From Minisyncoccota bacterium (lineage in GTDB: Bacteria > Patescibacteriota > Minisyncoccia > Moranbacterales > UBA2206): a stretch of 64,000 nucleotides of DNA. The translations under genes and the position numbers were made by a program. Below, piece by piece: positions 1 through 64,000 of this stretch. Each line of letters begins with the position of its first letter. Within the stretch, counting starts at the first letter, position 1. The notes beneath the pieces are model-generated. The model was given only the letters and a program-made list of their open reading frames with translations. It was not told the DNA's origin and did not search any database. The stretch lies in assembly GCA_031291955.1 (NCBI GenBank), contig JARLIA010000005.1, positions 74,034 to 138,033 on the forward strand, written 5' to 3'.

Positions 1-239
1 AAAGCGGGGAAATAAATTCCGACGTGGCCGATAAGGAGGCGGTAATAGAAAAGCTAAGGGGAAAATATGCCGACGGAAAACTGGATACGCTCGACGGCAT
101 CCGGATCGATTATCCCGACTGGTGGTTTAATGTCCGCCCAAGTAACACCGAACCGAAACTGCGTCTTAATCTGGAAGCCAAGACCGAAAAATTGATGGCG
201 GAGAAAAGAGACGAAGTTTTGGCGATAATACGAAATTAA
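1..239 (+). CDS. phosphomannomutase/phosphoglucomutase, C-terminal fragment (5' end lies outside the window)
   Basis: The frame of the 24..239 ORF stays open back to base 3. The tail carries the alpha-D-phosphohexomutase domain-4 motif RPSNTEPKLRLNLEA. Confidence 0.8.
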   Translation, partial: SGEINSDVADKEAVIEKLRGKYADGKLDTLDGIRIDYPDWWFNVRPSNTEPKLRLNLEAKTEKLMAEKRDEVLAIIRN

Positions 240-245
240 AAAAAT

Positions 246-275
246 AGCCGTTTCTTTTTAAAGAAACAGCCGGCT
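246..275. terminator. bidirectional hairpin between convergent genes
   Basis: AGCCG-TTTCTTT...AAAGAAA-CGGCT inverted repeat in an A/T-rich context between the PMM stop and the 274..477 stop. Confidence 0.5.
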
Positions 276-477
276 AGAGGTTGTTGTACACGAAATCCAG
301 TTCGTCTTGGATCTTTTCGGCCACTTTCGGCCAATGAGGTTTCAGATAATTTATAATACCCTCGAAGTTCCAGCCAAGGGCTTCGCCTTCTTCTAAAAAT
401 TTCTGATAGAAAGCCTCATCGTCCAAGTCCCAATAGCGAATACAAAAGAGTTTTATTTTTTCTGCCAGTGTTTGCAT
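274..477 (-). CDS. hypothetical small acidic protein (67 aa)
   Basis: ATG-initiated ORF filling the gap between two genes. No family recognised. Confidence 0.45.
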   Translation of the reverse strand: MQTLAEKIKLFCIRYWDLDDEAFYQKFLEEGEALGWNFEGIINYLKPHWPKVAEKIQDELDFVYNNL

Positions 478-498
478 TTCGCATCCCTCTGAAAGATA

Positions 499-1485
499 CT
501 ACAGAACAAATCCGATTTTCTTTTTCACTTCCTCCATTTTGGCGGTCGCCAGCAGCCGGACTTTTTCGGCTCCGGCCCGCAAGATTTCCAGCACTTTTTC
601 GTCGTCGTATTCTTTGAGTTTTTTCTGGAACGGTTCCAAGAAAGCGATCGTCACATCGGCGAGACCGTTTTTGAATTCGGCGTAGCCTTTGCCGGCGTAT
701 TCTTTCTCAATCTCTTCCGGCTTTTTGTCGGCCAGCAAGGAATAAATATTGATCAGATTTTTCAGGGCCGGTTTCTCGTCGGAATAAACTATTTCCGAAC
801 CGGAATCGGTGACGGCTTTTTTGATTTTCCGCCGCACCGTTTCTTCGTCGTCGGTGAGCGCGATGTAATTATATTCGGATTTCGCCGATTTAGACATCTT
901 TTTGGTCGGGTCATCCAAGCCCATAATGTTGGCGCTTTCTTTGGTTGTGTAGCCTTTGGGAAGGATGAAAGTCTCGCCAAATTTATTATTAAACCGGCTG
1001 GCCAAATCTCTTGTCAGCTCAATGTGTTGCATTTGATCTTTGCCGACCGGAACTAAATTAGTATCATAAAGAATAATATCGGCCGCCATGAGTACGGGGT
1101 AGTCAAACAGCCCCATACTAATCTTTGATTTGTCCAGCTTTTCCGATTTATCCTTGAATTGCGTCATTCTTTCCATCTCGGGAATTTTGGTAATCGTATT
1201 TAAAATCCAAGCCAACTCGGTGTGTTCAGAAACGTGCGACTGGATGAAGATAGAACACTTGGACGGATCGATGCCGGCGGCCAGATATATTTTGGCGATT
1301 TCGATGGTTTTTTTCTTGAGGGCTTCCGGATCCTGGGGGACGGTGATGGCGTGGAGATCGACCACGCAAAAAATCGAGTCGTACTCGTCCTGGAGTTTGG
1401 CCCAATTTTTGATGGCGCCCAAATAGTTGCCTAAATGCAGGTTGCCACTCGGCTGGATGCCGGAAAAGATGCGAGGTTTATTCAT
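499..1485 (-). CDS. trpS: tryptophanyl-tRNA synthetase
   Basis: Class I signatures GNLHLGNY (HIGH-type) and KMSKS. Start moved to the ATG at 1485 (MNKPRIFSGIQPSG); the 36-aa upstream extension in the track reads through an intergenic repeat. Confidence 0.93.
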   Translation of the reverse strand: MNKPRIFSGIQPSGNLHLGNYLGAIKNWAKLQDEYDSIFCVVDLHAITVPQDPEALKKKTIEIAKIYLAAGIDPSKCSIFIQSHVSEHTELAWILNTITKIPEMERMTQFKDKSEKLDKSKISMGLFDYPVLMAADIILYDTNLVPVGKDQMQHIELTRDLASRFNNKFGETFILPKGYTTKESANIMGLDDPTKKMSKSAKSEYNYIALTDDEETVRRKIKKAVTDSGSEIVYSDEKPALKNLINIYSLLADKKPEEIEKEYAGKGYAEFKNGLADVTIAFLEPFQKKLKEYDDEKVLEILRAGAEKVRLLATAKMEEVKKKIGFVL

Positions 1486-1490
1486 ATAGC

Positions 1491-1524
1491 AAGTATAAAG
1501 TATCAAGTATAAAGTATCAAGTAG
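1491..1524. repeat. tandem 14-nt word repeat (AAGTATAAAGTATC, about 2.4 copies)
   Basis: Direct reading. Lies in the divergent trpS/pilin intergenic region. Confidence 0.8.
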
Positions 1525-1616
1525 AGACGGCGATTCATCGCGCTGTCCGCCGTATCTTGTGTGGAACGGTTTTTTGGAATAGAATAAAAGCATAAATCAA
1601 AACATCAAATCCGGCC

Positions 1617-2099
1617 ATGCAAAATAAAAACAAAAAAGGATTCACCTTGATAGAAATTTTGACAATCGTGGCCATAATTTCTATTTTGGTGTCGATGATT
1701 TTGGTCAGCATCTATGGAGCCAAAGTCAAGGCGGGGGACAACGCCGCTTTTACCAGCATTCAGTCTTCGGCTTCGGCCGCCTACATGTGTCTTTTGGCTG
1801 AATCGTCAGGAGTTAGTCTGACTGTACCACATGACGCGTCTTCGCCCGATGTTTGTTCTGTGGGCGGTTCGTCGTCATGGCCGCCACTGACCAAGGATAG
1901 TTGGCACTACGATGTTTCCGGAAGCGACGGTTTTTTCTGGTGTTCTATAAATGGAAGCAACCCGCCAAATACTTGCAGTTCTCCCGGATCGGGCGGTTGC
2001 GGTTACGTGGCTACGAGTGGCACTTTTTGCTATATTCTGCAAAATGGAACCAAAAAAATGTGGTGCACGGTTGACGGCTGCCGCAAGACGGGATTTTAA
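1617..2099 (+). CDS. type IV pilin-like protein (prepilin N-terminal cleavage/methylation domain), Cys-rich C-terminus
   Basis: N-terminus KKGFTLIEILTIVAIISILVSMILV is the classic G|FTLIE prepilin signal plus hydrophobic helix. Confidence 0.8.
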   Translation: MQNKNKKGFTLIEILTIVAIISILVSMILVSIYGAKVKAGDNAAFTSIQSSASAAYMCLLAESSGVSLTVPHDASSPDVCSVGGSSSWPPLTKDSWHYDVSGSDGFFWCSINGSNPPNTCSSPGSGGCGYVATSGTFCYILQNGTKKMWCTVDGCRKTGF

Positions 2100-2125
2100 A
2101 ATATATTTCTTTTGGGTGAAAAGAA

Positions 2126-2148
2126 AAAAACGGACTTAGTCCGTTTTT
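2126..2148. terminator. bidirectional rho-independent terminator
   Basis: AAAAACGGAC-TTA-GTCCGTTTTT perfect hairpin with A and T tracts between convergent genes. Confidence 0.7.
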
Positions 2149-2156
2149 CTTTTTAT

Positions 2157-2981
2157 TTATTTGCAAGGTTGGGTGAGGATGGGCATGGCGCCGCCGGAAC
2201 AGTGGGGAGGAAATTTTTTGATAACCTGTCTGGTTTGGATCCCTTGGTTGCAAGTGTTCCAATTGCTGTAGGCAAAATTCTGACACTCAAGCGGGACGTA
2301 GTCGCTGCTTTCCGGGCCGCAACTGACTTGGTTTTTGGTAACAAAAATCAGAGCGATAACCAAGAGAACGACAGCAACGAGACCCAAAAAGGTCAGACCT
2401 TTCCAGGTGCGCACCTTTTTCCGGCTGGCCACCACCACTCCGTTTTGCCAAAAGTTTCCCAGCTCGCCCGCGATCTTGTCAATCTCTCGGTCCGAGTCCT
2501 CCTTGAGGCGGGTTTCCATTTGACGGGAACCTTTTCGGACCGTTCCTAAATAATCGGCCAGCGTTACGATGCCGACAATATTTTTCTCGCTATCCACGAC
2601 CGGAAAAGTAGTGAACTTGGTTTCTTTGACTTTGTCCATCAGTGTTGCCACGTCGTCTTCAACTGAAAGCGTCAAAGGATTGGCAGTCATAATGTCTTCG
2701 GCTTTGGCCGTGGCAAGAGTTTCGATCTTTTTTTTCAAATCACTCGGCAAGTGCTCGGCCACTTGGCTTTCTTCCAAGAATTTCAGATAGGTTGGGAAAT
2801 ATATGTCGTCAAATTTCTTGAGGAAGAAGTCGTCTTCGGTGATAAGGCCGACCACTTTTTTTCCTTCTGTTACCGGCACGCCATGGAAGCGATTGGTGAA
2901 CATCAGATCGGAAACTTTGGCAATAGCGGTTTCCGGCGAAACGGTGACGACGTCCCTGGTCATTATGTCTTTTATTTGCAT
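2157..2981 (-). CDS. CBS-pair protein with one TM helix and a C-terminal extracytoplasmic Cys-rich module
   Basis: Two CBS repeats (MTRDVVTVSPET..., MTANPLTLSVEDD...). TM segment GLTFLGLVAVVLLVIALIFV. Tail CGPESSDYVPLECQNFAYSNWNTCNQGIQTRQVIKKFPPHCSGGAMPILTQPC. Confidence 0.8.
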   Translation of the reverse strand: MQIKDIMTRDVVTVSPETAIAKVSDLMFTNRFHGVPVTEGKKVVGLITEDDFFLKKFDDIYFPTYLKFLEESQVAEHLPSDLKKKIETLATAKAEDIMTANPLTLSVEDDVATLMDKVKETKFTTFPVVDSEKNIVGIVTLADYLGTVRKGSRQMETRLKEDSDREIDKIAGELGNFWQNGVVVASRKKVRTWKGLTFLGLVAVVLLVIALIFVTKNQVSCGPESSDYVPLECQNFAYSNWNTCNQGIQTRQVIKKFPPHCSGGAMPILTQPCK

Positions 2982-3115
2982 ATTTTTTATTTTGGTACAG
3001 TGACTTAGTCTTTGTTAAATTATAGCAAAAATGAGACAGTAGGACAAATGACTGTTTTTGTGCTAGACTTTATCAGCTGGCCGGAAGGCTTATTTAATTT
3101 TTTAAAAATGAAATT

Positions 3116-3469
3116 ATGCGAGACATCCAAGAAGTTTATAATGAACTGCAGGAGAACAAAAAAGAGCAGAAAAGCATCAAGCGCGAATACAAGGACGCCT
3201 TGGTCAATGCCAACGAATATGAAGAGACGGTCGAGGAGACGAAAAAACTGCGCGAAAAGAAAAAGCAGATCGAGACTATGACTCAATCCCGTCTCGGTGC
3301 CCGCTGGGACGAATTCGAAACACTGAAAGCCAAGGCTGATGAACTGGCCCAAATGATGACCGATATCGCCATGAGCAATTTGGCTGAAGGCAAAACCATC
3401 GCCGTGAAAGACCAATTTGGGAATGACTATGAGCCGGTGTATAAAATTTCTTTCAAGAAGATCGGGTAA
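3116..3469 (+). CDS. hypothetical coiled-coil protein (117 aa)
   Basis: Charged heptad-like sequence, followed by a terminator. No family recognised. Confidence 0.5.
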   Translation: MRDIQEVYNELQENKKEQKSIKREYKDALVNANEYEETVEETKKLREKKKQIETMTQSRLGARWDEFETLKAKADELAQMMTDIAMSNLAEGKTIAVKDQFGNDYEPVYKISFKKIG

Positions 3470-3492
3470 CTCGGAATCATGGAGCGTGGAAC

Positions 3493-3520
3493 AAAAACAC
3501 TACAGGGGGTAGTGTTTTTT
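3493..3520 (+). terminator. rho-independent terminator
   Basis: ACACTAC-AGGGG-GTAGTGT hairpin followed by a T tract. Confidence 0.65.
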
Positions 3521-3577
3521 GTTTGGGTGCATATTGAGTAGAGGCCTCTATGGAAGCCTCTATCTTTTAAAATAAAA

Positions 3578-3609
3578 AAAGTCCAGGCGAGACGCGACGC
3601 CTGGACTTT
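3578..3609 (-). terminator. rho-independent terminator of the 3630..3818 gene
   Basis: AAAGTCCAGGCG...CGCCTGGACTTT 12-bp stem with flanking A/T tracts. Confidence 0.65.
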
Positions 3610-3629
3610 GTGGGAAGGGATAAAACTTT

Positions 3630-3818
3630 TTATCGAACCCAAATTCGCGGAATGACACGTGGACCATCTTCTTTGAGTTTGGCCCGTAAAATTGCATCCT
3701 CTTTGGGATCGAGTTTCAAAATAGATTCTAAAGAACTGTCTTCTGCGAGTAAAAACCGCTTTCCTTTTGGGTCAAACTTTTTTATTGCTCGCTCTAATTC
3801 TTCATCTGTTACAGTCAT
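3630..3818 (-). CDS. hypothetical small protein (62 aa)
   Basis: ATG ORF between RNase J and a terminator. No family recognised. Confidence 0.4.
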   Translation of the reverse strand: MTVTDEELERAIKKFDPKGKRFLLAEDSSLESILKLDPKEDAILRAKLKEDGPRVIPRIWVR

Positions 3819-3854
3819 GGCAGATCTCCTGTCTTTGGCATAATATATAGTATT

Positions 3855-5654
3855 TTACACTTCGATCACCACTGGCAGAACCATCGGTCGCCGCTCCGTC
3901 TTTTGGAAAAGGTAGAGGCCGACAACTTCGCGGATTTTGTCTTCGATGAATTTCTTTTCGACAGAAGTGTTCTTGGAAGTTGTTTCTTTGATGGCCTTTT
4001 GGATCTTGCGTTTGGCTTCGTTCACCAGGTCGAAGTTATCCTTGACGTAGATGAAGCCGCGGGAAGTGACTTGGATGTTGCCGACCACTTTTTTGGTCTT
4101 GCTGTCCAGAAGGATGGTGATGACAAACATTCCGTCTTCGGAAAGGACTTGGCGGTCGCGGAGAACCACCTGGCCGATGTCGCCGATGCCCAGTCCATCG
4201 ACAAAGACGTAGCTCGTGTCGACTTTTTTAGCCAGCACCCGGGCCACGCCCCGTTGTATTTCCAAAACATTTCCATTATCCAAAACGAAAATATTTTCCT
4301 TCCGAAAGCCGATATGTTCGGCCAGTTTGGCGGCCTCTTTCAGCATATAGTGGTTGGCGTAGACCGGTACGAAAATGTCCGGGCGGACCTGGCGCAGCAT
4401 CTCCTCGATATCCGGGGCGCTACAGTGTCCGCTGGTGTGGAGATCCATCAGATTGCCGTGGATGACATTGTCGCATTTCCGGTAAAGGTTGTCTTTCAGC
4501 CGTTGGATGGTGCGTTCGTTGCCTGGAATGACGGAAGAAGAGAAAATTATTGTGTCGGTCTTTTTTATTTTGACGTGGCGATCATTGTCGGTGATGATCC
4601 GGGAAAGCGCGGCGTTATCTTCACCCTGCGCTCCGGTGCAAATGACCACGATCCGGTTTTCCGGAAACTTTCCGATCTCGGAAACCGGAATGAGCGTCTC
4701 TTTATGCGCCTTGATATAGCCCAGGCTTTTGGCGATCTCCACGTTCATCTTCATGCTATATCCCATAAGCGCCACCTTCTTGCCGATTTTTTCGGAGTAT
4801 TCCAGGATATGCCCGATCCTTTTGATCTGGGAAGAAAACGTGCCGATAATGATTTTTCCGGAAGCGGCGCTGATCAGTTTTTCCAAATTGCGATACATCT
4901 CCGCTTCAGTGGTGCGGTTGGGATTGGTAACGATGGCGCCCAAGCTCTCCAGCATCAGGATGCGCGGACTGGGAAGTCCTGTCAGGTGATGATAGGAAAT
5001 CGTTTTGCCCGAAGCGCTGTCTTTTTCCATTGTCCAGTCCCCGGGATGAATGACCGTTCCATCGGGAGTGCGGATGATCACGCCGACCGCGTCCATGATG
5101 GAATGCTCGACTTCAAAGAACGAAATTTCAAATTTGCCCAAGCGTATTTTGTCATCGGCCGAAGCGACTCGTCTGGTTTTGAGATTTTGAGATGAACCTT
5201 TTTCAAAATCTTCCATCCTTCTTTTTACCATGGCGATAGTCAGGTCGCGGCCGATGATCGGCGGATAGCCCAAGCTCTTGAGCAGGATCGGCGCCGCGCC
5301 GATGTGGTCAAGATGGCCGTGGCTCAAGATGACGCCGCGGATGTTTTTTTCTTTCCCTTTCAGATAGCTGATATTGGGAATGATGTAGTCGATACCGGGC
5401 ATGTCTTCCTCAGGGAATTGGATGCCCATATCTAAAATCACGATATCTCCGGCGTATTCGAAGACCGTCATGTTGCGGCCGACTTCCTCGTTTCCTCCCA
5501 AGGGGATGATGCGCAAAGTATCTCTGGTCGAGCCATGTGCTGGACGTCGAGAAGGGGATGATTGTGATTTGGTTGGCTTATTATCAGTCGCGGGAATTGC
5601 GTCCATGTTGTGTGTCCGGCCATAATGGTCAGGTCTGTTTTTTGGCTTATGCAT
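3855..5654 (-). CDS. rnj: ribonuclease J (metallo-beta-lactamase / beta-CASP), paralog 1
   Basis: HGHLDHIG metal motif, beta-CASP body and an RNase J C-terminal domain. Colinear similarity to the neighbouring paralog. Confidence 0.9.
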   Translation of the reverse strand: MHKPKNRPDHYGRTHNMDAIPATDNKPTKSQSSPSRRPAHGSTRDTLRIIPLGGNEEVGRNMTVFEYAGDIVILDMGIQFPEEDMPGIDYIIPNISYLKGKEKNIRGVILSHGHLDHIGAAPILLKSLGYPPIIGRDLTIAMVKRRMEDFEKGSSQNLKTRRVASADDKIRLGKFEISFFEVEHSIMDAVGVIIRTPDGTVIHPGDWTMEKDSASGKTISYHHLTGLPSPRILMLESLGAIVTNPNRTTEAEMYRNLEKLISAASGKIIIGTFSSQIKRIGHILEYSEKIGKKVALMGYSMKMNVEIAKSLGYIKAHKETLIPVSEIGKFPENRIVVICTGAQGEDNAALSRIITDNDRHVKIKKTDTIIFSSSVIPGNERTIQRLKDNLYRKCDNVIHGNLMDLHTSGHCSAPDIEEMLRQVRPDIFVPVYANHYMLKEAAKLAEHIGFRKENIFVLDNGNVLEIQRGVARVLAKKVDTSYVFVDGLGIGDIGQVVLRDRQVLSEDGMFVITILLDSKTKKVVGNIQVTSRGFIYVKDNFDLVNEAKRKIQKAIKETTSKNTSVEKKFIEDKIREVVGLYLFQKTERRPMVLPVVIEV

Positions 5655-5691
5655 AGTTAGGTAATAATTTTTTAATTTAAAATTTTATTTG

Positions 5692-7506
5692 TTAAACTTC
5701 TATTACAACCGGCAGAATCATGGGTCTTCTTTCCGTTTTTTGGTAGAGATATTGGCCGACGACTTCCCGGATGTTGTTTTTGACGTAGTCCCAGTTGACG
5801 GCTTGGTCGGGAGAAGTTTTTTGGGCCACTACTTCTTCGACTTTTTTCTTGGTGGCGTTCACGAGATCAAAGTTTTCTTTCACAAAAATAAATCCGCGAG
5901 AAGTGACTTGAGGTTTCCCGATGATCTTTTTCGTTTTGCTGTCGATAACCACGGTGATGACAAACATCCCGTCTTTGGCCAGGAGCTGGCGGTCGCGCAG
6001 CACTACTTGTCCCACGTCGCCCACTCCCAGTCCGTCCACCATGACGTTGGAAAGCGGAATTTTTTCGTTGGTCACCTTGCCGTTGCTGCGATAATCTAAT
6101 TCGATGACCCGGCCGTTTTCGCCAATGAGAATTTTGTCTTCTTTCATTCCGACCGCGAGTCCCAGTTCGCCGTGGAGTTTCAGCATGAAATAGTTGCCAT
6201 GGACGGGAATCAAGTATTTCGGCCGGATGAGATTGATCATCATCTTGAGATCTTCCTGGCGCGCGTGACCGCCAGCGTGGACATCCATCATTTTATAGTT
6301 GATGACTTTGGCGTCGTGGCGATAGATCGTGTCCATAATTCCTTGGACCGTCCGTTCATTTCCCGGAATGACCGAAGACGAAAGGACGAAGGTGTCATTT
6401 TTGTGGACTTTTACGAACCGGTGTTCGCCATTGACGATCCGCATGAGGACCGCATTGGATTCGCCTTGCGAGCCGGTGCAGAGAATGGCCACTTTGTTGT
6501 CGGGATATTCATTGACTTTGGAAATAGGAATGAACGTATTCTTTTTAGTCTGGAGATATCCGAGCGAGCGGGCGATTTCTACATTGGTTTTCATGGAATA
6601 GCCGTCCACGGCCACTTTTCGGCCGTGTTTTTCGGCGGCCGCTACCACCGATTGGATGCGGCTAATGAGCGAGGAGAAGGTGGCAAAAATAAGGCGCCCC
6701 TCCCGGGTCTGTTCAAAGATCTCATCCAGGGTTTTGGCAATCTTGGATTCGGACAGGGAATATCCGGGTGTGCGCGAATCGGTCGAGTCGCTCATGAGGG
6801 CTAGGACATTTTCGCTGCCGAGCCGGGCGATCTTGGCCACGTCGGCCGGTGCGTCAGAGATGGGGGAATGATCGAACTTGAAATCACCAGTGTGGACCAC
6901 GGTGCCGACCGGCGTAGTGATGGCCAGGCCCACCGCGTCGGGGATGGTATGGTTGACGTGGAAAAATTCTATGGAAAACGACCCGAGCCGGATGCGGTCG
7001 ATTTTTTTGACGGTGTGAATATTGAGCGGAGCCTTGTCTTGGTAATCCTCTTGGCGTTTCATAACGATGCCGCGGGTCAGTTCGGTCATATAGATCGGAG
7101 GATTGCCGAGTTTTTCCATCAGGTGCGGAATGGCGCCGATGTGGTCATAGTGTCCATGGGTGATTAAAACGCCGCGGATGTTATTTTCTTTGCCTTTCAA
7201 GTACGTTACGTCCGGGATGAGATAATCGATGCCGGGCATGTCCTCGTCCGGGAATTGCAGTCCCATGTCGACGATGATGATGTCCTGGCCATACTCAAAA
7301 ACGGTCATATTGCGGCCAATCTCCTCGAGGCCACCGAGCGGAATGATCCGGAGACTAGGGTTGCCACGGCCAAAAACGTGCGCCGCTGGCTTTCTCTGGG
7401 CGATGACGCCGGTTTTTATGACCGGGGCAACAGCTAAACCAGTCTGGCCAAAGTCGGCCGGTTCCTTCGGTTTTCTGAACATAAATTTGGAAGTGAAGTT
7501 GCTCAT
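5692..7506 (-). CDS. rnj: ribonuclease J, paralog 2
   Basis: HGHYDHIG motif. Colinear with paralog 1 over the whole length. ATG at 7506 preferred over the TTG at 7515. Confidence 0.9.
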   Translation of the reverse strand: MSNFTSKFMFRKPKEPADFGQTGLAVAPVIKTGVIAQRKPAAHVFGRGNPSLRIIPLGGLEEIGRNMTVFEYGQDIIIVDMGLQFPDEDMPGIDYLIPDVTYLKGKENNIRGVLITHGHYDHIGAIPHLMEKLGNPPIYMTELTRGIVMKRQEDYQDKAPLNIHTVKKIDRIRLGSFSIEFFHVNHTIPDAVGLAITTPVGTVVHTGDFKFDHSPISDAPADVAKIARLGSENVLALMSDSTDSRTPGYSLSESKIAKTLDEIFEQTREGRLIFATFSSLISRIQSVVAAAEKHGRKVAVDGYSMKTNVEIARSLGYLQTKKNTFIPISKVNEYPDNKVAILCTGSQGESNAVLMRIVNGEHRFVKVHKNDTFVLSSSVIPGNERTVQGIMDTIYRHDAKVINYKMMDVHAGGHARQEDLKMMINLIRPKYLIPVHGNYFMLKLHGELGLAVGMKEDKILIGENGRVIELDYRSNGKVTNEKIPLSNVMVDGLGVGDVGQVVLRDRQLLAKDGMFVITVVIDSKTKKIIGKPQVTSRGFIFVKENFDLVNATKKKVEEVVAQKTSPDQAVNWDYVKNNIREVVGQYLYQKTERRPMILPVVIEV

Positions 7507-7867
7507 AACGAGCAAACTTTGTTAGTTGCTGCGAATTGAAAATAATACGCGGCAATTTTGATTAAAGACTTTATTAATTCAAATCAAGCTATGATTTTTG
7601 AAGCAAAAGATTCAGAAATATTTTCCGAATTGAAGTGAAATAAAAAAAGTGGCGCCTTGATGAAGAGTTGAACTTCAAAGCCAAAAACTATTTTTTGACT
7701 ACTAACCTGTAAGGCAAAAGATTTTGCGAATAATACAAATAATACTAAAGAAGAAAACAAAAAGAAGACAAAAAGCGAAAGACGGAAGAAGAAGCTGATG
7801 AAGCTATTGTATCACAAGAGTATACACGAGGACAGGGAGAAAGTCAAGTCAAGTAGGATAATCAGGC

Positions 7868-9259
7868 TTATTTAGAGGTTTTTTTGTCCCGGTTGTAGAC
7901 GTCTTCATAGCGGATAATGTCATCTTCGCCCAGGTAGCTTCCGGTTTGGACTTCGATGATTTCCAGATTTATTTTGCCGGGGTTGCTGAGGCGATGTTTG
8001 TTGCCCATCGGAATAAAAGTACTTTCGTTTTCATGGAGGGTGATTTCTTTTTCACCGTTGACGATTTGGGCCGTCCCATAGACCACGATCCAGTGTTCGG
8101 CCCGGTGATTGTGGGACTGCAGGCTCAATTTGGCGCCGGGGTAAACCGTGATTTTTTTCACCTGGTGCTGCGAGCCGGCGATCAAGACTTCATATTTCCC
8201 CCAGGGGCGGTGGACGATGATGTTATGCTCCAGTTCCGGCATCTTGTTTTCCTTGAGATAATCAACTATCTTTTTGACGTCCTGGCCGCAGCCTTTCCGG
8301 TGGACCAGGATGCTGTCGGTGTTTTCCACAATAACCAAGTCTTTCACGCCAACGGTGGCAATCAGTTTGTTGCCGGCCGAAAGGGCGTAGATGTTGTCGG
8401 AATCGACGGCGACAGTGCGGGTGCGGTTGTCTTTGCCTTGGATCTCGCTCAAGTTTTCGAACGAGCCGATGTCGCTCCAACCGAAGTTGCCTTCAAAAAC
8501 GACCATGGTTGTAGATTTTTCACTGATAGCGTAGTCGATGGAAGTGGACGGAAGGTTAGAAAAATTTTTAAGCAGTTCAGAGAGACTTCCTGCGGCAATT
8601 TTGGAAATTTCCGGCGCGTGAAGAGCCAGTTCCCGCCAGAAGGCGGCCGGTGTAAAGAGATACATCCCGCCGTTCCAGACGTAAGCGCCCGAGGCTAAAT
8701 ATTTTTCGGCCGTTTCCTTATCTGGTTTTTCGGAAAAACCGGAAACAGTGGAATAGGCACCCTTGTCTTGGTCTTTTTTAATGTAACCGTAGCCGGTTTC
8801 CGGTCGGGTGGGCGTGATGCCGATGGTGCCGATGTTGGCGCCGACGTTTTCAAAGGCGTTTTTTAGGACGGCTAGATATTTCTCCCGATCGCCGATGTAG
8901 TGGTCGGAAGGCAAAAATGCGATCGGTTCGTTTTTCCCGACGCCGAATTTTTCTTCCATATATTTAACAGCGAGCGTGATAGCCGGCGCGGTATTGAGGC
9001 TTTCTGGTTCCACGATGATTTGCGTTTCGTTGAAATCTCCGTTTTCCATTTCCTTGATCTGGTTGGCCACATTGAAAAAACTTTCGTAATTAGTGATGAA
9101 AAAAATGTGGTCGGCCGGCATGAGAGCCCGCATCCGGGAGTATGTTTCCTGGATGAGTGAACGATCGCTGAAAAGGTCGAGGAATTGCTTGGGGAAATTT
9201 TTTCGGGAAAGCGGCCAGAGGCGCGAGCCCGATCCGCCGCAAAGAATGACGCTATACAT
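7868..9259 (-). CDS. manC: mannose-1-phosphate guanylyltransferase / mannose-6-phosphate isomerase (bifunctional type)
   Basis: N-terminal GGSGSRLWPLSR nucleotidyltransferase motif and a C-terminal cupin with HNHRAEHW. Confidence 0.9.
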   Translation of the reverse strand: MYSVILCGGSGSRLWPLSRKNFPKQFLDLFSDRSLIQETYSRMRALMPADHIFFITNYESFFNVANQIKEMENGDFNETQIIVEPESLNTAPAITLAVKYMEEKFGVGKNEPIAFLPSDHYIGDREKYLAVLKNAFENVGANIGTIGITPTRPETGYGYIKKDQDKGAYSTVSGFSEKPDKETAEKYLASGAYVWNGGMYLFTPAAFWRELALHAPEISKIAAGSLSELLKNFSNLPSTSIDYAISEKSTTMVVFEGNFGWSDIGSFENLSEIQGKDNRTRTVAVDSDNIYALSAGNKLIATVGVKDLVIVENTDSILVHRKGCGQDVKKIVDYLKENKMPELEHNIIVHRPWGKYEVLIAGSQHQVKKITVYPGAKLSLQSHNHRAEHWIVVYGTAQIVNGEKEITLHENESTFIPMGNKHRLSNPGKINLEIIEVQTGSYLGEDDIIRYEDVYNRDKKTSK

Positions 9260-9279
9260 ATCGATAAATTTATTTGTTA

Positions 9280-10839
<1,560 letters not shown>

Positions 10840-10850
10840 TTACTTAGCCT

Positions 10851-12665
10851 ATGTCGCCAAAACATATCGCCATTTTGGATTTCGGTTCGCAATATACCCA
10901 TCTTGTCGCCAGAAACATTCGCGAGTTTGGCGTTTTAGCCAAAATTTATCCGACCGACGTGCCGGTTGAAGACTTGAAAGACGCCGAGGGAGTGATTCTT
11001 TCCGGCGGTCCGCAGGCAGTGTATGTCGAAAATTCACTTACTATTGATCCGGATATTTTGAACTTAGGCGTGCCGGTCCTGGGGCTTTGTTACGGACATC
11101 AGTTGTTGGCGCATATCCTGGGCGGGGAAGTGTCGTTGGGAAAAGTAAAAGAGTTTGGTAAGGCAAAATTGACCATCTTAAAGGACAGCCTCATTTTCAG
11201 AGACATCGTCCAAGAGTCGCAGGTCTGGATGAGTCACGGTGACGCAGTCGTCAAAGTGCCGGCTGGATTTGAAATCATCGGAACGACCGTCGATTGTCCG
11301 GTGACGGCTATGGTCGATCCGGCGCGGAAATTTTACGGATTTCAATTTCATCCGGAAGTGGCGCATACGCAAGAAGGCAAAGTCATGTTGTCTAATTTTG
11401 TCCTGGATATTTGCCAAGCGGAAAAAAACTGGCGCGTTGAGAATCTGGTTGACGATCTTTTGGAGAGAATAAAAAAGCAAGTGGGTGAAAAAAAAGTTTT
11501 CATTCTTATGAGCGGCGGCGTCGATTCCAATGTGGCTTTTGCTCTCCTCACTCGGGCGCTCGGTGCTGAGCGGGTGTTGGGACTCTACATCGACACTGGT
11601 TTTATGCGGCAAGACGAGTCGGCGGAAATAAAGCGAGGGTTTGCGCTGGCCGGATTTGAAAACATTCGGACGGTGGACGCCAGCGCCGATTTTTATGCCA
11701 AATTGGAAAATATTTATGAACCGGAGAAGAAAAGAAAAATTATCGGACAAGCCTTTTTGGAAGTTAAGGATAAAATTTCTCAGAACTTAGGACTTAATCC
11801 GGACGAGTGGCTGTTGGGCCAGGGGACGATTTATCCTGACACCATCGAATCGGGCGGCACCCGAAACGCTGACAAGATCAAGACCCACCACAATCGGGTG
11901 GACGCCATTGCCGAAATGATCGAAAAAAGCTTGGTGGTGGAACCCTTGGTGGATTTCTATAAAGATGAAGTGCGGCGCTTGGGGAAATTGCTGGGTCTTC
12001 CGGCGGACCTGATCAACCGCCATCCTTTTCCCGGACCAGGATTGGCCATTCGGACGCTTTGCCGTTCATTGGACCAGGAAGAAAATCTGGTTTTAGTCGA
12101 GCGGAAAGCGGAAGAATTTATTCACAAGAATTTCAAAAATATTTTCAACCGCGTTCTGCCGGTCCGCTCAGTCGGTGTCCAGGGAGACAATCGCACTTAT
12201 TCCCATCCCGTGGCGATCTGGGGCGAGTGCGACTGGCAAAAACTCGGAGAAATTTCCGCGGCGATCACCAATAGCACTCCGGAGATAAATCGGGTGCTCT
12301 TGCTTTTGAACCCGGGAGAAAAAAACGAACTCTTGTCGTCCGGAGAAAATTCATATCTTACTCGGGAAAGAGTGGAAAAATTGCGCCGCATCGATGAAAT
12401 AGTCAATCGGAGCATTAGAGAAGTGGGAATTTACGATTCCATCTGGCAGTTTCCGGTTGTCCTAATCCCAGTCACGGACGAAAGAAAAAAAGAATCAATC
12501 GTGCTTCGGCCGATCAATTCCCGGGATGCCATGACCTTGGATTTTTTTCAAATGGATAAAAAATTGCTGGAAAAAATTACCCAAGATATCTTAGCCACCG
12601 GAGAGATTGGCTATGTCTTTTATGATCTTACTAATAAGCCGCCAGGTACGGTGGAATGGGAATAA
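10851..12665 (+). CDS. guaA: GMP synthase (glutamine-hydrolysing), long form (604 aa)
   Basis: GATase catalytic GLCYGHQL and PP-loop SGGVDS. The extended C-terminal dimerisation region ends in GTVEWE. Confidence 0.92.
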   Translation: MSPKHIAILDFGSQYTHLVARNIREFGVLAKIYPTDVPVEDLKDAEGVILSGGPQAVYVENSLTIDPDILNLGVPVLGLCYGHQLLAHILGGEVSLGKVKEFGKAKLTILKDSLIFRDIVQESQVWMSHGDAVVKVPAGFEIIGTTVDCPVTAMVDPARKFYGFQFHPEVAHTQEGKVMLSNFVLDICQAEKNWRVENLVDDLLERIKKQVGEKKVFILMSGGVDSNVAFALLTRALGAERVLGLYIDTGFMRQDESAEIKRGFALAGFENIRTVDASADFYAKLENIYEPEKKRKIIGQAFLEVKDKISQNLGLNPDEWLLGQGTIYPDTIESGGTRNADKIKTHHNRVDAIAEMIEKSLVVEPLVDFYKDEVRRLGKLLGLPADLINRHPFPGPGLAIRTLCRSLDQEENLVLVERKAEEFIHKNFKNIFNRVLPVRSVGVQGDNRTYSHPVAIWGECDWQKLGEISAAITNSTPEINRVLLLLNPGEKNELLSSGENSYLTRERVEKLRRIDEIVNRSIREVGIYDSIWQFPVVLIPVTDERKKESIVLRPINSRDAMTLDFFQMDKKLLEKITQDILATGEIGYVFYDLTNKPPGTVEWE

Positions 12666-12668
12666 ACA

Positions 12669-12740
12669 AGTTGAAAGTTAAAAAGTAAAAGGTAAAAGTT
12701 CTATTGCCTTTATTTTTAACTTTTATCTTTTATCTTTTAA
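12669..12740. repeat. word-stutter imperfect palindrome (GTAAAAG words / CTTTTAT words)
   Basis: Left arm GTTAAAAAGTAAAAGGTAAAAGTT. Right arm AACTTTTATCTTTTATCTTTTAAC. Sits between guaA and the amidohydrolase gene. Confidence 0.7.
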
Positions 12741-12748
12741 CTAACCTT

Positions 12749-14182
12749 ATGCCATATAAAAAACTTCACGCCAAAATAAAAAAGTCTGTTCGGGCGACTA
12801 ATCTTTTGGAAGACGACGAGCATAGCCGGTTTCGGGTGAATAATCCGCGCTATCGAACCGTGCTCATTGAGAATATTCCATTCATTTTTACCTGCGATGA
12901 GAAGAATAAATTGGTCTGCCGCAAAAACTATTCCCTCATTATCAAAGGTGACACTATCGCCGAAGTTTTGCCGTCACAAAAAGTGACCGGCCGCAATTTT
13001 GACTTGATTTATGACGCCGGCCGGCGGGGCGGCATCGTGGTGACGCCGGGCCTCATCAACGCTCACGCCCATCCGCCGATGTATCTTCTGCGGAGCGCCA
13101 TGATGCTGGACGAAGGGGAAAGCGTGGACGAGACGATCGCAGCCATGCCTCTCTGGGAGCGGGCCATGACCGAGGAAGACTACGCTTTGGCGGCTGTTGG
13201 CGATCTCACTGAAGAACAAAAAAGCGGCATCACTACTACTTTGAGTCACTTCGCCGCTTTTGCTCCGATCGAAGCGGCTGCTCGGGCGACTAAACAAAAC
13301 ACCATTAACGCCGTCAGCGTTGCTTCCAACACCCATCCGCAAAATTCGCCCCGCCTCATCCGGGAAATTCTTGAGAAACACGGAGATGATTTGGAGGCGC
13401 GGCTGGCCATGGCCATCCACTATGTCTATCGGGCCGACGACAAAATATTGGAAGAAGTGAAAGCGCTTTCTGAAGAATATAACCTCCTTCTGACTTGCCA
13501 CATGGCCGAAAGCGAAGGCGTAGCCAGAAAGTGCGTCGAGCGGCACGGCTCGCGGGAAGTGGCGACTTTAGAGCGTAGCGGCCTTTTGAATTCCCGGACA
13601 ATTGTCTCTCATGCTGTCCACATCAACGAACGGGAAATCGAAAAACTGATTGAAAACAAAGTCGGGATCGTCCATCTGCCCACCTCCAACGTCATCCATA
13701 AATCCGGTACCTTCCCGCTCTGGAAATTTTTCGATCTGGAAAAACTCTCGTCGGTAGCGCTTGGGACCGACAGTGTGGTCAGCAAAAGCCGCCTGGATCT
13801 TTTGACGGAAGCCTACCAAGCCCGCCTCACCCATATCTATTCCCGGACGGTAAAATTCGGCACCCTTTTCAAAATGATGACGGTTAATGGCGCCCGTGTG
13901 TTGAATATGCCTGACCGCGGCAAGGTTTTGCCCGGCCTGAAAGCCGACCTGGCTTTTTGGAAGCTGAAAGACCGCGGTTTCATTCCGTTTGACGAGAAAA
14001 ATCCCATGAGCCTTCTCGGGAATCTCATTACCCACGGCGGCCGGACAGTGAGAGACTTGATGATAAATGGCCGTTTTGTCATCAAGGGCCGGCGCCATCA
14101 GCTCATCGACGAATCGAAACTCTTGGAGACGCTCCAGGAAAAACATATGCAAATGCGCCGAAGAGTAAAAAAAGAAAAATAA
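12749..14182 (+). CDS. amidohydrolase-superfamily deaminase (MtaD / guanine deaminase / chlorohydrolase-like)
   Basis: GLINAHAHPPMYLLRS metal-binding HxH motif, with internal H and D ligands typical of the ATZ/TRZ group. ATG at 12749 preferred over the TTG at 12704. Confidence 0.75.
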   Translation: MPYKKLHAKIKKSVRATNLLEDDEHSRFRVNNPRYRTVLIENIPFIFTCDEKNKLVCRKNYSLIIKGDTIAEVLPSQKVTGRNFDLIYDAGRRGGIVVTPGLINAHAHPPMYLLRSAMMLDEGESVDETIAAMPLWERAMTEEDYALAAVGDLTEEQKSGITTTLSHFAAFAPIEAAARATKQNTINAVSVASNTHPQNSPRLIREILEKHGDDLEARLAMAIHYVYRADDKILEEVKALSEEYNLLLTCHMAESEGVARKCVERHGSREVATLERSGLLNSRTIVSHAVHINEREIEKLIENKVGIVHLPTSNVIHKSGTFPLWKFFDLEKLSSVALGTDSVVSKSRLDLLTEAYQARLTHIYSRTVKFGTLFKMMTVNGARVLNMPDRGKVLPGLKADLAFWKLKDRGFIPFDEKNPMSLLGNLITHGGRTVRDLMINGRFVIKGRRHQLIDESKLLETLQEKHMQMRRRVKKEK

Positions 14183-14190
14183 AAAATGAT

Positions 14191-14799
14191 TTAACCAACC
14201 ACCGGCAGTCCGTCTAAGTCTTCTTTGGCGATCGATTTGTAGAGCGGATTTTTCTTGAGAGCCGGCTGGCCGTCGTGCTCGACGACGTAATAGGCAAATC
14301 CCCGCATCTTTTTCACCAAAGTGTAATCGGCGTGACCGGGAAAACTGGTCGGATCGCGTTCTTCAAAATCGACCGGACTGTCGTCGGCCGTGACAAAATA
14401 AGTTTCACCGGTGTTAACCAGGAGATGGCCATATCCTGGCGCCATGTAGATCCGGTTGCCGGGTTTTGTGACAATCGCTTTAAATTCTTCGACCTTGTCG
14501 GCGATCATTTCGCCATTTTCATCCATAGCCAGTTTTTGCACGAGGGCGATGCCTTGGCCGAATAAAATATCATAGTTCTCGTCCAATTGTCCGACGTGAT
14601 AGTGGCCATAGGTTTTGATGTATTCGCCCGAAACGGTGCCTGGCTCCCAGACGGTGATGTTTTTCTGGTTCTTACCGCCGCGGATCATATAGTAGTGGAT
14701 GGAGGGACCGACGCCATTGGGATCCATCAAAACGTCTTCCATCTTTTCGTGCGTTCGGGCTGCGTAGTGCTTAGGGACATTTTTAAAATCGATGTCCAT
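14191..14799 (-). CDS. cupin-type glucose-6-phosphate isomerase (archaeal cPGI family)
   Basis: PGTVSGEYIKTYGHYHVGQLDENYDILFGQGIALVQK and KPGNRIYMAPGYGHLLVNTG align by eye to Pyrococcus cPGI (PGKVGKEFFFTKGHFHAK..AEVY.., EPGTVVYVPPYWAHRTVNIG). Confidence 0.7.
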   Translation of the reverse strand: MDIDFKNVPKHYAARTHEKMEDVLMDPNGVGPSIHYYMIRGGKNQKNITVWEPGTVSGEYIKTYGHYHVGQLDENYDILFGQGIALVQKLAMDENGEMIADKVEEFKAIVTKPGNRIYMAPGYGHLLVNTGETYFVTADDSPVDFEERDPTSFPGHADYTLVKKMRGFAYYVVEHDGQPALKKNPLYKSIAKEDLDGLPVVG

Positions 14800-14835
14800 G
14801 GGTTTTTGTTTTAATAATTATTTTGTAAAACAAGA

Positions 14836-16479
14836 CTATTTCCATATTCTCTTTGTCGCGATGTACCATTGATCTACGTTCCAGAAGCGGTCTTCCGGAG
14901 AAATGAGGGTTTGAGCATCAAGGCCATGGAGATTTGTGCTGGTTGGATAGACGTATTCGGGACTATAAAGGAAGACGGCCGGAACCTCTTTTTCCAGAGC
15001 TTGTTGGAATTGGATATAATCCTCCGCACGCTTTTTTTGATCTACTTCTGTCCGGCCATTTTCAATCAGGGTGTCACTGGTGGAGTCGCCATAAAGGGAC
15101 AAGTTTAGTCCGGGATCTTTTTTGTTGTCGGAATGCCAGAAAGAATAGGGGTCAGGATCAGCGCCGACCACTTGGCCGAAAAGGAGGGCATCGTATTCCC
15201 GCGGCCGGATATAATTCTGTTGGATGTCGGAAATAGTATAGGTGCTGACGTTTACCTTGGCTCCGACTTTCTCCCATTGATTTTTCAGGATATCGGCTGT
15301 CTGCGACAACTGGTCCCAGTCGGTTGTAACCAGATTTATAACGAGAGCCGTTCCGTTCTTGGCTCGGAAGCCGTCTTTCCCGCGAGCCCAGCCGGAAGAA
15401 TCGAGAATCTGATTGGCTTTTTCTAAATTAAACGTGCGCGCGCCAATGTCGGTCGAGTAACCAAGCATGCCGGGCAGAAACGGCGAATAAGCCGGCTGAC
15501 CGTCGCCGTTCAGAACTTGGTTGACGATGCCTTGCCGGTCAGTGGCATAATCCAGCGCCAATCTGACGTTGTCGTCGGCCAGCGGCAGGCTTTTGGTCTG
15601 ATTGAAAAAGACGGCATAATAGCGCGGGATGTTATATTTATAGACCGTTACACTTTTTTGGTTTTTGATATTGGCGACATTTTGTGAAGACAAGACACTG
15701 ATGCCCATGATCTTTTTGCTGTTGAGATCAGTTAGGGCCGAATTTTCGTCAGTATAGAAATTGAAAGTGATTTTAGCGATATTGGGCCGGCCACCGAAGT
15801 AGGCCGGATTGGCGTCTAGCGTATAGGCAAGGATATTCCCGCTGTTATCTTTTTGGAGTGAGTCGAATTTGTAGGGACCTGATCCAATCGGCTCCAGATT
15901 GAGTGGGTTAAGGCTGAAACTGTCGGAGGTAACCGAATCCCAGAGATGTTTTGGCAGGATGCTAAAAGTCAGATTATTGAGGAAAGCGGCGTAAGGCGTC
16001 GTAATCTTAAATTGCAACGTGTGATCGTCCACCTTGGTAGTGGTAATGCCTTGCCAATTTGAGCGAAGGGGAGATTTATAGGCCGGATCAGAAAGCAGGT
16101 TGATGGTGAAGACAACATCATTAGCGGTTACCGGCTGGTTGTCTTGCCAAGCGGCATTCTTTTGAAGGCGGACTGTATAAGTGGTGTGGTCGGAAGACAG
16201 GTCATAGCCCTCAGCCAGATCGGGCACAAGCTTTCCTTGCCCGTCATACTTAAAAAGACTGGAGTAAACCAGGCCGGAGATATCGGCGTCTGTCTGATTG
16301 GTTTCGGCCAAAAGCGGATTGATGTTTCGCGGTTGGCCGACGATGCCTTCGATATATTGCCCGCCGTAAGCGGCTACCGGCTTTGTTTTTGAATAATAAT
16401 AAAAAAGGCCCCAGCTGACGACCGAGCCGAGGAACACTAAAACAAGAAAATAAAAAAGCAATTTTTCCTTAAAACTCAT
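14836..16479 (-). CDS. ABC transporter substrate-binding protein, family 5 (peptide/nickel type), membrane-anchored
   Basis: N-terminal TM anchor. SBP_bac_5-like body (GPYKFDS, NPAYFGG, VNLVTTD). No permease or ATPase genes adjacent. Confidence 0.8.
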   Translation of the reverse strand: MSFKEKLLFYFLVLVFLGSVVSWGLFYYYSKTKPVAAYGGQYIEGIVGQPRNINPLLAETNQTDADISGLVYSSLFKYDGQGKLVPDLAEGYDLSSDHTTYTVRLQKNAAWQDNQPVTANDVVFTINLLSDPAYKSPLRSNWQGITTTKVDDHTLQFKITTPYAAFLNNLTFSILPKHLWDSVTSDSFSLNPLNLEPIGSGPYKFDSLQKDNSGNILAYTLDANPAYFGGRPNIAKITFNFYTDENSALTDLNSKKIMGISVLSSQNVANIKNQKSVTVYKYNIPRYYAVFFNQTKSLPLADDNVRLALDYATDRQGIVNQVLNGDGQPAYSPFLPGMLGYSTDIGARTFNLEKANQILDSSGWARGKDGFRAKNGTALVINLVTTDWDQLSQTADILKNQWEKVGAKVNVSTYTISDIQQNYIRPREYDALLFGQVVGADPDPYSFWHSDNKKDPGLNLSLYGDSTSDTLIENGRTEVDQKKRAEDYIQFQQALEKEVPAVFLYSPEYVYPTSTNLHGLDAQTLISPEDRFWNVDQWYIATKRIWK

Positions 16480-16587
16480 TACCCGAACTATTCTCGGCCA
16501 TTGGCTGATCTTGAAATGGGACTGGTTTTGGGAAATGGGGTTACGAATATTTTTTGGAATTAATGATAAAACGCGCGAATAAGTTTA

Positions 16588-16809
16588 TTATTTGGCTAGG
16601 AACAGGCTGGCGATGGCCAACAGGATGAAAATGACCGAGAGAACAACGGAGAAAGTGGTCAAGAATTTCTCAAATCCGCGTCGGGTATAATAGCCGCCAA
16701 AACTGCCGCCGAAAGTGCCAGAAAGCCCAGCCCCGCGGTTTTGCAAGAGTATTGAAATGATAAGGAGGGCGGCAATGATGATTTCGGCAAGGTTGATTAT
16801 TTTAGCCAT
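16588..16809 (-). CDS. secG: preprotein translocase subunit SecG
   Basis: 73 aa with two TM helices and the LLQNRGAGLSGTFGG signature. Confidence 0.85.
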   Translation of the reverse strand: MAKIINLAEIIIAALLIISILLQNRGAGLSGTFGGSFGGYYTRRGFEKFLTTFSVVLSVIFILLAIASLFLAK

Positions 16810-16826
16810 TTTTTTATTCTTATTTC

Positions 16827-17180
16827 TTATTCTTTAATAACAGACAATATGACGTAATTTACTAATCCAATGACAACCGTTCCCCACAGCGCCGCCCAGA
16901 AGCCGGCAATGGATAGGGTTGGGAGGAGCCAGGCCACAAAAAGGAGACATGCAATGTTGACGATAACTGTGAATAAGCCGAGCGTCAGAAGTATTACCGG
17001 CAGAGTCACTAATTTTAAAATCGGTCGGACGAACGAGTTGACAATGCCCAGTACCAAGCCGGCCGCGAGCAGATCCCACATGCCGCCGTGAAAATTAAAG
17101 CCGGGGACGAGCCGCCCGGCCGCCCAGATGGCAGCCGCGTTGGCCAAAATCATGACAATGAGCTTTCCAATCAACTTCAT
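16827..17180 (-). CDS. phage-holin-4_2 / YvlD (DUF360)-family membrane protein
   Basis: 117 aa with four TM helices. The GIVNSFVRPILKLVTLPVILLTLGLF pattern is typical of the family. Confidence 0.7.
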   Translation of the reverse strand: MKLIGKLIVMILANAAAIWAAGRLVPGFNFHGGMWDLLAAGLVLGIVNSFVRPILKLVTLPVILLTLGLFTVIVNIACLLFVAWLLPTLSIAGFWAALWGTVVIGLVNYVILSVIKE

Positions 17181-17208
17181 AGAATGGTAGCAAAGCCAAA
17201 GATAAAAG

Positions 17209-17457
17209 TCAACGGCTTTTATCGCTGGCCCTTGGTTTTGTTTTCTTAATGATTATTTCTCTAATTTTCAGGACGCTTTTGCCCGAGACTGGCATTTTCG
17301 GTTTCTTCTTGTTTTCTCGCTTCTCAGCCCCGCCTGCCGCGCTATGCCGCCAATAATCATTTTCATATTGACTGGCAAAGTTTTTGTCTAGCATTAACCC
17401 TTTGAAGTTATCCCCAGACGCGGCATTGCGGGCAGGTTTTGTTTTTTTGGCAGACAT
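17209..17457 (-). CDS. doubtful ORF (82 aa, highly basic) that spans a GC-rich bracket hairpin
   Basis: ATG ORF of low complexity. Contains the 17333..17436 hairpin and a 12-mer motif, so it may be non-coding. Confidence 0.25.
   Translation of the reverse strand: MSAKKTKPARNAASGDNFKGLMLDKNFASQYENDYWRHSAAGGAEKRENKKKPKMPVSGKSVLKIREIIIKKTKPRASDKSR
17333..17436. repeat. long imperfect hairpin with GC-rich bracket (CCTGCC..ATGCCGC / GCGGCAT..GGCAGG)
   Basis: 17333-17350 pairs with 17420-17436 (about 16 bp). On the minus strand the bracket reads CCTGCCCGC...GGCAGGCGGGG, the same cores as the linkers of the nested tRNA locus. Confidence 0.7.
17406..17417 (+). promoter_or_regulatory. variant of the DnaA-box-like 12-mer (AGTTATCCCCAG)
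   Basis: One mismatch to AGTTATCCACAG. Followed by ACGCGGCATTGCGGG, compared with GCGCTTGC at the other copies. Confidence 0.4.
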
Positions 17458-17506
17458 GATTTAATTATAGCACAAGTCGTGGAACGCAAAACACGAAAGC
17501 GAAAAC

Positions 17507-17534
17507 TTGACGAGGATGGCGGTAGTGTTATAAT
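17507..17534 (+). promoter_or_regulatory. sigma-70-type promoter (TTGACG, 16-nt spacer, TGT-TATAAT extended -10)
   Basis: Direct reading. Positioned to drive the 17554 ORF and uvrB. Confidence 0.65.
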
Positions 17535-17553
17535 AACATGCGATTTTAATCTT

Positions 17554-17838
17554 ATGGAATTCCATAACATTAAAAACGAAGCCGGTTCTAATGGTTTTAT
17601 TCTCTCATCTTCGCGCTGGATAAAAAAGAATCCGAAACTGGCCGGGAATGTTCGCGACTGCGCGGATGTGACGCAATTGGTGTGCTTAGCTAATCTTGAA
17701 AATCTTAACGCCGAATATATCCGCGCCGGATTGCCGCAAAAAGAGCGATTGCTAAACCTGAACCAAAGCGCCATTTCCCAAATGAAATCGTTGGCGGACA
17801 GTCCGGGAATCAGGAAGTTGGAAAACAAAAAATTTTGA
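17554..17838 (+). CDS. hypothetical protein (94 aa), possible HTH near the C-terminus
   Basis: First good ATG after the predicted promoter. The LNLNQSAISQMK segment resembles an XRE-type recognition helix. The track version starts at a GTG inside a repeat (17479). Confidence 0.4.
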   Translation: MEFHNIKNEAGSNGFILSSSRWIKKNPKLAGNVRDCADVTQLVCLANLENLNAEYIRAGLPQKERLLNLNQSAISQMKSLADSPGIRKLENKKF

Positions 17839-17845
17839 CAAGTTT

Positions 17846-20068
17846 ATGGAAAACAAATTCAAAATATCCTCCAAATTCAAGCCCGAAGGCGATCAGCCGC
17901 AGGCGATTGAAAAATTGACCGCGGGGCTTGAGGCTGGAAAAAAGTTCCAGACGCTTTTGGGCGTGACGGGGTCGGGGAAGACTTTTACCATTGCCAACGT
18001 CATTGAAAATATCCAAAAACCGACTTTGGTCATTGCGCCCAACAAGACTTTGGCGGCGCAACTGGCGCAGGAATTTCGGACTTTCTTTCCCAAAAGCGCG
18101 GTGGAATATTTCGTTTCCTATTATGATTATTATCAGCCGGAAGCCTACATCGCTTCCTCCGACACATACATCGAAAAGGAATCCCAGATCAACGACGAGA
18201 TCGACCGGCTTCGCCACGCGGCCACCGCGGCGCTCATGAGTCGCCGCGATGTCATCATTTGCGCTTCGGTGTCGTGTATCTACGGTTTGGGCAGCCCGGA
18301 ATATTATCGGAATATTACGCTGGAATTGGCGGTGGAGGACGGTTATTCGCAGGTTCGGGCGTCCACGCCCGAACCGCATAGTCCTGGTAAAACAAAATTA
18401 TCAGTCAAATCTGAATCGAAAATTTCCGCAGATAATAAAAAATTACCAGAAATGGCAGGTTCAATCGGGACGATTGAACCTGCAAAAAAAAATAATAGGG
18501 ACGAGATTGTAAAAAAATTGATCGACATGCAATATAATCGGAGCGATGTTTTGGCGCGGGGGAAATTCCGGCTGACCGGGAATACTCTGGAAATTATGCC
18601 GCCCGGACGGGAAATTGTAACGAGGATTGAAATGGAAGGGGGCAGTATTAAAAAAATATTCGAGTACGATTTTCTTACCGGCGAGGAACTGGGAAAGCTG
18701 GAAAAAGCGGTCATCTATCCAGCCAAACATTTCGTGGTGCCCGAACCGGTGATGGAAGGCGCTTTGGAAAAAATTCAAAAAGAAATGGAAGAGCAAGTGG
18801 AATTTTTCAAGCGTCAGGGAAAGATTCTGGAAGCGGAAAGGATTTCCCGTCGGACGCGCCAGGACATTGAAATGATGAGGGAAATCGGCTACTGCAATGG
18901 AATTGAAAACTATTCCCGCTTTCTCACTGAACGCCAGCCCGGTGAACCCCCCTACACTTTGATCGATTATTTTCCCGACGATTTTCTCATGGTGATTGAC
19001 GAATCGCATGTGACCGTGCCGCAACTCAACGGAATGTATAACGGCGACCACGCCCGGAAAGTCTCACTGATCGACAACGGCTTCCGCCTGCCTTCGGCTT
19101 TTGATAACCGCCCGCTTAAATTTCCGGAGTTCGAGAAAAAAATAAACCAGCTGATTTTCACGTCGGCGACACCGGCAAAATATGAAATGGAAAAATCAAA
19201 AATAGACCCCCTCTCCCGTAATCGGGAGAGGGTTGGGGAGAGGGCAACGCGGAACTCGGCGCCCTCTCTGTCGCGAGTACGCGACATCTCTCCCGAGTAC
19301 GGGGGAGAGGGAAATATTGTGGAACAAATTATTAGGCCGACCGGACTGATTGATCCAGAGCTGGAAATCAAGCCGACCAGAGGACAGGTGAAAGATGTGA
19401 CGGAGGAGATCAAAAAAATAATCGCCCGGAAGGAGCGGGTGCTTATCACCACGCTGACTAAAAAAATGGCCGAAGACTTGTCGGATTTCTTGAAAGAGAG
19501 CGAAGTGAAAGCTGAATATCTCCATTCCGGCGTGGACACTTTGGACCGGGTGCGGATTTTGGAACAATTGCGCCGGGGAAAATTTGATGTTCTGGTCGGA
19601 GTAAATTTGCTGCGGGAAGGGCTCGATCTTCCCGAAGTTTCTTTGGTGGCGATTCTCGACGCGGACAAAGAAGGATTTTTGCGGAGCGAAACGTCGCTCA
19701 TCCAAACCATCGGCCGCGCCGCGCGGAATGTCAAAGGAAAAGTTATTCTCTACGCCGACACCATTACCGGTTCGATGAAACGAGCTATCGACGAGACAAA
19801 CCGTCGCCGGGCAATCCAGACGGAATATAACAAAAAACATCGTATCACTCCAAAAACCATCAAGAAGAAAATCCAGTCGATCGTCGACCATGAAATCAAA
19901 CCTCAGGTGACGCGCGACTTTTCCCAATTGGAATCATTGGAGGATATGGCCGGCTACATTAAACAACGCGAGCGCGAAATGAAAGACGCGGCCCGGAATT
20001 TGGAATTTGAAAAAGCGGCGATCATCCGGGACGAGATAAGTGAGTTGAGGAAGCTGCAGATAAAATAG
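17846..20068 (+). CDS. uvrB: excinuclease ABC subunit B (740 aa, with two in-frame insertions)
   Basis: Walker A GVTGSGKT, helicase motifs, EQIIRPTGL, and C-terminal UVR domain EFEKAAIIRDEISELRKL. Confidence 0.95.
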   Translation: MENKFKISSKFKPEGDQPQAIEKLTAGLEAGKKFQTLLGVTGSGKTFTIANVIENIQKPTLVIAPNKTLAAQLAQEFRTFFPKSAVEYFVSYYDYYQPEAYIASSDTYIEKESQINDEIDRLRHAATAALMSRRDVIICASVSCIYGLGSPEYYRNITLELAVEDGYSQVRASTPEPHSPGKTKLSVKSESKISADNKKLPEMAGSIGTIEPAKKNNRDEIVKKLIDMQYNRSDVLARGKFRLTGNTLEIMPPGREIVTRIEMEGGSIKKIFEYDFLTGEELGKLEKAVIYPAKHFVVPEPVMEGALEKIQKEMEEQVEFFKRQGKILEAERISRRTRQDIEMMREIGYCNGIENYSRFLTERQPGEPPYTLIDYFPDDFLMVIDESHVTVPQLNGMYNGDHARKVSLIDNGFRLPSAFDNRPLKFPEFEKKINQLIFTSATPAKYEMEKSKIDPLSRNRERVGERATRNSAPSLSRVRDISPEYGGEGNIVEQIIRPTGLIDPELEIKPTRGQVKDVTEEIKKIIARKERVLITTLTKKMAEDLSDFLKESEVKAEYLHSGVDTLDRVRILEQLRRGKFDVLVGVNLLREGLDLPEVSLVAILDADKEGFLRSETSLIQTIGRAARNVKGKVILYADTITGSMKRAIDETNRRRAIQTEYNKKHRITPKTIKKKIQSIVDHEIKPQVTRDFSQLESLEDMAGYIKQREREMKDAARNLEFEKAAIIRDEISELRKLQIK
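18352..18483 (+). repeat. in-frame palindromic module 1 inside uvrB
   Basis: GGTTCGGGCG-TCCA-CGCCCGAACC (18352-18375) and GCAGGTTCAATCG-GGA-CGATTGAACCTGC (18455-18483) flank an A-rich word region. Confidence 0.85.
19209..19309 (+). repeat. in-frame palindromic module 2 inside uvrB (four consecutive hairpins)
   Basis: CCCTCTCCCG-TAAT-CGGGAGAGGG; GAGAGGGC-N15-GCCCTCTC; GTCGCG-AGTA-CGCGAC; CTCTCCCG-AGTA-CGGGGGAGAG. Confidence 0.85.
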
Positions 20069-20075
20069 TGAAAAA

Positions 20076-20087
20076 AGTTATCCACAG
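20076..20087 (+). promoter_or_regulatory. 12-mer AGTTATCCACAG containing a perfect DnaA-box consensus TTATCCACA
   Basis: Direct reading. 8 nt after the uvrB stop and 8 nt upstream of a -35 element. Confidence 0.6.
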
Positions 20088-20095
20088 GAGGGCGC

Positions 20096-20123
20096 TTGCT
20101 CATTCTTGTCGGAGTTCTATAAT
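20096..20123 (+). promoter_or_regulatory. promoter (TTGCTC, 16-nt spacer, TATAAT)
   Basis: Direct reading. Preceded by GGCGCTTGC. Confidence 0.55.
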
Positions 20124-20219
20124 TGAAACAGGCAAGGTTTGGAAACAAAGATACAATTAATGTTTCCGCGTATGAAATGCTATTTGGCTGGAAAATTAAA
20201 TGGCATTGCAATCATAATG

Positions 20220-20243
20220 AACACGTTTTAGGCGTGTTTTTTT
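20220..20243 (+). terminator. small rho-independent terminator
   Basis: AACACG-TTTTAGG-CGTGTT followed by TTTTT. Confidence 0.5.
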
Positions 20244-20259
20244 GTTCCCCGAAAACCCC

Positions 20260-20288
20260 TTGCAATTTTTCTCGAAACGTGCTATAGT
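20260..20288 (+). promoter_or_regulatory. promoter (TTGCAA, 17-nt spacer, TATAGT)
   Basis: Direct reading. Confidence 0.6.
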
Positions 20289-20294
20289 CGGCCG

Positions 20295-20615
20295 TTAGGA
20301 TAGGAAGATGGTTCTTTCAAAACTTGGTGCGTTTCAATTCTTAAATTAAACTTAGCTGTCTCACTAAAGACAATATGTATGGATGTTATTTTTAGCGAGG
20401 CAGTTAAGTTCTCAATATAAATTTTGCTCGCAGGAGCCACTTGAGCGAAGCACTCGTGGCATTTATCCGAAAGGATTTATACCATGCGCTCGGGAAAGGC
20501 CACTTCTGGGAAGCACTCGCGGCGGAAATCTCACCGTGCCCTAAAGGAGAGAAAAATTTATCTCTGCCAAGCCTCCGGGAAAGAAAGACATGTCTTTCTT
20601 TCCCATCCTCATTTT
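20295..20615 (+). ncRNA. candidate structured RNA or long leader (about 320 nt), class unknown
   Basis: Delimited by the 20260 promoter and the perfect 14-bp palindrome GGGAAAGAAAGACA/TGTCTTTCTTTCCC (20577-20604) plus a T tract. Contains two related 25-nt hairpin units (20436-20460, 20499-20523). No convincing ORF. Confidence 0.35.
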
Positions 20616-20677
20616 TGTTTGATTATACGGAAAAAGCAGTTATGCAGTTATAAAGTTTATTAGGAAAGGAGTTTGCC

Positions 20678-20890
20678 ATGTACGCTGCAAATGCGATGAG
20701 TGAGAGTCTGGTTTTGGCGGCAGTAACACTGGCGCCTCAGCCTGAGATGGCAGCAGTTCAGGGGATGTTCTTGTGTCGCCGCTGCGATGATTGTGGCGTT
20801 AGAGCTGATTTAAAATCAGCGGAGGGCAGCAGAGTAGTTCTTCAATGCCCCCGGTGTCAGAGGGAGTACACCTTTTTCAGTAGGGAGTAA
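20678..20890 (+). CDS. small zinc-ribbon protein (70 aa)
   Basis: Strong RBS GGAAAGGAG 7 nt upstream of the ATG. CRRCDDCG...CPRCQ, two CxxC pairs. Confidence 0.5.
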   Translation: MYAANAMSESLVLAAVTLAPQPEMAAVQGMFLCRRCDDCGVRADLKSAEGSRVVLQCPRCQREYTFFSRE

Positions 20891-20970
20891 TAAAAATGAA
20901 AACATTGAGGATTGAGACCGTGCCGGTAATCGGGACTTGTCAAAAGCATTGCTGACGAGTCCCTTTAAAT

Positions 20971-20999
20971 TTGTCTAAAAATAAATACTAATGTAGAAT
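20971..20999 (+). promoter_or_regulatory. promoter (TTGTCT, 17-nt spacer, TAGAAT)
   Basis: Direct reading, upstream of the 21028 gene. Confidence 0.55.
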
Positions 21000-21027
21000 A
21001 TGGCAGTAACTAATAAGAATAAAATAA

Positions 21028-22065
21028 ATGACGAACATGACGAAAAAAATAATCCTCATCGTGGTGATTGTGATTGTCGCGCTGGGGCTGGCGGGGTATA
21101 AATTTGCCAAGCCGGATTTTTCCAAGATTTTTGCCAAAAGCCAGACGACTAAGGTTCTGACGCCAGACCAGGCTAAAGTCAAAGCCCTGGATTATATCGA
21201 CAATAATCTGGTGCAAAAGGGCACAAAAGTAAGCGTGAAAAACATTGCTGAAGCGAACGGTCTTTATAAATTGGACCTGGATGTCAGCGGCCAGACCATT
21301 ACAGCCTATATGACCGAGGACGGTTCGCAGTTTTTTCCGAACGCTATGGACATGAATGCCGCGCCGGCCAAGCCAGCGGCGGCCGATCAGCAGCAAGCCG
21401 CCCAACAGCCGATTCCCAAAACAGACACGCCAAGCGTTCAACTTTTTGTGATGAGCTATTGTCCTTATGGCACGCAGATAGAAAAAGGGATTTTGCCGGC
21501 TCTTTCCGCTTTGGGAAGCAGTGTGAAATTTAATCTTGAATTTGTCGATTATTCCATGCACAACGATGCTTCGACCGGCGATCAGAAAGAACTCAACGAA
21601 AATTTGCGTCAGTATTGCATCCAGAAGCTCCAGCCGGATAAATTGGGAACTTACTTGAATTGCTTTTTGCAAAAAGGCCAGGGCACGGAAAGCGCTTGTA
21701 TGACCCAAGCCGGTGTGGACGCGGCGCCGGTCGCGACTTGTATGACAGCGACCGACAACCAATACAGCGTCAGTAAGAACTTTAAAGATCAAAGCACCTA
21801 CAATGGTCAGTTCCCGACGTTCAAAGTCGACGAAGCGGATAATCAGAAATATAACGTTCAAGGCTCGCCGACTTTGGTGATCAATGGAGTGGTTGATCAG
21901 GCTGGAAACCGTGATTCGGCTTCGCTGCTTAAGGATATTTGTTCAGCTTTCAATACAGCACCGGCCGCTTGCAGTACCGCTAAACTTTCTTCCACCGCGC
22001 CGTCGCCGGGATTCGGCACCGGTACGGACACGAGCGGTTCAAGCGCTAGTTGCGCGACGAAATAG
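21028..22065 (+). CDS. membrane-anchored secreted thioredoxin-fold-like protein
   Basis: N-terminal TM anchor. VQLFVMSYCPYGTQ resembles a thioredoxin/glutaredoxin active-site region but has only one Cys in the motif. Low-complexity S/T/G tail. Confidence 0.5.
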   Translation: MTNMTKKIILIVVIVIVALGLAGYKFAKPDFSKIFAKSQTTKVLTPDQAKVKALDYIDNNLVQKGTKVSVKNIAEANGLYKLDLDVSGQTITAYMTEDGSQFFPNAMDMNAAPAKPAAADQQQAAQQPIPKTDTPSVQLFVMSYCPYGTQIEKGILPALSALGSSVKFNLEFVDYSMHNDASTGDQKELNENLRQYCIQKLQPDKLGTYLNCFLQKGQGTESACMTQAGVDAAPVATCMTATDNQYSVSKNFKDQSTYNGQFPTFKVDEADNQKYNVQGSPTLVINGVVDQAGNRDSASLLKDICSAFNTAPAACSTAKLSSTAPSPGFGTGTDTSGSSASCATK

Positions 22066-22094
22066 AGTCGCGAAAGCAGAGCGAATGGTTAGCG

Positions 22095-22128
22095 AATAAG
22101 AGCGAATCCTTAAAGATTCGCTCTTATT
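22095..22128 (+). terminator. rho-independent terminator embedded in a GCGAAT/ATTCGC word palindrome (22081-22150)
   Basis: AATAAGAGCGAATC-CTTAAA-GATTCGCTCTTATT 14-bp perfect stem. Confidence 0.7.
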
Positions 22129-22162
22129 ATTATTCGCTTTAATTCGCTCATCATTTGCGATT

Positions 22163-22174
22163 AGTTATCCACAG
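22163..22174 (+). promoter_or_regulatory. 12-mer AGTTATCCACAG (perfect DnaA-box consensus inside)
   Basis: Direct reading. 7 nt upstream of the lexA -35 element, same arrangement as at 20076. Confidence 0.6.
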
Positions 22175-22181
22175 CCGGCGC

Positions 22182-22210
22182 TTGCGATGATATTTAATCA
22201 GTGCTAGAAT
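22182..22210 (+). promoter_or_regulatory. lexA promoter (TTGCGA, 17-nt spacer, TAGAAT) with overlapping inverted repeat CAGTG-N9-CACTG (22199-22217)
   Basis: Direct reading. Confidence 0.55.
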
Positions 22211-22241
22211 AACACTGTAATAAACTTAGATAATAAAAAAT

Positions 22242-22919
22242 ATGCAAAACACACAATCGCTTACCGGAAAGCAAAAGAACCTGCTCGAAACGATCCGGGA
22301 ATATGTTGACCAGCGAAATGAAAATCCGACCAGTTATCGCCTGCATAAATACTTGGAAGCGCAGGGCGTGAGAGACAGTTTGAAGTCTGTCATGCAAGTC
22401 ATTGAAGCTTTGGAGAAAAAAGATCTGGTGAAACGTGACGGCGACAAGCGGCTCTATCTCATTGAGAACGGCAATTATGCCAATCTGAAAAACATTTTTT
22501 CCGTGCCGGTCTATGGCTTGGCCTCTTGCGGCGAAGCCTTGGCCTACGCCGAGGACAACGTGGATGGGTTTTTGCAAATCTCCAAAGCCTTGTTTCGCGG
22601 GGCCGACTCGGCCAAACTTTTCGCCGTCAAAACTTTGGGTGATTCGATGGACAAAGATGGCATAAACGATGGCGATTACGTTATCTTTGAAAAATACGAA
22701 TACGACAAAGGAGAGGAGCTGGAAGGGAAAATCGTGGTGGCGGTCATCAATGGAATGGCGACGATCAAGAGATATAAAAAAGTGAGCGACGAAATCATCG
22801 GTCTTTTCCCGCGCTCGAAAAACACCGTCCACCAGCCGATCTTCATCCATTCTTCCGACTCGATCCTGGTCGCCGGGATTTTCCGGAAAGTGCTGCCGGT
22901 GAAATACGTAAGTTTGTAG
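22242..22919 (+). CDS. lexA: LexA-like repressor (wHTH plus S24 peptidase domain)
   Basis: GDSMDKDGINDGDYVIF (Ser nucleophile) and ATIKRY (Lys). Putative cleavage region VYGLASCGEALAY. Confidence 0.88.
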   Translation: MQNTQSLTGKQKNLLETIREYVDQRNENPTSYRLHKYLEAQGVRDSLKSVMQVIEALEKKDLVKRDGDKRLYLIENGNYANLKNIFSVPVYGLASCGEALAYAEDNVDGFLQISKALFRGADSAKLFAVKTLGDSMDKDGINDGDYVIFEKYEYDKGEELEGKIVVAVINGMATIKRYKKVSDEIIGLFPRSKNTVHQPIFIHSSDSILVAGIFRKVLPVKYVSL

Positions 22920-23014
22920 GCTTGCTTAAAATATTTTTCCGTACTACCCTGTATTAGATAAAAGTAAATACTAAGTACCCGATCTGGGGAAATTTTTGGC
23001 GTTGGGAAATTTTT

Positions 23015-26000
23015 ATGGACAAAATCATCATAAAAGGCGCGCGGGAGCATAATTTGAAGAACGTCGACTTGGAGCTGCCGCGGAATAAATTTATCGTTTT
23101 TACGGGAATTTCTGGGTCAGGGAAGTCGACCATGGCTTTTGATACTATTTTTGCCGAGGGGCAACGGCGCTATCTCGAAAGTCTTTCCAGTTACGCTCGG
23201 CAGTTTTTGGGGCAAATGAATAAGCCTGACGTGGACTATATTGAAGGTCTGTCGCCGGCCATTTCCATCGACCAGAAAGCGGCGTCCCACAATCCGCGTT
23301 CGACGGTTGGAACGGTGACGGAAATCCACGATTATTTGCGATTGCTATATGCCAAGATCGGCCGGCCACATTGTCCGATCTGCTCCCGGGAAATTACGAA
23401 GTTGTCGACAGATGAGATTGTTGATCGGATTTTGGAGATGTGCGCCGCGAAACCTCATCCGCCCCGGAGTACTGGGGCACCTTCTCCTTATAAAGGAGAA
23501 GGAGATAATGGAAGGGGCTGTTCTATCGAAATTCTATCGCCGGTGGTTCGCCAGCGGAAAGGGGAATATTCGACGATGCTGGCTGAGATGTTCCGGCGGG
23601 GGTTTTCCCGCGCTTACGTCAATGGGGAAAAATACGAACTGTCGGCCAAGATCGGAGACGAGTTGGAATTGGCCCGCTACAAAAAACATAATATTGATAT
23701 CGTGGTAGATGAGGTGGAGATATCTAGCGACAACATTTCGCGAATATTTGAAGGAGTGGAAAAGGCGCTGAAGTTGTCGGACGGACTGGTCAAGATAAGA
23801 TCCGAAATCCGAAATACGAAATCCGAAACAATGTCAAAATCAAAAATTAAAAATTCAAAACAAAACAATACGGAAATTGTTTTCAACCAAAAACTTTCTT
23901 GTCCGATCCATGAGATTGAGTTTCCGGAGTTGGAGCCGCGTTTGTTTTCTTTCAACAGTCCGTTTGGCGCTTGTCCGGCTTGCGAAGGATTGGGAACGAA
24001 AAAAGAAATCGACCCGGCGCTGGTGGCGCCGGATAAAAACAAAACGATTGCTGAGGGTGGCATCTTCCCTTGGAGCTACAAACGGAATAACTGGCAAGGG
24101 TCGGTTCTCCGGGCGGTTTGCAATCATTTCCACATCAAAGACAATGTGCGCCTCCGTGACCTTTCGGAAGATGACCTCAACATCTTAATGTTCGGCGGAC
24201 CGGATGCGACCGATATGATAGATAAGGAAGAAGCGGAAGAAATACCCGTCACTTTGAAATCAAAAACCGGTTCAAGCTGGAAATATTACATGACCTGGCG
24301 CGGAGCGGTCGGATATCTTCAAGATCGATATTTCAAGACCGATTCGGATGCGGTGCGGGCGGATATTGAAAAATATATGTCGCAAAATCCGTGTTCGGTC
24401 TGTCACGGCGCGCGTTACAAAAAAGAAGTCTTGCTGGTGACGGTCGGCGAATCCCGCCCGCAACGCTTCGCTAACGCAAGTGTTAGCTTGCGTAGCGATG
24501 CGGGCGGGAAAAATATTGTCGAAGTCTCAAATGTGTCTGTGGCTGAGACGCTTAAATTTTTCGAAAGACTGGAATTGAATAAAAATGAGCAGATCATCGC
24601 CGGGAGAATTTTGAAGGAAATTATTAATCGCCTAGGCTTTTTGGAAAACGTGGGACTGGGATATTTGACTTTGGCCAGATCCGCGGCGACACTAGCCGGC
24701 GGGGAAGCGCAACGGATCCGCTTGGCATCGCAAATCGGTTCGGGTCTCACCGGCGTTTTGTATATTTTGGACGAACCGTCGGTCGGTCTTCACTCGCGCG
24801 ACAACACTAAATTGCTCGAGACGCTTTTTCATCTGCGCGATCTGGGAAACACGCTAATCGTGGTTGAGCACGATGAAGAGACGATGCGGGAGGCCGACTA
24901 TTTGGTTGACATCGGACCGGGAGCGGGAAAATTGGGAGGTAAAATTGTGGCGCATGGCACGCCGGTAGAAGTTATTCGCGATAAAAAATCTTTAACCGCG
25001 GCATATTTGCGGGGTGACGCGAAAATAGAAATGCCGAAATTCCGCCGGCCAGTCAAGAATAAAAAAACGATTGTTGTCCGCGGCGCGCGCGAACACAATT
25101 TGAAAAACATTACCGTCGAGTTTCCTTTAAAAGTTTTGACGTGTGTGACGGGCGTGTCCGGCTCGGGGAAATCCACATTGGTAGAGGACATCCTTTATAA
25201 AGCCTTGGCGTCAAAAATCATGCGGACGCTCGACCGGCCGGGGAAACATTCGGAGATTGTCGGCACGCAATATGTTAACAAAGTGATCATGATCGACCAG
25301 TCGCCGATCGGTCGGACGCCGCGCTCCAATCCGGCGACTTATACCGGGCTCTTTACGCCGATCCGGGAATTATTTTCCCAGACCCGGGACGCCAAATCCA
25401 AGGGTTATGGTCCGGGGCGCTTTTCGTTCAACATCCGGGGCGGACGCTGTGACAACTGCCAAGGCGACGGCCAGCTTAAAATTGAGATGCAGTTCATGCC
25501 GGATGTCTATTTGCCTTGCGATGTCTGTCACGGAAAAAGATACAACAGTGAGACCTTGAAAGTGAAATACAAGGACAAAAACATTTCCGAAGTTTTGGAC
25601 ATGACGGTCAGCGAAGGGCGCGAGTTTTTTGAGAATTTTCCGGCTATTCACGACAAGCTGGCGGTTTTGGAAGACGTCGGCTTGGGCTATATCCAACTCG
25701 GGCAGTCCGCCACCACACTTTCCGGCGGGGAAGCGCAAAGGATAAAACTGGCCACGGAACTGGCAAGGAGGGCGACCGGCGACACTTTGTATATTCTGGA
25801 CGAACCGACGACTGGCCTCCATTTTGACGACATTAAAAAACTTTTGAATGTTTTGAACCGCTTGGTCGATGCCGGCAACACAGTGGTGGTGATCGAACAC
25901 AATTTGGACGTCGTCAAAACCGCCGATTGGATCATTGACTTGGGTCCGGAAGGCGGAGAAGGCGGCGGAAAAATTATCGTTACCGGTCCGCCGGAAGAAG

Positions 26001-26062
26001 TGGCGAAATATCATAAGGAAAGCTGGACGGGAAAGTATCTGAGAGATGTATTGAAAAAGTAG
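23015..26062 (+). CDS. uvrA: excinuclease ABC subunit A (1015 aa, with several in-frame insertions)
   Basis: Two ABC ATPase modules ([18 protein letters not shown]), LSGGEAQR signatures and zinc modules CxxC. Confidence 0.95.
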   Translation: MDKIIIKGAREHNLKNVDLELPRNKFIVFTGISGSGKSTMAFDTIFAEGQRRYLESLSSYARQFLGQMNKPDVDYIEGLSPAISIDQKAASHNPRSTVGTVTEIHDYLRLLYAKIGRPHCPICSREITKLSTDEIVDRILEMCAAKPHPPRSTGAPSPYKGEGDNGRGCSIEILSPVVRQRKGEYSTMLAEMFRRGFSRAYVNGEKYELSAKIGDELELARYKKHNIDIVVDEVEISSDNISRIFEGVEKALKLSDGLVKIRSEIRNTKSETMSKSKIKNSKQNNTEIVFNQKLSCPIHEIEFPELEPRLFSFNSPFGACPACEGLGTKKEIDPALVAPDKNKTIAEGGIFPWSYKRNNWQGSVLRAVCNHFHIKDNVRLRDLSEDDLNILMFGGPDATDMIDKEEAEEIPVTLKSKTGSSWKYYMTWRGAVGYLQDRYFKTDSDAVRADIEKYMSQNPCSVCHGARYKKEVLLVTVGESRPQRFANASVSLRSDAGGKNIVEVSNVSVAETLKFFERLELNKNEQIIAGRILKEIINRLGFLENVGLGYLTLARSAATLAGGEAQRIRLASQIGSGLTGVLYILDEPSVGLHSRDNTKLLETLFHLRDLGNTLIVVEHDEETMREADYLVDIGPGAGKLGGKIVAHGTPVEVIRDKKSLTAAYLRGDAKIEMPKFRRPVKNKKTIVVRGAREHNLKNITVEFPLKVLTCVTGVSGSGKSTLVEDILYKALASKIMRTLDRPGKHSEIVGTQYVNKVIMIDQSPIGRTPRSNPATYTGLFTPIRELFSQTRDAKSKGYGPGRFSFNIRGGRCDNCQGDGQLKIEMQFMPDVYLPCDVCHGKRYNSETLKVKYKDKNISEVLDMTVSEGREFFENFPAIHDKLAVLEDVGLGYIQLGQSATTLSGGEAQRIKLATELARRATGDTLYILDEPTTGLHFDDIKKLLNVLNRLVDAGNTVVVIEHNLDVVKTADWIIDLGPEGGEGGGKIIVTGPPEEVAKYHKESWTGKYLRDVLKK
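23461..23502 (+). repeat. in-frame double hairpin inside uvrA
   Basis: GCCCCGG-AGTA-CTGGGGC (23461-23478) and CCTTCTCCTT-ATA-AAGGAGAAGG (23480-23502). Confidence 0.85.
24452..24509 (+). repeat. in-frame 58-nt long hairpin inside uvrA
   Basis: Outer stem TCCCGCCCGC/GCGGGCGGGA (10 bp). Inner stem GCTA(A)CGCAAG/CTTGCGTAGC. Confidence 0.85.
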
Positions 26063-26067
26063 AAATT

Positions 26068-27327
26068 ATGACGACCATCCTCCAAAAGCTGAAAAACCTG
26101 CCTCAATCACCGGGGGTGTATATTTTCTATGATAAAAATAGAAATATTTTGTACGTGGGAAAAGCGACGTCGCTTAAAGATAGGGTTGGTTCGTATTTTC
26201 AGAATAAGATTGGGGCGGTGCGGACGATTGAGATGTATATGAATGAAGTGACGGATCTGGAGATCAAGAAAACCGACACGGTTTTGGAAGCGTATATTTT
26301 GGAACAATCTTTGATCAAAAAACTTCAGCCGAAATATAACGCGATGGGGAAAGACGATAAGTCATTTACGTACGTACTTCTTTCTAAGGAAGAATTTCCG
26401 AGATTCGCGGTGGTACGGGAAACTGATTTGGATAGTGTAAAATCATCGCCCCGTGGGGGGCAAAAATCTTTGCCCCCCACGGCGAAGGTTTATGGTCCGT
26501 ATACGTCGAAACGGCAAATTGAGGCGGCCTTGAAAATCTTACGGAAAATTTTTCCCTATCACAACCGGCCGGAACATTCGGAGTCCCGGTGTTTTGATTA
26601 TCATCTTGGGCTTTGCCCCGGACCGTATGACGGGAAGATTTCCAAAAAAGAATACGTCAAAAATATCCGGGCGATAAAAATGATCTTGGAAGGGAAGAAG
26701 AAAGGACTTATAAACCGGATGAAAAAAGAGATGGAAGAATGTTCAGACAAGGCTGAATTTGAAAAGGCGGCGGAGGTGCGGAACAGGATTTTTGCGTTGC
26801 AACACATCCAGGACGTGGCGCTGATATCTGATCATAGAGACGCAATTAATCGCGTCTCTGTGGACGACGCAATGATGCGCATCGAAGGTTATGATATTTC
26901 CAATATTTCCGGGAAATTTGCGACTGGTTCGATGGTGGTGTTTGATAATTCAGACGGTGAAATGCAGCCGAATAAATCGCAATATCGTAAATTCAAAATC
27001 AAAAATGTTGAAGGCGCCAATGACGTGGGGGCAATGGAAGAAATGCTTACCAGGAGATTTCGGAACAATTGGCCGCGGCCGAATTTGATTTTGCTCGACG
27101 GCGGAGCCGGGCATTTGAATATGGCGCGGAAAGTCCTGCGGAATCACAAAATAGAAATTCCCTTGCTGGCGGTGGCCAAAGGGCCGGCGCGGAAAAAACT
27201 GGATCTGCGAAGTTTCGGGACCGTGCCGGAACTGCCAAAAAATATCATCGAACAAGTGAGAAACGAAGCGCATCGCTTCGCGATCAGTTATCATAGGAAA
27301 TTGAGAGGTAAATCGTTCACGGATTAA
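26068..27327 (+). CDS. uvrC: excinuclease ABC subunit C, compact form (419 aa)
   Basis: GIY-YIG (GVYIFYDKNRNILYVGKA), UVR domain (AEFEKAAEVRNRIFALQ), endonuclease domain (RIEGYDISN...EAHRFAISYHR). Ends right after that motif. Confidence 0.9.
   Translation: MTTILQKLKNLPQSPGVYIFYDKNRNILYVGKATSLKDRVGSYFQNKIGAVRTIEMYMNEVTDLEIKKTDTVLEAYILEQSLIKKLQPKYNAMGKDDKSFTYVLLSKEEFPRFAVVRETDLDSVKSSPRGGQKSLPPTAKVYGPYTSKRQIEAALKILRKIFPYHNRPEHSESRCFDYHLGLCPGPYDGKISKKEYVKNIRAIKMILEGKKKGLINRMKKEMEECSDKAEFEKAAEVRNRIFALQHIQDVALISDHRDAINRVSVDDAMMRIEGYDISNISGKFATGSMVVFDNSDGEMQPNKSQYRKFKIKNVEGANDVGAMEEMLTRRFRNNWPRPNLILLDGGAGHLNMARKVLRNHKIEIPLLAVAKGPARKKLDLRSFGTVPELPKNIIEQVRNEAHRFAISYHRKLRGKSFTD
26447..26484 (+). repeat. 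in-frame hairpin inside uvrC
   Basis: CCGTGGGGGGCAAA-AATC-TTTGCCCCCCACGG, a perfect 14-bp stem (26451-26482). Confidence 0.9.
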
Positions 27328-27407
27328 GCCTTGAAGTGGCCAATGCTTTGACATCTCTTGCCAAATCCTCTACAATACATCTCTAGTAAGCAATCTTCTT
27401 TCAAACT

Positions 27408-30221
27408 ATGCCCACTCAAAAATCTTCTCCTAAAAATACTTTCTCACTGAAGGATAAAATCGTCATCCGTGGCGCGCGGGTGAATAATTTGAAGAACATC
27501 GACGTGGACATTCCGCGGGATAAATTGGTCGTAGTGACAGGTCTTTCCGGGTCGGGGAAATCTTCTTTGGCTTTTGACGTGGTCTACGCCGAAGGCAATC
27601 GGCGGTATCTGGAAGGCATGTCGAGCTACGCCCGGCAGTTTTTGGATGTTTCGGCTAAACCGGACGTGGACAAAATAGAGAATTTGAGCCCGACCATCTC
27701 AATTGATCAAAAAAGCTTGAGTCGTTCACCTCGCTCGACGGTCGGGACGCTCACGGAAATTTACGATTATTTGCGAGTGCTCTACGCCAAAGTGGGAACG
27801 CCCTATTGTCCTCATTGTCTCTTGCCGATGGGGCGCAAAAAGAACCAGGAAATTTTGGAGGAAATTTTGGTTTTGCCGGAAAATACCCAAGTGGCGGTCC
27901 TGGCTCGGATAAAAAATGAAGGTCAGAGTGTTAAGGATATTCTCAAAAACATCAGTCAGCTTGGTTATGCCCGGGCGCGGGTTGGCGGTAAAATCGTCTT
28001 GATTGCCGACGCCTTGCTTTTTCCGGAAGAAAACTTGAGCGGCAACGTCGAAATCGTGGTTGACCGGATCAATCTCAAGAAAAAAAATCCCGATCACGAA
28101 CGGATGTTGGATTCTATTGAGACTGCTTTTAAATTGGGGAAAGGTTTTATGGCGGTCGCAATCGATAATGGTGAGAGCCGGATTTATAATCAAAATTTTG
28201 TTTGCAGCAACTGCTATTTCAAAATTTCGGAAATCACGCCCAAGAATTTTTCTTTCAACAGTCCCGAAGGCGCCTGCGAACATTGCGCGGGAATGGGTAC
28301 TATCCAGGAAGTGGACGAGGATCTGATCATTCCTAACAGAAATCTCACTTTGGCCGAAGGAGCTATTATGCCGCTCGCCAAGTCCGGCGGCCGGGCTGGG
28401 TATCTCGATACTCTCACCAAGATCGGCGAGAAAGCGGGTTTTTCCGTGAATGAACCGGCGCGGAACATTTCCAAGGAAAATTTGAAAGTTATTTTTCATG
28501 GTTTTGGTGTGCCTGGTACTCCTGGTTATTTTGAGGGAGTGGTGCCGATGATTCGAAAAAAATATACCGAAGCGGCCACTCAGACGGCCCGGACCGACAT
28601 CGAAAAATATATGCTGGAAAAAGATTGTCCCGAGTGTGGAGGCAAGCGTTTGAAAAAAGAATATTTATCCGTCTTGATGAGCGGGAAATCGATCGACGAT
28701 TTGGTCCGGATGGATATCGATACTCTCATTTTATTTTTAGAAAATTTACGGACTGCCGATTTGAGTGCCGCCAAAGCGGAAATCGTGGCGCCATTGGCAA
28801 AAGAAATGATCGCCAAAGCCAAGGCGCTCAAGAACGTCGGCTTGGAATATCTGTCACTTTCCCGCCGGGCCGATTCCATTTCCGGCGGCGAAGGTCAGCG
28901 CATCCGGCTCGCAACTCAAATTGGATCGGAACTTTCCGGTATTATCTATGTTCTGGACGAACCGTCTATCGGTCTCCATTCCCGAGACAATGAAAAGTTG
29001 ATCGACACGATGGAAAAGCTGAAAGAGAACGGCAATTCTCTGATCGTGGTCGAGCATGACAAAGACATTATCGAGTGCGCCGATTGGGTGATCGACATGG
29101 GTCCCGGGGCAGGGGAGTTCGGCGGGGAAGTTATCTTTTCCGGTTCGGTGAAAAAAATGGAGAGCGTCGCGACATCCACTGCCAAGTTCCTTTCCGGCCG
29201 GGAAAAAGTAACGGTTAAGAAGAAACCGCGAACGGCATCGAAGAACTTTTTGGAAATCCTGGGTGCCGCAGAACACAATTTGAAAAATATCGACGTCCGG
29301 ATTCCACTCGGCCGTTTTGTTGCCGTCTCGGGCGTGTCCGGTTCGGGGAAATCCACTTTGGTAACCGACATTCTGGCTCGAGAGCTGGCCCGGCATTTTT
29401 GGAAGGCTAAGAAAAATCCCGGAAAGCATGATAAAATCACTGGTCTTAACCGCTTGGATAAAGTGATTAATATCGATCAATCGCCGATCGGCCGGACGCC
29501 GCGTTCCAATGCCGCCACCTACACCGGTGTCTTTTCACTTATTCGGGAACTTTTCTCCGCCACCGAAGAGGCGAAAAAACGGGGCTACGATGCCAGTCGC
29601 TTCAGTTTTAATGTCCGGGGCGGCCGTTGCGAAGATTGCCAAGGCGACGGAACAAAAAAGATCGAGATGCATCTTTTGCCGGATATGTATGTCAAATGCG
29701 AAACTTGCCAGGGAACGCGCTATAACGCCAAGACGCTTGATATTGAATATCAGGGTGCTACCGTCGCCCAGGTGCTGGATATGAGTGTTTCCTACGCGCT
29801 TCGCTTTTTCCATAAATCGCCGCTTATCGCGGCTAAACTGAAAACGCTGGAAGAAGTCGGCCTGGGCTACATCAAACTGGGACAGAGCGCCACAAATCTT
29901 TCCGGCGGAGAAGCGCAGCGGATAAAATTGGCTACCGAGCTCGCCCGGAAATCGACCGGCAAGACTTTGTATATTTTAGATGAACCGACCATCGGGTTGC
30001 ACTTTGAAGATGTGCGGAAATTGCTTCAGGTGCTGGACGCGCTGGTCGAAAAAGGCAACACTGTTCTTGTGGTGGAACATAATTTGGACGTCATCAAGAA
30101 CGCCGACTGGGTGATTGATCTCGGGCCGGAAGGCGGAAACGGGGGCGGCGAAATTGTTTACGCCGGCGAACCGAAGGGGCTGAAGAAAGCGAAGAGGAGT
30201 TGGACAGGAAAATATCTGTAA
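27408..30221 (+). CDS. uvrA: excinuclease ABC subunit A, second paralog (937 aa, no obvious insertions)
   Basis: Same domain order as 23015..26062: [23 protein letters not shown] signatures and zinc modules. Confidence 0.93.
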
Positions 30222-30360
30222 AAAATTTTCAATTTTCAATTTTCAATTTACAATCAATTTTCAATGATTCAATTTTCAATTCAGAAGACGATGCGGACTT
30301 GAAAATTGATAATTATTTGAGTTGATCATTCATTGATGATTGATTATTGTAAATTGATAA
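30222..30360. repeat. AT-rich word-stutter imperfect palindrome (TTTTCAA words), copy 1
   Basis: TTTTCAATTTTCAATTTTCAATTT at 30226-30249 is identical to 56742-56765. The right half carries complementary TTGA-type words (AAAATTGATAATT...). Confidence 0.8.
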
Positions 30361-30363
30361 TTG

Positions 30364-31326
30364 ATGACCAATGGATTATCAAAAAAAATTCTCGCTACTA
30401 TTATTTATTACGATATTTTAGATTATCCGCTCACTTCCTTTGAAGTCTGGAAGTATCTTCTGGCAGTGAACGGTGAGCAGGAATCAGTGAATAATAAAAA
30501 GGAGAAAATGAGTTTGGCTGAGGTCATGAAAGAGTTGGAAAGTGAAGACTTGCAAAAACATACTGAGGAATATCGCGGATTCTATTTTTTAAAAGGAAGA
30601 AGAGATCTTGTTGCCCAAAGACTGGAGCGGAACAAAATTTCCGAGCGGAAGCTTAAAAAAATACAGCAGACGGTTTTTTGGCTGCGAATGGCGCCGTTTG
30701 TCCGGATGGCGGCGGTCACGGGACGAGTGGCCATGAAGAACGCCACTAGAAAAAGCGATCTGGATCTTCTGATCGCGCTTAAAAACAATCGCATTTTTAC
30801 CGGGCGACTGCTGGTTACGCTTCTGGTGCATGCTTTGGGTCGGCGGCGTCATGGAAGCAAAATGACTGATCGGATCTGCCTCAACTATTTTATTACCGAT
30901 GGTTCGCTTGAAATCGGATCGCACGATATTTTTTCCGCTCACGAATATTCTTTCACCGTGCCGGTCTTTGGCGGCGAAGTTTTTCAGGAGTTTCAAAAAG
31001 AGAACAGCTGGATCGCGGAACATAAACCCGCTTTCGCGCCGGACGTGGTTTTGGGGATAAAAATTTTGGAAGATACTTCTTGGGTTAGGGCGGTCAGGGA
31101 GTTTGGGGAAAAAATATTCAACTCTGACAAACTGGAGGCGCGCCTCAAAAAATGGCAGATGGACCGGATTGTCGCTGACCCGCGGACTTATCAAAAAGGG
31201 AGCGGGGTGACGGCTGGTAGCGACGCGTTGGTTTTTCTGCCCGATCCGCAGGGACCGCGGGTTTATGAAAAATATCGTGAGAGGGTTGACGCTTTGGCGG
31301 AATCAGCTACAATATATAGTGGTTAG
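30364..31326 (+). CDS. hypothetical protein with nucleotidyltransferase-fold-like core
   Basis: GRVAMKNATRKSDLDLLI resembles the G-x-x...D-x-D NTase motif. ATG at 30364 preferred over the TTG at 30361. Confidence 0.5.
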   Translation: MTNGLSKKILATIIYYDILDYPLTSFEVWKYLLAVNGEQESVNNKKEKMSLAEVMKELESEDLQKHTEEYRGFYFLKGRRDLVAQRLERNKISERKLKKIQQTVFWLRMAPFVRMAAVTGRVAMKNATRKSDLDLLIALKNNRIFTGRLLVTLLVHALGRRRHGSKMTDRICLNYFITDGSLEIGSHDIFSAHEYSFTVPVFGGEVFQEFQKENSWIAEHKPAFAPDVVLGIKILEDTSWVRAVREFGEKIFNSDKLEARLKKWQMDRIVADPRTYQKGSGVTAGSDALVFLPDPQGPRVYEKYRERVDALAESATIYSG

Positions 31327-31349
31327 CACTCTTCGAGCGCGACTGCTAA
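31323..31349 (+). promoter_or_regulatory. CIRCE operator (HrcA binding site)
   Basis: TTAGCACTC-N9-GACTGCTAA, one mismatch to the consensus TTAGCACTC-N9-GAGTGCTAA. Overlaps the stop codon of the upstream gene, 87 nt upstream of groEL. Confidence 0.8.
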
Positions 31350-31354
31350 CGGTT

Positions 31355-31428
31355 CATGTAAACATATTAACATTTAAACATATTAACATGTTAAAAAAGT
31401 CTTTTGTTAACATGCTAATATGCTAACA
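31355..31428. repeat. TTAACAT-word repeat block, copy a
   Basis: TTAACATTTAAACAT at 31367-31381 is identical to 44326-44340. Confidence 0.75.
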
Positions 31429-31435
31429 GGCGAAC

Positions 31436-33073
31436 ATGAGTAAAATAATCAAGTACGACGAAGAAGCCCGGGAAAAAATCAAGGCCGGCATCGATGCTGT
31501 AGCCGACGCGGTAAAAATCACGCTTGGGCCGCGAGGACGGAATGTTCTTTTGGATAAGGGTTTTGGAACGCCGATTGTCACCAATGACGGCGTTTCTATA
31601 GCCAAGGAAATCGAACTGGAAGACAAGTTTGAGAATATGGGAGCGGAACTTATCAAAGAAGTAGCCAATAAGACCAATGATGTGGCTGGTGACGGAACAA
31701 CAACTGCGACGGTCCTTACCCAAGCTATTATCGCGGAAGGTCTGAAACTGATGGCGGCCGGTATGAATCCAATTATGGTACGCCAGGGAATCGAAGAAGC
31801 CAAAAATGAAATAATAAAAGAACTCAAGAATAATTCCAAGGCTGTCTCCGGGCGTGAAGAGATTGCACAGGTAGCCACCATCTCGGCCGAAAATCCAGAA
31901 ATGGGTAAAATGATTGCCGACGTGATGGCTGAGACCGGACGGGACGGCGTCATTACTGTTGAAGAATCACAGACCTTCGGGTTGTCCAGGGAAATCGTAG
32001 AGGGGACCAGTTTTGACAAAGGCTACATTTCTCACTATATGATGACCGACAGCGAATCTTTGAAAGCGGAATTGAAAGATCCGTATATCATCATCACTGA
32101 CAAGAAAATTTCCAGCATTCAGGACATCCTGCCGCTTCTGGAAAAGATCGCGGCCTCCGGGAAAAAGGAAATTGTCATCATTGCCGATGACGTGGAAGGG
32201 GAGGCGCTGACGACCTTGGTGTTGAATAAATTGCGAGGTATTTTGAATGTTTTAGCGGTCAAAGCCCCCGAATTCGGCGACACCAAAAAGGAAATGTTGG
32301 AAGATATTGCTATTCTCACCGGCGGGAAAGTAATTACTGAAGAGCGCGGAATGAAAATTGAAAACGCCACACTCTCTGACCTTGGCCAAGCGACTAAAGT
32401 TATTGCTACAAAGGACTTGACCACTGTTGTCAGCGGAAAAGGCAAGAAGAAAGAAATTGAAGCGCGTATCTTGCAACTCAAAACTCGGATCGAAAAATCG
32501 GACAGCAAGTATGACAAGGAAAAACTGCAAAAGCGTTTGGCGAAAATTTCCGGCGGCGTAGCGGTCATTAAAGTCGGGGCGGCCACCGAAACAGAACTGA
32601 CTTATATGAAACACAAAATGGAAGACGCGCTGGCAGCGACGCGCGCGGCTTACGCCGAAGGGGTGGTGGCCGGCGGCGGGACGGCTCTTTTCAAAGCGGC
32701 GGTCGCGGTCGCCAGCAAAATGGAAAACAGCCGGAAAAGCGACGAATACAAAGCTGGCTTTGCCATCCTGGTGAGAGCTTTGGAAGAACCGCTTCGCCAG
32801 ATTGCCAAAAATGGCGGGAAAAAAGATCCGGGCGTAGTGGCCAATGAAGTTTCTAAAAATAAAGGCAAGAACTATGGCTACAATGCTCGAGAAGATCAAT
32901 ATGTTGAAGATATGATAAAGGCTGGTATTATTGATCCGCTGAAAGTGACGCGGACGGCGCTTGAAAACGCGGTGAGCGTGGCAGCTATTCTACTCACCAC
33001 CGAAGCAGCTGTGGCCGAAAAGCCGGCGGAAAAACACGAGTCAGGCATGCCATCGATGCCGATGGGAATGTAA
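31436..33073 (+). CDS. groL: chaperonin GroEL
   Basis: Full-length Cpn60 (DGTTTATVL, VAGGGTAL, Met/Gly-rich tail MPSMPMGM). Confidence 0.96.
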   Translation: MSKIIKYDEEAREKIKAGIDAVADAVKITLGPRGRNVLLDKGFGTPIVTNDGVSIAKEIELEDKFENMGAELIKEVANKTNDVAGDGTTTATVLTQAIIAEGLKLMAAGMNPIMVRQGIEEAKNEIIKELKNNSKAVSGREEIAQVATISAENPEMGKMIADVMAETGRDGVITVEESQTFGLSREIVEGTSFDKGYISHYMMTDSESLKAELKDPYIIITDKKISSIQDILPLLEKIAASGKKEIVIIADDVEGEALTTLVLNKLRGILNVLAVKAPEFGDTKKEMLEDIAILTGGKVITEERGMKIENATLSDLGQATKVIATKDLTTVVSGKGKKKEIEARILQLKTRIEKSDSKYDKEKLQKRLAKISGGVAVIKVGAATETELTYMKHKMEDALAATRAAYAEGVVAGGGTALFKAAVAVASKMENSRKSDEYKAGFAILVRALEEPLRQIAKNGGKKDPGVVANEVSKNKGKNYGYNAREDQYVEDMIKAGIIDPLKVTRTALENAVSVAAILLTTEAAVAEKPAEKHESGMPSMPMGM

Positions 33074-33105
33074 GAAAGAAAAATTAAACACGGATTTAAT
33101 TTTGC

Positions 33106-33135
33106 AAAACCCCGTTTAGGCGGGGTTTTTGATTT
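33106..33135 (+). terminator. rho-independent terminator of groEL
   Basis: AAAACCCCG-TTTAGG-CGGGGTTTT followed by a T tract. Confidence 0.75.
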
Positions 33136-33145
33136 TTAAAATTGG

Positions 33146-33157
33146 CTGTGGATAACT
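33146..33157 (-). promoter_or_regulatory. 12-mer AGTTATCCACAG in inverse orientation
   Basis: The plus strand reads CTGTGGATAACT. Sits between the groEL terminator and the promoter of the 33230 gene. Confidence 0.55.
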
Positions 33158-33229
33158 TTTTTTGGCAAGATATGACAAAACTGAATTTTTGTTATATAAT
33201 TCAAGCAATAAAAAATAAAATAAAAAACA

Positions 33230-35971
33230 ATGAGAAAAATAAAACTTCTAGTTGTCTTAATGGTGCTGTCTTTTTTGGCGGTCTCGCCGGCTCTCGCGCA
33301 GACAGCCGCGCCGAATCAACCGGACGACACTGGTGTTGTAGTTATGCAAACAGTGTCGATTGCCAATGCTAAAATAGTTTCGCAAGATAAGAACAATGTG
33401 AAAGTTTCTTTCGATATCTATGCCGGACCGCAAGTCCAATCGGATGTGCGCTATGGAATAAGTCTGGAACCATTAGACGGGTCTGCTGTTTATGAAAAAG
33501 CGTTCCCAGACAACCTTACTATAGGAGCAAGTAAATCCGTTCACGAAGAAATCACTTATCAGGCTCCGGACTTCCTCGTTGGAGACTATCAACTGTATGT
33601 TGTCAGCAAAAATTCCCGCGGACTGCTTTTGAGCGAGAGATTGGCGGGCCAAGTAAATTTCAGCGGAACCGGCCAATGGATCGAGTTGGGGGATTGTTAC
33701 ATGACAATTCAAGGAGAAGCTGCTGCTACCCACTATGATCTTAATCAGGGCGTAGACATTAAACCCAGCGAAGTTTTGAAGGCTCATTGCAGTGCGACAA
33801 GTCATCTGTCTTCCCAGGCGACACTTCAGCCGTCTTTCGAAATAATGAGGCGGGGAAGTTACGGAGAAAGCGTACTAGTTCCTCAGGATGCTCTCCAGCC
33901 GCTTACCATCGCTCCAAATGAGACCAAAACATTGGATTTCGTCCTGCCGAAAGCTATGGAGCCTCAGGCTTATGATACGATTCTGACCTACAAAAATGCC
34001 AGCGGAGCGTCGGTGTCCAACGACATCGCTTTTCATTATGTTATTTTCGGAGAAAGCGCCACAATTCAAGGCGTTCAGCTTGACAAAAATTCCTACGCCG
34101 CCGGCGATACGGCCCAGGTGAGTTTCTTTTGGACGCCTTCCGCTGATATTTTTTCCGGCTCGCGATTTGGGGGAACTCCGGATAAAACAGCTCAAATAAA
34201 AATATCCATAACCGATTCTAATGGCCAAAAATGCGCCAATGATGTCGAGAAGGCGCTTGTGGATGTTTCGGGACTAGACAAGATGACTGTTTCAGTGGCG
34301 ATATCCAGCGCTTGCGCTAGTCCCAATGTCGCGGTGTCCATCGTGGACAGCACTGGCAATCAAACACTGGACGCGCTTTCTTTTGATATGACTCGCGGAA
34401 AGAATCCAACCACCGCCTCTCCTTCGCCATCCGCGAAAACATCCGGCAGTGATCTGAAAAAAGCAATCGCCCTTATTGTCGGCTTGCTGTTTCTCATTTC
34501 AATTATCTTTATTATCATAAAAAGAAACAACAAAGCGCGGATGATGATTTTTGTCTGCGGCCTCCTGGGAAGCGCGGCTATGTTCTTGGGAGTCGGCAGT
34601 GCCCGGGCGGATACACTGTTCAGTGTTGACAGGCGTTGCACAAAGGTAAATGGCGTAAACCATTGTGACGGTCCTACTGAATATCTTGTGCATATTGATG
34701 GTGTTAATAACGATATAATTGGCTATAATGCTAACGGTTGGCCGGAATTCACGCCAAATTCAAAAATAGATGTTTACGGAGAAACAGAATATAACACCAA
34801 CTGCAGCAATGGCCGCATACAAGGATCAATTTTGGATGTAACAATGAATAAAGGTTCCCAAGGCACCAATTCGTTTAATCTTTATGATACGATATATAGT
34901 TCATCCGGGGCCAATGCCCAAGGCCGTGTCACTCTTTATAACTCCACCAGCCAAAAGGTTACCTTAAGCTATGATTTTAGTACGATGATTACTGACGGGT
35001 CGGGGAAGAGTTATTATTTGTACGGTGAGCGTAGCGCCAAGGTAGCGCCTACTTTGATCATTCCGGCAGCCACCACCAGTAGGAAAGGAATAATAATTCC
35101 GGGTAAAAAAGTTGCAAATGTAATTGCGACAGATTCAGGCCCCAGCTATAACATATCAGGACCGGATAATTTTACGGTCAGCCAGGCTCTAGATGATGGA
35201 TGGTGGGGCGACGATTCTCAATCCGGTAATTACCAACCTGTCTCAGGCGTCACGGCGGAACTAGCTAATAAGGCAAAAATATCAGGCGGAAATTACAAGG
35301 ATTACGCTAAAGGAGACAGCATTGTGAATGCTCCAAGTACTCCAAATATGCTTACTGAGTGGGGCCATTTGTTTAATTATCCGTATTATGTTAAGTTTAC
35401 AGGCCATTTGGGATCAGTGGGCGGAACGCGGAATTATACAAACTCAACTGATATTTCTTATCTTGTCGTGGTCCCTGGCGTCTGCGACAGTGCTACTAAC
35501 GGCAAAACTCTTCCTTCTGTCCCAGCCACTAATTTATGCAGCGCTGGCACCGCTAGTCCAGTTGTTACCAGCACAAGTCCCTGGACGTGGACCTGCCAAG
35601 GAACTGTCGGAACTGCTCCGGCTAAATGCTTCGCCAACCAAACAGCATCCACTTCCTGCACCAACTCAACCCCCCCGGATTCTCATAGTTTAAAGTGCAA
35701 CAATAAAGCTCCGCTCACTAACACTTCCACTAATAAATTAGTTTCCAGTTGTAGCGGCTCAGACAATAATGGATATTGTGAATATTATTGCAATGGATAC
35801 AAATACCAAAACGGAAAATGTGTCCCTAAAGATCCTTCCTGCAGTCCGACCACTTGTCCGCCAGCGAATCAGATATGTTCCGGCGCATCATGCACCGAAA
35901 TCGACAAGTATTGCCATTCGACAAACATTCCCGGCACTAAAACTTGCAATTGGAGAGAAGTAGCGCCGTAA
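33230..35971 (+). CDS. large surface protein (913 aa): signal peptide, ectodomain, TM hairpin, second Cys-rich ectodomain
   Basis: N-terminal signal VLSFLAVSPALAQT. Central AIALIVGLLFLISIIFIII-KRNNKAR-MMIFVCGLLGSAAMFLGVGSARA. C-terminal CxxGxxSP..PWTWTCxG and multi-Cys tail. Confidence 0.8.
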   Translation: MRKIKLLVVLMVLSFLAVSPALAQTAAPNQPDDTGVVVMQTVSIANAKIVSQDKNNVKVSFDIYAGPQVQSDVRYGISLEPLDGSAVYEKAFPDNLTIGASKSVHEEITYQAPDFLVGDYQLYVVSKNSRGLLLSERLAGQVNFSGTGQWIELGDCYMTIQGEAAATHYDLNQGVDIKPSEVLKAHCSATSHLSSQATLQPSFEIMRRGSYGESVLVPQDALQPLTIAPNETKTLDFVLPKAMEPQAYDTILTYKNASGASVSNDIAFHYVIFGESATIQGVQLDKNSYAAGDTAQVSFFWTPSADIFSGSRFGGTPDKTAQIKISITDSNGQKCANDVEKALVDVSGLDKMTVSVAISSACASPNVAVSIVDSTGNQTLDALSFDMTRGKNPTTASPSPSAKTSGSDLKKAIALIVGLLFLISIIFIIIKRNNKARMMIFVCGLLGSAAMFLGVGSARADTLFSVDRRCTKVNGVNHCDGPTEYLVHIDGVNNDIIGYNANGWPEFTPNSKIDVYGETEYNTNCSNGRIQGSILDVTMNKGSQGTNSFNLYDTIYSSSGANAQGRVTLYNSTSQKVTLSYDFSTMITDGSGKSYYLYGERSAKVAPTLIIPAATTSRKGIIIPGKKVANVIATDSGPSYNISGPDNFTVSQALDDGWWGDDSQSGNYQPVSGVTAELANKAKISGGNYKDYAKGDSIVNAPSTPNMLTEWGHLFNYPYYVKFTGHLGSVGGTRNYTNSTDISYLVVVPGVCDSATNGKTLPSVPATNLCSAGTASPVVTSTSPWTWTCQGTVGTAPAKCFANQTASTSCTNSTPPDSHSLKCNNKAPLTNTSTNKLVSSCSGSDNNGYCEYYCNGYKYQNGKCVPKDPSCSPTTCPPANQICSGASCTEIDKYCHSTNIPGTKTCNWREVAP

Positions 35972-36094
35972 AAATTGCACCGATCTTTGCTAAAAATAAA
36001 AGAGAACGCTTCCGCGTTCTCTTTTTTTACAGGAGTTGCTGCTGCTGTTTTTGTTCTTTGATTTATGGTATAATAATTTCAGAAATAAAAAGCA

Positions 36095-37078
36095 ATGCCC
36101 AAAAACAAAATGCGATTTATCAATGATATTAATTTAAAAAAACAAGCCGATGATTTGGGGGTGAAGGTTTGGCAGACACCCAGTTTTCTTTTTATAATGA
36201 TGGGCTTAATCGCTGTTATCGTAATGACGGCTACCTATTATATTTCCGAAAGATACAATGATCCGCGGATAGTGGTTGTTTCTGAAAGTATTGTCGTGTC
36301 AGTGATTCTTATTATCGGCACGATTATCACTCGGATGGTAGACGAAATCATTCGATTGGACAAAATGAAAAGCGATTTCGTGTCTGTGGCTTCCCATCAA
36401 CTCCGGACGCCTCTTTCAGCGGTCAAATGGGAGACGGAAATTTTATTAGAAAAAGAAAATAAAGGTCTGACCGACAAACAGTTGAAAAATATTGAAAGTA
36501 TCGCGTTTCTCAACCAAAGGATGATCCGGTTGGTAAATGACCTGCTGGATGTAGCCCGTATCGAACAAAAGCGTTTGATCATCCGACAGCGCCGCTTTGA
36601 TTTTGCTAAATTGGTCGGGGATGTGTTTCGCCAGTTTCAGCCGACTTTTGAAGAGAGACATTTGGAAGTGGTTTTGAATGTAAAAAAGAATCTTCCCTGG
36701 GCAGTGGCCGATCCGGAAAAGATAAAAATCGTGGTGGAGAATCTGATCGGGAATGCCGTAAAATATACCACCAGCGGAGGGAAGGTGGAAACTTTGATTT
36801 ATTCTAAAGACGGATTTCTGATTTTTGAAGTCAAAGACAACGGAGTTGGCATTCCCGAGGAGCAGATTAGTCGGATTTTCAACAAGTTTTTCCGATCTGA
36901 CAACGCTGTCAAATATCAGACCGAAGGAACAGGCCTGGGTCTTTACATTGCTAAAAATATCGTGGAGCAATCCAGGGGGAAAATATGGTTTCAGTCTATT
37001 GAAAATGTCGGTTCGCTGTTTGCTTTTTCCATACCGGAAGCCAAAGAAGAACCCGATAAAACCGGGAAAAATGATTGA
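36095..37078 (+). CDS. sensor histidine kinase
   Basis: Two TM helices, H box SHQLRTPLS, N box NLIGNAVKYT, G boxes DNGVGIP and GTGLGL. Confidence 0.9.
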   Translation: MPKNKMRFINDINLKKQADDLGVKVWQTPSFLFIMMGLIAVIVMTATYYISERYNDPRIVVVSESIVVSVILIIGTIITRMVDEIIRLDKMKSDFVSVASHQLRTPLSAVKWETEILLEKENKGLTDKQLKNIESIAFLNQRMIRLVNDLLDVARIEQKRLIIRQRRFDFAKLVGDVFRQFQPTFEERHLEVVLNVKKNLPWAVADPEKIKIVVENLIGNAVKYTTSGGKVETLIYSKDGFLIFEVKDNGVGIPEEQISRIFNKFFRSDNAVKYQTEGTGLGLYIAKNIVEQSRGKIWFQSIENVGSLFAFSIPEAKEEPDKTGKND

Positions 37079-37124
37079 TCCGCAAAGTTATCAAACATAA
37101 TTTTAAAACGGGGGAAAACCAATT

Positions 37125-37502
37125 ATGAACGAGCAAAAAAAAATATTAATCATTGAAGATGAGGCGGCGCTTCAACAGGCCTTGATCGAGTTTTTGGGCG
37201 CGGAAAATTTTGCGGTGGTAAGCGCAGTTGATGGGCAGCAGGGGTTGGAATTGGCCAAATCAGAGGATCCCGATCTAGTACTTTTGGATATAATCCTGCC
37301 CAAGCTGGATGGTTACGCGGTTTTGGAAGAATTGAAAAAAAATGCTGTCACTAAAAACACCCCCGTTATTCTGCTGACGAATTTGGAAAGTGCCGAAGAT
37401 ATCCAAAAAGCATTCGATAAAGGAGCGACGACTTATCTGGTAAAATCGGAATATAGATTGGAAGATATTGTGAAAAAAATAAAAGAAACATTAAAGATGT
37501 AA
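37125..37502 (+). CDS. single-domain response regulator (CheY-like receiver)
   Basis: DLVLLDIILPKLDG phospho-acceptor region and a conserved Lys in YLVKS. Confidence 0.9.
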   Translation: MNEQKKILIIEDEAALQQALIEFLGAENFAVVSAVDGQQGLELAKSEDPDLVLLDIILPKLDGYAVLEELKKNAVTKNTPVILLTNLESAEDIQKAFDKGATTYLVKSEYRLEDIVKKIKETLKM

Positions 37503-37503
37503 C

Positions 37504-39270
37504 ATGCGAATCAGCAATACGCAACTTAGGGATTTTATCAAAGACTCCTCCCTGGTCAAGGATGACGAGCTGGAGGCGTCTTTTGCGGAAGCCGAGAGGG
37601 ACAAGAAGAAGTTGGGGGATGTAATGCTTGAGAAAAAACTGGTTGACGGAATCCAACTAAGGAAACTTTACGCGTATATTTTAGGCGTGCCTTACGTGGA
37701 AATTTCCAAGGAAGTCATTCCGCGTGAAATTTTGCAGATCATTCCCGAACCAATCGCTAAAAAATACAAAATCGTGGCTTTTGAAAAAAGCGGCCATGAA
37801 TTGAAAGTGGCCATGCTTAGCCCGGACGATATCCAGACAATTGACTTTATTCGCAAAAAAACCGGCCTCCGGATCGTTTCCTGTTTGACGTCGGAAGAAA
37901 GCATTGAAACGGTGCTTAAGCAATACAGCAAAAGCTTGAAGGCGGAATTTGGAGATATTATAAGCAAAAACGCGGAAGAAATTTCCGAAGCAGAAGATGG
38001 GGAAGATGAACAGGATTCGGAAGATTTGGAGAAAGTGGCCCAGGGACTTCCCATTATTCGGATTGTTGATACACTCATAAAACACGCCATTTTGCAAAAC
38101 GCCAGCGATATCCACATTGAGCCGGACGAAAAAGAAGTGCGGGTCCGGTATCGCATCGACGGGATTTTGCACGAAGCCATGATTCTTCCCAAGCAAGTGC
38201 GCGACGGGATCATTGCCCGCATTAAGGTGCTTTCCAATTTGAAGTTGGACGAGCATCGCGTGCCGCAAGACGGCCGATTCAAAATTGAGCAGGATGGTCT
38301 CAAAATTTCTTTTCGGGTCAGTATTTTGCCAATTTTCGATGGAGAGAAAATTGTGATGCGGTTGCTCAACGAATCATCCAAGGGATTGACACTGGAAGCG
38401 ATGGGACTCTCTGGAGATGGCTTGGAGGCTATTCATCGCGAGATCAAACGTCCCAATGGCATGATTTTGGTAACTGGACCGACCGGTTCAGGCAAAACCA
38501 CCACCTTGTATACGATTATGGATATTCTCAACACGCCCGACGTCAACATCAGCACTGTGGAGGACCCGGTGGAATATCGGATGCCGCGCATTAATCAGAC
38601 CCAGGTCCACCCGCAAGTTGGTCTCACTTTTGCTGCGGGCTTGCGTTCGCTGTTGCGGCAGGACCCGGATATCATCATGGTTGGCGAAATCCGTGACAAA
38701 GAGACGATGGAAATGGCTGTTCAAGCAGCCATGACCGGACACTTGGTGCTTTCAACGCTCCACACCAACAGCGCCGCCGGAACTTTGCCGCGGCTTATTG
38801 ATATGGGAGCCGAACCGTTTTTGGTGGCTTCGACTGCCAACGTGATTATGGCTCAGCGTCTGGTGCGGAAACTTTGCCACGATTGCAAGAAAGAATATGT
38901 GATGAACGACAAAGAACTCAAGACGCTCAAAGACAATTACGATATGGATGACATTCTGGAAAAGATAAAAGGAAACGATTTGCTGGTCGGCAAGCTGAAA
39001 GCCAAGGATGGTTGGGAGGACGTCAAGTTTTATCAACCGGTCGGCTGTGAGCAATGTAATCACGAGGGTTATCATGGCCGGAGCGGAATTTTCGAAGTAC
39101 TGCCGGTGGATGACGATATCAAAAAAATGATCACTCAAAAAGCCACCTCGGAAGAATTGGAGACAAAGGCCAAGGAAAAGGGGATGCTGACCATGATCGA
39201 TGACGGTTTTATTAAAGCCATTCTGGGAGTAACATCAGTGGAGGAAATTTTGCGAGTGACGAAAGAATAG
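37504..39270 (+). CDS. pilB: type IV pilus assembly ATPase PilB (GspE family)
   Basis: Walker A GPTGSGKTTT, Asp and His boxes, C-terminal tetracysteine CHDC...CEQC. Confidence 0.93.
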   Translation: MRISNTQLRDFIKDSSLVKDDELEASFAEAERDKKKLGDVMLEKKLVDGIQLRKLYAYILGVPYVEISKEVIPREILQIIPEPIAKKYKIVAFEKSGHELKVAMLSPDDIQTIDFIRKKTGLRIVSCLTSEESIETVLKQYSKSLKAEFGDIISKNAEEISEAEDGEDEQDSEDLEKVAQGLPIIRIVDTLIKHAILQNASDIHIEPDEKEVRVRYRIDGILHEAMILPKQVRDGIIARIKVLSNLKLDEHRVPQDGRFKIEQDGLKISFRVSILPIFDGEKIVMRLLNESSKGLTLEAMGLSGDGLEAIHREIKRPNGMILVTGPTGSGKTTTLYTIMDILNTPDVNISTVEDPVEYRMPRINQTQVHPQVGLTFAAGLRSLLRQDPDIIMVGEIRDKETMEMAVQAAMTGHLVLSTLHTNSAAGTLPRLIDMGAEPFLVASTANVIMAQRLVRKLCHDCKKEYVMNDKELKTLKDNYDMDDILEKIKGNDLLVGKLKAKDGWEDVKFYQPVGCEQCNHEGYHGRSGIFEVLPVDDDIKKMITQKATSEELETKAKEKGMLTMIDDGFIKAILGVTSVEEILRVTKE

Positions 39271-39348
39271 TCAGAACCACTGATTAACACTGATTATGCT
39301 GATTACACGTGAATTAATTTTTTTAATAAGAAATATAAACAACTTAGA

Positions 39349-40569
39349 ATGAAAGTTTTTTATTCGGCTAAAAGTTTCTCCGGCGAAACCAAGAGCGGAG
39401 AAATGGAAATCAAGGACGAGCGGGATCTGGCCATGCAGCTGCGCGCTGATGGTTATATTTTGACGTCCTTTAAAGAACTGAAAAGCAATAAGGAAAAAAC
39501 GGGGCGGATAAAATTCATGAACCGCTTTATTCGAATTTCGCTCACGGACAAACTCATGTTTACCCGTAATTTGAGCGTTATGGTTTCTTCGGGCTTGCCG
39601 CTTTCCAAGGCGTTGAAAAATATCGCCCTGCAGACCAAGAAAAAAAAGTTCGCCTCCATCCTTAATAAAGTATATGATGAAATCCAAGCCGGCAATTCCT
39701 TGGCCGACGGATTGAAGGAATATCCGGGAATTTTCAACGATCTTTTCGTCAATATGATCCGGGTCGGTGAAGCTAGCGGCAACTTGGACGAAGTGTTGGA
39801 CATTCTGGCCATTCAACTGGAAAAAGAACATGATCTGATCAGCAAGATCAAAGGCGCCCTGACTTATCCGGCCGTTATTCTTGTGGCCATGTTTGGAATA
39901 GGAATCATTATGTTGACCTATGTTCTGCCAAAAATTCTTGGGGTCTTTGCGGGGATGAATGTAGAGTTGCCAGAATCGACGAAGGTCGTGATAGCCATCA
40001 GCGATTTCTTGCGCTTCCATAGCATTTTGGCGATTTCTCTTTTTGTGGGCGTGATAGTTTTTCTGAAGTTCTATTTCATGACCGAGTCTGGCAAAAAAAC
40101 CTTGGGATTTCTGGCTATAAACACTCCGCTAGTCAGCAATATGGTCATCAAAATCAATTGCGCCAGATTCGCCAGGATCTACAGCTCACTTCTCAAATCT
40201 GGCGTGTCGGTGGTTGAATCGCTGCGCATTATTTCCGACACTCTGAATAATTATTATTATCATAACGCTTTTTTGGATGGCATGGACAAAGTGCAAAAAG
40301 GAATTCCGCTTTCCGATGTGATCGCCAAAAATACGAAAATCTTTCCCGTTCTGGTGTCTCAGATGATCCAAGTGGGGGAGGAAACCGGCAAGACCGACAT
40401 GGTGCTTTTGAAGCTGGCTGAATTTTATGAAGCGGAAGTTGATCAGCTGTCCAAAAACATGTCTTCCATCATTGAACCGGTGCTGATGATCGTTATCGGT
40501 TCAGCGGTTGGCTTTTTTGCTGTTTCCATGCTTGAGCCGATGTATTCCATCATGAACCAGATACAATAA
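39349..40569 (+). CDS. pilC: type IV pilus platform protein PilC (GspF family)
   Basis: Two T2SSF repeats and three TM segments. Typical length of 406 aa. Confidence 0.9.
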   Translation: MKVFYSAKSFSGETKSGEMEIKDERDLAMQLRADGYILTSFKELKSNKEKTGRIKFMNRFIRISLTDKLMFTRNLSVMVSSGLPLSKALKNIALQTKKKKFASILNKVYDEIQAGNSLADGLKEYPGIFNDLFVNMIRVGEASGNLDEVLDILAIQLEKEHDLISKIKGALTYPAVILVAMFGIGIIMLTYVLPKILGVFAGMNVELPESTKVVIAISDFLRFHSILAISLFVGVIVFLKFYFMTESGKKTLGFLAINTPLVSNMVIKINCARFARIYSSLLKSGVSVVESLRIISDTLNNYYYHNAFLDGMDKVQKGIPLSDVIAKNTKIFPVLVSQMIQVGEETGKTDMVLLKLAEFYEAEVDQLSKNMSSIIEPVLMIVIGSAVGFFAVSMLEPMYSIMNQIQ

Positions 40570-40570
40570 T

Positions 40571-40667
40571 CGCAAAACGCAAAACGTGGAACGTAAAACG
40601 AAAACAAAATGAGGAAAAAAATTAAAAAAATAAACAGCGCTCCACGCTCCACGCTCCACGCCCCACG
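40571..40667 (+). repeat. CGCAAAAC/GTGGAACG word palindrome that encloses the start codon of the next gene
   Basis: Left arm CGCAAAACGCAAAACGTGGAACGTAAAACG (40571-40600). Right arm GCGCTCCACGCTCCACGCTCCACGCCCCACG (40637-40667). The ATG at 40609 lies in the A-rich centre. Confidence 0.75.
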
Positions 40668-42012
40668 ATTTTCGGGGTTTACTCTCATCGAAGCCATGAC
40701 CTTGCTTTTTCTTTTTACCGTTATTGTTCTGACTTTTTATCAAGTATTAACGAAAGGAACGGGGTATATGGATTATTCCAAAAACCGCCTGGGGGCTTTG
40801 GCGGTGGCCAACGAGAAAATGGAAATCGCCCGGAACCTGGATTATGCCGATGTCGGCGCGACAGGAGAAGTTGCAAGTGGCAACATTCCCCAAGACGAAG
40901 ACGTGACCCAGAATGGCCATACTTATCACGTCCACACATTGGTGACTTATGTGGACGATCCGTTTGACGGAAAACTGGGCGGATCGCCCAATGATATGAT
41001 ACCCGAAGATTATAAATTGGTGGAAATTACTGTTTCCTGGAACACTGGCGGAGCGAATGCCGGAAGCGTTTCGCTCTCGTCCCGTTTCGTGCCGAATGGA
41101 TTGGAAATAGCCGATCCGAACACCGGCATTTTGTCGATCAATGTTATCGGGAGCGATGGTTCGGCTGTGACTGGTGCGGCCGTTCATATCGTCAATTCCA
41201 ATGTCGGCATCAATGAAACGCTCCAAACTGACGCGAGCGGAAACGCGATGCTGGTGGGCGCTCCGGCCATCCAAGATTATCAGATCATGGTTTCAAAATC
41301 TGGCTATGAAACCGTGGCAACTTTGCCGCCCTATCCGACTACGCCCTACAATCCAACCTATCCGTATCAGTCGGTGATAGCCGGTTCGCTCAACATAGCC
41401 AATATTATCGAAGATAAAACGTCCAATCTCACCGTCTCAACCACGGACCAATCCGGAAGTCCCGTGCCAGGTGTCGCTTTCAAGCTCTCCGGCGGACGCG
41501 TGCTGGGAACGCAGGCAATACCGCCGTTCGCGTCGGTCTATGATACTGATAATGTCAGCAACCAGACCGGGACGAACGGAACAAAGGAGTATGATGCCAT
41601 CAGTCCGGGCCAGTATACTTTTTCGCTCTCCGGTCCAGTGAGCGGCTACACGCTGGTTGGTATCGAGCCGACCTCGCCGTTCCCGCTGGCGCCAGGACAG
41701 AGTCTTAGTTTGAATGTGGGGCTGGCCAGTACGTCTGTCACCTCTGCTTTGATCAGCGTGTTCGACAGTGTGACTAACAAGGCTCTATCTGGTGCCAGTG
41801 TGGAATTGTCTAGTGCTTCCGGCTATGACAAAACGGTGACCACGGACAGTAATGGTACGGCTTATTTTCCCGTGACTGCCGGAGACGCGACATTTATCGC
41901 TGGCAACTATACGCTTAAAGTCAGCGCCAGCAGCTACCAAGCTGACACGGAGACAGTCATGGTGAGCAATGGCACACTTTTAAACAAATCGGTTTCACTG
42001 GTTGGCAATTAA
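40609..42012 (+). CDS. large prepilin-type protein (minor pilin / pilus-associated, 467 aa)
   Basis: G|FTLIEAMTLLFLFTVIV prepilin signal after an unusually long leader. Body of repeated beta-sandwich-like segments. Confidence 0.8.
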   Translation: MRKKIKKINSAPRSTLHAPRFSGFTLIEAMTLLFLFTVIVLTFYQVLTKGTGYMDYSKNRLGALAVANEKMEIARNLDYADVGATGEVASGNIPQDEDVTQNGHTYHVHTLVTYVDDPFDGKLGGSPNDMIPEDYKLVEITVSWNTGGANAGSVSLSSRFVPNGLEIADPNTGILSINVIGSDGSAVTGAAVHIVNSNVGINETLQTDASGNAMLVGAPAIQDYQIMVSKSGYETVATLPPYPTTPYNPTYPYQSVIAGSLNIANIIEDKTSNLTVSTTDQSGSPVPGVAFKLSGGRVLGTQAIPPFASVYDTDNVSNQTGTNGTKEYDAISPGQYTFSLSGPVSGYTLVGIEPTSPFPLAPGQSLSLNVGLASTSVTSALISVFDSVTNKALSGASVELSSASGYDKTVTTDSNGTAYFPVTAGDATFIAGNYTLKVSASSYQADTETVMVSNGTLLNKSVSLVGN

Positions 42013-42014
42013 AT

Positions 42015-42653
42015 ATGATTATTAACCGAAAAAAAATATTTCAAAACCGTTCCGGTTTGACGCTTGTGGAAATGATGATGGCCATTCTGATTTTTGTCAT
42101 TGGCATGGTCGGTTTCACGTTGCTTTTTTCCCGGACCTGGCAGATAAATTCCTACACGCTCCAGTTGGGCCAGGCTTCTCTCCAGGCTTCTCAAGGGATA
42201 AACAAATTAACCGATTATATCCGGGAAGTCAGCCAGGCGGACAGCGGCGCTTATCCGATTGTGTCGGCCAATAGCAATGATCTGGTGGTTTATTCCGATT
42301 ACAATAATGACGGCGCAGTAGAGCGGCTTCATTTTTATAAATCCGGCTCGAATATTCTTATGGGCGTTACCAATCCGACAACAACTCTGCCAAAAACCTA
42401 TCCGGTTGGCGATCAGCAGACATTTACGCTGGTATCCAATGTCGTCAATAGCGGCGTTCAACCGATCTTTTCTTATTACAACAATAATTATCCCGGCGAT
42501 ACGACCAATAATCCATTGGCCGTCCCCGCTGCGGTGGCCAATATCAGGCTGGTGGAAGTGCACTTGGAAATAAACACCAATCCTGCCCGGATGGCAAATA
42601 ATGTCGAAATGCAAACATTTGTGGAAATGCGGAATATGAATGACTATGATTGA
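42015..42653 (+). CDS. prepilin-type minor pilin (212 aa)
   Basis: SG|LTLVEMMMAILIFVIGMVG signal. Confidence 0.8.
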   Translation: MIINRKKIFQNRSGLTLVEMMMAILIFVIGMVGFTLLFSRTWQINSYTLQLGQASLQASQGINKLTDYIREVSQADSGAYPIVSANSNDLVVYSDYNNDGAVERLHFYKSGSNILMGVTNPTTTLPKTYPVGDQQTFTLVSNVVNSGVQPIFSYYNNNYPGDTTNNPLAVPAAVANIRLVEVHLEINTNPARMANNVEMQTFVEMRNMNDYD

Positions 42654-42667
42654 TCATATAGCGCACA

Positions 42668-44311
42668 ATGCGAAATCCGAATATGAAGAAAAAAAATAAC
42701 ACAATAAAAAACGTTCCACGTTTTACGCTACGCGTTTCGCGACGCGAAGGATCGGCTTTGGCATACGCTTTAATTATTATGTTGGCTGTGATGATTATTC
42801 TGACGTCCCTTATCAGTTATATCGTGAGCCAAATGAACTACAGTTCCAACCAGGCGGAGAGGCAGGAAGCTTTCGAAGTGGCGGAAGCGGGCGTCTCTTG
42901 GTATAACTGGTATCTGGCCCACCAAACCGACGGCAAAACGGCCCAGCAGATCAATAACTTTTGGCAGGGAACAAGTCCCAGTCCTTTAGGCATTGGTTCT
43001 CTCTATCAGCAAACCTTTACCGCTCCGGACGGACAGACGCTGGGAAGTTACAGTCTGGATGTTCAGCGCCCCGTTCTTGGCTCGACGATCGTGATAGTTA
43101 AATCGACCGGTTGGACCAATCGGGCGCCGAATGAAAAGCGGACGATCCAAGTTCGGTTTCGTCGTCCTTCCTGGAGTGAATATGCTGTTCTGGCTAACGA
43201 TGTGATGAGGTTCGGACAAGGAACGGTGATCAATGGAAAGATCCAATCCAATTATGGTATTCGTATGGATGGAACGGCTAATAACGTCGTCTCCAGTTCA
43301 GTGGCTTCCTATGACGATCCCGACCACAGCGGCAAAGTGGAGTATGGGGTGCATACGCATCTCATTCCGCCGGCAGATACAAGCCTGGCCGATCCTTATC
43401 TTAATAACGAAGCCCCGGCCAACAACGGTCTCATCCCGCCGGATCGGCCGGATGTTTTCAAGGCCGGCCGTAAATTTCCAGTGCCGACAGTGAGCTTTAC
43501 CGGCGTAACTTCCGATTTGGCTTATATGAAAACTCAAGCGCAATCCGGTAGCGGGAAATATTTTGACAATACCGGCAAAGGGCGTCAAATAATCTTGAAT
43601 TCGAACGGTACCTATACGGTTTATACTGTCAATTCTTATGACGCGCCGCCCTCTCCCTTGCCTTCTTCAACTTCCAACACCAATTCCATCACTGGTTACG
43701 CGGGTACCAAAAATTCCAACGGAACCGGCTCGGCTTGCACGGCGTTAGTAACAATGAACGGGCCAAACACGCAATGCAAAAACAAAACAACCGGCTCTAC
43801 TTGCTATTGTTCTTCAGCGACTTATACTATTCCCAATAATGGCATTATTTTCGTAGAGGACAATATTTGGCTGGAGGGCACAATCAATAAAGAAAAGGTG
43901 ACGATTGTGGCCGCCAATATGGGCAGCGGAACGCAGGCCAATATTTTTGTCGGCAACAACAATATTCTTTATACCAATTTTGACGGGCAAGATATTCTGG
44001 GCGTGATTGCTCAAGATGACGTGGAAGTGATCAAAAACAGTCAGACCACTCTGACTTTGGACGGTGCCTTCATCGCTCAGAACGGCCGGGTGGGGCGCGA
44101 TAACTACGGCACTTCTGACTATAAAAATTCCATCACTGTCAATGGCTCCATCGCGACCAATCAGCGTTATGGTTTTTCTTGGACAGATGGATTTAATAGC
44201 TGGGGATATGACGATCGCATCCTGAACTTCGACAACAATTTGATCTATTATCCGCCGCCCTATTTTCCGACCGGTACCGAGTATTCCATAGATCTATGGA
44301 AAGAGCTGTGA
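42668..44311 (+). CDS. PilX-like N-terminal-domain pilus protein (547 aa)
   Basis: REGSALAYALIIMLAVMIILTSL matches the PilX_N pattern. The start may instead be the ATG at 42683. Confidence 0.7.
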   Translation: MRNPNMKKKNNTIKNVPRFTLRVSRREGSALAYALIIMLAVMIILTSLISYIVSQMNYSSNQAERQEAFEVAEAGVSWYNWYLAHQTDGKTAQQINNFWQGTSPSPLGIGSLYQQTFTAPDGQTLGSYSLDVQRPVLGSTIVIVKSTGWTNRAPNEKRTIQVRFRRPSWSEYAVLANDVMRFGQGTVINGKIQSNYGIRMDGTANNVVSSSVASYDDPDHSGKVEYGVHTHLIPPADTSLADPYLNNEAPANNGLIPPDRPDVFKAGRKFPVPTVSFTGVTSDLAYMKTQAQSGSGKYFDNTGKGRQIILNSNGTYTVYTVNSYDAPPSPLPSSTSNTNSITGYAGTKNSNGTGSACTALVTMNGPNTQCKNKTTGSTCYCSSATYTIPNNGIIFVEDNIWLEGTINKEKVTIVAANMGSGTQANIFVGNNNILYTNFDGQDILGVIAQDDVEVIKNSQTTLTLDGAFIAQNGRVGRDNYGTSDYKNSITVNGSIATNQRYGFSWTDGFNSWGYDDRILNFDNNLIYYPPPYFPTGTEYSIDLWKEL

Positions 44312-44313
44312 GT

Positions 44314-44409
44314 CATATTAGCATGTTAACATTTAAACATGTTAACAAGAAATTTTTTCAATAAAAATGTTAATATGCTAAAATAATAATGTGCTAAAAT
44401 GTTAAAATG
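44314..44409. repeat. TTAACAT-word repeat block, copy b
   Basis: Shares TTAACATTTAAACAT with 31367-31381. Shares AATGTTAATATGCT (44366-44379) with 47920-47933. Confidence 0.75.
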
Positions 44410-44414
44410 ATCCC

Positions 44415-45482
44415 ATGGCTTTTTGGAATAGAAAAATAATTAATTTGGAAGACGAGTATGTCGGAATCGAGCTGGGTGATTCTTCGGTAAAGATTTTCGA
44501 ATTGGAAAAAAATGGCAATCTGGATCGGATCAGAAGTTTCAGTTCAAAAATCATTCCTGCTGGCTGCGTCAAGGATGGAAAGATTTTGGAAAAAGAAAAG
44601 GTGGCCCGGATCATAAAGGAGGCTTTCGAACAGTCGGGGCCGAAGAAAATAAAAACTAAGAAAGTGGTCTGCTCAGTACCGGAATCAAAAGTTTTTTTGC
44701 GCATCATCAGCATTCCAAAAGTCAGCGAAGAAGAAGCTGCTGAGGCGGTCAAGTGGGAAATCGAGTCCAGTATTCCCTTGGCAGTCGACCAGGTCTATTA
44801 CGACTGGCAGTTTTTGGGAATTGCCGGCGGGAAACAGAATGTCTTGACAGTGGCGGTTGTGAAAGACGTGGCAGACCAACGGCTTGAAGTGCTCAAGCTG
44901 GCCGGATTGTCGGTTTATGGGCTGGAAATGGAGTCAATAGCTGAGACGAGAAGCCTGATACCGAGAAATGCGTCTCCCGAACAAATATTTCTGATTGTCG
45001 ACATTGGAGAAGAAAAGACCAGTTTTATAATCAGCGAAGGATCTGTCCCATATTTTACTTCGAGTATCCCATTTTCTTCGGCCGGGCTGACCGATGTCAT
45101 ATCCAAAGCCACTAGTTCCAGCATGGAAGACGCGGAAAAAATTAAGGCTACTCAAGGAATCGAACATTCTTTCGAAAACAATTCCATTTTTAAGTCAGTC
45201 CAGCCACTTCTGGAAAACCTGTCGGTGGAAATAGAAAAGACTATTGATTTTTATCAAAATATTTCCCAACAGCCGGGTGAAATAGGGCGGATAATTATTT
45301 CTGGAGGCGGTGCCGGCCTGAAAGGATTGTTGCCCTATCTTACTACTCGATTGGAAAAGGAAGTGGTTTTGGGCGATCCTTGGATAAATCTGAATCTGGG
45401 AAAAAACCTGCCGCCCATTAGTAAAGAGGATTCGTTGCGCTTCGCGACTGTCATCGGGCTGGCCATGCGCCGTCCGGACTAA
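44415..45482 (+). CDS. pilM: type IV pilus assembly protein PilM (actin-like ATPase)
   Basis: GIELGDSSVKIFEL N-terminus and ISGGGAGLKGL near the C-terminus. Confidence 0.88.
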   Translation: MAFWNRKIINLEDEYVGIELGDSSVKIFELEKNGNLDRIRSFSSKIIPAGCVKDGKILEKEKVARIIKEAFEQSGPKKIKTKKVVCSVPESKVFLRIISIPKVSEEEAAEAVKWEIESSIPLAVDQVYYDWQFLGIAGGKQNVLTVAVVKDVADQRLEVLKLAGLSVYGLEMESIAETRSLIPRNASPEQIFLIVDIGEEKTSFIISEGSVPYFTSSIPFSSAGLTDVISKATSSSMEDAEKIKATQGIEHSFENNSIFKSVQPLLENLSVEIEKTIDFYQNISQQPGEIGRIIISGGGAGLKGLLPYLTTRLEKEVVLGDPWINLNLGKNLPPISKEDSLRFATVIGLAMRRPD

Positions 45483-45522
45483 GGTATTGTTACAAATTTT
45501 GATTTTTTTAATTTAAATCCCC

Positions 45523-46077
45523 ATGGATATTCGTTTAAATCTTATCCCACCCAGAGAAAAGGAGGGTATTCTTAAAAAGAAACGGTTGAAGATGGTTATC
45601 CGCCTCGAAATTTCCGCGTCGGTCTTTTTGGTGATGTTTTTCGGCGTGCTGGTAAGTTTCAGATATATTTTGAATACGGGCTTGGCGGCTGATCAGCGCG
45701 CCCAGCAACAAAGTGAAGAAAGTTCCCAATATGGCCAGATCAAGCAGTATGACCAACAGTTCACCAAGATCAACGCGCAAGTTTCCCAGCTGACGGGAAT
45801 TGACCGGGAGCAGCTCTATTGGTCAAGGCTTTTAGACAAATTGGATAATCTTGTTTTTCCCGGCATCACACTTTCCTCGCTCACGACCAATGACTATGTC
45901 GTCAGCATGGGCGGCGTGGCCGATAACCGGGATGACCTGGTGCTTCTCAAGGAAAAACTGGGAAGTGAAAAATGTTTTTCAAATGTTGATCTGCCGCTTT
46001 CAGACCTGGTGGATCGGAACAATGTGTCGTTTCAGATCAATTTCGATATTCAACCAAGCTGTTTGGAAAACAAATAA
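45523..46077 (+). CDS. pilN: PilN-like fimbrial assembly protein
   Basis: INLIP N-terminus, a single TM helix and position after pilM. Confidence 0.75.
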   Translation: MDIRLNLIPPREKEGILKKKRLKMVIRLEISASVFLVMFFGVLVSFRYILNTGLAADQRAQQQSEESSQYGQIKQYDQQFTKINAQVSQLTGIDREQLYWSRLLDKLDNLVFPGITLSSLTTNDYVVSMGGVADNRDDLVLLKEKLGSEKCFSNVDLPLSDLVDRNNVSFQINFDIQPSCLENK

Positions 46078-46085
46078 TTCAAAAG

Positions 46086-46096
46086 AGTTATCCCAG
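46086..46096 (+). promoter_or_regulatory. degenerate copy of the 12-mer (AGTTATCC-CAG)
   Basis: 8 nt after the pilN stop. One base is missing relative to AGTTATCCACAG. Confidence 0.3.
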
Positions 46097-46127
46097 GGCA
46101 AGTCCTTGGAATGAGCTTTTAAAAAAA

Positions 46128-46811
46128 GTGAAAAATATTTGGACAAATCATAGAATATCGGTCATTGTTCTAGGTTATGCTGTCGCGGTCGCGGTTGTCA
46201 GCTATTTTGTTTTTTGGCCGCTGGTGGCGGACATTCGGAACACTGCGGACGCGATTCAGGAAAATCTGCTTGATCAGCAGATCGACAAAACGCGCCTTCA
46301 AAATCTAGCTGGAATGCAAAAAGACGGAGTGGACTATCAAGCTGAAAAAAATTCTTTGAATGTTATTTTGGATCCGGGCAGTGAGGTGGGTTTTATTGAA
46401 GGCGTGGAAGCGATCGCTTCCAACACTAAAAATGCCATCAATCTTCAAATCGGTGATCATTCCGATCCAGCTCAAATCGCCAAAATGGGGAAAGTCAATG
46501 CCGCTGCCAGTAAGTCGAAAGCTCCCCAGGGTATCTTGGACAGTCTAACCCACAATAACTATTATCCGGTCCAAATAAATCTGACTGGCGATTATTCGGG
46601 TCTGGTTAATTTCATCCACGCTTTGGAAAATATGCAGTTTTATGTCAACATTGTTTCGATCAGTGTTAATAAAAATCAGGTTCCGGCCGATTCTTCCGGG
46701 AGCGTGTCGGGCAATATTTTCTCCAGCCAGCCAAATGCCGGAAATAGCAATGCCGATCAAAAAGAAGTTTTAAATACAATTATAAACGCGGTAGTTTACA
46801 CGCAAAAATAA
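46128..46811 (+). CDS. pilO: PilO-like pilus assembly protein
   Basis: GTG start, a single TM helix then a coiled coil. Synteny after pilM and pilN. Confidence 0.6.
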   Translation: MKNIWTNHRISVIVLGYAVAVAVVSYFVFWPLVADIRNTADAIQENLLDQQIDKTRLQNLAGMQKDGVDYQAEKNSLNVILDPGSEVGFIEGVEAIASNTKNAINLQIGDHSDPAQIAKMGKVNAAASKSKAPQGILDSLTHNNYYPVQINLTGDYSGLVNFIHALENMQFYVNIVSISVNKNQVPADSSGSVSGNIFSSQPNAGNSNADQKEVLNTIINAVVYTQK

Positions 46812-47296
46812 TGGACCTCAATATAAACGGCGAAAATTTAAAAAATTTTTTCAAGTGGAGCAACGTCCGGGAAGGTTTTTTCGACTTTTTGGGACGCTGG
46901 GCTAAGTTGCTCTTACTTCTTCTGGCTGTTGCAGGCACGGCCTATTGTGTTTATCTTTGGTATATTTTTATTTATAATCCCGGTTGGAGCGATGTCCAAA
47001 AGCAGCACTATATCCAGACGAAAGGCCAGGGAGTTGTTTTTGACCAAGCCAAATTCAACGCTCTGGTGACGGTTGCCAAGAACCGGGACGTCGCCGAAAA
47101 ACAAGCGCTGACTAACGTGCTGGACATCTTTCGCCTGAAGTCGCTGATTGTGCCGCCCGGCGCGTCTGATTCCAGCACTACTCCCGCCGCCAATCCGCCC
47201 GCCAATTCCGCCACCACGTCCGACTCCAGCGCTGCTCCAGTCGCCAAGTCGCCAGCTTCCAGCCCGCCAGTCGTGGCGAGTCCTTCCGGAAACTAA
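46811..47296 (+). CDS. hypothetical membrane protein with Pro/Ala/Ser-rich tail (last gene of the pilus operon)
   Basis: TAATG overlap with pilO and one TM helix. Confidence 0.6.
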   Translation: MDLNINGENLKNFFKWSNVREGFFDFLGRWAKLLLLLLAVAGTAYCVYLWYIFIYNPGWSDVQKQHYIQTKGQGVVFDQAKFNALVTVAKNRDVAEKQALTNVLDIFRLKSLIVPPGASDSSTTPAANPPANSATTSDSSAAPVAKSPASSPPVVASPSGN

Positions 47297-47326
47297 AAAA
47301 CAATCCCGCCATGGAATTGTTTTTTT
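47295..47326. terminator. bidirectional terminator between the pilus operon and the tRNA block
   Basis: AAAAAACAATCC...GGAATTGTTTTTT hairpin with one bulge. Confidence 0.65.
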
Positions 47327-47386
47327 GTCGCGTGCGCCCTGAGGGATTCGAACCCCCGACCCCTTGGTCCCCCGCCTGCCACGCCG

Positions 47387-47569
47387 TGCCCTCGTCAGGA
47401 CTCGAACCTGAAACGCTTGTTCCGAAGACAAGTGTGATATCCCCGCCTGCCTACGCCTGTGCCCCCTAAAGGAATCGAACCTTTAACCTTCTGGTCCGAA
47501 GCCAGACGCTCTATCCATTGAGCTAAAGGGGCGCAGGCATAGGCGGGCACGGCGTTTCACCACGAGGGC
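47387..47569 (-). tRNA. middle tRNA-like gene (anticodon loop CUUCGGA) interrupted in the D loop by about 110 nt
   Basis: Acceptor GCCCTCG/CGAGGGC, D stem GTGA/TCAC, anticodon arm CTTGT-CTTCGGA-ACAAG, T arm TCAGG-TTCGAGT-CCTGA, discriminator A. Confidence 0.5.
47460..47532 (-). tRNA. tRNA-Arg (anticodon UCG), intact
   Basis: GCCCCTT-TA-GCTC-AATGGATA-GAGC-G-TCTGG-CTTCGGA-CCAGA-AGGTT-AAAGG-TTCGATT-CCTTT-AGGGGGC-A. 73 nt. Confidence 0.9.
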
Positions 47570-47664
47570 GTGTACGGCGGGCAGGGAAGCCAAGTACTCT
47601 ATCCACTGAGCTAAGGGCGCATAAATACATTCTGGCATTTCTTGGTAATTCCGTCCAGCGCGGA

Positions 47665-47682
47665 TACGTAATTAATTACGTA
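47665..47682. promoter_or_regulatory. perfect 18-bp palindrome TACGTAATTAATTACGTA upstream of the nested tRNA locus
   Basis: Direct reading. 45 nt upstream (minus-strand sense) of the outer tRNA 5' end. Confidence 0.5.
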
Positions 47683-47702
47683 CGCAGTTGATAAGACTAA
47701 TA

Positions 47703-47728
47703 AAAATGACCGGCAGTCCGGTCATTTT
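47703..47728 (-). terminator. terminator after tRNA-His
   Basis: AAAATGACCGG-CAGT-CCGGTCATTTT perfect 11-bp stem. Confidence 0.7.
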
Positions 47729-47741
47729 ATCATGCTCTATG

Positions 47742-47813
47742 GGCGGTCACTGGGAGTTGAACCCAGCTTCTCGGTACCACAAACCGATGTCTTACCGATA
47801 GACGATGACCGCC
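47742..47813 (-). tRNA. tRNA-His (anticodon GUG) with encoded G-1
   Basis: G-GCGGTCA-TC-GTCT-ATCGGTA-AGAC-A-TCGGT-TTGTGGT-ACCGA-GAAG-CTGGG-TTCAACT-CCCAG-TGACCGC-C. Confidence 0.9.
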
Positions 47814-47819
47814 ATATTG

Positions 47820-47892
47820 TGCGCCCACCAGGGCTCGAACCTGGGACCGTTTGCTTAAGAGGCAACTGCTCTACCAACTGAGCTATGGGCGC
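47820..47892 (-). tRNA. tRNA-Lys (anticodon CUU)
   Basis: GCGCCCA-TA-GCTC-AGTTGGTA-GAGC-A-GTTGC-CTCTTAA-GCAAA-CGGTC-CCAGG-TTCGAGC-CCTGG-TGGGCGC-A. Confidence 0.9.
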
Positions 47893-47937
47893 GAAAAATA
47901 AAACATTTTAATATGTTCGAATGTTAATATGCTTTTG

Positions 47938-48010
47938 TGCGCCGAGCAGGAATCGGACCTGCGACCAAAAGGTTAGAAACCTTCTGCTCTATCCACTGAG
48001 CTACCGGCGC
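47938..48010 (-). tRNA. tRNA-Arg (anticodon UCU), T loop reads TCCGATT
   Basis: GCGCCGG-TA-GCTC-AGTGGATA-GAGC-A-GAAGG-TTTCTAA-CCTTT-TGGTC-GCAGG-TCCGATT-CCTGC-TCGGCGC-A. Confidence 0.88.
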
Positions 48011-48082
48011 GGGATTCCCGACACACTCAAAATACTAGCGCATTTTAAGCCATTAGTCAACATCGGGACGTTTTCACAATTA

Positions 48083-49393
48083 TTACAAACCGTGCGCTTT
48101 TTTGTAAGCGTTCCACTGTTTGACTGACCAGGCGACCGGTTTTTCAGTTATGATGGTTGGTTGTTGGCCGGGATGGGGATAAAGGGAGGGCGATTTGTAA
48201 TTGCTTTTGAAATCATCCTGGAACATCAGCGCTCCGGTCTTGTCATAGACTTCCTGGGTCCAGACGGTCTTCATGGAGCCATCCGGGTTGCGCTCCAGGA
48301 TGGTTGGCCCGACGGTTTTAACTGTCCGTCCGTCATTGGTCCCATAAAAATCGAAAATCAATTGGGTGCCGACGACCCTTGTTTGGATAAGAATATAACC
48401 GGGTGTGTTGTTGACAAATTTAAGATCCGGAGCGGGGATATAGACAGTGGCGTCGGTACCTTGAGGACTATAATATCCGACTGGATAAGCGTGGTTTTCG
48501 CGCGCGGTTATTTTGAGGCCGGTATTGACGGCTGCTCGGAAAGCGGTAGTGGAAACTTGGCACATGCCGCCGCCGTATTCGGGGATGGTGGCGTTGCCGA
48601 CGATGGAAAGTTCCGGCAGATAGCCGTGCTCGGCGTCCACTGGCCCCAAGGTATTCAAGAAAGAAAATTCTTCATTCGGCTTTATCAATGTTCCGTTGAA
48701 TTTGGCGGCCCCGGTTTCAAGATTGATCACCCTGTTATGCGGAGAGCCGACGAAGTTGGATACGCCTTCACCGATGAGGCTGGTAACGCCCATTTTGCCG
48801 GCTAGGTCGGCAGTGACGGTCGGTTGGGTGGTTATAAAGGGCAAAGTCAGGGCGGTGGCCGGATGGTCTTCTTGCAAATAATTTTCGAGAATGGCGACAG
48901 TTTTGGTTTGGTCAATGGCGATACCGGAACTGCTCAAGGAAAAGGCGGTTATTTTTCCGTCAGTCACCTCGAAGGTGGCGTTCTGGGCGGCCTTGTCGGT
49001 TTCTTTGGTTAAAGTATTTTTCACATAATCAGTCAGTTTGTTTTTATCAAGACTTAACGTTGTAATTTTTTGGATGTGACTTTGGTTCGCGTAGGAAAAA
49101 GTCAGTTGACAGATGGCGCTATTTTCATATGGGCAATAGGCGGTGTCAGCCATCTCGCTTGAATATTCCGGATTATATTTAAGTTCAGTCTTTTCGTTGA
49201 GCCAACCCAGAATAGCGGCTTTGTTTGTGGCGTACGGCGTTTTGTTGACACTCAAGGTGATTTTGTCCGGCAGTTTGGCGGCAAAAGTTTCCTCGTCCAT
49301 TTTGCCGAGAGTGATTTCCTGGGCGCGGCAAAATCCTGGTGAAAGGGCCAGGCAAACAAACAAAACAGCCAAAGTGTGCTTCGCTAATTTCAT
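48083..49393 (-). CDS. VanW-family secreted protein
   Basis: YGGGMCQVSTTAFRAAVNTGLKITARENH is the VanW core. Signal peptide MKLAKHTLAVLFVCLALSPGFCRA, so the start is set to the ATG at 49393. Confidence 0.85.
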   Translation of the reverse strand: MKLAKHTLAVLFVCLALSPGFCRAQEITLGKMDEETFAAKLPDKITLSVNKTPYATNKAAILGWLNEKTELKYNPEYSSEMADTAYCPYENSAICQLTFSYANQSHIQKITTLSLDKNKLTDYVKNTLTKETDKAAQNATFEVTDGKITAFSLSSSGIAIDQTKTVAILENYLQEDHPATALTLPFITTQPTVTADLAGKMGVTSLIGEGVSNFVGSPHNRVINLETGAAKFNGTLIKPNEEFSFLNTLGPVDAEHGYLPELSIVGNATIPEYGGGMCQVSTTAFRAAVNTGLKITARENHAYPVGYYSPQGTDATVYIPAPDLKFVNNTPGYILIQTRVVGTQLIFDFYGTNDGRTVKTVGPTILERNPDGSMKTVWTQEVYDKTGALMFQDDFKSNYKSPSLYPHPGQQPTIITEKPVAWSVKQWNAYKKAHGL

Positions 49394-49479
49394 GCTTTCA
49401 ATATACCACAGAACGGGGAGTAAGAAAAACACGGAAGCGCTTCCGTGTTTTGCTTATATCTTTTGTGTTTTTTTGGATA

Positions 49480-50031
49480 TTAGAATCCGCGTACTTGGAT
49501 TTTCTTGGACCGGGTGTGATCGGCTTTAGGCATCCGAATGGTGAGAATTCCGTTTTTCATGGAGGCTTCAATCTTGTCGGCCAAAACGTCCACTGGAAGG
49601 ATCACCGAACGGGAAAAGCCGCCCCAATAACATTCCTGGTAATAATAATTCTCTTCAATCACTTCTTCGTCTTGGCGCCGTTCGCCGCGGATGGTGATCA
49701 TGTCGTTGGAAATGCTCACGTCCAAATCTTCCGGTTTCACGCCGGCAATGGTGGATTTGATGACGATGTCGTTGTCGGTTTGATAGACGTCAATGGTCAG
49801 CTGGCCCTCGCCGTCTTCCTGCGCCGGAGTGTTATAACTCATGCTTTCGCGCGGTCCGGTCTGGTGGTTGGTGGGAGTGATTATCATCTCTTCCTCGACG
49901 TCCTCGGTGTAGATGTTGGGGGATTGGTTAGACTGGTTGGGGGAGAAGCGCTGTTCTCTTTCAAACTCTTCTTCGTCCATTCGCCGGGCGCCGGTTAGTT
50001 TTTCGAAAAACGATTTTTTGACTTTGGTCAT
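49480..50031 (-). CDS. Hsp20 / alpha-crystallin small heat-shock protein
   Basis: ACD core: LTIDVYQTDNDIVIKSTIAGVKPEDLDVSI...GILTIRMPK. Confidence 0.88.
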   Translation of the reverse strand: MTKVKKSFFEKLTGARRMDEEEFEREQRFSPNQSNQSPNIYTEDVEEEMIITPTNHQTGPRESMSYNTPAQEDGEGQLTIDVYQTDNDIVIKSTIAGVKPEDLDVSISNDMITIRGERRQDEEVIEENYYYQECYWGGFSRSVILPVDVLADKIEASMKNGILTIRMPKADHTRSKKIQVRGF

Positions 50032-50121
50032 ACTTTTTACAAATTTTATTTTTATCCGGTCGGATAAAATTTCCGCCGGGAGAAATTATTAGTGGGCTGA
50101 TTTCATTATAGGGGAGAATGA

Positions 50122-50688
50122 TTATTTTGACAAGGATTTTGTTTTCAAATATCGCAAGCAGAGAAAAACGCCGAAGATAAGAAGGATTCCGTCAAGCAGC
50201 CAATAGTTGACGTTACCGATAATGGCCGCGTTAAAAAGGAAATGAATGACGATGCCGATGAGGAAAGCCGGCCAAGTCTTCGTTATCGATATTCCTCGGA
50301 GCATGAAAGTGTAGCCGTAAACCAGCGCCGTGACAGTGTGGACAAGAAGAAGGCCGGCGTAAACGCTTAGGAGGAATGATGAAAGATAAGGATAGAGGGC
50401 GGCGTTCTGGATTATTTCGGCCGCGGAAAAGCCTAGGCCGATGAGCATGGCTTGGGGGAAGATAAGATTTTTTTCTGACGCCTGGGCGGCCATTTTCCAG
50501 ACGAAGATGAATGCTAGAATCTCCTCAACCAAAACCAAGACAATCAGAGTGGAACTTAGCTGGGTCTCGAGCGCGGGGTTTATCATTGATGGAAAAATAA
50601 TACTCAAGAGAATCTCCAGAACCAAAGCTCCGGCGGCCGCAAGTATTCCCCAGAAGAAAAATTTGATGTTTGATTTCATAAGTTGCAT
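50122..50688 (-). CDS. polytopic membrane protein, PrsW/CPBP-like intramembrane protease candidate
   Basis: Six or seven TM helices with EE (VEEILAF) and HxxxN (HFLFN) motifs. Confidence 0.45.
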   Translation of the reverse strand: MQLMKSNIKFFFWGILAAAGALVLEILLSIIFPSMINPALETQLSSTLIVLVLVEEILAFIFVWKMAAQASEKNLIFPQAMLIGLGFSAAEIIQNAALYPYLSSFLLSVYAGLLLVHTVTALVYGYTFMLRGISITKTWPAFLIGIVIHFLFNAAIIGNVNYWLLDGILLIFGVFLCLRYLKTKSLSK

Positions 50689-50699
50689 TCCAATGCGGG

Positions 50700-51854
50700 T
50701 TACTTCAACTCCAAATTGGCGTCAGTTTCCAATTTTTTCCAGTTAGCTTTGCATATTTTTTTATCCGGCGCCAGCTTGTGCCGGTAATAGGCGGCGGCAG
50801 CGATCATGGCGGCGTTGTCTAAAGAGTAGCATGTATCAGGCATGATGTATAAAGTATTTTTTAATCCTTCTTTTATTTTTTCGCCGAGCTGGTGGCGTAA
50901 TTCGGAATTGGCGCTGACGCCGCCGGCCAAGAGGATTGTTTTAGGATTATATTTTTTGGCGGCGGAAATTGTTTTGGAAACCAGAACGTCACAGACTGCT
51001 TGCTGGAATTCGCGGCAAACTTCGGCCACAAATTTTTTATCCCCCAGCAATTTTTCATTTTTCTTCACCAAGTATAGCACGGCCGTCTTCAGTCCGGAAA
51101 AGGAAAAATTAAAATTCTTGGAGTTTATCATGGGCCGGGGAAGGGATATCGCATATCGCATATCGCGTAACGTGGAACCTGTATTTATTTTGCGCTCTGC
51201 GTTTTGCGCTTCATGCTCCACGCTTTGCGTTGCGCGTTTTGCGATTTCTGGTCCGCCGGGATAGCTCAAATTTAAGATGCGAGCCACTTTGTCAAAAGCT
51301 TCGCCGGCCGCGTCGTCCAGCGTCTGGCCGATGATTTCATAAACCAAATGTTTTTTCATCAGCACCAACTGCGTATGCCCGCCGGAAACGACGAGGCAGA
51401 GAATGGGGAATTGAATGGAAGAATTTTGAATTTGTTTGGGATTTGAGATTTTGGATTTAGTGCTTACGCGAATTTTGTCTTCGATAAAATTCGCGTAGAT
51501 GTGTCCTTCGATGTGATGGATGCCGATGAGCGGTGTGCGCCAAAGATAGGATAAAGTCTTGGCGGCTGTCGTTCCGACCAGAAGGGCGGGAATCAACCCT
51601 GGGCCGTTGGTGACAGCGATGAGATCGATGTCGCGCGAGGTTATGCCAGCTTCTTTCAGCGCGGCTTCGATTACGGGCGTAATATTTTTGAGATGTTCCC
51701 GGGCAGCCAGGTTCGGCACCACGCCGCCCCATTTGGCGTGGAGTTTGACTTGGGAAGAGACAATGCTCGAAAGCACCGTTAGATTATCTTTTTCTCCCGC
51801 CAAAACGGCCGCCGCCGTTTCATCGCAGGAAGTTTCAAGGCCGAGGATAAGCAT
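50700..51854 (-). CDS. tsaD: tRNA N6-adenosine threonylcarbamoyltransferase TsaD (384 aa, two in-frame insertions)
   Basis: GLETSCDETAAAV, HHIEGHIYA, VSGGHTQL, LAGGVSAN. Confidence 0.93.
   Translation of the reverse strand: MLILGLETSCDETAAAVLAGEKDNLTVLSSIVSSQVKLHAKWGGVVPNLAAREHLKNITPVIEAALKEAGITSRDIDLIAVTNGPGLIPALLVGTTAAKTLSYLWRTPLIGIHHIEGHIYANFIEDKIRVSTKSKISNPKQIQNSSIQFPILCLVVSGGHTQLVLMKKHLVYEIIGQTLDDAAGEAFDKVARILNLSYPGGPEIAKRATQSVEHEAQNAERKINTGSTLRDMRYAISLPRPMINSKNFNFSFSGLKTAVLYLVKKNEKLLGDKKFVAEVCREFQQAVCDVLVSKTISAAKKYNPKTILLAGGVSANSELRHQLGEKIKEGLKNTLYIMPDTCYSLDNAAMIAAAAYYRHKLAPDKKICKANWKKLETDANLELK
51146..51246 (-). repeat. in-frame word-palindrome module inside tsaD (CGCAAAAC/GTGGA words)
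   Basis: The coding strand reads ATCGCAAAACGCGCAACGCAAAGCGTGGAGC...GGTTCCACGTTACGCGATATGCGATATGC. It encodes TQSVEHEAQNAERKINTGSTLRDMRYAIS between conserved PGGPEIAK and LPRPM. Confidence 0.8.
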
Positions 51855-52072
51855 AAATTTAACTTATGATTCGTAGTAGTTACTATAGACCAAGGAAAAT
51901 ATTTTTGCAATTTGTCAACATGGCATAACAATCTTTTTTATTTTAATCAGAACAAGATATATTCAATCTGTCAATAAATAATGACTTTATTTTTATCCGA
52001 TCATGTGCTTTAATGGGGACGAATCCGGCGCTTGCCCAGTGAAAGATTGGGCGGCTGTCCGGAGTAATAGCT

Positions 52073-52690
52073 ATGTCTAAAAAATCACAAAAAGAAATAA
52101 TGCGGCCGGTCCTTGAAGTGGAGAAAGAGGATTTGTCCGACAATGAGCTGATAAAGCTCATTCGGCAGGATAATTCCGAGAGATACGCCGAAATTATCGA
52201 ACGCTATCAGGGCAAGCTTTTTGCTTATATTTACCGCCTGGTTGGTTCTCGCGATGAGGCGGAGGATTTGTTGCAGGATGTTTTCATCAAGGCTTACCGG
52301 AATCTCAAAAGTTATGACGCTGAACGGAAATTTTCTTCCTGGATCTATCGTATCGCCCATAATGAAGCCGTTAACCATATCAAGCGCCGGTCGCTGAAGC
52401 GGTTTATTCCTTGGGAGGATGTGACGGCTACCAAGGATAAGTTGGAAATGTCAAGTGCGGAAGAGGATGCCCAATCCAGTTGGATCCGGAAAGAAACCAG
52501 CCAGGAAGTGGACCAGGCTATCAACCGTCTGCCCTTCAAATACAAACAAGTGCTGGTCTTGCGCTACTATTCCGACAAATCTTATGAAGAAATCAGTGCC
52601 ATTCTCAGCCGTCCAGTCAACACGGTTGGAACCCTTATTAATCGAGCCAAGAAAAAGCTGGCGGAAGAATTGAAAGACAGGAAGAACTAA
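52073..52690 (+). CDS. ECF-type RNA polymerase sigma factor (sigma-70 family)
   Basis: Region 2 (DLLQDVFIKAYRNL, WIYRIAHNEAVNHIKR) and region 4 (VLVLRYYSDKSYEEISAIL...NTVGTLINRAKKKL). Confidence 0.9.
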   Translation: MSKKSQKEIMRPVLEVEKEDLSDNELIKLIRQDNSERYAEIIERYQGKLFAYIYRLVGSRDEAEDLLQDVFIKAYRNLKSYDAERKFSSWIYRIAHNEAVNHIKRRSLKRFIPWEDVTATKDKLEMSSAEEDAQSSWIRKETSQEVDQAINRLPFKYKQVLVLRYYSDKSYEEISAILSRPVNTVGTLINRAKKKLAEELKDRKN

Positions 52691-52711
52691 GAAATTAAGA
52701 AATTAGAAACT

Positions 52712-52912
52712 ATGAGTGGTAATTCAACTGAAAACGATCCTCAAAAAAATGTCCCAGATGTCAGGGGTAAGGTGATGGAAAAGATAAAATGCCGGGAAAT
52801 AAAAATGAAGAGCCGCCTGGCTTGCGTCACGGGAATTTTCGCGTGGTATTTTCTGGTGGCAGTGGTTATTCTCGGAGCGATGTTTGTCGTTTTGGGAATG
52901 ATGCGGCGTTGA
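52712..52912 (+). CDS. small single-TM protein, putative anti-sigma factor
   Basis: Position immediately after the ECF sigma gene, with one C-terminal TM helix. No zf-HC2 motif seen. Confidence 0.45.
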   Translation: MSGNSTENDPQKNVPDVRGKVMEKIKCREIKMKSRLACVTGIFAWYFLVAVVILGAMFVVLGMMRR

Positions 52913-53005
52913 GGTTGACTGGTTGATTTTTTCATGCTAACATATTCTTGACTTTGAAAGATAAAGTGAGCCGGAAGGCCGCTTTATTTGTTATTGTTCC
53001 AATAT

Positions 53006-53077
53006 GGCCTCATCGTCTAGCGGCTAGGACGCCAGGTTTTCATCCTGGTAACAGGGGTTCGATTCCCCTTGAGGCTA
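53006..53077 (+). tRNA. tRNA-Glu (anticodon UUC)
   Basis: GGCCTCA-TC-GTCT-AGCGGCTA-GGAC-G-CCAGG-TTTTCAT-CCTGG-TAAC-AGGGG-TTCGATT-CCCCT-TGAGGCT-A. Confidence 0.88.
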
Positions 53078-53082
53078 CGAAA

Positions 53083-53110
53083 AATAAGACTCTTCTCGAG
53101 TCTTATTTTT
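53083..53110. terminator. bidirectional terminator
   Basis: AATAAGACTC-TTCTC-GAGTCTTATT followed by a T tract. Confidence 0.7.
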
Positions 53111-53131
53111 TATTTGGCTTAAGTTCTAATT

Positions 53132-53551
53132 TTAATTCCGGCTCAAATTGCGGATGAAGTTTGGAGAGAACGTGCCGTCTGAAAAATGGCCGTAGGCGAC
53201 GAGGTGATCGTTCTTATTGATGTCGCTGATCTTAATTAGCGAACCGTTGCGGCCGACGATCCGGGCCGAGGAGACGTTGAAATAATAATCATTGTTTTGC
53301 GTTTGGATTTTCAAGTGGGACGGGCCGGCGTAAGTGACTGTCCCCATAAGAACCGTCATGTTTTGCCAGTGGTTATTTCCGGATTGGCTATTGTTCCAGT
53401 GCGAACGGTTGATCTGGGGATAATTATTCCGAGAAGCGGCGCTGGCTCCGCTGACGCTGAATGCTCCGGCGCCGAGAATGGCCAGTGTGGCCGCGAGAGC
53501 GAAGGGAGAGATGGCGCTTGTTCGATTTTTTTTCTTGGGATTCTTTTCCAT
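53132..53551 (-). CDS. secreted hypothetical protein (139 aa)
   Basis: Signal peptide SPFALAATLAILGAGAFSVSGASA. No family recognised with confidence. Confidence 0.6.
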   Translation of the reverse strand: MEKNPKKKNRTSAISPFALAATLAILGAGAFSVSGASAASRNNYPQINRSHWNNSQSGNNHWQNMTVLMGTVTYAGPSHLKIQTQNNDYYFNVSSARIVGRNGSLIKISDINKNDHLVAYGHFSDGTFSPNFIRNLSRN

Positions 53552-53777
53552 ATTGTTGTTTTTTTAACATTTAAAAACGGAAAAACTTCGGGCAATTGTA
53601 TATTAATACGCAAATTCTTTTTTGATTCTGTCATCAAGGCCATCCATTTATTTGACAAGGGCGAACTTTTACCAAATTGAAATAAGTGGTATAATAAAGT
53701 CAACGAAACTTTTAGAATGCGACCAGCTTAACGCAACGCTTTCTCCGGCCCGGCGAAGGATGTTTTGCGCCATAAAA

Positions 53778-55469
53778 ATGAAAAACAAAAAAGACATCGC
53801 CCCGATCGATGTGGCTTACTTTTCCATGGAGTTCGCTCTCTCAAGCGATATCCCCAACTATGCCGGGGGACTGGGAGTGCTCGCGGCCGACATGATGTAT
53901 TCGGCGACTGACTTGGGACTTCAAGCCGTCGGTGTTTCTTTGATTTATCATCAGAACGACGACCCGAAGCTGGCCTTCCCGCTCGCGAAATATCTTCAGC
54001 GTTGCCCGGAAACTATCGAGGTTAAGATTGAGAGCCGCGTTGTTAAGGTGGCGATTTGGAAAAAGGAAATCAAATCCGGGCGGCATCGCTTGCCGATTTA
54101 TTTTTTGAGCACTTATCTGCCGGAGAACGAACGCTGGGATCGCGATCTAACTAAGAATCTCTATTCTGATAATGCCTACACCCGGCTTTGTCAGGAAACA
54201 CTTTTGGGTGTGGGCGGCGTACGCGCGCTAGAGGCTTTGGGGTACACCGATATCCGGCGCTATCACATGAACGAAGGCCATTGCTCGCTTCTGACTTTGG
54301 AACTTTTGAAAAAGAACAATTACGACGAAAATAAAGTCCGCTCACTCTGTTCATTCACCACGCACACCCCGATCGCTTCCGGTCATGACTATTTCGACTA
54401 TGATCTGGCCTATCGGACGATCGGCGACGTGCTCACTTGGGACATCCGGCAGTTGGCTGGCAATGATCGGTTAGGCATGACTCAGCTTGGTCTGGCGCTC
54501 TCCGCTAAGGCCAACGCGGTTTCCCGGCGACACACCCAAGTGTGTCGGGAGATGTTTCCCGATCATAAATTTGAGAGCATTACTAACGGCGTCTATCATC
54601 CGCATTGGGCCGGCCGGCACATGCGCAATCTTTTGGATGAAAATTTCCCCGATTGGCGCGAGCGGCCGGAAGTTTTGGCGGACGCGCCCAGCCGACTGGC
54701 TGACAAGGAATTGCTCCGGGCGCGTAGAAGAGAGAAGGAAGATCTGGTTGAATGGATCAACTCAAATCCTGAATTTTTTCCTTTCCGAGATGTGACGGAT
54801 GAAGATTATTTTTCCGAAGACGTGCTGACGATCGGATTCGCCCGCCGTTTCGTGCCATACAAGCGGCCGGAACTGATTTTCCGCCAAGCAGAGGCACTCC
54901 GGAATATCGGAAACAAGAAACTTCAGTTGGTTTTTGCCGGTCATTGCGGGCCGACTGACAATTTTTGCAACAACATCATGCATACTATCGAGGATTATAC
55001 GCAAAAATTCCGCGGTGAGATCAAAGTGGCTTTGGTTCCGGATTATAAACTAGACATCGCTTTTCGCCTCGTCAGCGGTTGTGATGTTTGGCTCAATACA
55101 CCCATCCCGCCGAGAGAAGCCAGTGGAACGTCCGGCATGAAAGCGGCGCTCAATGGATGTCTCAATTTATCCATTCCGGACGGTTGGTGGGTCGAGGGAA
55201 TCAAAAAATATCCCGCATCTGGTTGGGCTTTTGGCAGTCGGACCGCGAGTCTGGACGAAGTCTGCCGGGACGATGAAGACGCGAAGGACCTCATTGCCAA
55301 GCTGCAGAATGTTATTTATTGCTATTATGAAAAAAAGGAAGAGTGGACCGAACGCATGAAATATTCCATCGCCCTTTTGTCATATTTTAATACCCACCGG
55401 GTCGTTCGCGAATATTGTGAAAAGATGTGGAATGTGGAAAATGCTTCGATAACGGATGAAGTGGATTAA
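53778..55469 (+). CDS. alpha-glucan (glycogen/maltodextrin) phosphorylase, short GT35 form
   Basis: YAGGLGVLAADMMYSATDLGL and the PLP-lysine region EASGTSGMKAALNG. Start set to ATG 53778 (MKNKKDIAPIDVAYFSMEF). Confidence 0.88.
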   Translation: MKNKKDIAPIDVAYFSMEFALSSDIPNYAGGLGVLAADMMYSATDLGLQAVGVSLIYHQNDDPKLAFPLAKYLQRCPETIEVKIESRVVKVAIWKKEIKSGRHRLPIYFLSTYLPENERWDRDLTKNLYSDNAYTRLCQETLLGVGGVRALEALGYTDIRRYHMNEGHCSLLTLELLKKNNYDENKVRSLCSFTTHTPIASGHDYFDYDLAYRTIGDVLTWDIRQLAGNDRLGMTQLGLALSAKANAVSRRHTQVCREMFPDHKFESITNGVYHPHWAGRHMRNLLDENFPDWRERPEVLADAPSRLADKELLRARRREKEDLVEWINSNPEFFPFRDVTDEDYFSEDVLTIGFARRFVPYKRPELIFRQAEALRNIGNKKLQLVFAGHCGPTDNFCNNIMHTIEDYTQKFRGEIKVALVPDYKLDIAFRLVSGCDVWLNTPIPPREASGTSGMKAALNGCLNLSIPDGWWVEGIKKYPASGWAFGSRTASLDEVCRDDEDAKDLIAKLQNVIYCYYEKKEEWTERMKYSIALLSYFNTHRVVREYCEKMWNVENASITDEVD

Positions 55470-55488
55470 TCCGGATAAATTTTTTGAC

Positions 55489-56739
55489 ATGAATCGACCG
55501 AAGCTCCTTATGTTCGGATGGGAATTTCCGCCGCATAACAGCGGCGGCTTAGGTGTAGCCTGTTTTGGTCTTTCCCGGGCTTTGTCCCGTCTGAACACTG
55601 AAATAATTTTCGTCCTGCCGCAAAAGATTCCGACCACAGCTGATTTTATGCGGGTAGTTTTTCCGGAAGATTATTTGAGCGAAGAGATTATCCGTCAGAG
55701 CCGCTTAACTGGAGATTTAATGTTGCACGCATATGTTACTTCCCAAGAATATCAAACCCAACTTGAGAAAGTCTCCTTGCTAAAAGGTGCGGTAACCTAC
55801 GCCAGTGATCTTTACGGCGAAGTGCGCCGCTACGGGGTGTTGGCTCGGGCGATCGCCAAAAAAGAAACTTTTGATGTTATTCATGCGCATGACTGGCTCT
55901 CTTTTCCTGCTGGCATCGAAGCTAAAAGAGTGAGTGGAAAACCGCTGATTGTCCATGTCCATGCTACAGAATTTGATCGCTGTGGCGGACCTGACATCAA
56001 TCGGCAGGTATTTGAAATCGAAAAAGAAGGTTTGGAGAAAGCGGATGGTATCGTGGCGATCAGTGAATTTGTGAAAAACAATATTATCCGAAATTACGGA
56101 GCTGATCCAAAAAAGATCCGGGTCATTCATAATGGCGTGGACGAAGAAGATTATGCGACTGATCCGGGCGCCCACGAAGGCTTCGAAGCGCTCAAGGCGG
56201 CCGGTAAAAAAATAGTTCTTTTCTTGGGACGGATTACTATTCAAAAAGGACCGGACTATTTTATTGAGGCAGCCAAAATTGTTCTCAACTACAATCCCGA
56301 TGTCATTTTTTTGGTGGCCGGCTCGGGCGACATGGAGCGGCAGATGATTCGGAAAGCCGCCGAACTGGGGATCGGAGACAAAGTTATTTTCACTGGATTT
56401 TTGCGCGGCAAGGAATGGCTCCAGGTTTTCCGCTCCGCCGATCTTTTCGTCATGCCATCCGTTTCCGAACCGTTTGGCCTTGTGGCGCTGGAATCGATGG
56501 TCAATGGTACGCCGGTTTTGATTTCCAAACAATCCGGAGTGTCGGAAGTGGCGCGAAATGTCCTCAAAACTGATTTTTGGGACACGGAAGAAATGGCTAA
56601 TAAGATTCTAGCAGTCTTGGGCAGCGAAGGCTTGCCGGCCGTGCTTAAAAAAGAAGGTTTTTCTGAAGCGCGCGAGATTAGCTGGAAAGAGGCGGCCAAA
56701 AAATGTATCGAATTTTATAACCAATTGGCACAGACATAA
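55489..56739 (+). CDS. glycogen-synthase-like glycosyltransferase (GT4/GT5 type)
   Basis: FPPHNSGGLGVA N-terminal motif, HAHDW, and C-terminal PSVSEPFGLVALESM. Start set to ATG 55489. Confidence 0.8.
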   Translation: MNRPKLLMFGWEFPPHNSGGLGVACFGLSRALSRLNTEIIFVLPQKIPTTADFMRVVFPEDYLSEEIIRQSRLTGDLMLHAYVTSQEYQTQLEKVSLLKGAVTYASDLYGEVRRYGVLARAIAKKETFDVIHAHDWLSFPAGIEAKRVSGKPLIVHVHATEFDRCGGPDINRQVFEIEKEGLEKADGIVAISEFVKNNIIRNYGADPKKIRVIHNGVDEEDYATDPGAHEGFEALKAAGKKIVLFLGRITIQKGPDYFIEAAKIVLNYNPDVIFLVAGSGDMERQMIRKAAELGIGDKVIFTGFLRGKEWLQVFRSADLFVMPSVSEPFGLVALESMVNGTPVLISKQSGVSEVARNVLKTDFWDTEEMANKILAVLGSEGLPAVLKKEGFSEAREISWKEAAKKCIEFYNQLAQT

Positions 56740-56862
56740 AATTTTCAATTTTCAATTTTCAATTTCTAAACAATTTCCAATGTATGAATTGATAAATTTT
56801 AAAATTGGTAAATTAAATAATTGTTTGAAAATTAAAAATTAGAAATTGAAAATTTAAATAAT
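56740..56862. repeat. AT-rich word-stutter imperfect palindrome (TTTTCAA words), copy 2
   Basis: 56742-56765 is identical to 30226-30249. The right half carries AAATTGAAAATT, the reverse complement of AATTTTCAATTT. Confidence 0.8.
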
Positions 56863-58071
56863 ATGCCTTCCATCTGTTTCTATTTCCAGGTCCATCAACC
56901 CATGCGGATTAAAAAATACCGCTTTTTTGACATCGGTCAGGATCATAATTATTTCAACGACCATAGCGACACCAACTTGAATAATGTCAAAATACTGAAA
57001 AAAGTGTCGGATAAATGTTATCTGCCAGCCAATCGGATCCTGCTGGAAATGATCAGGCAGCATCCGGAATTTAAGATTTCCTTTTCTTTTTCTGGCGTTT
57101 TTTTGGAACAGTTGGAAATGTTTATGCCGGAAGTTTTAGCATCCTTTCAAGAATTGGTGGCCACTGGCAATGTGGAAATTCTGGACGAAACCTACTATCA
57201 TTCTTTGTCTTTTCTTTATTCGCCGGAGGAATTCAAACATCAAGTGGGAAAGCACAAAAAAATGATCCGAAGACTGTTCGGTCTCACTCCGCGGGCTTTT
57301 CGGAATACCGAACTTATTTATAACAATGACCTGGCTCGAGCAGTGGAAGAAATGGGCTACAAAGTTATTCTGGCCGAAGGAGCCGACCACATCCTGGGCT
57401 GGCGCAGTCCCAATTTTCTCTATCGGCCGCAAGGCTTGGATAAAATTAAATTATTAGTTAAAAATTACAAACTGTCAGACGACATCGCCTTTCGTTTTTC
57501 GGAGCGTAGCTGGAAGGAACATCCGCTGACAGCCGGAAAATTCGCCCATTGGGTGGCTGAGCATAACGGCAATGGAGAAGTCATCAATCTCTTTATGGAT
57601 TATGAAACTTTCGGCGAGCACCAGTGGGCCGACACCGGTATTTTTGAATTTCTGCGCCATTTGCCCGCCGAATTGGCCCAAAAATCTGATATCGATTTTG
57701 TCACCCCGAGCGAGGCGGCCGCGCGCTACCGCCCGGTAGGTGAGTTGGACGCGCCGCATTTTGTTTCCTGGGCCGACACCGAGCGCGATCTCTCCGCCTG
57801 GCTCTCCAATGATATGCAACGGGAAGCGATGGAAAAAATCTATGCCCTGGAAGAGGAAATTAAAAATATTAATGACGATCGTTTGCTCGAAGACTGGCGG
57901 CGACTCCAGACTTCCGACCATTTCTATTACATGTGCACCAAATGGTGGAACGACGGGGACGTCCATAAATATTTCAATCCGTACGATTCTCCCTATGATG
58001 CTTTCATCGCTTTCATAAACGCCCTAAATGATGTAAAATTAAGAAGTCAGAACTTGGTCGCGAAAAAATAA
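56863..58071 (+). CDS. glycoside hydrolase family 57 enzyme (alpha-amylase / branching-enzyme-like)
   Basis: N-terminus ICFYFQVHQPMRIK and overall GH57-like catalytic region (ETFGEHQW). Confidence 0.75.
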   Translation: MPSICFYFQVHQPMRIKKYRFFDIGQDHNYFNDHSDTNLNNVKILKKVSDKCYLPANRILLEMIRQHPEFKISFSFSGVFLEQLEMFMPEVLASFQELVATGNVEILDETYYHSLSFLYSPEEFKHQVGKHKKMIRRLFGLTPRAFRNTELIYNNDLARAVEEMGYKVILAEGADHILGWRSPNFLYRPQGLDKIKLLVKNYKLSDDIAFRFSERSWKEHPLTAGKFAHWVAEHNGNGEVINLFMDYETFGEHQWADTGIFEFLRHLPAELAQKSDIDFVTPSEAAARYRPVGELDAPHFVSWADTERDLSAWLSNDMQREAMEKIYALEEEIKNINDDRLLEDWRRLQTSDHFYYMCTKWWNDGDVHKYFNPYDSPYDAFIAFINALNDVKLRSQNLVAKK

Positions 58072-58111
58072 AGACACCTATAAAAATAAATAATTATTAA
58101 AAAACAAACCT

Positions 58112-58474
58112 ATGCTTGATATGATCTTTGGACGATCGAGAAAGCAGACGGTCGATCTCAAGCCGATGAGAGCCAAAACAAAACCGGTGGTCAAAAGAAC
58201 CGCCGCCAAGGCGCCGACGCGTATTTTCATGGAAGCGACGGATGACATGTGCTTCTGGGTGAATAACGGTCCGGTGCTGAAGAATCTTCATGATCTGGCG
58301 AACGCGCTCGAAACCATGAGCGATGAGCAGTATGATTATCATACGCTCCGCGATGGCAACGATTTTGCCCGTTGGACAGAAGGCGTTTTGGGTGACAAGG
58401 ATTTGGCCAAAAAGATCGCTCGTGCCAAGAACTGTTCGGCGGCCGCGGCTGTGCTTCAAAAATATCTGGCCTAA
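58112..58474 (+). CDS. conserved hypothetical protein (120 aa) embedded in the glucan cluster
   Basis: ORF with a basic N-terminus and the FWVNNGPVLKNLHDLANAL...NDFARW core. Family not recognised. Confidence 0.55.
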   Translation: MLDMIFGRSRKQTVDLKPMRAKTKPVVKRTAAKAPTRIFMEATDDMCFWVNNGPVLKNLHDLANALETMSDEQYDYHTLRDGNDFARWTEGVLGDKDLAKKIARAKNCSAAAAVLQKYLA

Positions 58475-58560
58475 AACATTCATTTAATCAAAACACGTCC
58501 AGTTCTCTGATATTGGGAAATGGAAATGTTTTGGTGTAACTGAAAACATTGGTTAATAAC

Positions 58561-60234
58561 ATGCTTGGCAGTAAAAAAAAATATAATGGCCGGCAATGGT
58601 GGAAAGAAGCCGTGTTCTATCAGGTATATCCGCGCAGTTTTCGCGATACCAACGGCGACGGCAACGGAGATTTGGCGGGGATAATTGAAAAATTGGATTA
58701 CCTTCATGATTTGGGTGTGGATGCCATATGGCTGACGCCGATTTACGCTTCTCCTATGGCGGATAACGGTTATGATGTTTCTGATTACTATGCTGTCAAT
58801 CCGATGTTTGGCGCCATGGCTGATTTCGAGAAATTGCTCGAAGGTCTTCATTTCCGCGGGATGAAACTGATGATGGATCTGGTAATTAATCACACCTCCG
58901 TTTTTCATCCTTGGTTTTTAGAGTCGCGATCGAGCCTGGATAATCCGAAGCGTGATTGGTATATTTGGAGATATGGCCGCGATGGACACGAGCCGAACAA
59001 TTGGGCAAGTCACTTTATGACCTCAGCTTGGGAATTTGACGAAAAAACAAATCAATACTATTTACATATGTTTTCCAAAGAGCAAGCAGATTTGAATTGG
59101 AGAAATGCGGAAGTGAAGGAAGAAATTTTCCAGATGGTCAGATTTTGGCTGGGAAAAGGAGTGGATGCATTTCGCATGGATATGGCGAACTATCTCATGA
59201 AATCGGAAAGTCTGCCGGACGCTCCGCGGCGTGAGGGAGACACGCGTCCCTATGTCCATGGCGAAGGCTTGTATGCCAATCAGCCTGGGATGCGCGAGCT
59301 CCTGACTGAGCTTCGCTCTGAAGTTTTGGACAAATACGGCGCTGTCATTTTCGGCGAGATGTATTTTTTGACGCCGGAAACCGCCTTGGAATATGCGGCT
59401 TATGATCAGCGGAGGATGGACATGCTTTATCAATATGAAATCGTGGGCGCGAGAGGTGACTGGGAAAAAGTCAAAAAATCCGTCCGTGTTTGGTATGAGG
59501 CTTTTAAAGGGAAAGCGTGGAGCTCAATCACGTTTTCCAATCATGATTCGCCGCGGCCGGTTTCGATTTTTGGTGATGACAAAAACGCGCGCGCGGAGTC
59601 GGCCAAGTGCTTGGCAACTTTTCTTCTGACCGCTCCGGGGACGCCGTTTTTTCTGGAAGGGGAAGAGCTTGGCATGACCAATGTGACCTATCCTGATTTG
59701 GCCAGCTATTCTGATATCGAAATGAAAACCAAGTATGCGGAGCGGGTTTCCCGCGGTGAGGATCCGGGTTCTATTTTAATAGATCTTGCGCGTTGGAGCC
59801 GGGATAACGCCCGGACGCCGATGCAATGGAATGCTGAAACCGAGGCGGGCTTCACGACCGGACGGCCGTGGCTTCCCGTTAACCCGAATTATCCCGAAGT
59901 AAATGTTGATTTCGAACAGGAGGATACGGATTCAGTCTTGAATTTTTATAAAAAGCTCATCGCCCTCCGCCGCAAACACCGGGCGCTTATTTACGGCGAA
60001 TATGTTCCGCTCACGCCTGATGATTGGGAAACTTACGCTTATAAGCGCGTCTTGGGGGCGGACGTTTATATTATTATTCTCAACACTTCTCCCCGGGAAT
60101 GGCATATGAAGATACCGGACGAACTGAAAAACCACCGTCACAAGCTTCTGCTTTCTAGTCTCGCGCCAAACAGCGACATGGAAGAAGAATTTCTGCTCAA
60201 GCCGTGGGAAACAAGGATCTACAAGTCATCTTGA
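58561..60234 (+). CDS. GH13 alpha-glucosidase (oligo-1,6-glucosidase / trehalose-6-P hydrolase-like)
   Basis: WWKEAVFYQVYPRSF, DLVINHTS (region I), GVDAFRMDM (region II), FGEMY (region III), FSNHDSPR (region IV). Confidence 0.9.
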   Translation: MLGSKKKYNGRQWWKEAVFYQVYPRSFRDTNGDGNGDLAGIIEKLDYLHDLGVDAIWLTPIYASPMADNGYDVSDYYAVNPMFGAMADFEKLLEGLHFRGMKLMMDLVINHTSVFHPWFLESRSSLDNPKRDWYIWRYGRDGHEPNNWASHFMTSAWEFDEKTNQYYLHMFSKEQADLNWRNAEVKEEIFQMVRFWLGKGVDAFRMDMANYLMKSESLPDAPRREGDTRPYVHGEGLYANQPGMRELLTELRSEVLDKYGAVIFGEMYFLTPETALEYAAYDQRRMDMLYQYEIVGARGDWEKVKKSVRVWYEAFKGKAWSSITFSNHDSPRPVSIFGDDKNARAESAKCLATFLLTAPGTPFFLEGEELGMTNVTYPDLASYSDIEMKTKYAERVSRGEDPGSILIDLARWSRDNARTPMQWNAETEAGFTTGRPWLPVNPNYPEVNVDFEQEDTDSVLNFYKKLIALRRKHRALIYGEYVPLTPDDWETYAYKRVLGADVYIIILNTSPREWHMKIPDELKNHRHKLLLSSLAPNSDMEEEFLLKPWETRIYKSS

Positions 60235-60304
60235 ATTGTGTCGAATTTGAGTTGAAAGATAATTCAAGCTTGTTAATTTTTCATATTCTTCCTACAATAT
60301 ATTC

Positions 60305-60922
60305 ATGCTTGAACTCGGACAAGACATTTTTCAGTTTCTTCATCAATACGGCTATTTCGTCATGCTACCGCTTATGGTGATTGAGGGGCCGGTAGTGACG
60401 ATCATTGCCGCCATGTTGGCCTCGCTCGGCGCGTTCAATGTTTTCGCGGTTTTCGGTTTTTCCGTTTTGGGAGATCTTATTGGTGACGTAATTTTCTATT
60501 CTTTAGGCTGGAAATTCGGGATGGAGTTTGTGCGCGGATTCGGAAAATATTTGGGAATTACCGAAAGTCTAGTGCTCAAAATGGAAAAATATTTTGCCCG
60601 GCATGGCGGAAAAACCATCTTCGCCGTCAAATCTACGACCGGTCTTTGCTGGGCCACTTTCACGGCGGCGGGCATCGTGAAGATGGATTTCAAAAAATTC
60701 CTGAAATATTCTTTTTACGGCGGCTTGGTCTGGAGCGCTCTTTTGGTGGCTCTGGGGTATTTCTACGGCTATCTCTGGCGGGAAATTAAAACGTACATTG
60801 AATGGATCGGGTATGTGATTTTCTTTGCCGGCATCGCCACTATCGTGATTGTCAATATTTGGAAAGGCCGGGAGGCCAAACGGATTTTGGCGGAAAAAAA
60901 TAACGCCGAAGAAAATGAATAA
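60305..60922 (+). CDS. DedA-family membrane protein
   Basis: YGYFVMLPLMVIEGPVVTIIA and a multi-TM layout typical of DedA/SNARE-associated proteins. Confidence 0.8.
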   Translation: MLELGQDIFQFLHQYGYFVMLPLMVIEGPVVTIIAAMLASLGAFNVFAVFGFSVLGDLIGDVIFYSLGWKFGMEFVRGFGKYLGITESLVLKMEKYFARHGGKTIFAVKSTTGLCWATFTAAGIVKMDFKKFLKYSFYGGLVWSALLVALGYFYGYLWREIKTYIEWIGYVIFFAGIATIVIVNIWKGREAKRILAEKNNAEENE

Positions 60923-62057
60923 TCTTCAAAAAATCCGGGGCATTATTCTTTCGGATTTCAGGGCTTGCTATCGTCCGCAAGGCATTTTGGCTTCCAATCT
61001 TAACTTCAGCGATTTCTGGGCCCGGGACAGTTTTTGGGCATCGCTTGGAATGCTTCATGCCGGCGTCGACGTGGAAAAAGTGCGGGACTCGCTAGAACTT
61101 TTTTTGAAATATCAAAGAGAGGACGGCAAGATTCCGCGGAAAATCGTTCTGGACTACAATGGCCTGAAATACCTCGGCGCGAGAATCAAGCGGCGCGTGC
61201 CGCGCCCGATTTATTCCTCTTCGCTCAAATGGAATTTTTCGGTCGATGATAACCTGCTTTTCGCCATCGCTTTTTGCCGCTGGGTCGAAAAAACAGGGGA
61301 CACGGCTTTTGCCGAAAAATATTTTTCCCATGTGGCGCGTGCTTTGGAATTTTACGCGAAAAAGAATCTGCTCCGGGAGGATCTGATCTTTGAGACCGGT
61401 TTTGCCAATTGGGAGGATACGATTTATAAAAAGGGTTTCGTTTTATATTCCAACTGTCTTTGGTACGAAGCGGTGCGGAGTTTTGAAAAATTATGTGATA
61501 GATTAGAAAAAAATCACGAAAGCAAGATTCCGAATTCAGCTATGATTGTTTTTCAGATCCGAGACAAATTCTGGTTGGACGACAAAAATTATTTTGCTGA
61601 CAGTACCGTTGAAAATAAACCGGAGAAATATTTCGATCTGGCCGGAAATGCATTGGCAATCATTTTTGATATCGCCCATCCAGAGCAGGCGGAAAAAATA
61701 TTGCAGAATATAAATAATGAAAATGTTCTGCATCCCATAAATTATCCGCACTATCCATGGCATAAAATCAGCCCAGTGCTGTTTCTTTTCGGCATCCAAG
61801 ATTATCAGAACGGCATCTCTTGGTCCTGGATTGAAGCGCTTCTTATTCTCGCTCAACTCAAAGTGGGCAAAACGGAAGAAGCGAAAAAAACTTTTGAAAA
61901 CTTCGCGGAAATAATTTCCAAAAATAATCACATCCACGAAACTTACTTTCTCGACGGCCGACCGTTCGATCACTTGTTTTGGAAATCAGCCGTTCCCTTC
62001 GCCTGGGGCGCCGGGCTTCTACTTTGGACAATCTCCGAGTTGGAAAAAATCGCTTAA
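60915..62057 (+). CDS. (alpha/alpha)6-barrel glycoside hydrolase, glycogen-debranching (GDE_C)-like
   Basis: FSDFWARDSFWASLGML motif. The ATG at 60915 overlaps the DedA stop. Confidence 0.6.
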   Translation: MNNLQKIRGIILSDFRACYRPQGILASNLNFSDFWARDSFWASLGMLHAGVDVEKVRDSLELFLKYQREDGKIPRKIVLDYNGLKYLGARIKRRVPRPIYSSSLKWNFSVDDNLLFAIAFCRWVEKTGDTAFAEKYFSHVARALEFYAKKNLLREDLIFETGFANWEDTIYKKGFVLYSNCLWYEAVRSFEKLCDRLEKNHESKIPNSAMIVFQIRDKFWLDDKNYFADSTVENKPEKYFDLAGNALAIIFDIAHPEQAEKILQNINNENVLHPINYPHYPWHKISPVLFLFGIQDYQNGISWSWIEALLILAQLKVGKTEEAKKTFENFAEIISKNNHIHETYFLDGRPFDHLFWKSAVPFAWGAGLLLWTISELEKIA

Positions 62058-62143
62058 GAATTTCCGCCGCCGGAATATTTCGGGAAATGGTTCTTCTTTT
62101 GGGCGGCGGCCATCGCGCATTATCTGGATGGCTGACTGCAGCT

Positions 62144-62190
62144 AAGTCCGGGCGAGGAATTTCCTCTGCCCGGACTTGTTTTATTTTTTG
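62144..62190 (+). terminator. rho-independent terminator
   Basis: AAGTCCGGGC...GCCCGGACTT 10-bp stem with an inner GAGG/CCTC stem, followed by a T tract. Confidence 0.7.
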
Positions 62191-62231
62191 GATATAGTAG
62201 GCTTTAAAAAGCCTATCAAACCCTAGCCCGG

Positions 62232-62259
62232 TTGCTTAAACCGCGCTTTGGGGTAGAAT
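62232..62259 (+). promoter_or_regulatory. promoter (TTGCTT, 16-nt spacer, TAGAAT), probably giving a leaderless mRNA
   Basis: The -10 element ends 7 nt before the ATG at 62267. Confidence 0.5.
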
Positions 62260-62266
62260 ATAAAGT

Positions 62267-63088
62267 ATGGTCGAACGATTATTTAAGAAAGTCAAAAGCG
62301 TGCTCCTGGCGGACCCGGAGCTTTTATATAAGGAAGAGCGTAAATTGGCCAATCAGCCTTTTTATTTTCCCGGTGAAAACGGCCAGGCGGTCCTGTTGAT
62401 TCATGGCTGGACATCGGTGCCGTATGAAGTGCGGCGACTGGGGATATATCTCAATGAAAACGGCTACACCGTTTCCGGCCCGATGCTTCGCGGTCACGGG
62501 ACTGTGCCTAAAGACTTGGAGCGCGTCAAATGGACGGAATGGCTCCACGACGTGACGGCCGCTTACGACGAGCTCAAAAAAAACCATGAGAAAGTTTACG
62601 TGATCGGGACTTCCATCGGCGCTAGCCTTGCTGTCATCCTGGCTAAGAACCGTCAAGATGTCGCCGGAATGGTTCTTTTGGCCATGCCATACAAGATCCG
62701 GTTGGAGCGGACGGCTATTCTCCTCGCGAAACTTTCAAGTCTTTTTAGGAAGTACAACAAAAAATATTACCCGCCCACTTTCGGCGTCTCCACTACCATC
62801 ACCCGCGTCATTTCCTATCAGACCTACCCTATAAAATCCGCTTTGGAAGTTTTCGAACTGATAAAAATCTCGAGAAAAGAATTGCCCAAAGTCAAACAGC
62901 CATGTCTTCTTATGGAGTCGACCAGCGACCATATCACCGCCCGGAAAAATCTTGATATAATCCATAAAAAGATCGGTTCTAAAGTGAAAGAGAAAAAATA
63001 CATTCCGCGGGCGTACCACACTTTCATTTCGGACATTAAGAATGAAGGAGTGTTTGAAGATATATTGAATTTTATTGAAGAGAATTAA
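62267..63088 (+). CDS. alpha/beta-hydrolase (carboxylesterase / lysophospholipase-like)
   Basis: LLIHGWTS oxyanion region and nucleophile elbow GTSIGAS. Asp and His candidates (STSDH, AYHTF). Confidence 0.8.
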   Translation: MVERLFKKVKSVLLADPELLYKEERKLANQPFYFPGENGQAVLLIHGWTSVPYEVRRLGIYLNENGYTVSGPMLRGHGTVPKDLERVKWTEWLHDVTAAYDELKKNHEKVYVIGTSIGASLAVILAKNRQDVAGMVLLAMPYKIRLERTAILLAKLSSLFRKYNKKYYPPTFGVSTTITRVISYQTYPIKSALEVFELIKISRKELPKVKQPCLLMESTSDHITARKNLDIIHKKIGSKVKEKKYIPRAYHTFISDIKNEGVFEDILNFIEEN

Positions 63089-64000
63089 TGAATATTGCCA
63101 TCTTCACCAACAACTATCTTCCCAATCCCTATGGCGTAACTGGATCGGTTGAATCTTTTAGGAAAGAATTTGAAAAACGGGGGCACGCCGTTTTTATTTT
63201 CGCGCCGCGTTTTCCGGAATATGTTGATCGGAATCCGAATGTTTTCCGCTATCCGGCCATCGAAACCAATTTTAAATTCCGCTTTCCGTTGGCCATTCCG
63301 TATTCGTTCAGGATTCATAAAATTCTCAAAGATCTTGAAATCGACATTATCCATGCCCAGCATCCCAATCTTTTGGGCTCGGCGGCGGCGCGTTGGGCGA
63401 GAAAATTTACCCGCCGGCGAGGCGGGAAGAAAGTCCCACTGGTTTTTACCTGGCACACGCTCTACGACCACTACGCCCATTTTGCCAAATTCGTGCCGAA
63501 AAAATTGGCAGCCGGCTACATGATTAAAAAAGCCGCCCGTTATGCCAACCAGGCCGACGCGGTGGTGGTGCCAACTGATTCGATCATACCCATCCTGCGG
63601 AAATGGGGCGTAACGAATAAAAATATAATCCCGGTCGCGACGGGTGTGATTGAGGAAGAATTTGAAAATCCCGACCGCGAAGTTATCCGGAAAAAATATA
63701 ATATATCCAATGAAAATATTGTTTTGATTTTGATCACCCGGCTGACCGCCGAAAAAAATATCGAGTTTTTGTTTAGGGCAGTGAAAGATATTCTCAAGAA
63801 AAATAAAAATATTAAATTCATTCTGGGCGGCGGCGGGTATCTCCTGCCGGAAATAGAAAAACTGGCGCGGGAGGAAAATATTTCCGCGCAAGTGATTTTG
63901 CCAGGCGTGATTGCGCGAAACGAACTGAAAAACTATTTCGCGGCCGGCGATATTCTGGTGGACGCGTCACTTTCGGAAACGCAAGGGATGCATCTTTCTG
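63088..64000 (+). CDS. GT4-family glycosyltransferase, 3'-truncated by the window edge (absent from the supplied ORF track)
   Basis: My own translation from ATG 63088 (TAATG overlap) is open to base 64000: MNIAIFTNNYLPNPYGVTGSVESF...IIHAQHPNLLG...LVFTWHTLYDHY...RLTAEKNIEFL...ASLSETQG. The 63085..63891 minus-strand ORF is its antisense shadow. Confidence 0.8.
   Translation, partial: MNIAIFTNNYLPNPYGVTGSVESFRKEFEKRGHAVFIFAPRFPEYVDRNPNVFRYPAIETNFKFRFPLAIPYSFRIHKILKDLEIDIIHAQHPNLLGSAAARWARKFTRRRGGKKVPLVFTWHTLYDHYAHFAKFVPKKLAAGYMIKKAARYANQADAVVVPTDSIIPILRKWGVTNKNIIPVATGVIEEEFENPDREVIRKKYNISNENIVLILITRLTAEKNIEFLFRAVKDILKKNKNIKFILGGGGYLLPEIEKLAREENISAQVILPGVIARNELKNYFAAGDILVDASLSETQGMHLS

Follow-up and report, generated by a model that had tools for sequence, protein, structure and literature searches.

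A probably mobile palindromic element in a small-protein gene of a Minisyncoccota bacterium and its relatives in nested tRNA-Arg genes

The window analysed here, a 64,000-nt stretch of DNA from a Minisyncoccota bacterium, contains within the gene of a small Lys-rich protein a 108-nt segment that is probably a mobile, RPE-like palindromic element with termini that are still functional. Alignment with orthologous loci shows the segment to be an insertion, and comparison of the related copies supports mobility of the family on evolutionary timescales. An earlier note on this DNA had proposed a family of bracketed hairpin cassettes with exchangeable cargo; such a family was recovered across Patescibacteria, with tRNAs, noncoding sequence and one coding segment as cargo. 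Three copies of the element occur in the 64 kb of the window. Feature coordinates are summarized in Table 1.

Table 1. Features of the insertion, its host gene and related elements (window coordinates)
Feature	Position	Strand	Description
Host gene, small Lys-rich protein	17209..17457	-	Protein of 82 aa, or of 46 aa once the element is removed; orthologs syntenic
Extended -10 promoter TGCTATAAT	17464..17472	-	Read from sequence; 6 nt upstream of the ATG (17455-17457)
Inserted element	17329..17436	-	108 nt, ORF codons 8-43; CCTGCCCGC...GGCAGGCGGG, read in frame as PARN...SAAGG
Left terminal core CCTGCCCGC	17428..17436	-	Codons Pro-Ala-Arg; arm runs on as AATGCCGC to 17420
Right terminal core GGCAGGCGGG	17329..17338	-	Codons ..G GCA GGC GGG; preceded in the arm by GCGGCATAGCGC (17339-17350)
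Cargo (hairpin loop)	17351..17419	-	Translated within the protein, judged from dN < dS and indels in threes
Related perfect-palindrome mini-element (CCCGCCCGCAACGC...GCGATGCGGGCGGG)	24453..24508	+	In frame in uvrA; ssDNA fold z = -7.4
Triple-nested tRNA-Arg(TCG)	47333..47620	-	A exon 1 47586-47620, A exon 2 47333-47370
tRNA 'B' exons in the nest	47553-47569 (exon 1), 47387-47441 (exon 2)	-	
E1, same family	47371..47585	-	Between nt 35 and 36 of the outer tRNA-Arg(TCG) 'A'; cargo is tRNA-Arg(TCG) 'B'
E2 (CCGTGCCCGCC...GGCAGGCGGG)	47442..47552	-	Carries the intact tRNA-Arg(TCG) 'C' (47459-47532); splits tRNA 'B' between G18 and G19

Boundaries and structure of the insertion

Base 17328 (the last G of the right-hand 11-mer) belongs to the host, as the first base of codon GCT, and the element proper begins at 17329. 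The insertion is in phase 0, adds 36 codons and lies exactly between codon 7 and the next Ala codon; in the mRNA sense an excision junction would read ...AAAACAAAA|GCTGAGAAG. Deletion of the 108 nt in silico yields MSAKKTK|AEKRE..., which aligns without gaps and with 82% identity to the insertion-free syntenic ortholog P0120. At the syntenic empty site of L132, ACC AAA|GCG GAA corresponds to ACA AAA|(108 nt)|GCT GAG in the window. Homologous PARN...AGG inserts in relatives are located at K|AEKRE, KA|EKRE, AEKR|E and before KTK, so that the inserts occupy three or four distinct positions over a stretch of some eight codons; the L130 gene carries two copies 9 nt apart, and in L135 a 36-nt hairpin is nested within an element. 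Target-site duplications, for which the earlier note had recommended a search, were absent from both the ORF and the tRNA copies on comparison with empty orthologous sites, the flanks ACAAAA|...|GCTGAG, CTTC|...|GGA and ACG|...|GAT being contiguous there. No conserved target sequence was found either, as the 5' flanks AAAA, CTTC, AACG, TAGA, AGCT, AAGA and TTTG all differ.

The minus strand reads CCTGCCCGC-A-ATGCCGC...GCGGCAT-AGCGC-GGCAGGCGGGG, as described previously, and the proposed pairing of its inner arms (ATGCCGC/GCGGCAT) is borne out by the predicted folds (z = -4.1 for RNA; z = -3.5 and -4.25 for ssDNA). The copy forms a single end-to-end hairpin with no separate hairpin at each end. 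A long-range helix is predicted in the orthologs as well, stable in most (z = -4.1, -4.4 and -3.3) and weaker in two; a single conserved pairing register with covariation was not found among the ORF copies, the minimum free-energy register varying from ortholog to ortholog.

The 11-mer CCCCGCCTGCC occurs exactly three times on the plus strand of the window, at 17328, 47370 and 47441; the first and last positions had been given correctly before and the second, given as 47369, was off by one. With at most one mismatch it has five matches in the window against 1.02 expected, a number that none of 100 shuffles reached. Exact copies of CCTGCCCGC in the window are confined to 17428-17436 and 47577-47585, both on the minus strand, and exact pairs of left and right cores on the same strand, 10-400 nt apart, are confined to 17329-17436 and the nested tRNA loci. 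Allowing one mismatch per core, eight pairs are present against 0.57 in shuffles. The joint pattern CCTGCCCGC...GGCAGGCGGG, found in the window only at the element and the nested tRNA locus, is thus far above chance. The 12-mer variant (AGTTATCCCCAG) noted earlier at 17406-17417 does lie in the cargo. This AGTTATCCACAG variant was rejected as a meaningful feature, as it lacks conservation in orthologs and has no flanking similarity to the three exact copies, and the DnaA-box-like 12-mer is treated here as a coincidence of sequence.

The host gene and selection on the insertion

The 82-aa ORF had been regarded as doubtful, a view that does not hold: it is a conserved, syntenic and probably leaderless gene with hundreds of relatives (537 at E <= 1e-3). 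Its orthologs are 56-79% identical and share its synteny, with a holin_4_2-like gene and secG downstream. The promoter TGCTATAAT is kept in all of them, and an extended -10 element only 6 nt before the ATG implies that the mRNA is leaderless. The small protein has no match in Pfam or NCBIfam. Of 59 HMM relatives, most have a length of 38-60 aa, and their alignments cover no more than profile positions of about 44-78, which correspond to the part after the element. The present lineage would make an 82-aa protein in place of an ancestral form of about 46 aa. The possibility raised earlier that a conserved protein might explain the motif is reversed, with the element accounting for the 36 extra residues of the protein.

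The cargo has a dN of 0.23-0.36 and a dS of at least 1.2 or saturated among the ORF copies (dN 0.09 and dS 1.38 for E2 versus L135), and indels in these copies are multiples of three only. With dN below dS and the frame kept, the ribosome evidently reads through the element, and by this coding signature the cargo is translated as part of the protein. The arms behave differently, with a dS of 0-0.1 against saturation in the rest of the gene. At conserved residues, codons are identical in 40 of 44 cases in the arms versus 73 of 119 in the host part (p = 2e-4). The left core CCTGCCCGC is invariant in eight of the nine DNA copies examined, including the rare Pro codon CCT (12% of Pro codons), and the rare codons of the right core are also fixed (GCA, 7% of Ala codons; GGG, 15% of Gly codons). 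We infer that the terminal arms, conserved as nucleotide sequence where copies are inherited vertically, are still functional. Such frozen arms argue against a merely selfish, vertically inherited copy, the arms of which should decay.

The same observations leave virtually no room for a coincidence of GC-rich strings arising from the Pro-Ala-Arg ... Ala-Gly-Gly of a conserved protein: the motifs do fall on KKTKPARN and AGG, which are invariant in close orthologs and coincide with the cores, but their joint occurrence, the fixed rare codons, synonymous sites frozen only in the arms, the family inner-arm pattern (below) and the lack of the segment in most family members all oppose it, and a chance or coding-only origin is for all practical ends ruled out by the empty site of L132 and the double insertion of L130.

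The nested tRNA-Arg(TCG) locus

The triple nest lies 30 kb from the element at 17329-17436. Excision of E1 in silico restores the 74-nt tRNA 'A'; excision junctions would read ...GGCTTC|GGACCAAG in tRNA 'A' and ...GAAACG|GATATCAC in tRNA 'B'. Orthologous loci form an occupancy series, empty in L250, with E1 only in L249 and with E1 and E2 in the window; in L249 tRNA 'B' is uninterrupted, with the D loop AAACGGATA. The precursor of the full nest is predicted to fold into nested cloverleaves and bracket helices (z = -6.3). Between the compared loci, the interrupted outer tRNA has four differences over its 74 positions, among them a compensatory change from U-A to G-C, and E1 is identical at 20 of 20 core and 11 of 12 linker positions; four-fold sites of the neighbouring vanW gene differ at 45%. 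On this comparison the outer tRNA, although interrupted, matches uninterrupted tRNAs in its degree of conservation, and such tRNA-like conservation requires either constraint or very recent homing.

Distribution of the element family

The same bracket surrounds tRNA-Thr, tRNA-Arg, tRNA-Gly and non-tRNA cargo in CPR, with carriers in at least six lineages (Saccharibacteria, Paceibacterota, Moraniibacteriota, Uhrbacteria, Berkelbacteria and Kerfeldbacteria). Members are GC-rich hairpins of about 100 nt with the termini CCTGCCCGC(C)...G(G)CAGGCGGG and the inner-arm pattern core-A-NN-GCC ... GGC-NN-T/A-core; pairing of the termini gives a helix of 9-10 bp in which one U.G and one C.A are fixed, and variable inner arms extend it. 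Even deeply divergent CPR lineages have the same 10-mer termini. In several phyla, excision from 10-mer to 10-mer restores canonical tRNAs, and the anticodons of host and cargo agree in seven of seven readable cases. In outer tRNA-Thr genes, as read from the sequences, compensatory changes preserve the stems from one phylum to another, and ARAGORN accepts three of four after excision; some outer tRNAs are decayed, such as that of L056, and so is the outermost bracket of L050. A pattern scan of contigs for TGCCCGC-N75-105-GGCAGGCGGGG gave, among the matches listed, mostly chance hits in high-GC genomes, only the low-GC subset being informative. A first metagenome scan by protein alignment gave no match, and a scan of viral contigs gave chance-like matches only, with no sign of phage origin. 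Nothing relevant emerged from literature searches on the motif strings, on nested tRNAs, on CPR tRNAs that are split or disrupted, or on palindromic elements of this group.

Other palindromic inserts are found in frame in this genome, one in uvrA (Table 1) and two in uvrB, and are absent from solved homologs; residues 67-83 of the uvrA fragment (150 aa, window 24251-24700) have no counterpart in the solved UvrA structure 2r6f.

At the Rfam gathering threshold, only tRNAs matched in the window and 16 related loci, and a group I or II core was not detected. No transposase or homing endonuclease was found in the window (Pfam on 20 ORFs without an obvious role; GIY-YIG regular expression), nor was an autonomous copy of the element. 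Integrase, RAYT and TnpA were likewise absent among the window ORFs scanned, and the Y1-type or other ssDNA transposase suggested by the earlier note was not found among them. In P0149 a GIY-YIG domain is fused upstream of the small protein, and in L249 and L255 GIY-YIG remnants adjoin duplicated tRNA pieces. The association is not systematic, as a core lies close to only four of the 64 GIY-YIG loci.

Comparison with known systems

RPEs are stem-loops of 105-146 bp that occur in frame in protein genes and also in tmRNA and M1 RNA genes (PMC2229807, PMC10969869). No mechanism of spread is known for RPEs either. The present elements resemble RPEs and MITE-like repeats (the 107-bp Correia/NEMIS, ERIC and YPAL) in their length of about 100-150 nt, the lack of a transposase gene and a stem-loop closed by terminal inverted repeats. 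With RPEs they further share placement between genes, in frame in conserved protein genes with translation, and inside structured RNA genes. Repeated copies, the single stem-loop of 108 nt, empty and filled sites and the in-frame translation signature are as expected of RPE or MITE-like repeats. They differ from RPEs in the host phylum and in termini that several phylum-level CPR lineages share without change and that are under nucleotide-level selection, and no sequence relationship is claimed. Classical MITEs typically have a target-site duplication (for RPEs this is uncertain), whereas the present elements show none, of TA or any other sequence, and no conserved target sequence; in addition, some copies carry a complete tRNA with the anticodon of the interrupted gene and nest repeatedly, for which we found no MITE report.

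REP/REPIN-RAYT systems are similar in forming hairpins from GC-rich palindromic doublets of about 100 nt, in being non-autonomous and in lacking target-site duplications. One account describes REPs as extragenic with GTAG or CGTC tags (PMC3733652), whereas the present elements end in CCTG.../...CGGG, lie inside genes and have no conserved target tetranucleotide; their ends are CCTGCCCGC and GCAGGCGGG, and no Y1 transposase is present among the window ORFs scanned. PATEs derived from IS200/IS605, which have a subterminal hairpin of their own at either end and a conserved target just 5' of the left end, are set apart by the single end-to-end hairpin and by 5' flanks that lack a conserved target of 4-5 nt. 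Integron attC cassettes, with R''-L''...L'-R' sites, a GTTRRRY core and arrays beside intI, are set apart by the cores CCTGCCCGC and GCAGGCGGG, the dispersal of copies in genes and the absence of an integrase among the window ORFs scanned.

Archaeal BHB introns are comparable in that they are short, can fall at various places in a tRNA (anticodon loop, D loop and D stem) and restore it when removed exactly, and the archaeal tRNA-Trp intron carries a C/D box sRNA as a functional RNA cargo. The present elements differ in their bacterial host, conserved terminal sequence, translated mRNA copy, intergenic copies and cargo tRNA that duplicates the host anticodon. Their junctions, given by the empty-site boundaries, lie at the foot of an uninterrupted helix of 10-19 bp and lack the BHB motif of two 3-nt bulges with 4 bp between them. 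Group I introns interrupt tRNA anticodon loops in Patescibacteria and escape standard tRNA finders (PMC13011429); here there is no Rfam group I match, and the non-cargo part of about 30-35 nt is much too small for a ribozyme core.

Functional implications

The earlier preference for a mobile element over an intron stands as regards mobility over evolutionary time, as supported by empty and filled sites, several insertion sites and double and nested copies. The intron alternative keeps some probability, with the termini and the interrupted tRNAs under constraint. In its explicit form, a conserved CPR enzyme system would cut where the CCUGCCCGCC/GGCAGGCGGG helix has its base and join the flanks, so that the elements would behave as protein-dependent introns of a class distinct from groups I and II; we consider this unlikely, though worth weighing. 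In its favour, excision at identical boundaries gives back canonical tRNAs in several phyla and, in the window, the canonical protein; so do the identical 10-mers in deeply divergent lineages, the strong purifying selection on the arms of vertically inherited ORF copies, the tRNA-like conservation of tRNA 'A' beside the vanW divergence, the compensatory changes in outer tRNA-Thr stems and the folding of the entire nest speak for it. Against it, the coding signature of the cargo indicates that the unspliced mRNA is translated and matters, and the matching anticodons of cargo and host would be needless with splicing and are explained by complementation. The decay of some outer tRNAs and of one outermost bracket, the lack of bulge-helix-bulge geometry and the absence from the window of a candidate endonuclease or ligase for RNA excision also oppose it. 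The corollary that all three nested tRNA-Arg genes are functional and that the mRNA yields both 46-aa and 82-aa forms is equally doubtful.

Less probable still is domestication of the ORF copy as a cis-regulatory hairpin about 20 nt into the leaderless mRNA, acting on translation or decay. This would suit the confinement of nucleotide conservation to the arms, the helix that is stable in most orthologs, the retained leaderless promoter and the repeated hits of the family on the same gene. Most members of the protein family lack the element, however, so that the hairpin is not needed for expression; the strict termini, with their U.G and C.A, exceed the needs of a simple stability hairpin, and the pairing register varies between orthologs without clear covariation. 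A variant in which a factor, possibly the small basic protein, binds a helix also present in tRNA precursors and is autoregulated by mimicry seems just as improbable.

Under the preferred reading of an RPE-like mobile element, the family would spread at the DNA level as a non-autonomous palindrome, as do RPEs and bacterial MITE-like repeats, and copies would persist only where tolerated. Three such settings are seen: intergenic regions, a disordered N-terminal tail and a tRNA gene with same-anticodon cargo. In the small protein, tolerance would need open-frame cargo in the disordered N-terminal tail; in the tRNA gene, cargo of the same anticodon would replace the interrupted tRNA, leading to the triple tRNA-Arg(TCG) nest. 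A conserved trans-acting factor, encoded outside the window, would presumably recognise the hairpin in DNA or RNA and thereby keep the terminal arms from changing.

Through the non-tRNA copy, the linkers of the nested tRNA-Arg genes prove not to be peculiar to tRNAs: they are the termini of a portable element whose boundaries are exact, whose sites occur empty and filled, and which is distributed CPR-wide. RPE-style selfish DNA inside genes would thereby be documented among free-living bacteria with the most reduced genomes, the new feature being elements that break a tRNA gene and bring with them a substitute having its anticodon. Annotation is affected: the 46-aa protein is seen as an 82-aa 'hypothetical', palindromic inserts are present in UvrA and UvrB, and two tRNA-Arg genes of the nest are invisible to tRNA finders. 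It is conceivable, though unlikely, that the bracket helix signals protein-dependent excision and ligation in Patescibacteria, a third kind of bacterial intron. If so, excision would act on tRNAs (in the D loop, D stem and anticodon loop) and at least one mRNA, the carriers would encode tRNAs, and the frozen termini and conserved interrupted tRNA-Arg genes would reflect host-level selection for splicing. The conservation of the termini and of the interrupted tRNAs may thus bear on RNA excision in CPR beyond introns of groups I and II.

The bracket motif in the window

The bracket of paired terminal cores is real and is confirmed at the element within the 82-aa ORF (the ORF copy). The minus strand of 17436–17328 reads CCTGCCCGC-A-ATGCCGC ... 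GCGGCAT-AGCGC-GGCAGGCGGGG, with cores and inner arms arranged as an earlier note described. The 11-mer CCCCGCCTGCC has three exact copies on the plus strand, two of them correctly placed in that note and the third at 47370 rather than 47369; with at most one mismatch, five matches were found against 1.02 expected, and no shuffle reached five. Exact CCTGCCCGC occurs on the minus strand of the window at two sites only. Left and right cores in the correct orientation and no more than 400 nt apart are confined in the window to the ORF copy, the tRNA locus and one related uvrA palindrome (eight observed pairs against 0.57 in shuffles, with at most one mismatch per core). The arms of the ORF copy pair with each other in RNA (fold z = -4.1) and in ssDNA of either strand (z = -3.5 and -4.25).

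The uvrA palindrome is perfect, GC-rich and in frame (CCCGCCCGCAACGC...GCGATGCGGGCGGG). It coincides with residues 67–83 of a 150-aa query fragment (window 24251–24700), a segment without counterpart in the solved UvrA structure 2r6f. At its ends it is similar to the bracket, except that C-G takes the place of both odd pairs (CCCGCCCGC and GCGGGCGGG). Two in-frame inserts in uvrB, absent from solved UvrB, have terminal sequences unlike the bracket family. These inserts show that palindromic DNA within conserved genes is a general feature in this genome. The exact 12-mer AGTTATCCACAG has three intergenic copies (four matches against 0.13 expected with one mismatch allowed) and may be a regulatory box, either an SOS/LexA box or a DnaA-box-like site. 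Its variant in the cargo of the ORF copy (the sequence between the arms), to which the earlier note had drawn attention, carries one mismatch, is not conserved and is taken as coincidental.

Locations of the features discussed, in the window and in related loci of other genomes
Feature	Location	Strand	Remarks
Window			
RNase J paralogs	3855–5654; 5692–7515	-	adjacent; beta-CASP + RNase J C-terminal domain
82-aa ORF	17209..17457	-	
ORF copy	17329–17436	-	
Exact CCTGCCCGC	17428–17436; 47577–47585	-	
Exact CCCCGCCTGCC	17328; 47370; 47441	+	
uvrB	17846..20068		
First uvrB insert	18329–18472	+	residues 162–209
Inverted-repeat pair I24	18343–18364/18468–18489		begins in first insert; right arm crosses its downstream boundary
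Second uvrB insert	19199–19312	+	residues 452–489
Inverted-repeat pair I6	19207–19230/19288–19311		inside second insert
12-mer AGTTATCCACAG	20076–20087	+	directly 3' of uvrB
12-mer AGTTATCCACAG	22163–22174	+	79 nt upstream of lexA
12-mer AGTTATCCACAG	33146–33157	-	between groEL and next gene
uvrA	23015..26062		
uvrA palindrome	24453–24508	+	56 nt
Nested tRNA-Arg(TCG) locus	47333–47620	-	A[E1: B[E2: C]]; two insertions
Element E2	47442–47552	-	between G18 and G19 of B
Other genomes			
L250 tRNA-A	4804–4878		uninterrupted, CTTGTCTTC/GGAACAAGG; zero insertions
L249 tRNA-A	5210–5400		split by E1 carrying uninterrupted B (D loop AAACGGATA); one insertion
L249, between tRNA-Lys and tRNA-His	4646–4995		~350 nt, absent in window and L250; truncated GIY-YIG-like ORF, then tRNA-Lys-like copy, anticodon arm swapped for long stem with 4-nt loop
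L255	1430–1830		GIY-YIG gene adjoining tRNA-His; before it, duplicated 5' piece of tRNA-His (GGTGGCTG...TAGC) split by mini hairpin CCACGCCCGCC...GCGGGCGGG
L050 (Kerfeldbacteria)	about 3690–3990 of reverse complement	-	three nested tRNA-Thr(GGT) genes
L019 (Saccharibacteria)	7405–7505		tRNA-Gly(TCC) cargo opposite in orientation to bracket; flanks not recognisable as tRNA
L130	180–195		lone inverted left core GCAATGCGGGCAGGC, intergenic, just 5' of double-insertion gene
L135	906–941		36-nt nested hairpin

The interrupted small-protein gene

The 82-aa ORF, previously called doubtful, is a real gene. Its orthologs (79, 70, 69 and 56% identity) have a holin_4_2-like gene and secG downstream in every case, and a conserved extended -10 box (TGCTATAAT) lies only 6 nt 5' of the ATG, a spacing that suggests a leaderless mRNA. 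Searched with an HMM, 1.8 billion representatives gave 59 relatives, the majority of which are 38–60 aa long and match only profile positions about 44–78, the part after the bracket (for example, MKKTKIKAEKRDEKKKPRMKVSGKSVFKIKEIIIKK and MKSKPTKAEKRETKKKPKMPVSGKSVLKIREII); word-index searching gave 537 when the alignment was widened. Exact deletion of the element (CCT ... GGG, 108 nt, codons 8–43) yields MSAKKTK/AEKRENKKKPKMPVSGKSVLKIREIII... (slashes mark insertion points), which aligns without gaps to the 43-aa relative P0120 at 82% identity over 38 residues. P0120 has the same synteny as the window (small protein, holin_4_2, SecG, SBP_bac_5). At the DNA level, comparison of the empty syntenic site (ACC AAA/GCG GAA AAA AGA GAA) with the filled window site (ACA AAA/108 nt/GCT GAG AAG CGA GAA) reveals no target-site duplication. 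The earlier note had reasoned that a conserved protein whose sequence explained the motif, together with a lack of further copies in the genome, would point to coincidence; the protein is conserved, yet it does not explain the motif, and the element accounts for its 36 extra residues.

Long forms of the protein contain segments that start with PARN and end with (S/H)xAGG at varied sites of the N-terminal tail: K/AEKRE (this window and P0064), KA/EKRE (e.g. P0067 and P0068), AEKR/E (e.g. P0009, P0070 and P0094) and before KTKAE (P0023, P0024 and P0026). The cores are confirmed in DNA: at L130, two elements lie in one gene with 9 nt between them (AAA GCT/CCTGCCCGCAATG...GCAGGCGGG/GAA AAA AGA/CCTGCCCGCAATG...GCAGGCGGG/GAA ACC), and at L135 a hairpin is nested in frame in the element directly 3' of CCTGCCCGC. 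Hairpins of this type (L135; proteins P0105, P0107, P0109 and P0113) are 30–36 nt long, read CCGCCCGCTTCG...CTTCGGGCAGGC and encode PPAxxxxxRAG. A 101-nt copy occupies the extreme 5' end of the gene at L134, with its left side read in a different frame, and L308 retains a single inverted core. In the protein sequence of P0149 (129 aa), this N-terminal hotspot is the site of an in-frame fusion that places a GIY-YIG nuclease domain ahead of the small basic protein.

Translation and conservation of the termini

The cargo of the ORF copy displays a dN of 0.23–0.36 with a dS of at least 1.2 or saturated, and a second cargo type (second element of L130 versus L135) gives 0.09 and 1.38, respectively; all three indels among orthologs are multiples of three. 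This pattern indicates that ribosomes read the element, and the inserted peptide is, as judged from substitution rates, under mild purifying selection. The arms have a dS of 0–0.1, against saturation in the gene's host portion. At conserved residues, 40/44 codons are identical in the arms, compared with 73/119 for the host portion (Fisher p = 2e-4); when only codons of four-fold or higher degeneracy are counted, the values are 33/37 and 31/53 (p = 0.002). Codons rare in the window genes are fixed in the arms (CCT, 12% of Pro; GCA, 7% of Ala; GGG, 15% of Gly). Since a dead selfish insert would lose its termini, these are probably still selected at the nucleotide level.

The nested tRNA locus

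Excision from the left 10-mer through the right 10-mer restores canonical 74-nt tRNAs. At the window locus it recovers an outer (A) and a middle (B) tRNA-Arg(TCG) around the annotated innermost one (C), the only member of the nest that tRNA finders see; elsewhere it restores tRNA-Thr hosts (L016, L094, L118 and L050). Two syntenic relatives, L250 and L249, were located via the neighbouring VanW protein (74 and 82% identity, respectively). The series from L250 through L249 to the window shows sequential insertion that left no duplication, and within it each insertion entered the innermost gene.

Between the window and L249, 45% of the four-fold sites in vanW differ. Despite this, the interrupted tRNA-A differs at 4/74 positions (among them a compensatory U31-A39 to G-C change) and is as conserved as the ordinary tRNAs of the cluster (1–4/74); B differs at 0/73, and E1 is identical in 20/20 core and 11/12 linker positions. 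This conservation points in the same direction as that of the ORF arms. It is possible that E1 was recently and independently acquired by homing; alternatively, selection may act on both the bracket and the interrupted tRNA, in which case the element would have to be removed from RNA.

Distribution across Patescibacteria

Matches listed in a pattern scan of genome contigs were mostly chance in high-GC genomes, and a low-GC filter was then applied. Among the low-GC matches listed, the bracket occurs in Saccharibacteria, Paceibacterota, Moraniibacteriota, Uhrbacteria, Berkelbacteria, Kerfeldbacteria and unclassified Patescibacteria. Its cargos are tRNA-Thr(CGT) (L016, L056, L094 and L118), tRNA-Thr(GGT) (L050, a triple nest in its own right), tRNA-Arg(CCG) (L028), tRNA-Arg(TCT) (L089), a reversed tRNA-Gly (L019) and stop-codon-rich non-tRNA sequence in intergenic DNA (L021, L075 and L110, the last with copies back-to-back). 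The outermost bracket at L050 has degenerated (CCCACCGGCCTGAACCC...GGTTCGGGCAGGCAGGG), a state to be expected of the oldest insertion. The copies give the consensus CCTGCCCGCC-A-NN-GCC ... GGC-NN-(T/A)-GGCAGGCGGG, a helix of ~16 bp in whose terminal 10 bp one U.G and one C.A are fixed. The ORF copy conforms to this consensus minus one C on the left and plus four bases on the right. The varied cargos, the several lineages and the empty and filled sites support the main idea of the earlier note, a mobile family of bracketed cassettes.

Nature of the element

The explanation that we favour, and consider reasonably probable, is a DNA-level palindromic element that would be translated in frame in the small-protein gene and would possess functional termini. 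Excision of the element from RNA is the main rival and would suit the conservation of the interrupted tRNA-A, but we regard it as unlikely: what speaks against general splicing is the coding signature of the ORF cargo, the agreement of host and cargo anticodons in 7/7 readable cases (as complementation of a broken gene predicts), the decay of some outer shells (the anticodon arm at L056 and the outermost bracket at L050) and the lack of bulge-helix-bulge (BHB) geometry at the junctions. Among known classes, REP/REPIN elements (no GTAG/CGTC tag; intragenic position), IS200/IS605 PATEs (no conserved target; one end-to-end hairpin), BHB introns (no bulges) and group I or II introns (no Rfam match) were ruled out, and an integron attC cassette was rejected.

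Rickettsia palindromic elements (RPEs; 105–146 bp) form in-frame fusions with numerous protein genes, and the genes for tmRNA and M1 RNA contain them too (PMC2229807, PMC10969869). Palindromic DNA within conserved genes is thus common to Rickettsia and this genome, and the element shares most defining features of an RPE or in-frame MITE, but has neither a target-site duplication nor a known parent IS. Among the ORFs scanned in the 64-kb window, no homing endonuclease and no transposase, whether of the Y1 type named in the earlier note or of any other, was found. GIY-YIG genes, a lead from P0149, L249 and L255, have no systematic association with the cores, and viral contigs gave chance-like matches only. 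We found no literature report on nested tRNA genes, the bracket motif or palindromic elements in Patescibacteria (CPR). Three features set the family apart: termini that are conserved across phyla and appear to be still under selection, tRNA-carrying copies that split a tRNA whose anticodon they share and that nest repeatedly, and one small gene that has been struck repeatedly by the element family.

Follow-up and report, generated by a model that had tools for sequence, protein, structure and literature searches.

What is an extra stretch of in-frame, hairpin-forming DNA doing inside the gene of a conserved repair protein, and where did it come from? The uvrB gene considered here lies in a window of 64,000 nucleotides (the whole stretch of DNA that was analysed), and its product carries the Pfam domains ResIII, UvrB_inter, Helicase_C, UvrB and UVR. 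In the alignment with solved UvrB structures, query residues ~164–216 were unmatched and fell into the gap between residues 163 and 168 of the B. caldotenax protein. The coordinates of the gene and of the parts of the insertion are collected in Table 1.

The insertion and its place in UvrB

The inserted element measured 135 nt, which is exactly 45 codons (UvrB residues 168–213). A previous reading made from the sequence only had proposed about 50 extra codons; the comparison with solved UvrBs bore out the extra sequence, while the element proper came out at 45 codons. It starts after the second base of a codon, the frame reading TC/G...GC/A across its two boundaries, and without it uvrB would encode ...ELAVEDGYS/KKNNRDEIV... 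(slashes mark the junctions).

Table 1. Positions of uvrB and of the parts of the inserted element in the window.
Feature	Position	Strand	Basis and remarks
uvrB	17846..20068	+	ORF list, PDB UvrB matches (E = 1.7e-249), Pfam; 740 aa, intact, every UvrB domain
Whole element	18349..18483	- (family consensus orientation)	Covariance model, alignment with 13 other copies, direct reading
Left terminal inverted repeat GCAGGTTCGGGCGTCC	18349..18364	.	Inverted-repeat search; pairs with 18468-18483
Terminal hairpin A	18349..18377	+	"Right-end" type, inner triplet GGG/CCC; encodes (S)QVRASTPEP
Stem-loop of hairpin A, GGTTCGGGCGT-CC-ACGCCCGAACC	18352-18375		11-bp perfect stem; alternatively 10 bp with loop TCCA
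Central stem, 5' arm CTGGTAA	18384..18390	+	Fold; pairs with 18443-18449
Variable AT-rich core	18391..18442	+	Inner inverted repeat TTATCAG/CAGATAA; no stop in the uvrB frame
Central stem, 3' arm TTACCAG	18443..18449	+	Fold, family-wide pairing
Terminal hairpin B, GCAGGTTCAATCG-GGA-CGATTGAACCTGC	18455..18483	+	13-bp perfect stem; "left-end" type, inner triplet AAT/ATT; encodes AGSIGTIEPA
Right terminal inverted repeat GGACGATTGAACCTGC	18468..18483	.	Inverted-repeat search, family alignment

Both perfect hairpins described in the sequence-only reading were found in place, with the stem lengths listed in Table 1. Their loops, TCC and GGA, are reverse complements, which means that the two hairpins are inverted; they are related copies in opposite orientation and thereby form terminal inverted repeats (GCAGGTTCnnnCGTCC, 16 nt) at either end of the element, each repeat being half of a terminal hairpin. 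The earlier picture of a three-part module consequently held for the hairpins but not for their arrangement around filler, as the whole is a single element with terminal inverted repeats. Likewise, the tract described as A-rich and of low complexity was indeed AT-rich, but it was not featureless, since a third stem (CTGGTAA/TTACCAG) is kept there across the family described below.

Structure of this kind is not expected by chance. Hairpins with a perfect stem of 9 bp or longer numbered 18 in the window and 0–3 in block shuffles, and the 135-nt segment gave folding z-scores of -8.05 (RNA, + strand) and -8.57 (DNA, - strand), with 0/200 shuffles folding as well. Allowing up to 3 mismatches, no further copies of hairpin A or B turned up elsewhere in the window (shuffles: 0 matches).

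Mapping onto UvrB structures and an AlphaFold2 model placed the insert at a domain boundary, immediately N-terminal of domain 2, the UvrA-interaction domain (Pfam UvrB_inter begins at residue 211). Residues 167–214 of the model had pLDDT values below 50 and were mostly coil, in a model that was mediocre as a whole (mean pLDDT 64); low confidence in the insert is expected whatever its real structure, because the insert is unique in the alignment. The 45 added residues are predicted to be disordered and are probably floppy, and the structure alignment together with this prediction points to a fold-compatible position.

The insert was not shared with other UvrBs. None of the 120 closest proteins (69–84% identity) carried the hairpin-derived peptides, and the insert was absent from the solved structures and from 80 other genomes, the scan of which used the whole UvrB with patterns matching universally conserved motifs, its matches being limited to distant UvrBs (49–54% identity). 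Homologous residues were accordingly found neither in the 120 closest nor in the distant UvrBs examined. UvrB length varied among the 120 relatives at two positions (in 44/120 at site 1 and 55/120 at site 2), and many relatives had other, unrelated inserts at these same positions. Where the DNA of such relatives was read, the other inserts were palindromic in 5/5 and were also members of dispersed families.

A dispersed family of related copies

A blastn search recovered a second copy at L083:7590-7726, upstream of uvrB in a relative with 79% identity. The two copies have in common a 26-nt identical hairpin (hairpin B, matched at L083:7588-7613), the flanking word GCATAGTyCTGGTAA and a second hairpin. 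A metagenome scan combined with a covariance model (R1) then defined the family: the scan gave 28 loci with ~13 distinct further full-length copies of 94–139 nt and the same architecture, in contigs resembling Parcubacteria and Moranbacteria, besides weaker related matches. The left-hairpin stem of hairpin B was identical in all full-length copies, as the scan pattern required, and the hairpin A type also formed the right end of copies L091, L093, L107 and L108. The window copy received 128.7 bits from model R1 on the - strand and 90.9 on the + strand, compared with 92–134 bits for the other full-length copies. The model found a single copy in the 64-kb window; the 13 other distinct full-length copies came from different contigs, of which L105, L108 and Ga0208977_1000244 carried two each.

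Across the 14 aligned copies, the termini GCA/TGC and GCAGGTTC/GAACCTGC were kept in 14/14, and the core differed between copies in both length and sequence. The pairing was strongly conserved, as 96.8% of pair cells were paired, compared with 22–45% when the partners were slid, and the family-wide stem TTCTGG/CCAGAA was paired in 91.7% over the 14 copies. Changes on both sides were seen in 5 pairs, the right hairpin switched from A-U to G-C in 5 copies, and the inner triplets (AAT, AGG, GGG) were complementary to their partners in all hairpins found. The hairpins had no match for A or B in viral contigs and none in plasmids. At the protein level, phmmer with the 49-residue insert against 1.84 billion representatives returned nothing at E <= 0.001, and a profile of three insert peptides against an index of 5.8 billion proteins returned 1 candidate, unscored. 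The family is detectable at the DNA level only.

Besides the uvrB copy, five further copies are read through within genes, two of them in a MiaB-MiaA fusion and one each in a Wzy-like, a HypF-like and a membrane protein, so that a palindrome of ~100–150 bp recurs in frame in unrelated genes. The read-through copies within long ORFs measured 135, 138, 138, 123 and 87 nt, and the frame used was free of stops; the argument from multiples of three is partly circular, because these copies were chosen for their open frames in the first place. One read-through copy, L094, measured 110 nt with the boundaries used. Both orientations and three frames were represented, and the same peptide frame, QV[RQ]ASTPEP...GSI[EG]TIEPA, occurred in three proteins (UvrB, the MiaB-MiaA fusion and the membrane protein). 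The MiaB copy had Pfam domains on either side, and neither MiaB copy was present in the 60 closest MiaBs. About nine other copies (94, 94, 94, 136, 137, 137, 137, 138 and 139 nt) were closed in all or nearly all reading frames, with stops in all six frames in 7/9, and are thus not read through.

Indications of the mode of movement were sought in the flanks and in neighboring genes. None of the 14 copies showed a target-site duplication or a flanking direct repeat beyond chance (2–3 nt), and no conserved target word flanked them. Pfam detected no transposase or RAYT domain among the 40 window ORFs and 5 related-locus ORFs scanned, and the fetched loci contained no family hairpin pairs 0.7–2.5 kb apart, as an autonomous parent would have. 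No larger, autonomous element sharing the family's ends came to light, so the mobility of the family is inferred from its distribution only.

Resemblance to known repeat classes

The family is closest in behavior to two known kinds of element. Rickettsia palindromic elements (RPE) are likewise palindromic repeats of ~100–150 bp that are dispersed in a small genome, lie repeatedly in frame within unrelated housekeeping genes and encode a conserved peptide at fold-compatible positions (Ogata et al, 2000, 2002, summarised in PMC10969869). The hosts differ, being Alphaproteobacteria for RPE and Patescibacteria here. Unlike in RPE, the terminal inverted repeats of the present family are clear and themselves form hairpins, and most of its sampled copies are closed in all frames and not read through. 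The resemblance is one of behavior, an analogy that implies neither membership nor kinship in sequence. Miniature inverted-repeat elements (MITEs) found in bacterial genes, such as ERIC/RU of enterobacteria (Delihas, 2007, PMC2759123) and Correia, BOX and RUP (review PMC10969869), share with the family a small size, the lack of a transposase gene, terminal inverted repeats, a fold into a long imperfect palindrome and occasional in-frame fusions with host ORFs. MITEs are multi-copy, and the copies of the family were spread over several contigs, with one of them in this window. With copies of 94–139 nt, the family is well below ~300 bp and has no coding capacity of its own; it departs from MITEs in that the 14 copies examined lack a detectable target-site duplication.

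REP/REPIN elements, mobilised by RAYT, a Y1 transposase, also combine two similar short inverted hairpins into a larger palindrome and leave no target-site duplication. The uvrB family differs from them in that its hairpins start with GCAGGTTC or GGTTC and not with a GTAG-type head, and in its long spacer (~40–85 nt) with a stem of its own. No RAYT gene was found among the window ORFs scanned. REPs are imperfect palindromes of 20–40 nt and classically extragenic. A palindrome-associated element derived from IS200/IS605 was considered and rejected, as the hairpins are not in the same orientation and no conserved flanking word (a fixed 4–5-nt target) was found. A tRNA-like gene at the insert was rejected as well: ARAGORN reported none, and the likeness of GCAGGTTCAATC to a tRNA T-arm was taken as coincidence.

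Origin of the insertion and its meaning

We conclude that the segment is a single copy from a dispersed family of small, non-coding palindromic repeats in Parcubacteria- or Moranbacteria-like bacteria, MITE- or RPE-like in kind, and assign this reading a probability of about 85%. It agrees with the proposal of the sequence-only reading that an RPE-like palindromic element had inserted without breaking the frame, which gained support from the same termini, central stem and size at unrelated loci. The element would have arrived by a transposition-like insertion after the split from the closest sampled relatives (84% identical), with its terminal hairpins probably recognised by an enzyme acting in trans. 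It would be transcribed and translated with uvrB, giving a disordered surface loop rich in Ser, Thr, Pro and Lys, and may persist because the site tolerates extra residues. In essential genes, only stop-free, frame-preserving copies would be expected to survive.

Among the alternatives, we give a small share of the probability to the element being kept for its RNA or DNA structure, as an mRNA stabiliser, processing site, pause or protein-binding site that modulates uvrB expression. Such structural roles have been proposed for REP/BIME and ERIC repeats, both hairpins of the uvrB copy are still perfect, the stems are kept by compensatory changes across copies, and several of the copies without read-through are found a short way upstream of gene starts. 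However, a recent insertion explains perfect stems equally well, the read-through copies are spread over both orientations and three frames, and Rfam 15 at gathering thresholds found only tRNAs in the window (the best permissive hit over the insert, CRISPR-DR29, reached 20.1 bits where the threshold is 39). An RNA-type strand asymmetry was also missing: G.U cells (14) did not clearly outnumber A.C/C.A cells (9), themselves G.U on the opposite strand, although this comparison is uninformative on RNA versus DNA.

It is very improbable that the segment is a lineage-specific UvrB loop whose palindromes were made locally, for example by template switching in replication or repair. The length variation at the two UvrB positions can be read as local instability, but a local origin is contradicted by the recurrence, at unrelated loci of other contigs, of the same 135-nt architecture including the 26-nt identical hairpin, and the other inserts at these sites come from dispersed families as well. 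We consider it equally hard to accept that the insert is missing from the mature protein through translational bypassing or removal from the mRNA. Strong hairpins within coding sequence are typical of bypass elements; the yeast mitochondrial "byp" inserts, for instance, are mobile hairpin-forming sequences in protein-coding genes that break the frame and that the ribosome skips over, and T4 gene 60 is a further case of programmed translational bypassing. The uvrB insert resembles such GC-cluster/"byp" elements, reportedly treated by Lang et al. in 2014, in being a hairpin-forming insert within a protein-coding gene, but differs in being open and in frame. A programmed bypass element needs an in-frame stop or a frame break together with take-off and landing codons, and this insert of 45 codons has no in-frame stop, so nothing needs skipping. 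Other read-through copies are likewise stop-free, and no intron-like RNA family was matched. An assembly or chimera artefact has a near-negligible probability: palindromes can cause assembly errors, but a 2,739-bp contig in a separate assembly (Logan, run SRR23300978) was identical (0 mismatches), the insert leaves the reading frame intact, and the same element occurs in many independent metagenomes.

A wider proposal, which we regard as speculative and rather unlikely, is that several unrelated palindromic families without target-site duplications repeatedly colonise the same loops of housekeeping proteins (UvrB sites 1 and 2, the MiaB linker), concentrated in this genome in uvrA, uvrB and uvrC, possibly by targeting rather than tolerance. 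Targeting might involve insertion into pre-existing hairpins, or into DNA exposed on induction of a LexA-controlled repair cluster. If true, the repeats would systematically supply new protein loops across the phylum, or would modulate DNA repair.

In-protein palindromic insertions were first described in Rickettsia, and the known behavior of such elements is unchanged by the uvrB case. The dispersed repeat family itself is previously undescribed: it adds a new family to a known kind (MITE or RPE-like), and does so in a new phylum. In Parcubacteria, whose genomes are tiny, proteins often contain extra segments that lack an explanation; one such segment would here be accounted for by a selfish DNA repeat whose sequence is read as part of a protein. 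The covariance model could be used to flag inserts of this type, which may otherwise be mistaken for lineage-specific domains, and masking them would improve alignments and structure predictions. Different repeat families at the same loops would offer a natural map of insertion tolerance in essential proteins such as UvrB.

Hairpin architecture and insertion point in uvrB

The two perfect hairpins that the sequence-only reading had placed inside uvrB were both recovered by a hairpin search (see table). Perfect hairpins with a stem of at least 9 bp numbered 18 in the window against 0-3 in block shuffles; the majority of the 18 were intergenic, with A-rich and T-rich arms and a terminator-like look. 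No further copy of either uvrB hairpin, allowing up to 3 mismatches, was found within the window, where chance expectation was also none. Folding of the element gave z = -8.05 for plus-strand RNA and z = -8.57 for minus-strand DNA. The stems were also reproduced outside the assembly: the Logan assembly of run SRR23300978 holds an identical 2,739-bp contig (0 mismatches) encoding the same 740-aa protein, hence the hairpins are not peculiar to one assembly.

The ends of the element, 18343-18364 and 18468-18489, are reverse complements at 77% over 22 nt. Both hairpins have GCAGGTTC...GAACC(T)GC in common and differ in the inner triplet, a compensated change (GGG/CCC in one, AAT/ATT in the other), and in the fold CTGGTAA (18384-18390) pairs centrally with TTACCAG (18443-18449). 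Rather than two hairpins flanking an A-rich tract, as had been described, the perfect hairpins are parts of one element with internal symmetry and a central stem. The element splits a codon behind its second base (TC/G...GC/A, slashes marking the junctions), and UvrB without it would read ...ELAVEDGYS/KKNNRDEIV.... The insertion is in frame, as claimed, but by its termini it measures 45 and not about 50 codons.

In alignments, solved UvrB structures matched query residues 2-163 and resumed at ~217, leaving the segment unmatched as the extra sequence it had been taken for; the first gap falls between B. caldotenax UvrB residues 163 and 168 and the second between residues 403 and 405. Matches to 80 UvrBs of diverse genomes covered about 1,910-2,090 nt, roughly 640-700 codons. 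By the names of its closest database proteins the organism falls among Parcubacteria, Moranbacteria and Patescibacteria, and the proposed comparison with orthologues found the hairpin-derived peptides in 0 of the 120 closest UvrBs (69-84% identity).

A dispersed family of copies

When loci of five close relatives were searched by low-stringency blastn, a copy came up at L083:7590-7726 (L numbers denote fetched loci from other, Parcubacteria-like contigs), upstream of the uvrB of a 79%-identical relative. It has in common with the window a 26-nt identical hairpin and the adjoining word GCATAGTyCTGGTAA, and its second hairpin has the inner triplet AGG/CCT. One scan of metagenome contigs found the AAT-type hairpin at 28 loci, and 13 distinct full-length copies of 94-139 nt follow a single plan, relative to which the window copy is in minus-strand orientation. 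In the alignment of 14 copies, the paired fraction of pair cells was 96.8%, compared with 22-45% when the partners were slid, and five pairs showed both-sided changes, including A-U to G-C in five right-hairpin copies. Each hairpin of the family that was found has an inner triplet complementary to its partner. The covariance model derived from this alignment, R1, scored the window copy at 128.7 bits and the other full-length copies at 92-134 bits; it found no second copy within the 64-kb window and more diverged copies in L105, L108, L088 and L098. We consider it highly probable (roughly 0.85) that the uvrB insert represents a dispersed element that entered the gene in frame. The original proposal, a small palindromic element that entered without breaking the frame, agrees with the family at other loci, the 45-codon length and the absence from 120 UvrBs.

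In L088, L090, L098, L111 and others, the AAT-type hairpin is paired with a different second hairpin, CTGGTTCAATCTGCAAGATTGAACCAGC, in elements of about 60-117 nt with the appearance of a sister family, perhaps from other lineages. At L083:7540-8258, the uvrB 5' end is duplicated over 47 nt with 4 mismatches. A copy of the element adjoins this duplicate, and after it come a hairpin rich in GC and, on the other strand, an ORF of 105 aa with no Pfam match, before uvrB itself starts at 8259. The arrangement resembles an insertion of 670 bp into the uvrB start, one that carried in or restored the 5' end of the gene.

Features of the element, its family and the window
Feature	Location	Size or sequence	Remark
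uvrB ORF	17846-20068 (+)	740 aa	contains both perfect hairpins
Element, by its termini	18349-18483	135 nt = 45 codons	
Hairpin, perfect stem	18352-18375	GGTTCGGGCGT-CC-ACGCCCGAACC	
Hairpin, perfect stem	18455-18483	GCAGGTTCAATCG-GGA-CGATTGAACCTGC	
Second uvrB insert	about 19195-19320	residues about 452-490	in frame
uvrA regions noted	23440-23515, 23760-23860, 24440-24520		
uvrC, two strong hairpins	26431-26505, 26831-26880		
Family plan, part 1		GCAGGTTCAATCG-TCy-CGATTGAAyC	hairpin
Family plan, part 2		...TTCTGGnAA, core, TTnCCAGAAA...	core variable, AT-rich
Family plan, part 3		GGTTCrGGCG-loop-CGCCyGAACCTGC	hairpin
Read-through copy	L108	123 nt	MiaB-MiaA fusion
Read-through copy	L108	87 nt	second in same MiaB-MiaA fusion
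Read-through copy	L105	138 nt	membrane protein
Read-through copy	L093	138 nt	Wzy/O-antigen-ligase-like protein
Read-through copy	L094	about 110 nt	HypF-like protein
Element peptide	window UvrB	SQVRASTPEPHSPGK...GSIGTIEPA	
Element peptide	L108	KQVRASTPEPRVSGK...GSIETIEPA	
Element peptide	L105	QQVQASTPEPRVSGK...GSIETIEPA	

Read-through copies and insert hot spots

Besides uvrB, copies are read through in five places, and the element has the same orientation and frame in window UvrB, L108 and L105. The first L108 copy lies between the Pfam domains UPF0004 and Radical_SAM, and both L108 copies are absent from the 60 closest MiaBs. Nine full-length copies (94, 94, 94, 136, 137, 137, 137, 138 and 139 nt) are not read through, being crossed by no open frame or just by a short one; in seven of them stops close all six frames. 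Lengths divisible by three were commoner in read-through copies (Fisher p = 0.011), a test that is partly circular because these copies were recognised by their open frames. Since both orientations and three frames are used by read-through copies, and G.U cells (14) are in no clear excess over A.C cells (9) in the 14 aligned copies, a DNA-level element would fit these sequences better than a strand-specific RNA.

At least five extra residues occur at the element's position in 44 of the 120 closest UvrBs, and extra residues at the second position in 55. In the five relatives whose DNA was read, every such insert folds into long, near-perfect hairpins (the 54-nt insert of L082 is entirely one 24-bp stem), and their sequences form several unrelated groups. 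The window's second insert, built of CCCTCTCCCG-TAAT-CGGGAGAGGG and other hairpins, belongs to a different family from the element, also dispersed: L105 has four copies, L108, L093, L085 and L091 have more, and L083 carries an orthologous one at the corresponding position of its uvrB. A further dispersed family is the PHPPRSTGAPSPYKGEG word of window uvrA, which recurs in relatives' uvrB. In Parcubacteria MiaB, the stretch linking the two N-terminal domains is another length-variable hot spot (L108:8958-10400 and relatives P0122-P0180) and has with UvrB a common set of repeat-derived peptides, e.g. VIASVAKQSRN...EIATVATLPRNDN and FENWIIENCLKIENWKLKIPA. On the simplest reading, the UvrB positions are permissive loops where inserts survive; a preference of the elements for inserting into existing palindromes could also account for the recurrence.

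Coding sequence of the window contains five perfect hairpins with stems of 9 bp or more, and each of them lies in uvrA, uvrB or uvrC, genes which make up about 6.5 kb of its about 55 kb of coding sequence. Compared with solved UvrA structures, uvrA has three extra segments, AAKPHPPRSTGAPSPYKGEGDNGRG, SEIRNTKSETMSKSKIKNSKQNNTE and GESRPQRFANASVSLRSDAGGKN. Within 10 kb after uvrB lies a repair cluster (22242-30221) of a LexA-like Peptidase_S24 protein, uvrA, uvrC and a second uvrA paralogue (937 aa), and the order uvrB, lexA, uvrA, uvrC is kept in relatives. A 119-aa ORF (17479-17838; no Pfam match) separates the uvrB start from ATGrTTTAATTATA, a conserved motif upstream; L082 has no counterpart of this ORF, and its motif is ~55 nt from uvrB. 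Two strong intergenic hairpins, GGGAAAGAAAGAC-AT-GTCTTTCTTTCCC after uvrB (20577-20604) and AAGTCCGGGCGAGGAATTTCCTCTGCCCGGACTT (62131-62180), are unlike ordinary terminators and have no other copies in the fetched loci.

Effect on UvrB and relation to known elements

All UvrB domains are intact despite the insert (residues 168-213), whose end coincides with the start, at residue 211, of the domain that interacts with UvrA (Pfam UvrB_inter). AlphaFold2, run with 57 relatives, gave a mediocre model (mean pLDDT 64); residues 167-214 and 455-488, the two inserts, had pLDDT <50 and were mostly coil. Ser, Thr, Pro and Lys abound in the insert peptide. If translated, it would probably form a disordered surface loop. 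That it is translated and merely tolerated is less certain than that it is a dispersed in-frame element. Translational bypassing was considered; with no in-frame stop there is no reason to invoke it.

The element matched no Rfam family and no plasmid or viral contig, its site holds no tRNA, and no protein-level family was found for the insert peptide. The window ORFs that were scanned contained no transposase domain. Neither a target-site duplication nor a conserved target word was found, and for want of the duplication the element departs from classical MITEs in one criterion. Its hairpins are inverted and have no GTAG head, which sets it apart from IS200/IS605-derived elements and REPs. Closest in behaviour are the Rickettsia palindromic elements (review PMC10969869) and intragenic bacterial MITEs (PMC10969869; Delihas 2007, PMC2759123). 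Because this closest match is one of behaviour, and no description of such elements was found in the literature searched on Patescibacteria and the candidate phyla radiation, we class the element as a previously undescribed family of a known type, in a phylum new as host to that type.

Follow-up and report, generated by a model that had tools for sequence, protein, structure and literature searches.

A GC-rich palindromic element in frame within uvrB, probably a copy of a dispersed repeat family of Moranbacteria

The DNA analysed here (64,000 nucleotides, in the following called the window) carries uvrA, uvrB and uvrC, and a LexA-like gene adjoins them. Homologs of the product of its uvrB gene are annotated as excinuclease ABC subunit UvrB in Moranbacteria and Parcubacteria, and UvrB structures of the PDB match it with a best E-value of 1.7e-249 (phmmer). 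Insert-free relatives comprise 652–653 residues as compared with 740 in the window. The extra segment considered here, insertion 2 (Table 1), encodes the peptide IDPLSRNRERVGERATRNSAPSLSRVRDISPEYGGEGN and has a GC content of 65%, in contrast with about 47% for the window. It is located exactly between structural domains of solved UvrB: in the phmmer comparison with solved structures residues 452–489 are unmatched between residues 404 and 406 of 9gy7_E. A previous sequence-only reading had described about 35 extra codons between flanks that are contiguous in canonical UvrB. The in-frame extra stretch and the contiguity of the flanks hold, since these codons are missing from solved UvrB structures, but their number is 38. 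In an AlphaFold prediction residues 459–491 have pLDDT values below 50 and no secondary structure, and insertion 2 is predicted to be a disordered loop.

Table 1. Location and composition of features of uvrB and insertion 2 (window coordinates)
Feature	Position	Strand	Description
uvrB host gene	17846-20068	+	740 aa; taken from the ORF list
Insertion 2	19202-19315	+	38 in-frame codons, I453-N490; probably a palindromic repeat of modular build, present in one copy
Left module	19207-19245	+	hairpin A, then TTGGGGAGAGGGC
Hairpin A	19209-19218/19223-19232	+	CCCTCTCCCG-TAAT-CGGGAGAGGG; perfect 10-bp stem, loop TAAT
Hairpin B	19238-19245/19261-19268	+	GAGAGGGC / GCCCTCTC; inverted repeat, 8 bp, 15 nt between arms
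Variable spacer	19246-19260	+	enclosed by the arms of hairpin B
Hairpin C	19269-19275/19280-19286	+	TGTCGCG-AGTA-CGCGACA; inverted repeat, 7 bp, loop AGTA
Hairpin D	19288-19295/19300-19309	+	imperfect, about 9 pairs including one G-T, loop AGTA
Hairpin D unit	19287-19311	+	TCTCTCCCG-AGTA-CGGGGGAGAGGG; repeats hairpin A in inverted form and closes the element on the right
Stretches of the translated product at or within insertion 2			SKIDPLSR, DISPEYGGEGNIVEQIIRPTGLIDPELEIKPTR

Hairpins A and D comprise 24–26 nt with stems of 9–10 bp and loops of 4 nt and are thus short (20–40 bp), GC-rich, imperfect palindromic stem-loops of the REP type. All four hairpins had previously been derived from one word (CTCTCCC/GGGAGAG). 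This word indeed builds hairpins A, B and D but not hairpin C; GGGAGAG is used six times inside 100 nt, and CCTCTCCC occurs five times in the 64 kb (1.45 expected), with four of these occurrences in these 100 nt. The four hairpins are consecutive, as described, and are in addition parts of one modular element with inverted ends. Positions 19207-19230 and 19288-19311 are 24-nt inverted copies with 88% complementarity, so a single compound structure comprising the whole insertion is possible as well, and its minimum-free-energy fold pairs both ends. The hairpin content exceeds chance: the RNA reaches -72.3 kcal/mol vs. -44.7 ± 3.8 kcal/mol for shuffled sequences (z = -7.2, none of 200 shuffles equal), and folding under DNA parameters gives z = -7.1. 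The AGTA loop recurs in the insertion of uvrA, as already noticed, on a different stem (CCCCGG-AGTA-CTGGGG, 23464-23479), and the proposed search for further stem-AGTA-stem units finds this loop on at least four different stems across Moranbacteria loci.

With a 25-nt pattern from insertion 2 (GACANCTCNCCCGAGTACNGGGGAG) one scan of metagenome contigs detected 19 copies of the element on 17 contigs. Further diverged copies were found by profile search in L095 (9795-9893), L090 (4798-4870) and uvrA of L002 (16135-16229), and up to two or three copies can be present in a locus of at most 15 kb. The profile constructed from the copies matches positions 19206-19314 of the window with 102.5 bits (E = 1.7e-29, nhmmer); this is the single copy of the family in the 64 kb, the others being located on metagenome contigs. 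Contigs hosting copies have a GC content of 0.32–0.48. Both hosts that can be placed belong to Moranbacteria, namely L087, whose UvrB region is that of L002 (the sequence surrounding the insertion is the same in both, as is the profile score), and L096, whose PGM gene shows 91% identity to Moraniibacteriota. The loci L004–L083 (listed UvrB relatives of about 50% identity, 1.4 Mb) served as negative control and contain no copies beyond weak matches in L074 and L079. The element patterns have no match among viral contigs, and a phage vector is thus not indicated. A HMMER search of the translated element against 1.84 billion representatives of 50%-identity clusters returned only P0121; this repetitive protein of 950 aa has no resemblance to insertion 2 and was rejected as spurious. 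We consider it highly probable that insertion 2 belongs, as one copy, to a palindromic repeat family of Moranbacteria (Patescibacteria/CPR) that is dispersed, GC-rich and without coding function.

The common layout of the copies comprises a left hairpin module, a variable spacer and a right two-hairpin module with a total length of about 105–125 nt. The left module consists of a palindrome of 24–26 nt followed by GGGGAGAGGGC and is kept as CCCCCTCTCCYGTAMTCGGGAGAGGGYTGGGGAGAGGGC in L084, L085, L087, L089, L090, L092 and L093. In some copies the loop of hairpin A is GTACTC, i.e. the reverse complement of GAGTAC in hairpin D. According to the copy alignment no two spacers are alike in length or sequence. 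The right module begins with a hairpin with covarying stem and ends with the inverted copy of the left palindrome. In L086, L088, L094, L095 and L096 the modules stand alone or have exchanged their order.

Local formation of the hairpins by replication slippage or template switching, with no mobile element involved, was considered as well. Template-switch mutations can produce perfect hairpins in one step, and the sixfold reuse of GGGAGAG would fit. This is extremely improbable in view of near-identical modules of 50–110 nt on 17 other contigs in varied contexts, and the same grading applies to an assembly artefact. Misassembly had been named as a possible objection by the sequence-only reading, and the identical 740-aa protein is encoded on the Logan contig L001 (SRR23300978), possibly from the same source as the window, and homologous uvrB insertions exist in other samples (L002 and L087). 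The latter are the stronger argument against local misassembly because L001 is perhaps not independent.

Of eight intergenic sites examined, five are located 5–33 nt downstream of a stop codon, which corresponds to the mainly extragenic position of REPs near the 3' ends of ORFs. The genes flanking the intergenic copies are unrelated. Besides UvrB, in-frame copies are present in IleRS (L088), LigA (L092), MiaB–MiaA (L094, two copies) and MiaB (L099). The intragenic copies include both orientations and no fewer than three frames, and all those found are in frame and stop-free. As in RPEs, the ORF is kept open in conserved genes and at surface or linker positions. In the copies of the window, L084 and L085 five of the six frames are free of stops.

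These data bear on the question whether insertion 2 could be an intervening sequence which mRNA splicing, ribosome bypass or protein excision would eliminate or pass over. Ribosome bypass is exemplified by gene 60 of T4 and the mitochondrial “byp” elements of Magnusiomyces, and a GC-rich segment of compact size and strong folding within a housekeeping gene superficially resembles mitochondrial GC clusters and byps. Cleavage or editing of the mRNA had also been raised from the sequence. Nevertheless, such a removal appears very unlikely. Positions 17500-27500 gave no relevant intron or ribozyme match in Rfam (E <= 1; a lone CrcZ match elsewhere is spurious), and in combination with the kept frame this rules out a group I or II intron. 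With 38 aa the segment is far below the size of an intein, which is thereby ruled out as well. The copies in UvrB, IleRS, LigA, MiaA and MiaB are all in frame and stop-free, which removal would not require and for which translational bypass was rejected; an evident pair of take-off and landing codons is not visible either. As none of the eight intergenic copies lies between the halves of a split gene and the intragenic copies are in frame, the distribution fits translation and not removal, and the proposed cleavage or editing finds no support in it.

The linker site of UvrB is a hypervariable hot spot. At the identical position inserts of 5 or more residues are present in 68 of 121 Moranbacteria UvrB proteins, and these inserts represent many (at least eight) palindromic families that are unrelated. 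In P0001, the closest relative with 92.8% core identity, the site is occupied by a GAGACG...CGTCTC hairpin instead, P0010 (86.3%) contains no insert there and P0003 (85.1%) possesses the same element as the window. The peptide of insertion 2 is present in two of 120 relatives only (P0003 and P0004, about 85% core identity). The impression gained from the sequence that this peptide is the translation of a repeat and not a product of protein evolution has gained support in two ways: the same DNA element is found in intergenic positions as well as in unrelated genes, and in the closest relatives the site holds a different element or is empty. Neither the absence of the hairpin units elsewhere nor the conservation of the peptide, whose combination had been named as contradicting this impression, was observed.

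It is accordingly highly improbable that insertion 2 evolved as a lineage-specific functional loop of UvrB (e.g., a partner-binding linker) with incidental hairpins. The composite peptide shared with P0003 and P0004 would agree with such a loop, as would hairpin C, in which the changes distinguishing the window from L002 are synonymous. It is difficult to reconcile, in contrast, with the occurrence of the same DNA in intergenic regions and, in opposite orientation or other frames, in unrelated proteins, with the hypervariability of the site and its unrelated families, with the predicted disorder of the segment and with its lack in the closest relative.

One of the hairpin stems, that of hairpin C, covaries across the copies. 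Its outer stem TGTC/GACA is invariant and its inner stem covaries, with columns 13 and 28 pairing as AU (four), CG (three), GC (one) or UA (one) in the alignment of 13 copies; the covariation score is 0.089 vs. 0.043 in shuffled alignments, and none of 500 shuffles reaches 0.089. A compensatory pair also distinguishes the window from L002 (GTCGCG/CGCGAC vs. GTCACG/CGTGAC). Within coding copies the compensatory changes are synonymous too, which means that structural and coding constraint are not separated there. The covariation suggests that the hairpins would be kept as a feature of the element itself at the DNA or RNA level, not for the function of the protein.

Alternatively, the hairpins in uvrB might be a co-opted RNA or DNA regulatory device kept for its function in ribosome pausing, RNase protection or targeting, or protein binding. 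The covarying stem of hairpin C and the very stable structure of -72.3 kcal/mol fit such a device; five of the seven most stable 50-nt segments of the window are located in uvrA, uvrB or uvrC, i.e. beside the LexA-like gene; and intergenic copies follow directly after stop codons like REPs that act on mRNA (PMC3733652). We regard this as unlikely because close relatives have unrelated elements or none at the UvrB site, so no particular structure is required there, and the covariation belongs to the family everywhere and not specifically to this site. The sense strand also lacks a terminator-like T run after the hairpins, which rules out a terminator inside uvrB.

Returning to the palindromic repeat, a copy of the element would have landed in the one-residue linker between the UvrB helicase domains 1a and 3 or displaced an earlier element there. 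With few stops (five of six frames open) and a net length that is a multiple of three uvrB would have stayed open, and the conservation of frame suggests that insertion 2 is translated. The product would be a disordered surface loop of 38 residues rich in Pro, Ser, Gly, Arg and Glu that is tolerated by UvrB and is probably neutral for it. Mobility is the likely origin of the copies. REPs are moved by Y1/HUH transposases of the RAYT kind, and a tyrosine (Y1/HUH) transposase recognizing single-stranded hairpins, i.e. RAYT or IS200/IS605 TnpA, is the leading candidate for the mobiliser since no target-site duplication is seen. In the flanks of 15 aligned copies neither a target-site duplication nor a conserved target is visible. 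Among the 40 ORFs of the window and the 18 ORFs flanking intergenic copies there is no transposase of any kind, including RAYT and IS200/IS605 genes.

In Proteobacteria and Verrucomicrobia, REPs have been described within uvrA, uvrB and uvrC as well as within genes for DNA ligase and tRNA synthetases (Di Nocera et al. 2013, BMC Genomics 14:522, PMC3733652). Like the element of Moranbacteria these GTAG/CGTC-tagged REPs are short GC-rich stem-loops (stems 8–10 bp, loops 4–5 nt), often arranged as inverted dimers and located mostly just downstream of ORFs, with a minority in frame within genes; the agreement in host genes (uvrA, uvrB, uvrC, DNA ligase, isoleucyl-tRNA synthetase and other DNA/RNA enzymes) is striking. 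They differ in that the Moranbacteria element has no GTAG or CGTC tetranucleotide flanking its stems, is larger, with four hairpins in a fixed mosaic, and has GAGTAC as recurrent loop motif; its host phylum Patescibacteria is outside that survey. The GTAG/CGTC tag is absent beside hairpins A, C and D in the consensus of 15 copies. GACG appears in some copies but solely within the loop of hairpin C.

Insertion 2 is a REP-like palindromic element that resembles the Rickettsia palindromic elements (RPEs) in its behaviour, sequence kinship not being expected, and, with its probable translation, a new addition to a known phenomenon. RPEs are reportedly palindromic repeats of about 100–150 nt in small genomes of host-dependent bacteria that are situated in frame in housekeeping genes and translated into surface loops, and the element considered here corresponds in these points, as far as its presumed translation is concerned as well. 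RPEs are not known to have a cognate transposase, and the same applies to the element considered here. In contrast with RPEs, many unrelated families reuse the same one- or two-codon site of UvrB with rapid turnover between close relatives. The survey of REPs mentioned above also covers RPEs in Rickettsia and gives REP sites at residues 537–545 and 761–769 (of 838) of the R. conorii uvrB homologue RC0550; RPE-encoded peptides (e.g., SFLRKQES...DSRFRGND) are unlike that of insertion 2 (PMC3733652).

Two inverted REPs with a short spacer that can form one long hairpin, as given by the complementary arms paired in the minimum-free-energy fold, are also the hallmark of REPINs. REPIN/RAYT systems and the BIMEs of E. 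coli are said to share this architecture as well as the mosaic of modules, and a target-site duplication is likewise not seen for the Moranbacteria element. In contrast with the REPIN/RAYT systems no RAYT or IS200/IS605 gene accompanies it in the ORFs inspected, and REPINs are essentially extragenic whereas this element is also intragenic. With bacterial MITEs (Correia/NEMIS, RUP, ERIC, Nezha) it shares small size, lack of coding function, strong folding and terminal inverted repeats (here 24 nt, 88%). It differs from them by the apparent absence of a flanking direct repeat in the 15 copies with their flanks, by the lack of a related full-length IS among the sequences seen and by ends that are themselves palindromes. 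The GC clusters and byps of yeast mitochondria are similarly GC-rich hairpin elements scattered in AT-richer genomes, also within protein-coding genes. Byps reportedly disrupt the reading frame and the ribosome passes over them, whereas all intragenic copies found here preserve the frame and are stop-free.

The odd extra segments of uvrB, and by extension those of uvrA and uvrC in the window, would thus be selfish palindromic DNA through which the ribosome reads, and would represent neither novel protein domains nor introns or errors. This extends the REP/RPE phenomenon to Patescibacteria, for which a full-text literature search found no description of REP/RPE-type elements. It also means that very small genomes can hold a rich set of palindromic elements within essential genes. 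Such inserts lengthen CPR proteins, yield spurious “hypothetical” peptide motifs and may lead to faulty alignments, phylogenetic trees and predicted structures for these proteins.

One linker codon with many families and a turnover between relatives of 93% identity offers a natural system for distinguishing targeted insertion from a selection filter, and bears on the question why excision-repair genes recur as hosts. These genes are the favoured intragenic hosts in the distant phyla Proteobacteria, Verrucomicrobia and now Patescibacteria. The two sites in UvrB (codons 162–209 and 453–490) and the matching sites in UvrA and UvrC might, although we consider this unlikely, be preferred landing pads or self-renewing sites for palindromic elements, beyond passively tolerant loops. 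If true, the mobility of hairpin elements would be mechanistically tied to uvr genes or their products, or there would be selection on element-encoded, repair-tuning loops (mutator-like states, an idea also put forward by Di Nocera et al.). The other strong intragenic hairpins of the window are all located in uvrA, uvrB and uvrC.

Insertion 2 of the window uvrB is an apparently translated palindromic element, similar to repetitive extragenic palindromes (REPs) and Rickettsia palindromic elements (RPEs), at a permissive linker of UvrB. The sequence-only reading had correctly seen an additional in-frame segment here, but its length is 38 codons instead of about 35. The phmmer alignment with UvrB structures consists of three pieces and omits exactly query residues 162-209 and 452-489; insertion 2 replaces the single residue between 404 and 406 of 9gy7_E. 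All four hairpins described in that reading (A-D) are present. They are not all built from one shared word, as it had also proposed: hairpin C has another sequence. Hairpin D is imperfect. The word CCTCTCCC occurs five times in 64 kb (1.45 expected), four times inside insertion 2. Since its two ends are inverted copies of each other (24 nt, 88% complementary), the insert as a whole is able to form one compound structure. Its RNA has a minimum free energy of -72.3 kcal/mol versus -44.7 +/- 3.8 for shuffled sequences (z = -7.2), and DNA parameters give z = -7.1. Misassembly as the source of the segment is countered to some degree by the Logan contig L001, an assembly that encodes an identical UvrB protein and may share the window's source, and better by the homologous insertion in other samples (Moranbacteria uvr loci L002 and L087).

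Positions of elements and genes in the window (W) and in compared assembly or metagenome loci (L numbers)
Feature	Locus	Position	Strand	Details
uvrB	W	17846-20068	+	740 aa
Insertion 1	W	18329-18472		codons 162-209
Insertion 1, first hairpin	W	18352-18375		perfect, GGTTCGGGCG-TCCA-CGCCCGAACC
Insertion 1, second hairpin	W	18455-18483		perfect, 13-bp stem
Insertion 2, IDPLSRNRERVGERATRNSAPSLSRVRDISPEYGGEGN	W	19202-19315	+	between ...YEMEKSK and IVEQIIRPTGL
Insertion 2, inverted ends	W	19207-19230/19288-19311
Hairpin A	W	19209-19232		perfect 10-bp stem, loop TAAT
Hairpin B	W	19238-19245/19261-19268
Hairpin C	W	19269-19286		7-bp stem, loop AGTA
Hairpin D	W	19288-19309		loop AGTA
LexA-like S24 peptidase	W	22242-22919
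uvrA	W	23015-26062
uvrA 52-nt element, AACCTCATCCGCCCCGGAGTACYGGGGCACCTTCTCCTTATAAAGGAGAAGG	W	23454-23505		reading frame always PHPPRSTGAPSPYKGEG
Second uvrA insert, SRPQRFANASVSLRSDAGG	W	24456-24505		50-nt hairpin, -31.6 kcal/mol
uvrC	W	26068-27327
uvrC hairpin, CCGTGGGGGGCAAA-AATC-TTTGCCCCCCACGG	W	26451-26482		window's most stable 50-nt fold
uvrC hairpin, AGAGACGC-AATTAATC-GCGTCTCT	W	26836-26859		GAGACGC...GCGTCTC family ('RDAINRVS / VETRHASSL')
Second UvrA paralog	W	27408-30221		937 aa
Stable fold, uvrB	W	18336		-26.3 kcal/mol
Stable fold, uvrB	W	19236		-27.2 kcal/mol
Stable fold, uvrA	W	23461		-28.7 kcal/mol
Stable fold, uvrA	W	24456		-31.6 kcal/mol
Stable fold, uvrC	W	26441		-33.8 kcal/mol
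Diverged element copy	L095	9795-9893
Diverged element copy	L090	4798-4870
Diverged element copy	L002	16135-16229		within uvrA
Hairpin CCTGCCTACCGGACAGGCAGG	L090	285
Hairpin CCTGCCTACCGGACAGGCAGG	L094/L097	10955/1237
Hairpin CCTGCCTACCGGACAGGCAGG	L088	3090
Hairpin CCTGCCTACCGGACAGGCAGG	L002	19463
52-nt element copies	L003	10591-10652, 11368-11421
Hairpin of 52-nt element	L101	~8830-8850
Relative of insertion 1	L094	9311-9433
Second hairpin of insertion 1	L002	7584-7630

The suggestion that the product is a translated repeat and not evolved protein sequence proved essentially right, as copies are dispersed between genes and in frame within them. Metagenome contigs were scanned once with the exact pattern GACANCTCNCCCGAGTACNGGGGAG (spanning hairpin D and also the 3' arm of hairpin C), which was made to fit both the window and L002, and 19 matches on 17 contigs were obtained. 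Alignment of the flanked copies reveals a modular element with a left module (CCCCCTCTCCYGTAMTCGGGAGAGGGYTGGGGAGAGGGC), a spacer variable in length and sequence, and a right module (GCCCTCTCTGTC-variable stem-GAGTAC-variable stem-GACATCTCCCCCGAGTACRGGGGAGAGGG). The composite is complete in L084, L085, L087, L089, L090, L092 and L093; the right module stands alone in L086, L095, L096 and L099, and is followed by the left module in L088, L094 and L096. A profile built from seven full copies detected additional diverged copies (Table), a single copy in the window and virtually none in distant bacterial UvrB loci (1.4 Mb). The GC content of host contigs ranges from 0.32 to 0.48. The UvrB region of L087 is the same as that of L002, and the low-GC host L096 has a PGM gene that shares 91% identity with Candidatus Moraniibacteriota.

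Eight of the sites fall between genes, and five of these lie 5-33 nt 3' of a stop codon. The ORFs that border the intergenic sites come from unrelated families (TPR protein and MscS-like protein; Peptidase_C39 and GtrA; a glycosyltransferase; DUF559 and PGM; Lgt and AbiEii), which means that no gene has been split here by an insertion that breaks the frame. The remaining copies lie inside long ORFs and keep the frame, namely in UvrB (window, L087), isoleucyl-tRNA synthetase (L088 and L091, framed as in UvrB and reading PSLSRRLHRDISPEYRGEG), NAD-dependent DNA ligase (L092, opposite orientation, reading LPSPPYSGEMSRLKRDREG...ALSPALSRLRERG), the MiaB-MiaA reading frame (L094 and L097, with two copies that differ in frame) and MiaB (L099). 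Because the element is almost free of stops (only one of six frames is closed in the copies of the window, L084 and L085), it is able to sit in genes in either orientation.

In a set of 13 distinct right modules, hairpin C has an invariant outer stem (TGTC/GACA) and an inner stem that covaries: one pair occurs in all four Watson-Crick combinations, AU (4), CG (3), GC (1) and UA (1), and a second one is CG (11) or UA (2). Overall 93% of cells are paired compared with at most 63% when partners are slid, and the covariation score of 0.089 (shuffles 0.043 +/- 0.008) was reached by none of 500 shuffles. Hairpin D is mostly invariant, partly since the search pattern fixed it. From the window to L002 hairpin C changes in a compensatory manner (GTCGCG/CGCGAC to GTCACG/CGTGAC), but as this change is also synonymous it does not alone separate DNA or RNA constraint from coding constraint. 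Intergenic copies can do so, and they show the same pairing.

Based on an alignment of 121 UvrB sequences including the window protein, AlphaFold2 predicts a confident UvrB fold in which pLDDT falls below 50 and secondary structure is missing at residues 167-214 and 459-491. In the UvrB architecture reportedly described by Theis and co-workers in 1999, insertion 2 (site 2) falls in the linker that joins helicase domains 1a and 3, and insertion 1 (site 1) at the entry to the UvrA-binding domain 2. Outside the inserts UvrB is highly conserved and thus under purifying selection; the window protein is presumably functional. From the intragenic copies, which keep the frame, and the intergenic ones, none of which is a disrupted gene, we infer that insertion 2 is translated, and it is probably tolerated as a linker loop.

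The nearest UvrB proteins (652-740 aa) come from Candidatus Moranbacteria and the Parcubacteria group (Patescibacteria/CPR). Length variation in the 121 sequences is concentrated at the two sites: at least five extra residues are found at site 2 in 68 and at site 1 in 42 proteins, with inserts at both in 35 and at neither in 46. In contrast, 120 Moranbacteria PGM/PMM homologs span only 432-479 aa, mostly 450-460. Site-2 inserts are not variants of one sequence but represent many unrelated families, each resembling a translated palindrome: PLSRxRER...SLSRVRDISPEYRGEG (query, P0003 and P0004, its right half alone in P0011 and P0015), HPPRSTGAPSPYKGEG, VETRHASSL, VIASEAKQS...LPRNDK, LSPRERM...LSQRERG, IPFSRREKVAEGRMRG...PLPEGEGG, NPKSQINPKSK and further ones. 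Families of site 2 recur at site 1 in other genomes. Protein similarity over 652 core columns is not tracked by insert family, since P0001 (92.8% core identity to the query) has different elements at both sites, P0010 (86.3%) none, and P0003 (85.1%) the same element at site 2. At the P0001 locus (L101) the DNA contains perfect palindromes at both sites, TAGAGACGAGGC-AC-GCCTCGTCTCTA at site 2 and one of 22-24 bp at site 1; the empty site of L102 reads ...AAT TCG ACG CAA ATC GTG GAA CAG.... Besides the element, LigA of L092 (225-2573) carries at least three AT-rich low-complexity inserts (NNKSQITNKSQNSKFKIQNS, IQNPKLQIPNKSQNSKFKIQ, ISNQVQNPKSKTE) of the 'NPKSQI' family, an occupant of UvrB site 2 in many relatives.

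In the Moranbacteria loci (W, L002, L003, L089, L090, L095, L096, L099, L101) the most frequent tetraloop is AGTA, which closes 17 of 204 perfect hairpins with stems of at least 6 bp versus 4 of 670 in other bacteria (1.4 Mb); the way in which the loci were gathered accounts for part of this excess. At least four unrelated stems carry this loop (TGTCxxG, CTCCCCCG, GCCCCGG, CTCCTCCCCTT), and AGTA may be a family tag analogous to GTAG/CGTC. A 21-nt (seven-codon) hairpin, CCTGCCTACCGGACAGGCAGG (peptide LPTGQAG / PACPVGRQ), is nested in other repeat elements. It is located inside the left module in L090 and L094, in L002 uvrC and in a low-complexity stretch of the L088 isoleucyl-tRNA synthetase (...FSIF-LPTGQAG-NFQFSNN...), and P0009 and P0063 have the same nesting at the peptide level. 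Such nested insertions suggest that new elements may be attracted by existing ones; hypothetically, this attraction could cause the re-use of one codon-sized site by many families.

GTAG- and CGTC-tagged REPs were surveyed by Di Nocera, De Gregorio and Rocco (BMC Genomics 2013, PMC3733652). Genes hosting these REPs encode, among other products, excinuclease ABC subunits A, B and C, UvrD, Pol I, RecBCD, DnaE2, DNA ligase and tRNA synthetases such as isoleucyl-tRNA synthetase. The same authors placed the RPEs (Ogata et al.) in the CGTC class and speculated about mutator effects. The present element behaves alike and hits the same genes, but neither defining tag is found in it; its recurrent motif is the GAGTAC loop, seen on other stems in these genomes too. 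A literature search, too limited in coverage to prove absence, found no paper describing such elements in Patescibacteria. The phenomenon itself has been described before and only the family and the phylum are new, hence the novelty is modest; more interesting are the extreme re-use and turnover of two UvrB sites and the recurrent tie of such elements to excision-repair genes across distant phyla. Copies would arise by mobility. No target-site duplication was seen in the aligned flanks, which fits single-strand Y1 transposition (REP-associated Y1 transposase, RAYT, or IS200/IS605-type) better than DDE-type transposition of a MITE (small non-coding repeat with inverted ends). There was no transposase among 58 ORFs examined, and we know of no enzyme mobilising CGTC REPs or RPEs.

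The other uvr inserts of the window are dispersed repeats as well. In a sliding folding scan of the 64 kb, five of the seven most stable 50-nt windows fall in uvrA, uvrB or uvrC, together ~10% of the sequence, and versus two syntenic relatives all three genes have hypervariable hairpin inserts at several sites. In this comparison LexA, glucose-6-phosphate isomerase, a solute-binding protein and a 345-aa protein lack palindromic inserts, as do RNase J and TrpRS with their ordinary length differences. The AGTA loop already noticed in the uvrA insertion at 23461 is indeed there, in a hairpin of a 52-nt element. L003 uvrB contains this element twice, with one mismatch, once at each hot spot and without a change of frame; the AGTA-loop hairpin (GCCCCGG-AGTA-CCGGGGC) is also found at the matching uvrA site of L101. 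At the second UvrB hot spot, insertion 1 represents a further family of dispersed elements, with a related in-frame copy in the MiaB-MiaA ORF of L094 (71% over 135 nt) and its second hairpin recurring intergenically in L002. In L003 the first uvrC hairpin (Table) is found again at a different uvrC site, and in L002 the second one between genes. The second uvrA insert is absent from L002 and L003 uvrA and has no other copy among the loci compared.

The repair cluster (17846-30221) comprises uvrB, two unannotated ORFs, the LexA-like gene, uvrA, uvrC and a UvrA paralog, the latter without strong hairpin inserts in the folding scan. Elsewhere in the window, the gap from 62057, where one ORF ends, to 62267, where another starts, contains the very stable hairpin AAGTCCGGGCGAGGAATTTCCTCTGCCCGGACTT (62131-62180, -32.0 kcal/mol), which might be a terminator or a further palindromic element. 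RNase J is encoded by two neighbouring paralogs (3855-5654 and 5692-7515, - strand; 599 and 607 aa), whose N-terminal extensions are divergent and apparently disordered. TsaD (50700-51854, - strand, 384 aa) has about 60 extra residues, as its residues 26-352 span only 264 Pfam profile positions, and moderately stable folds lie within its gene at 51621-51675 and 51696-51755.
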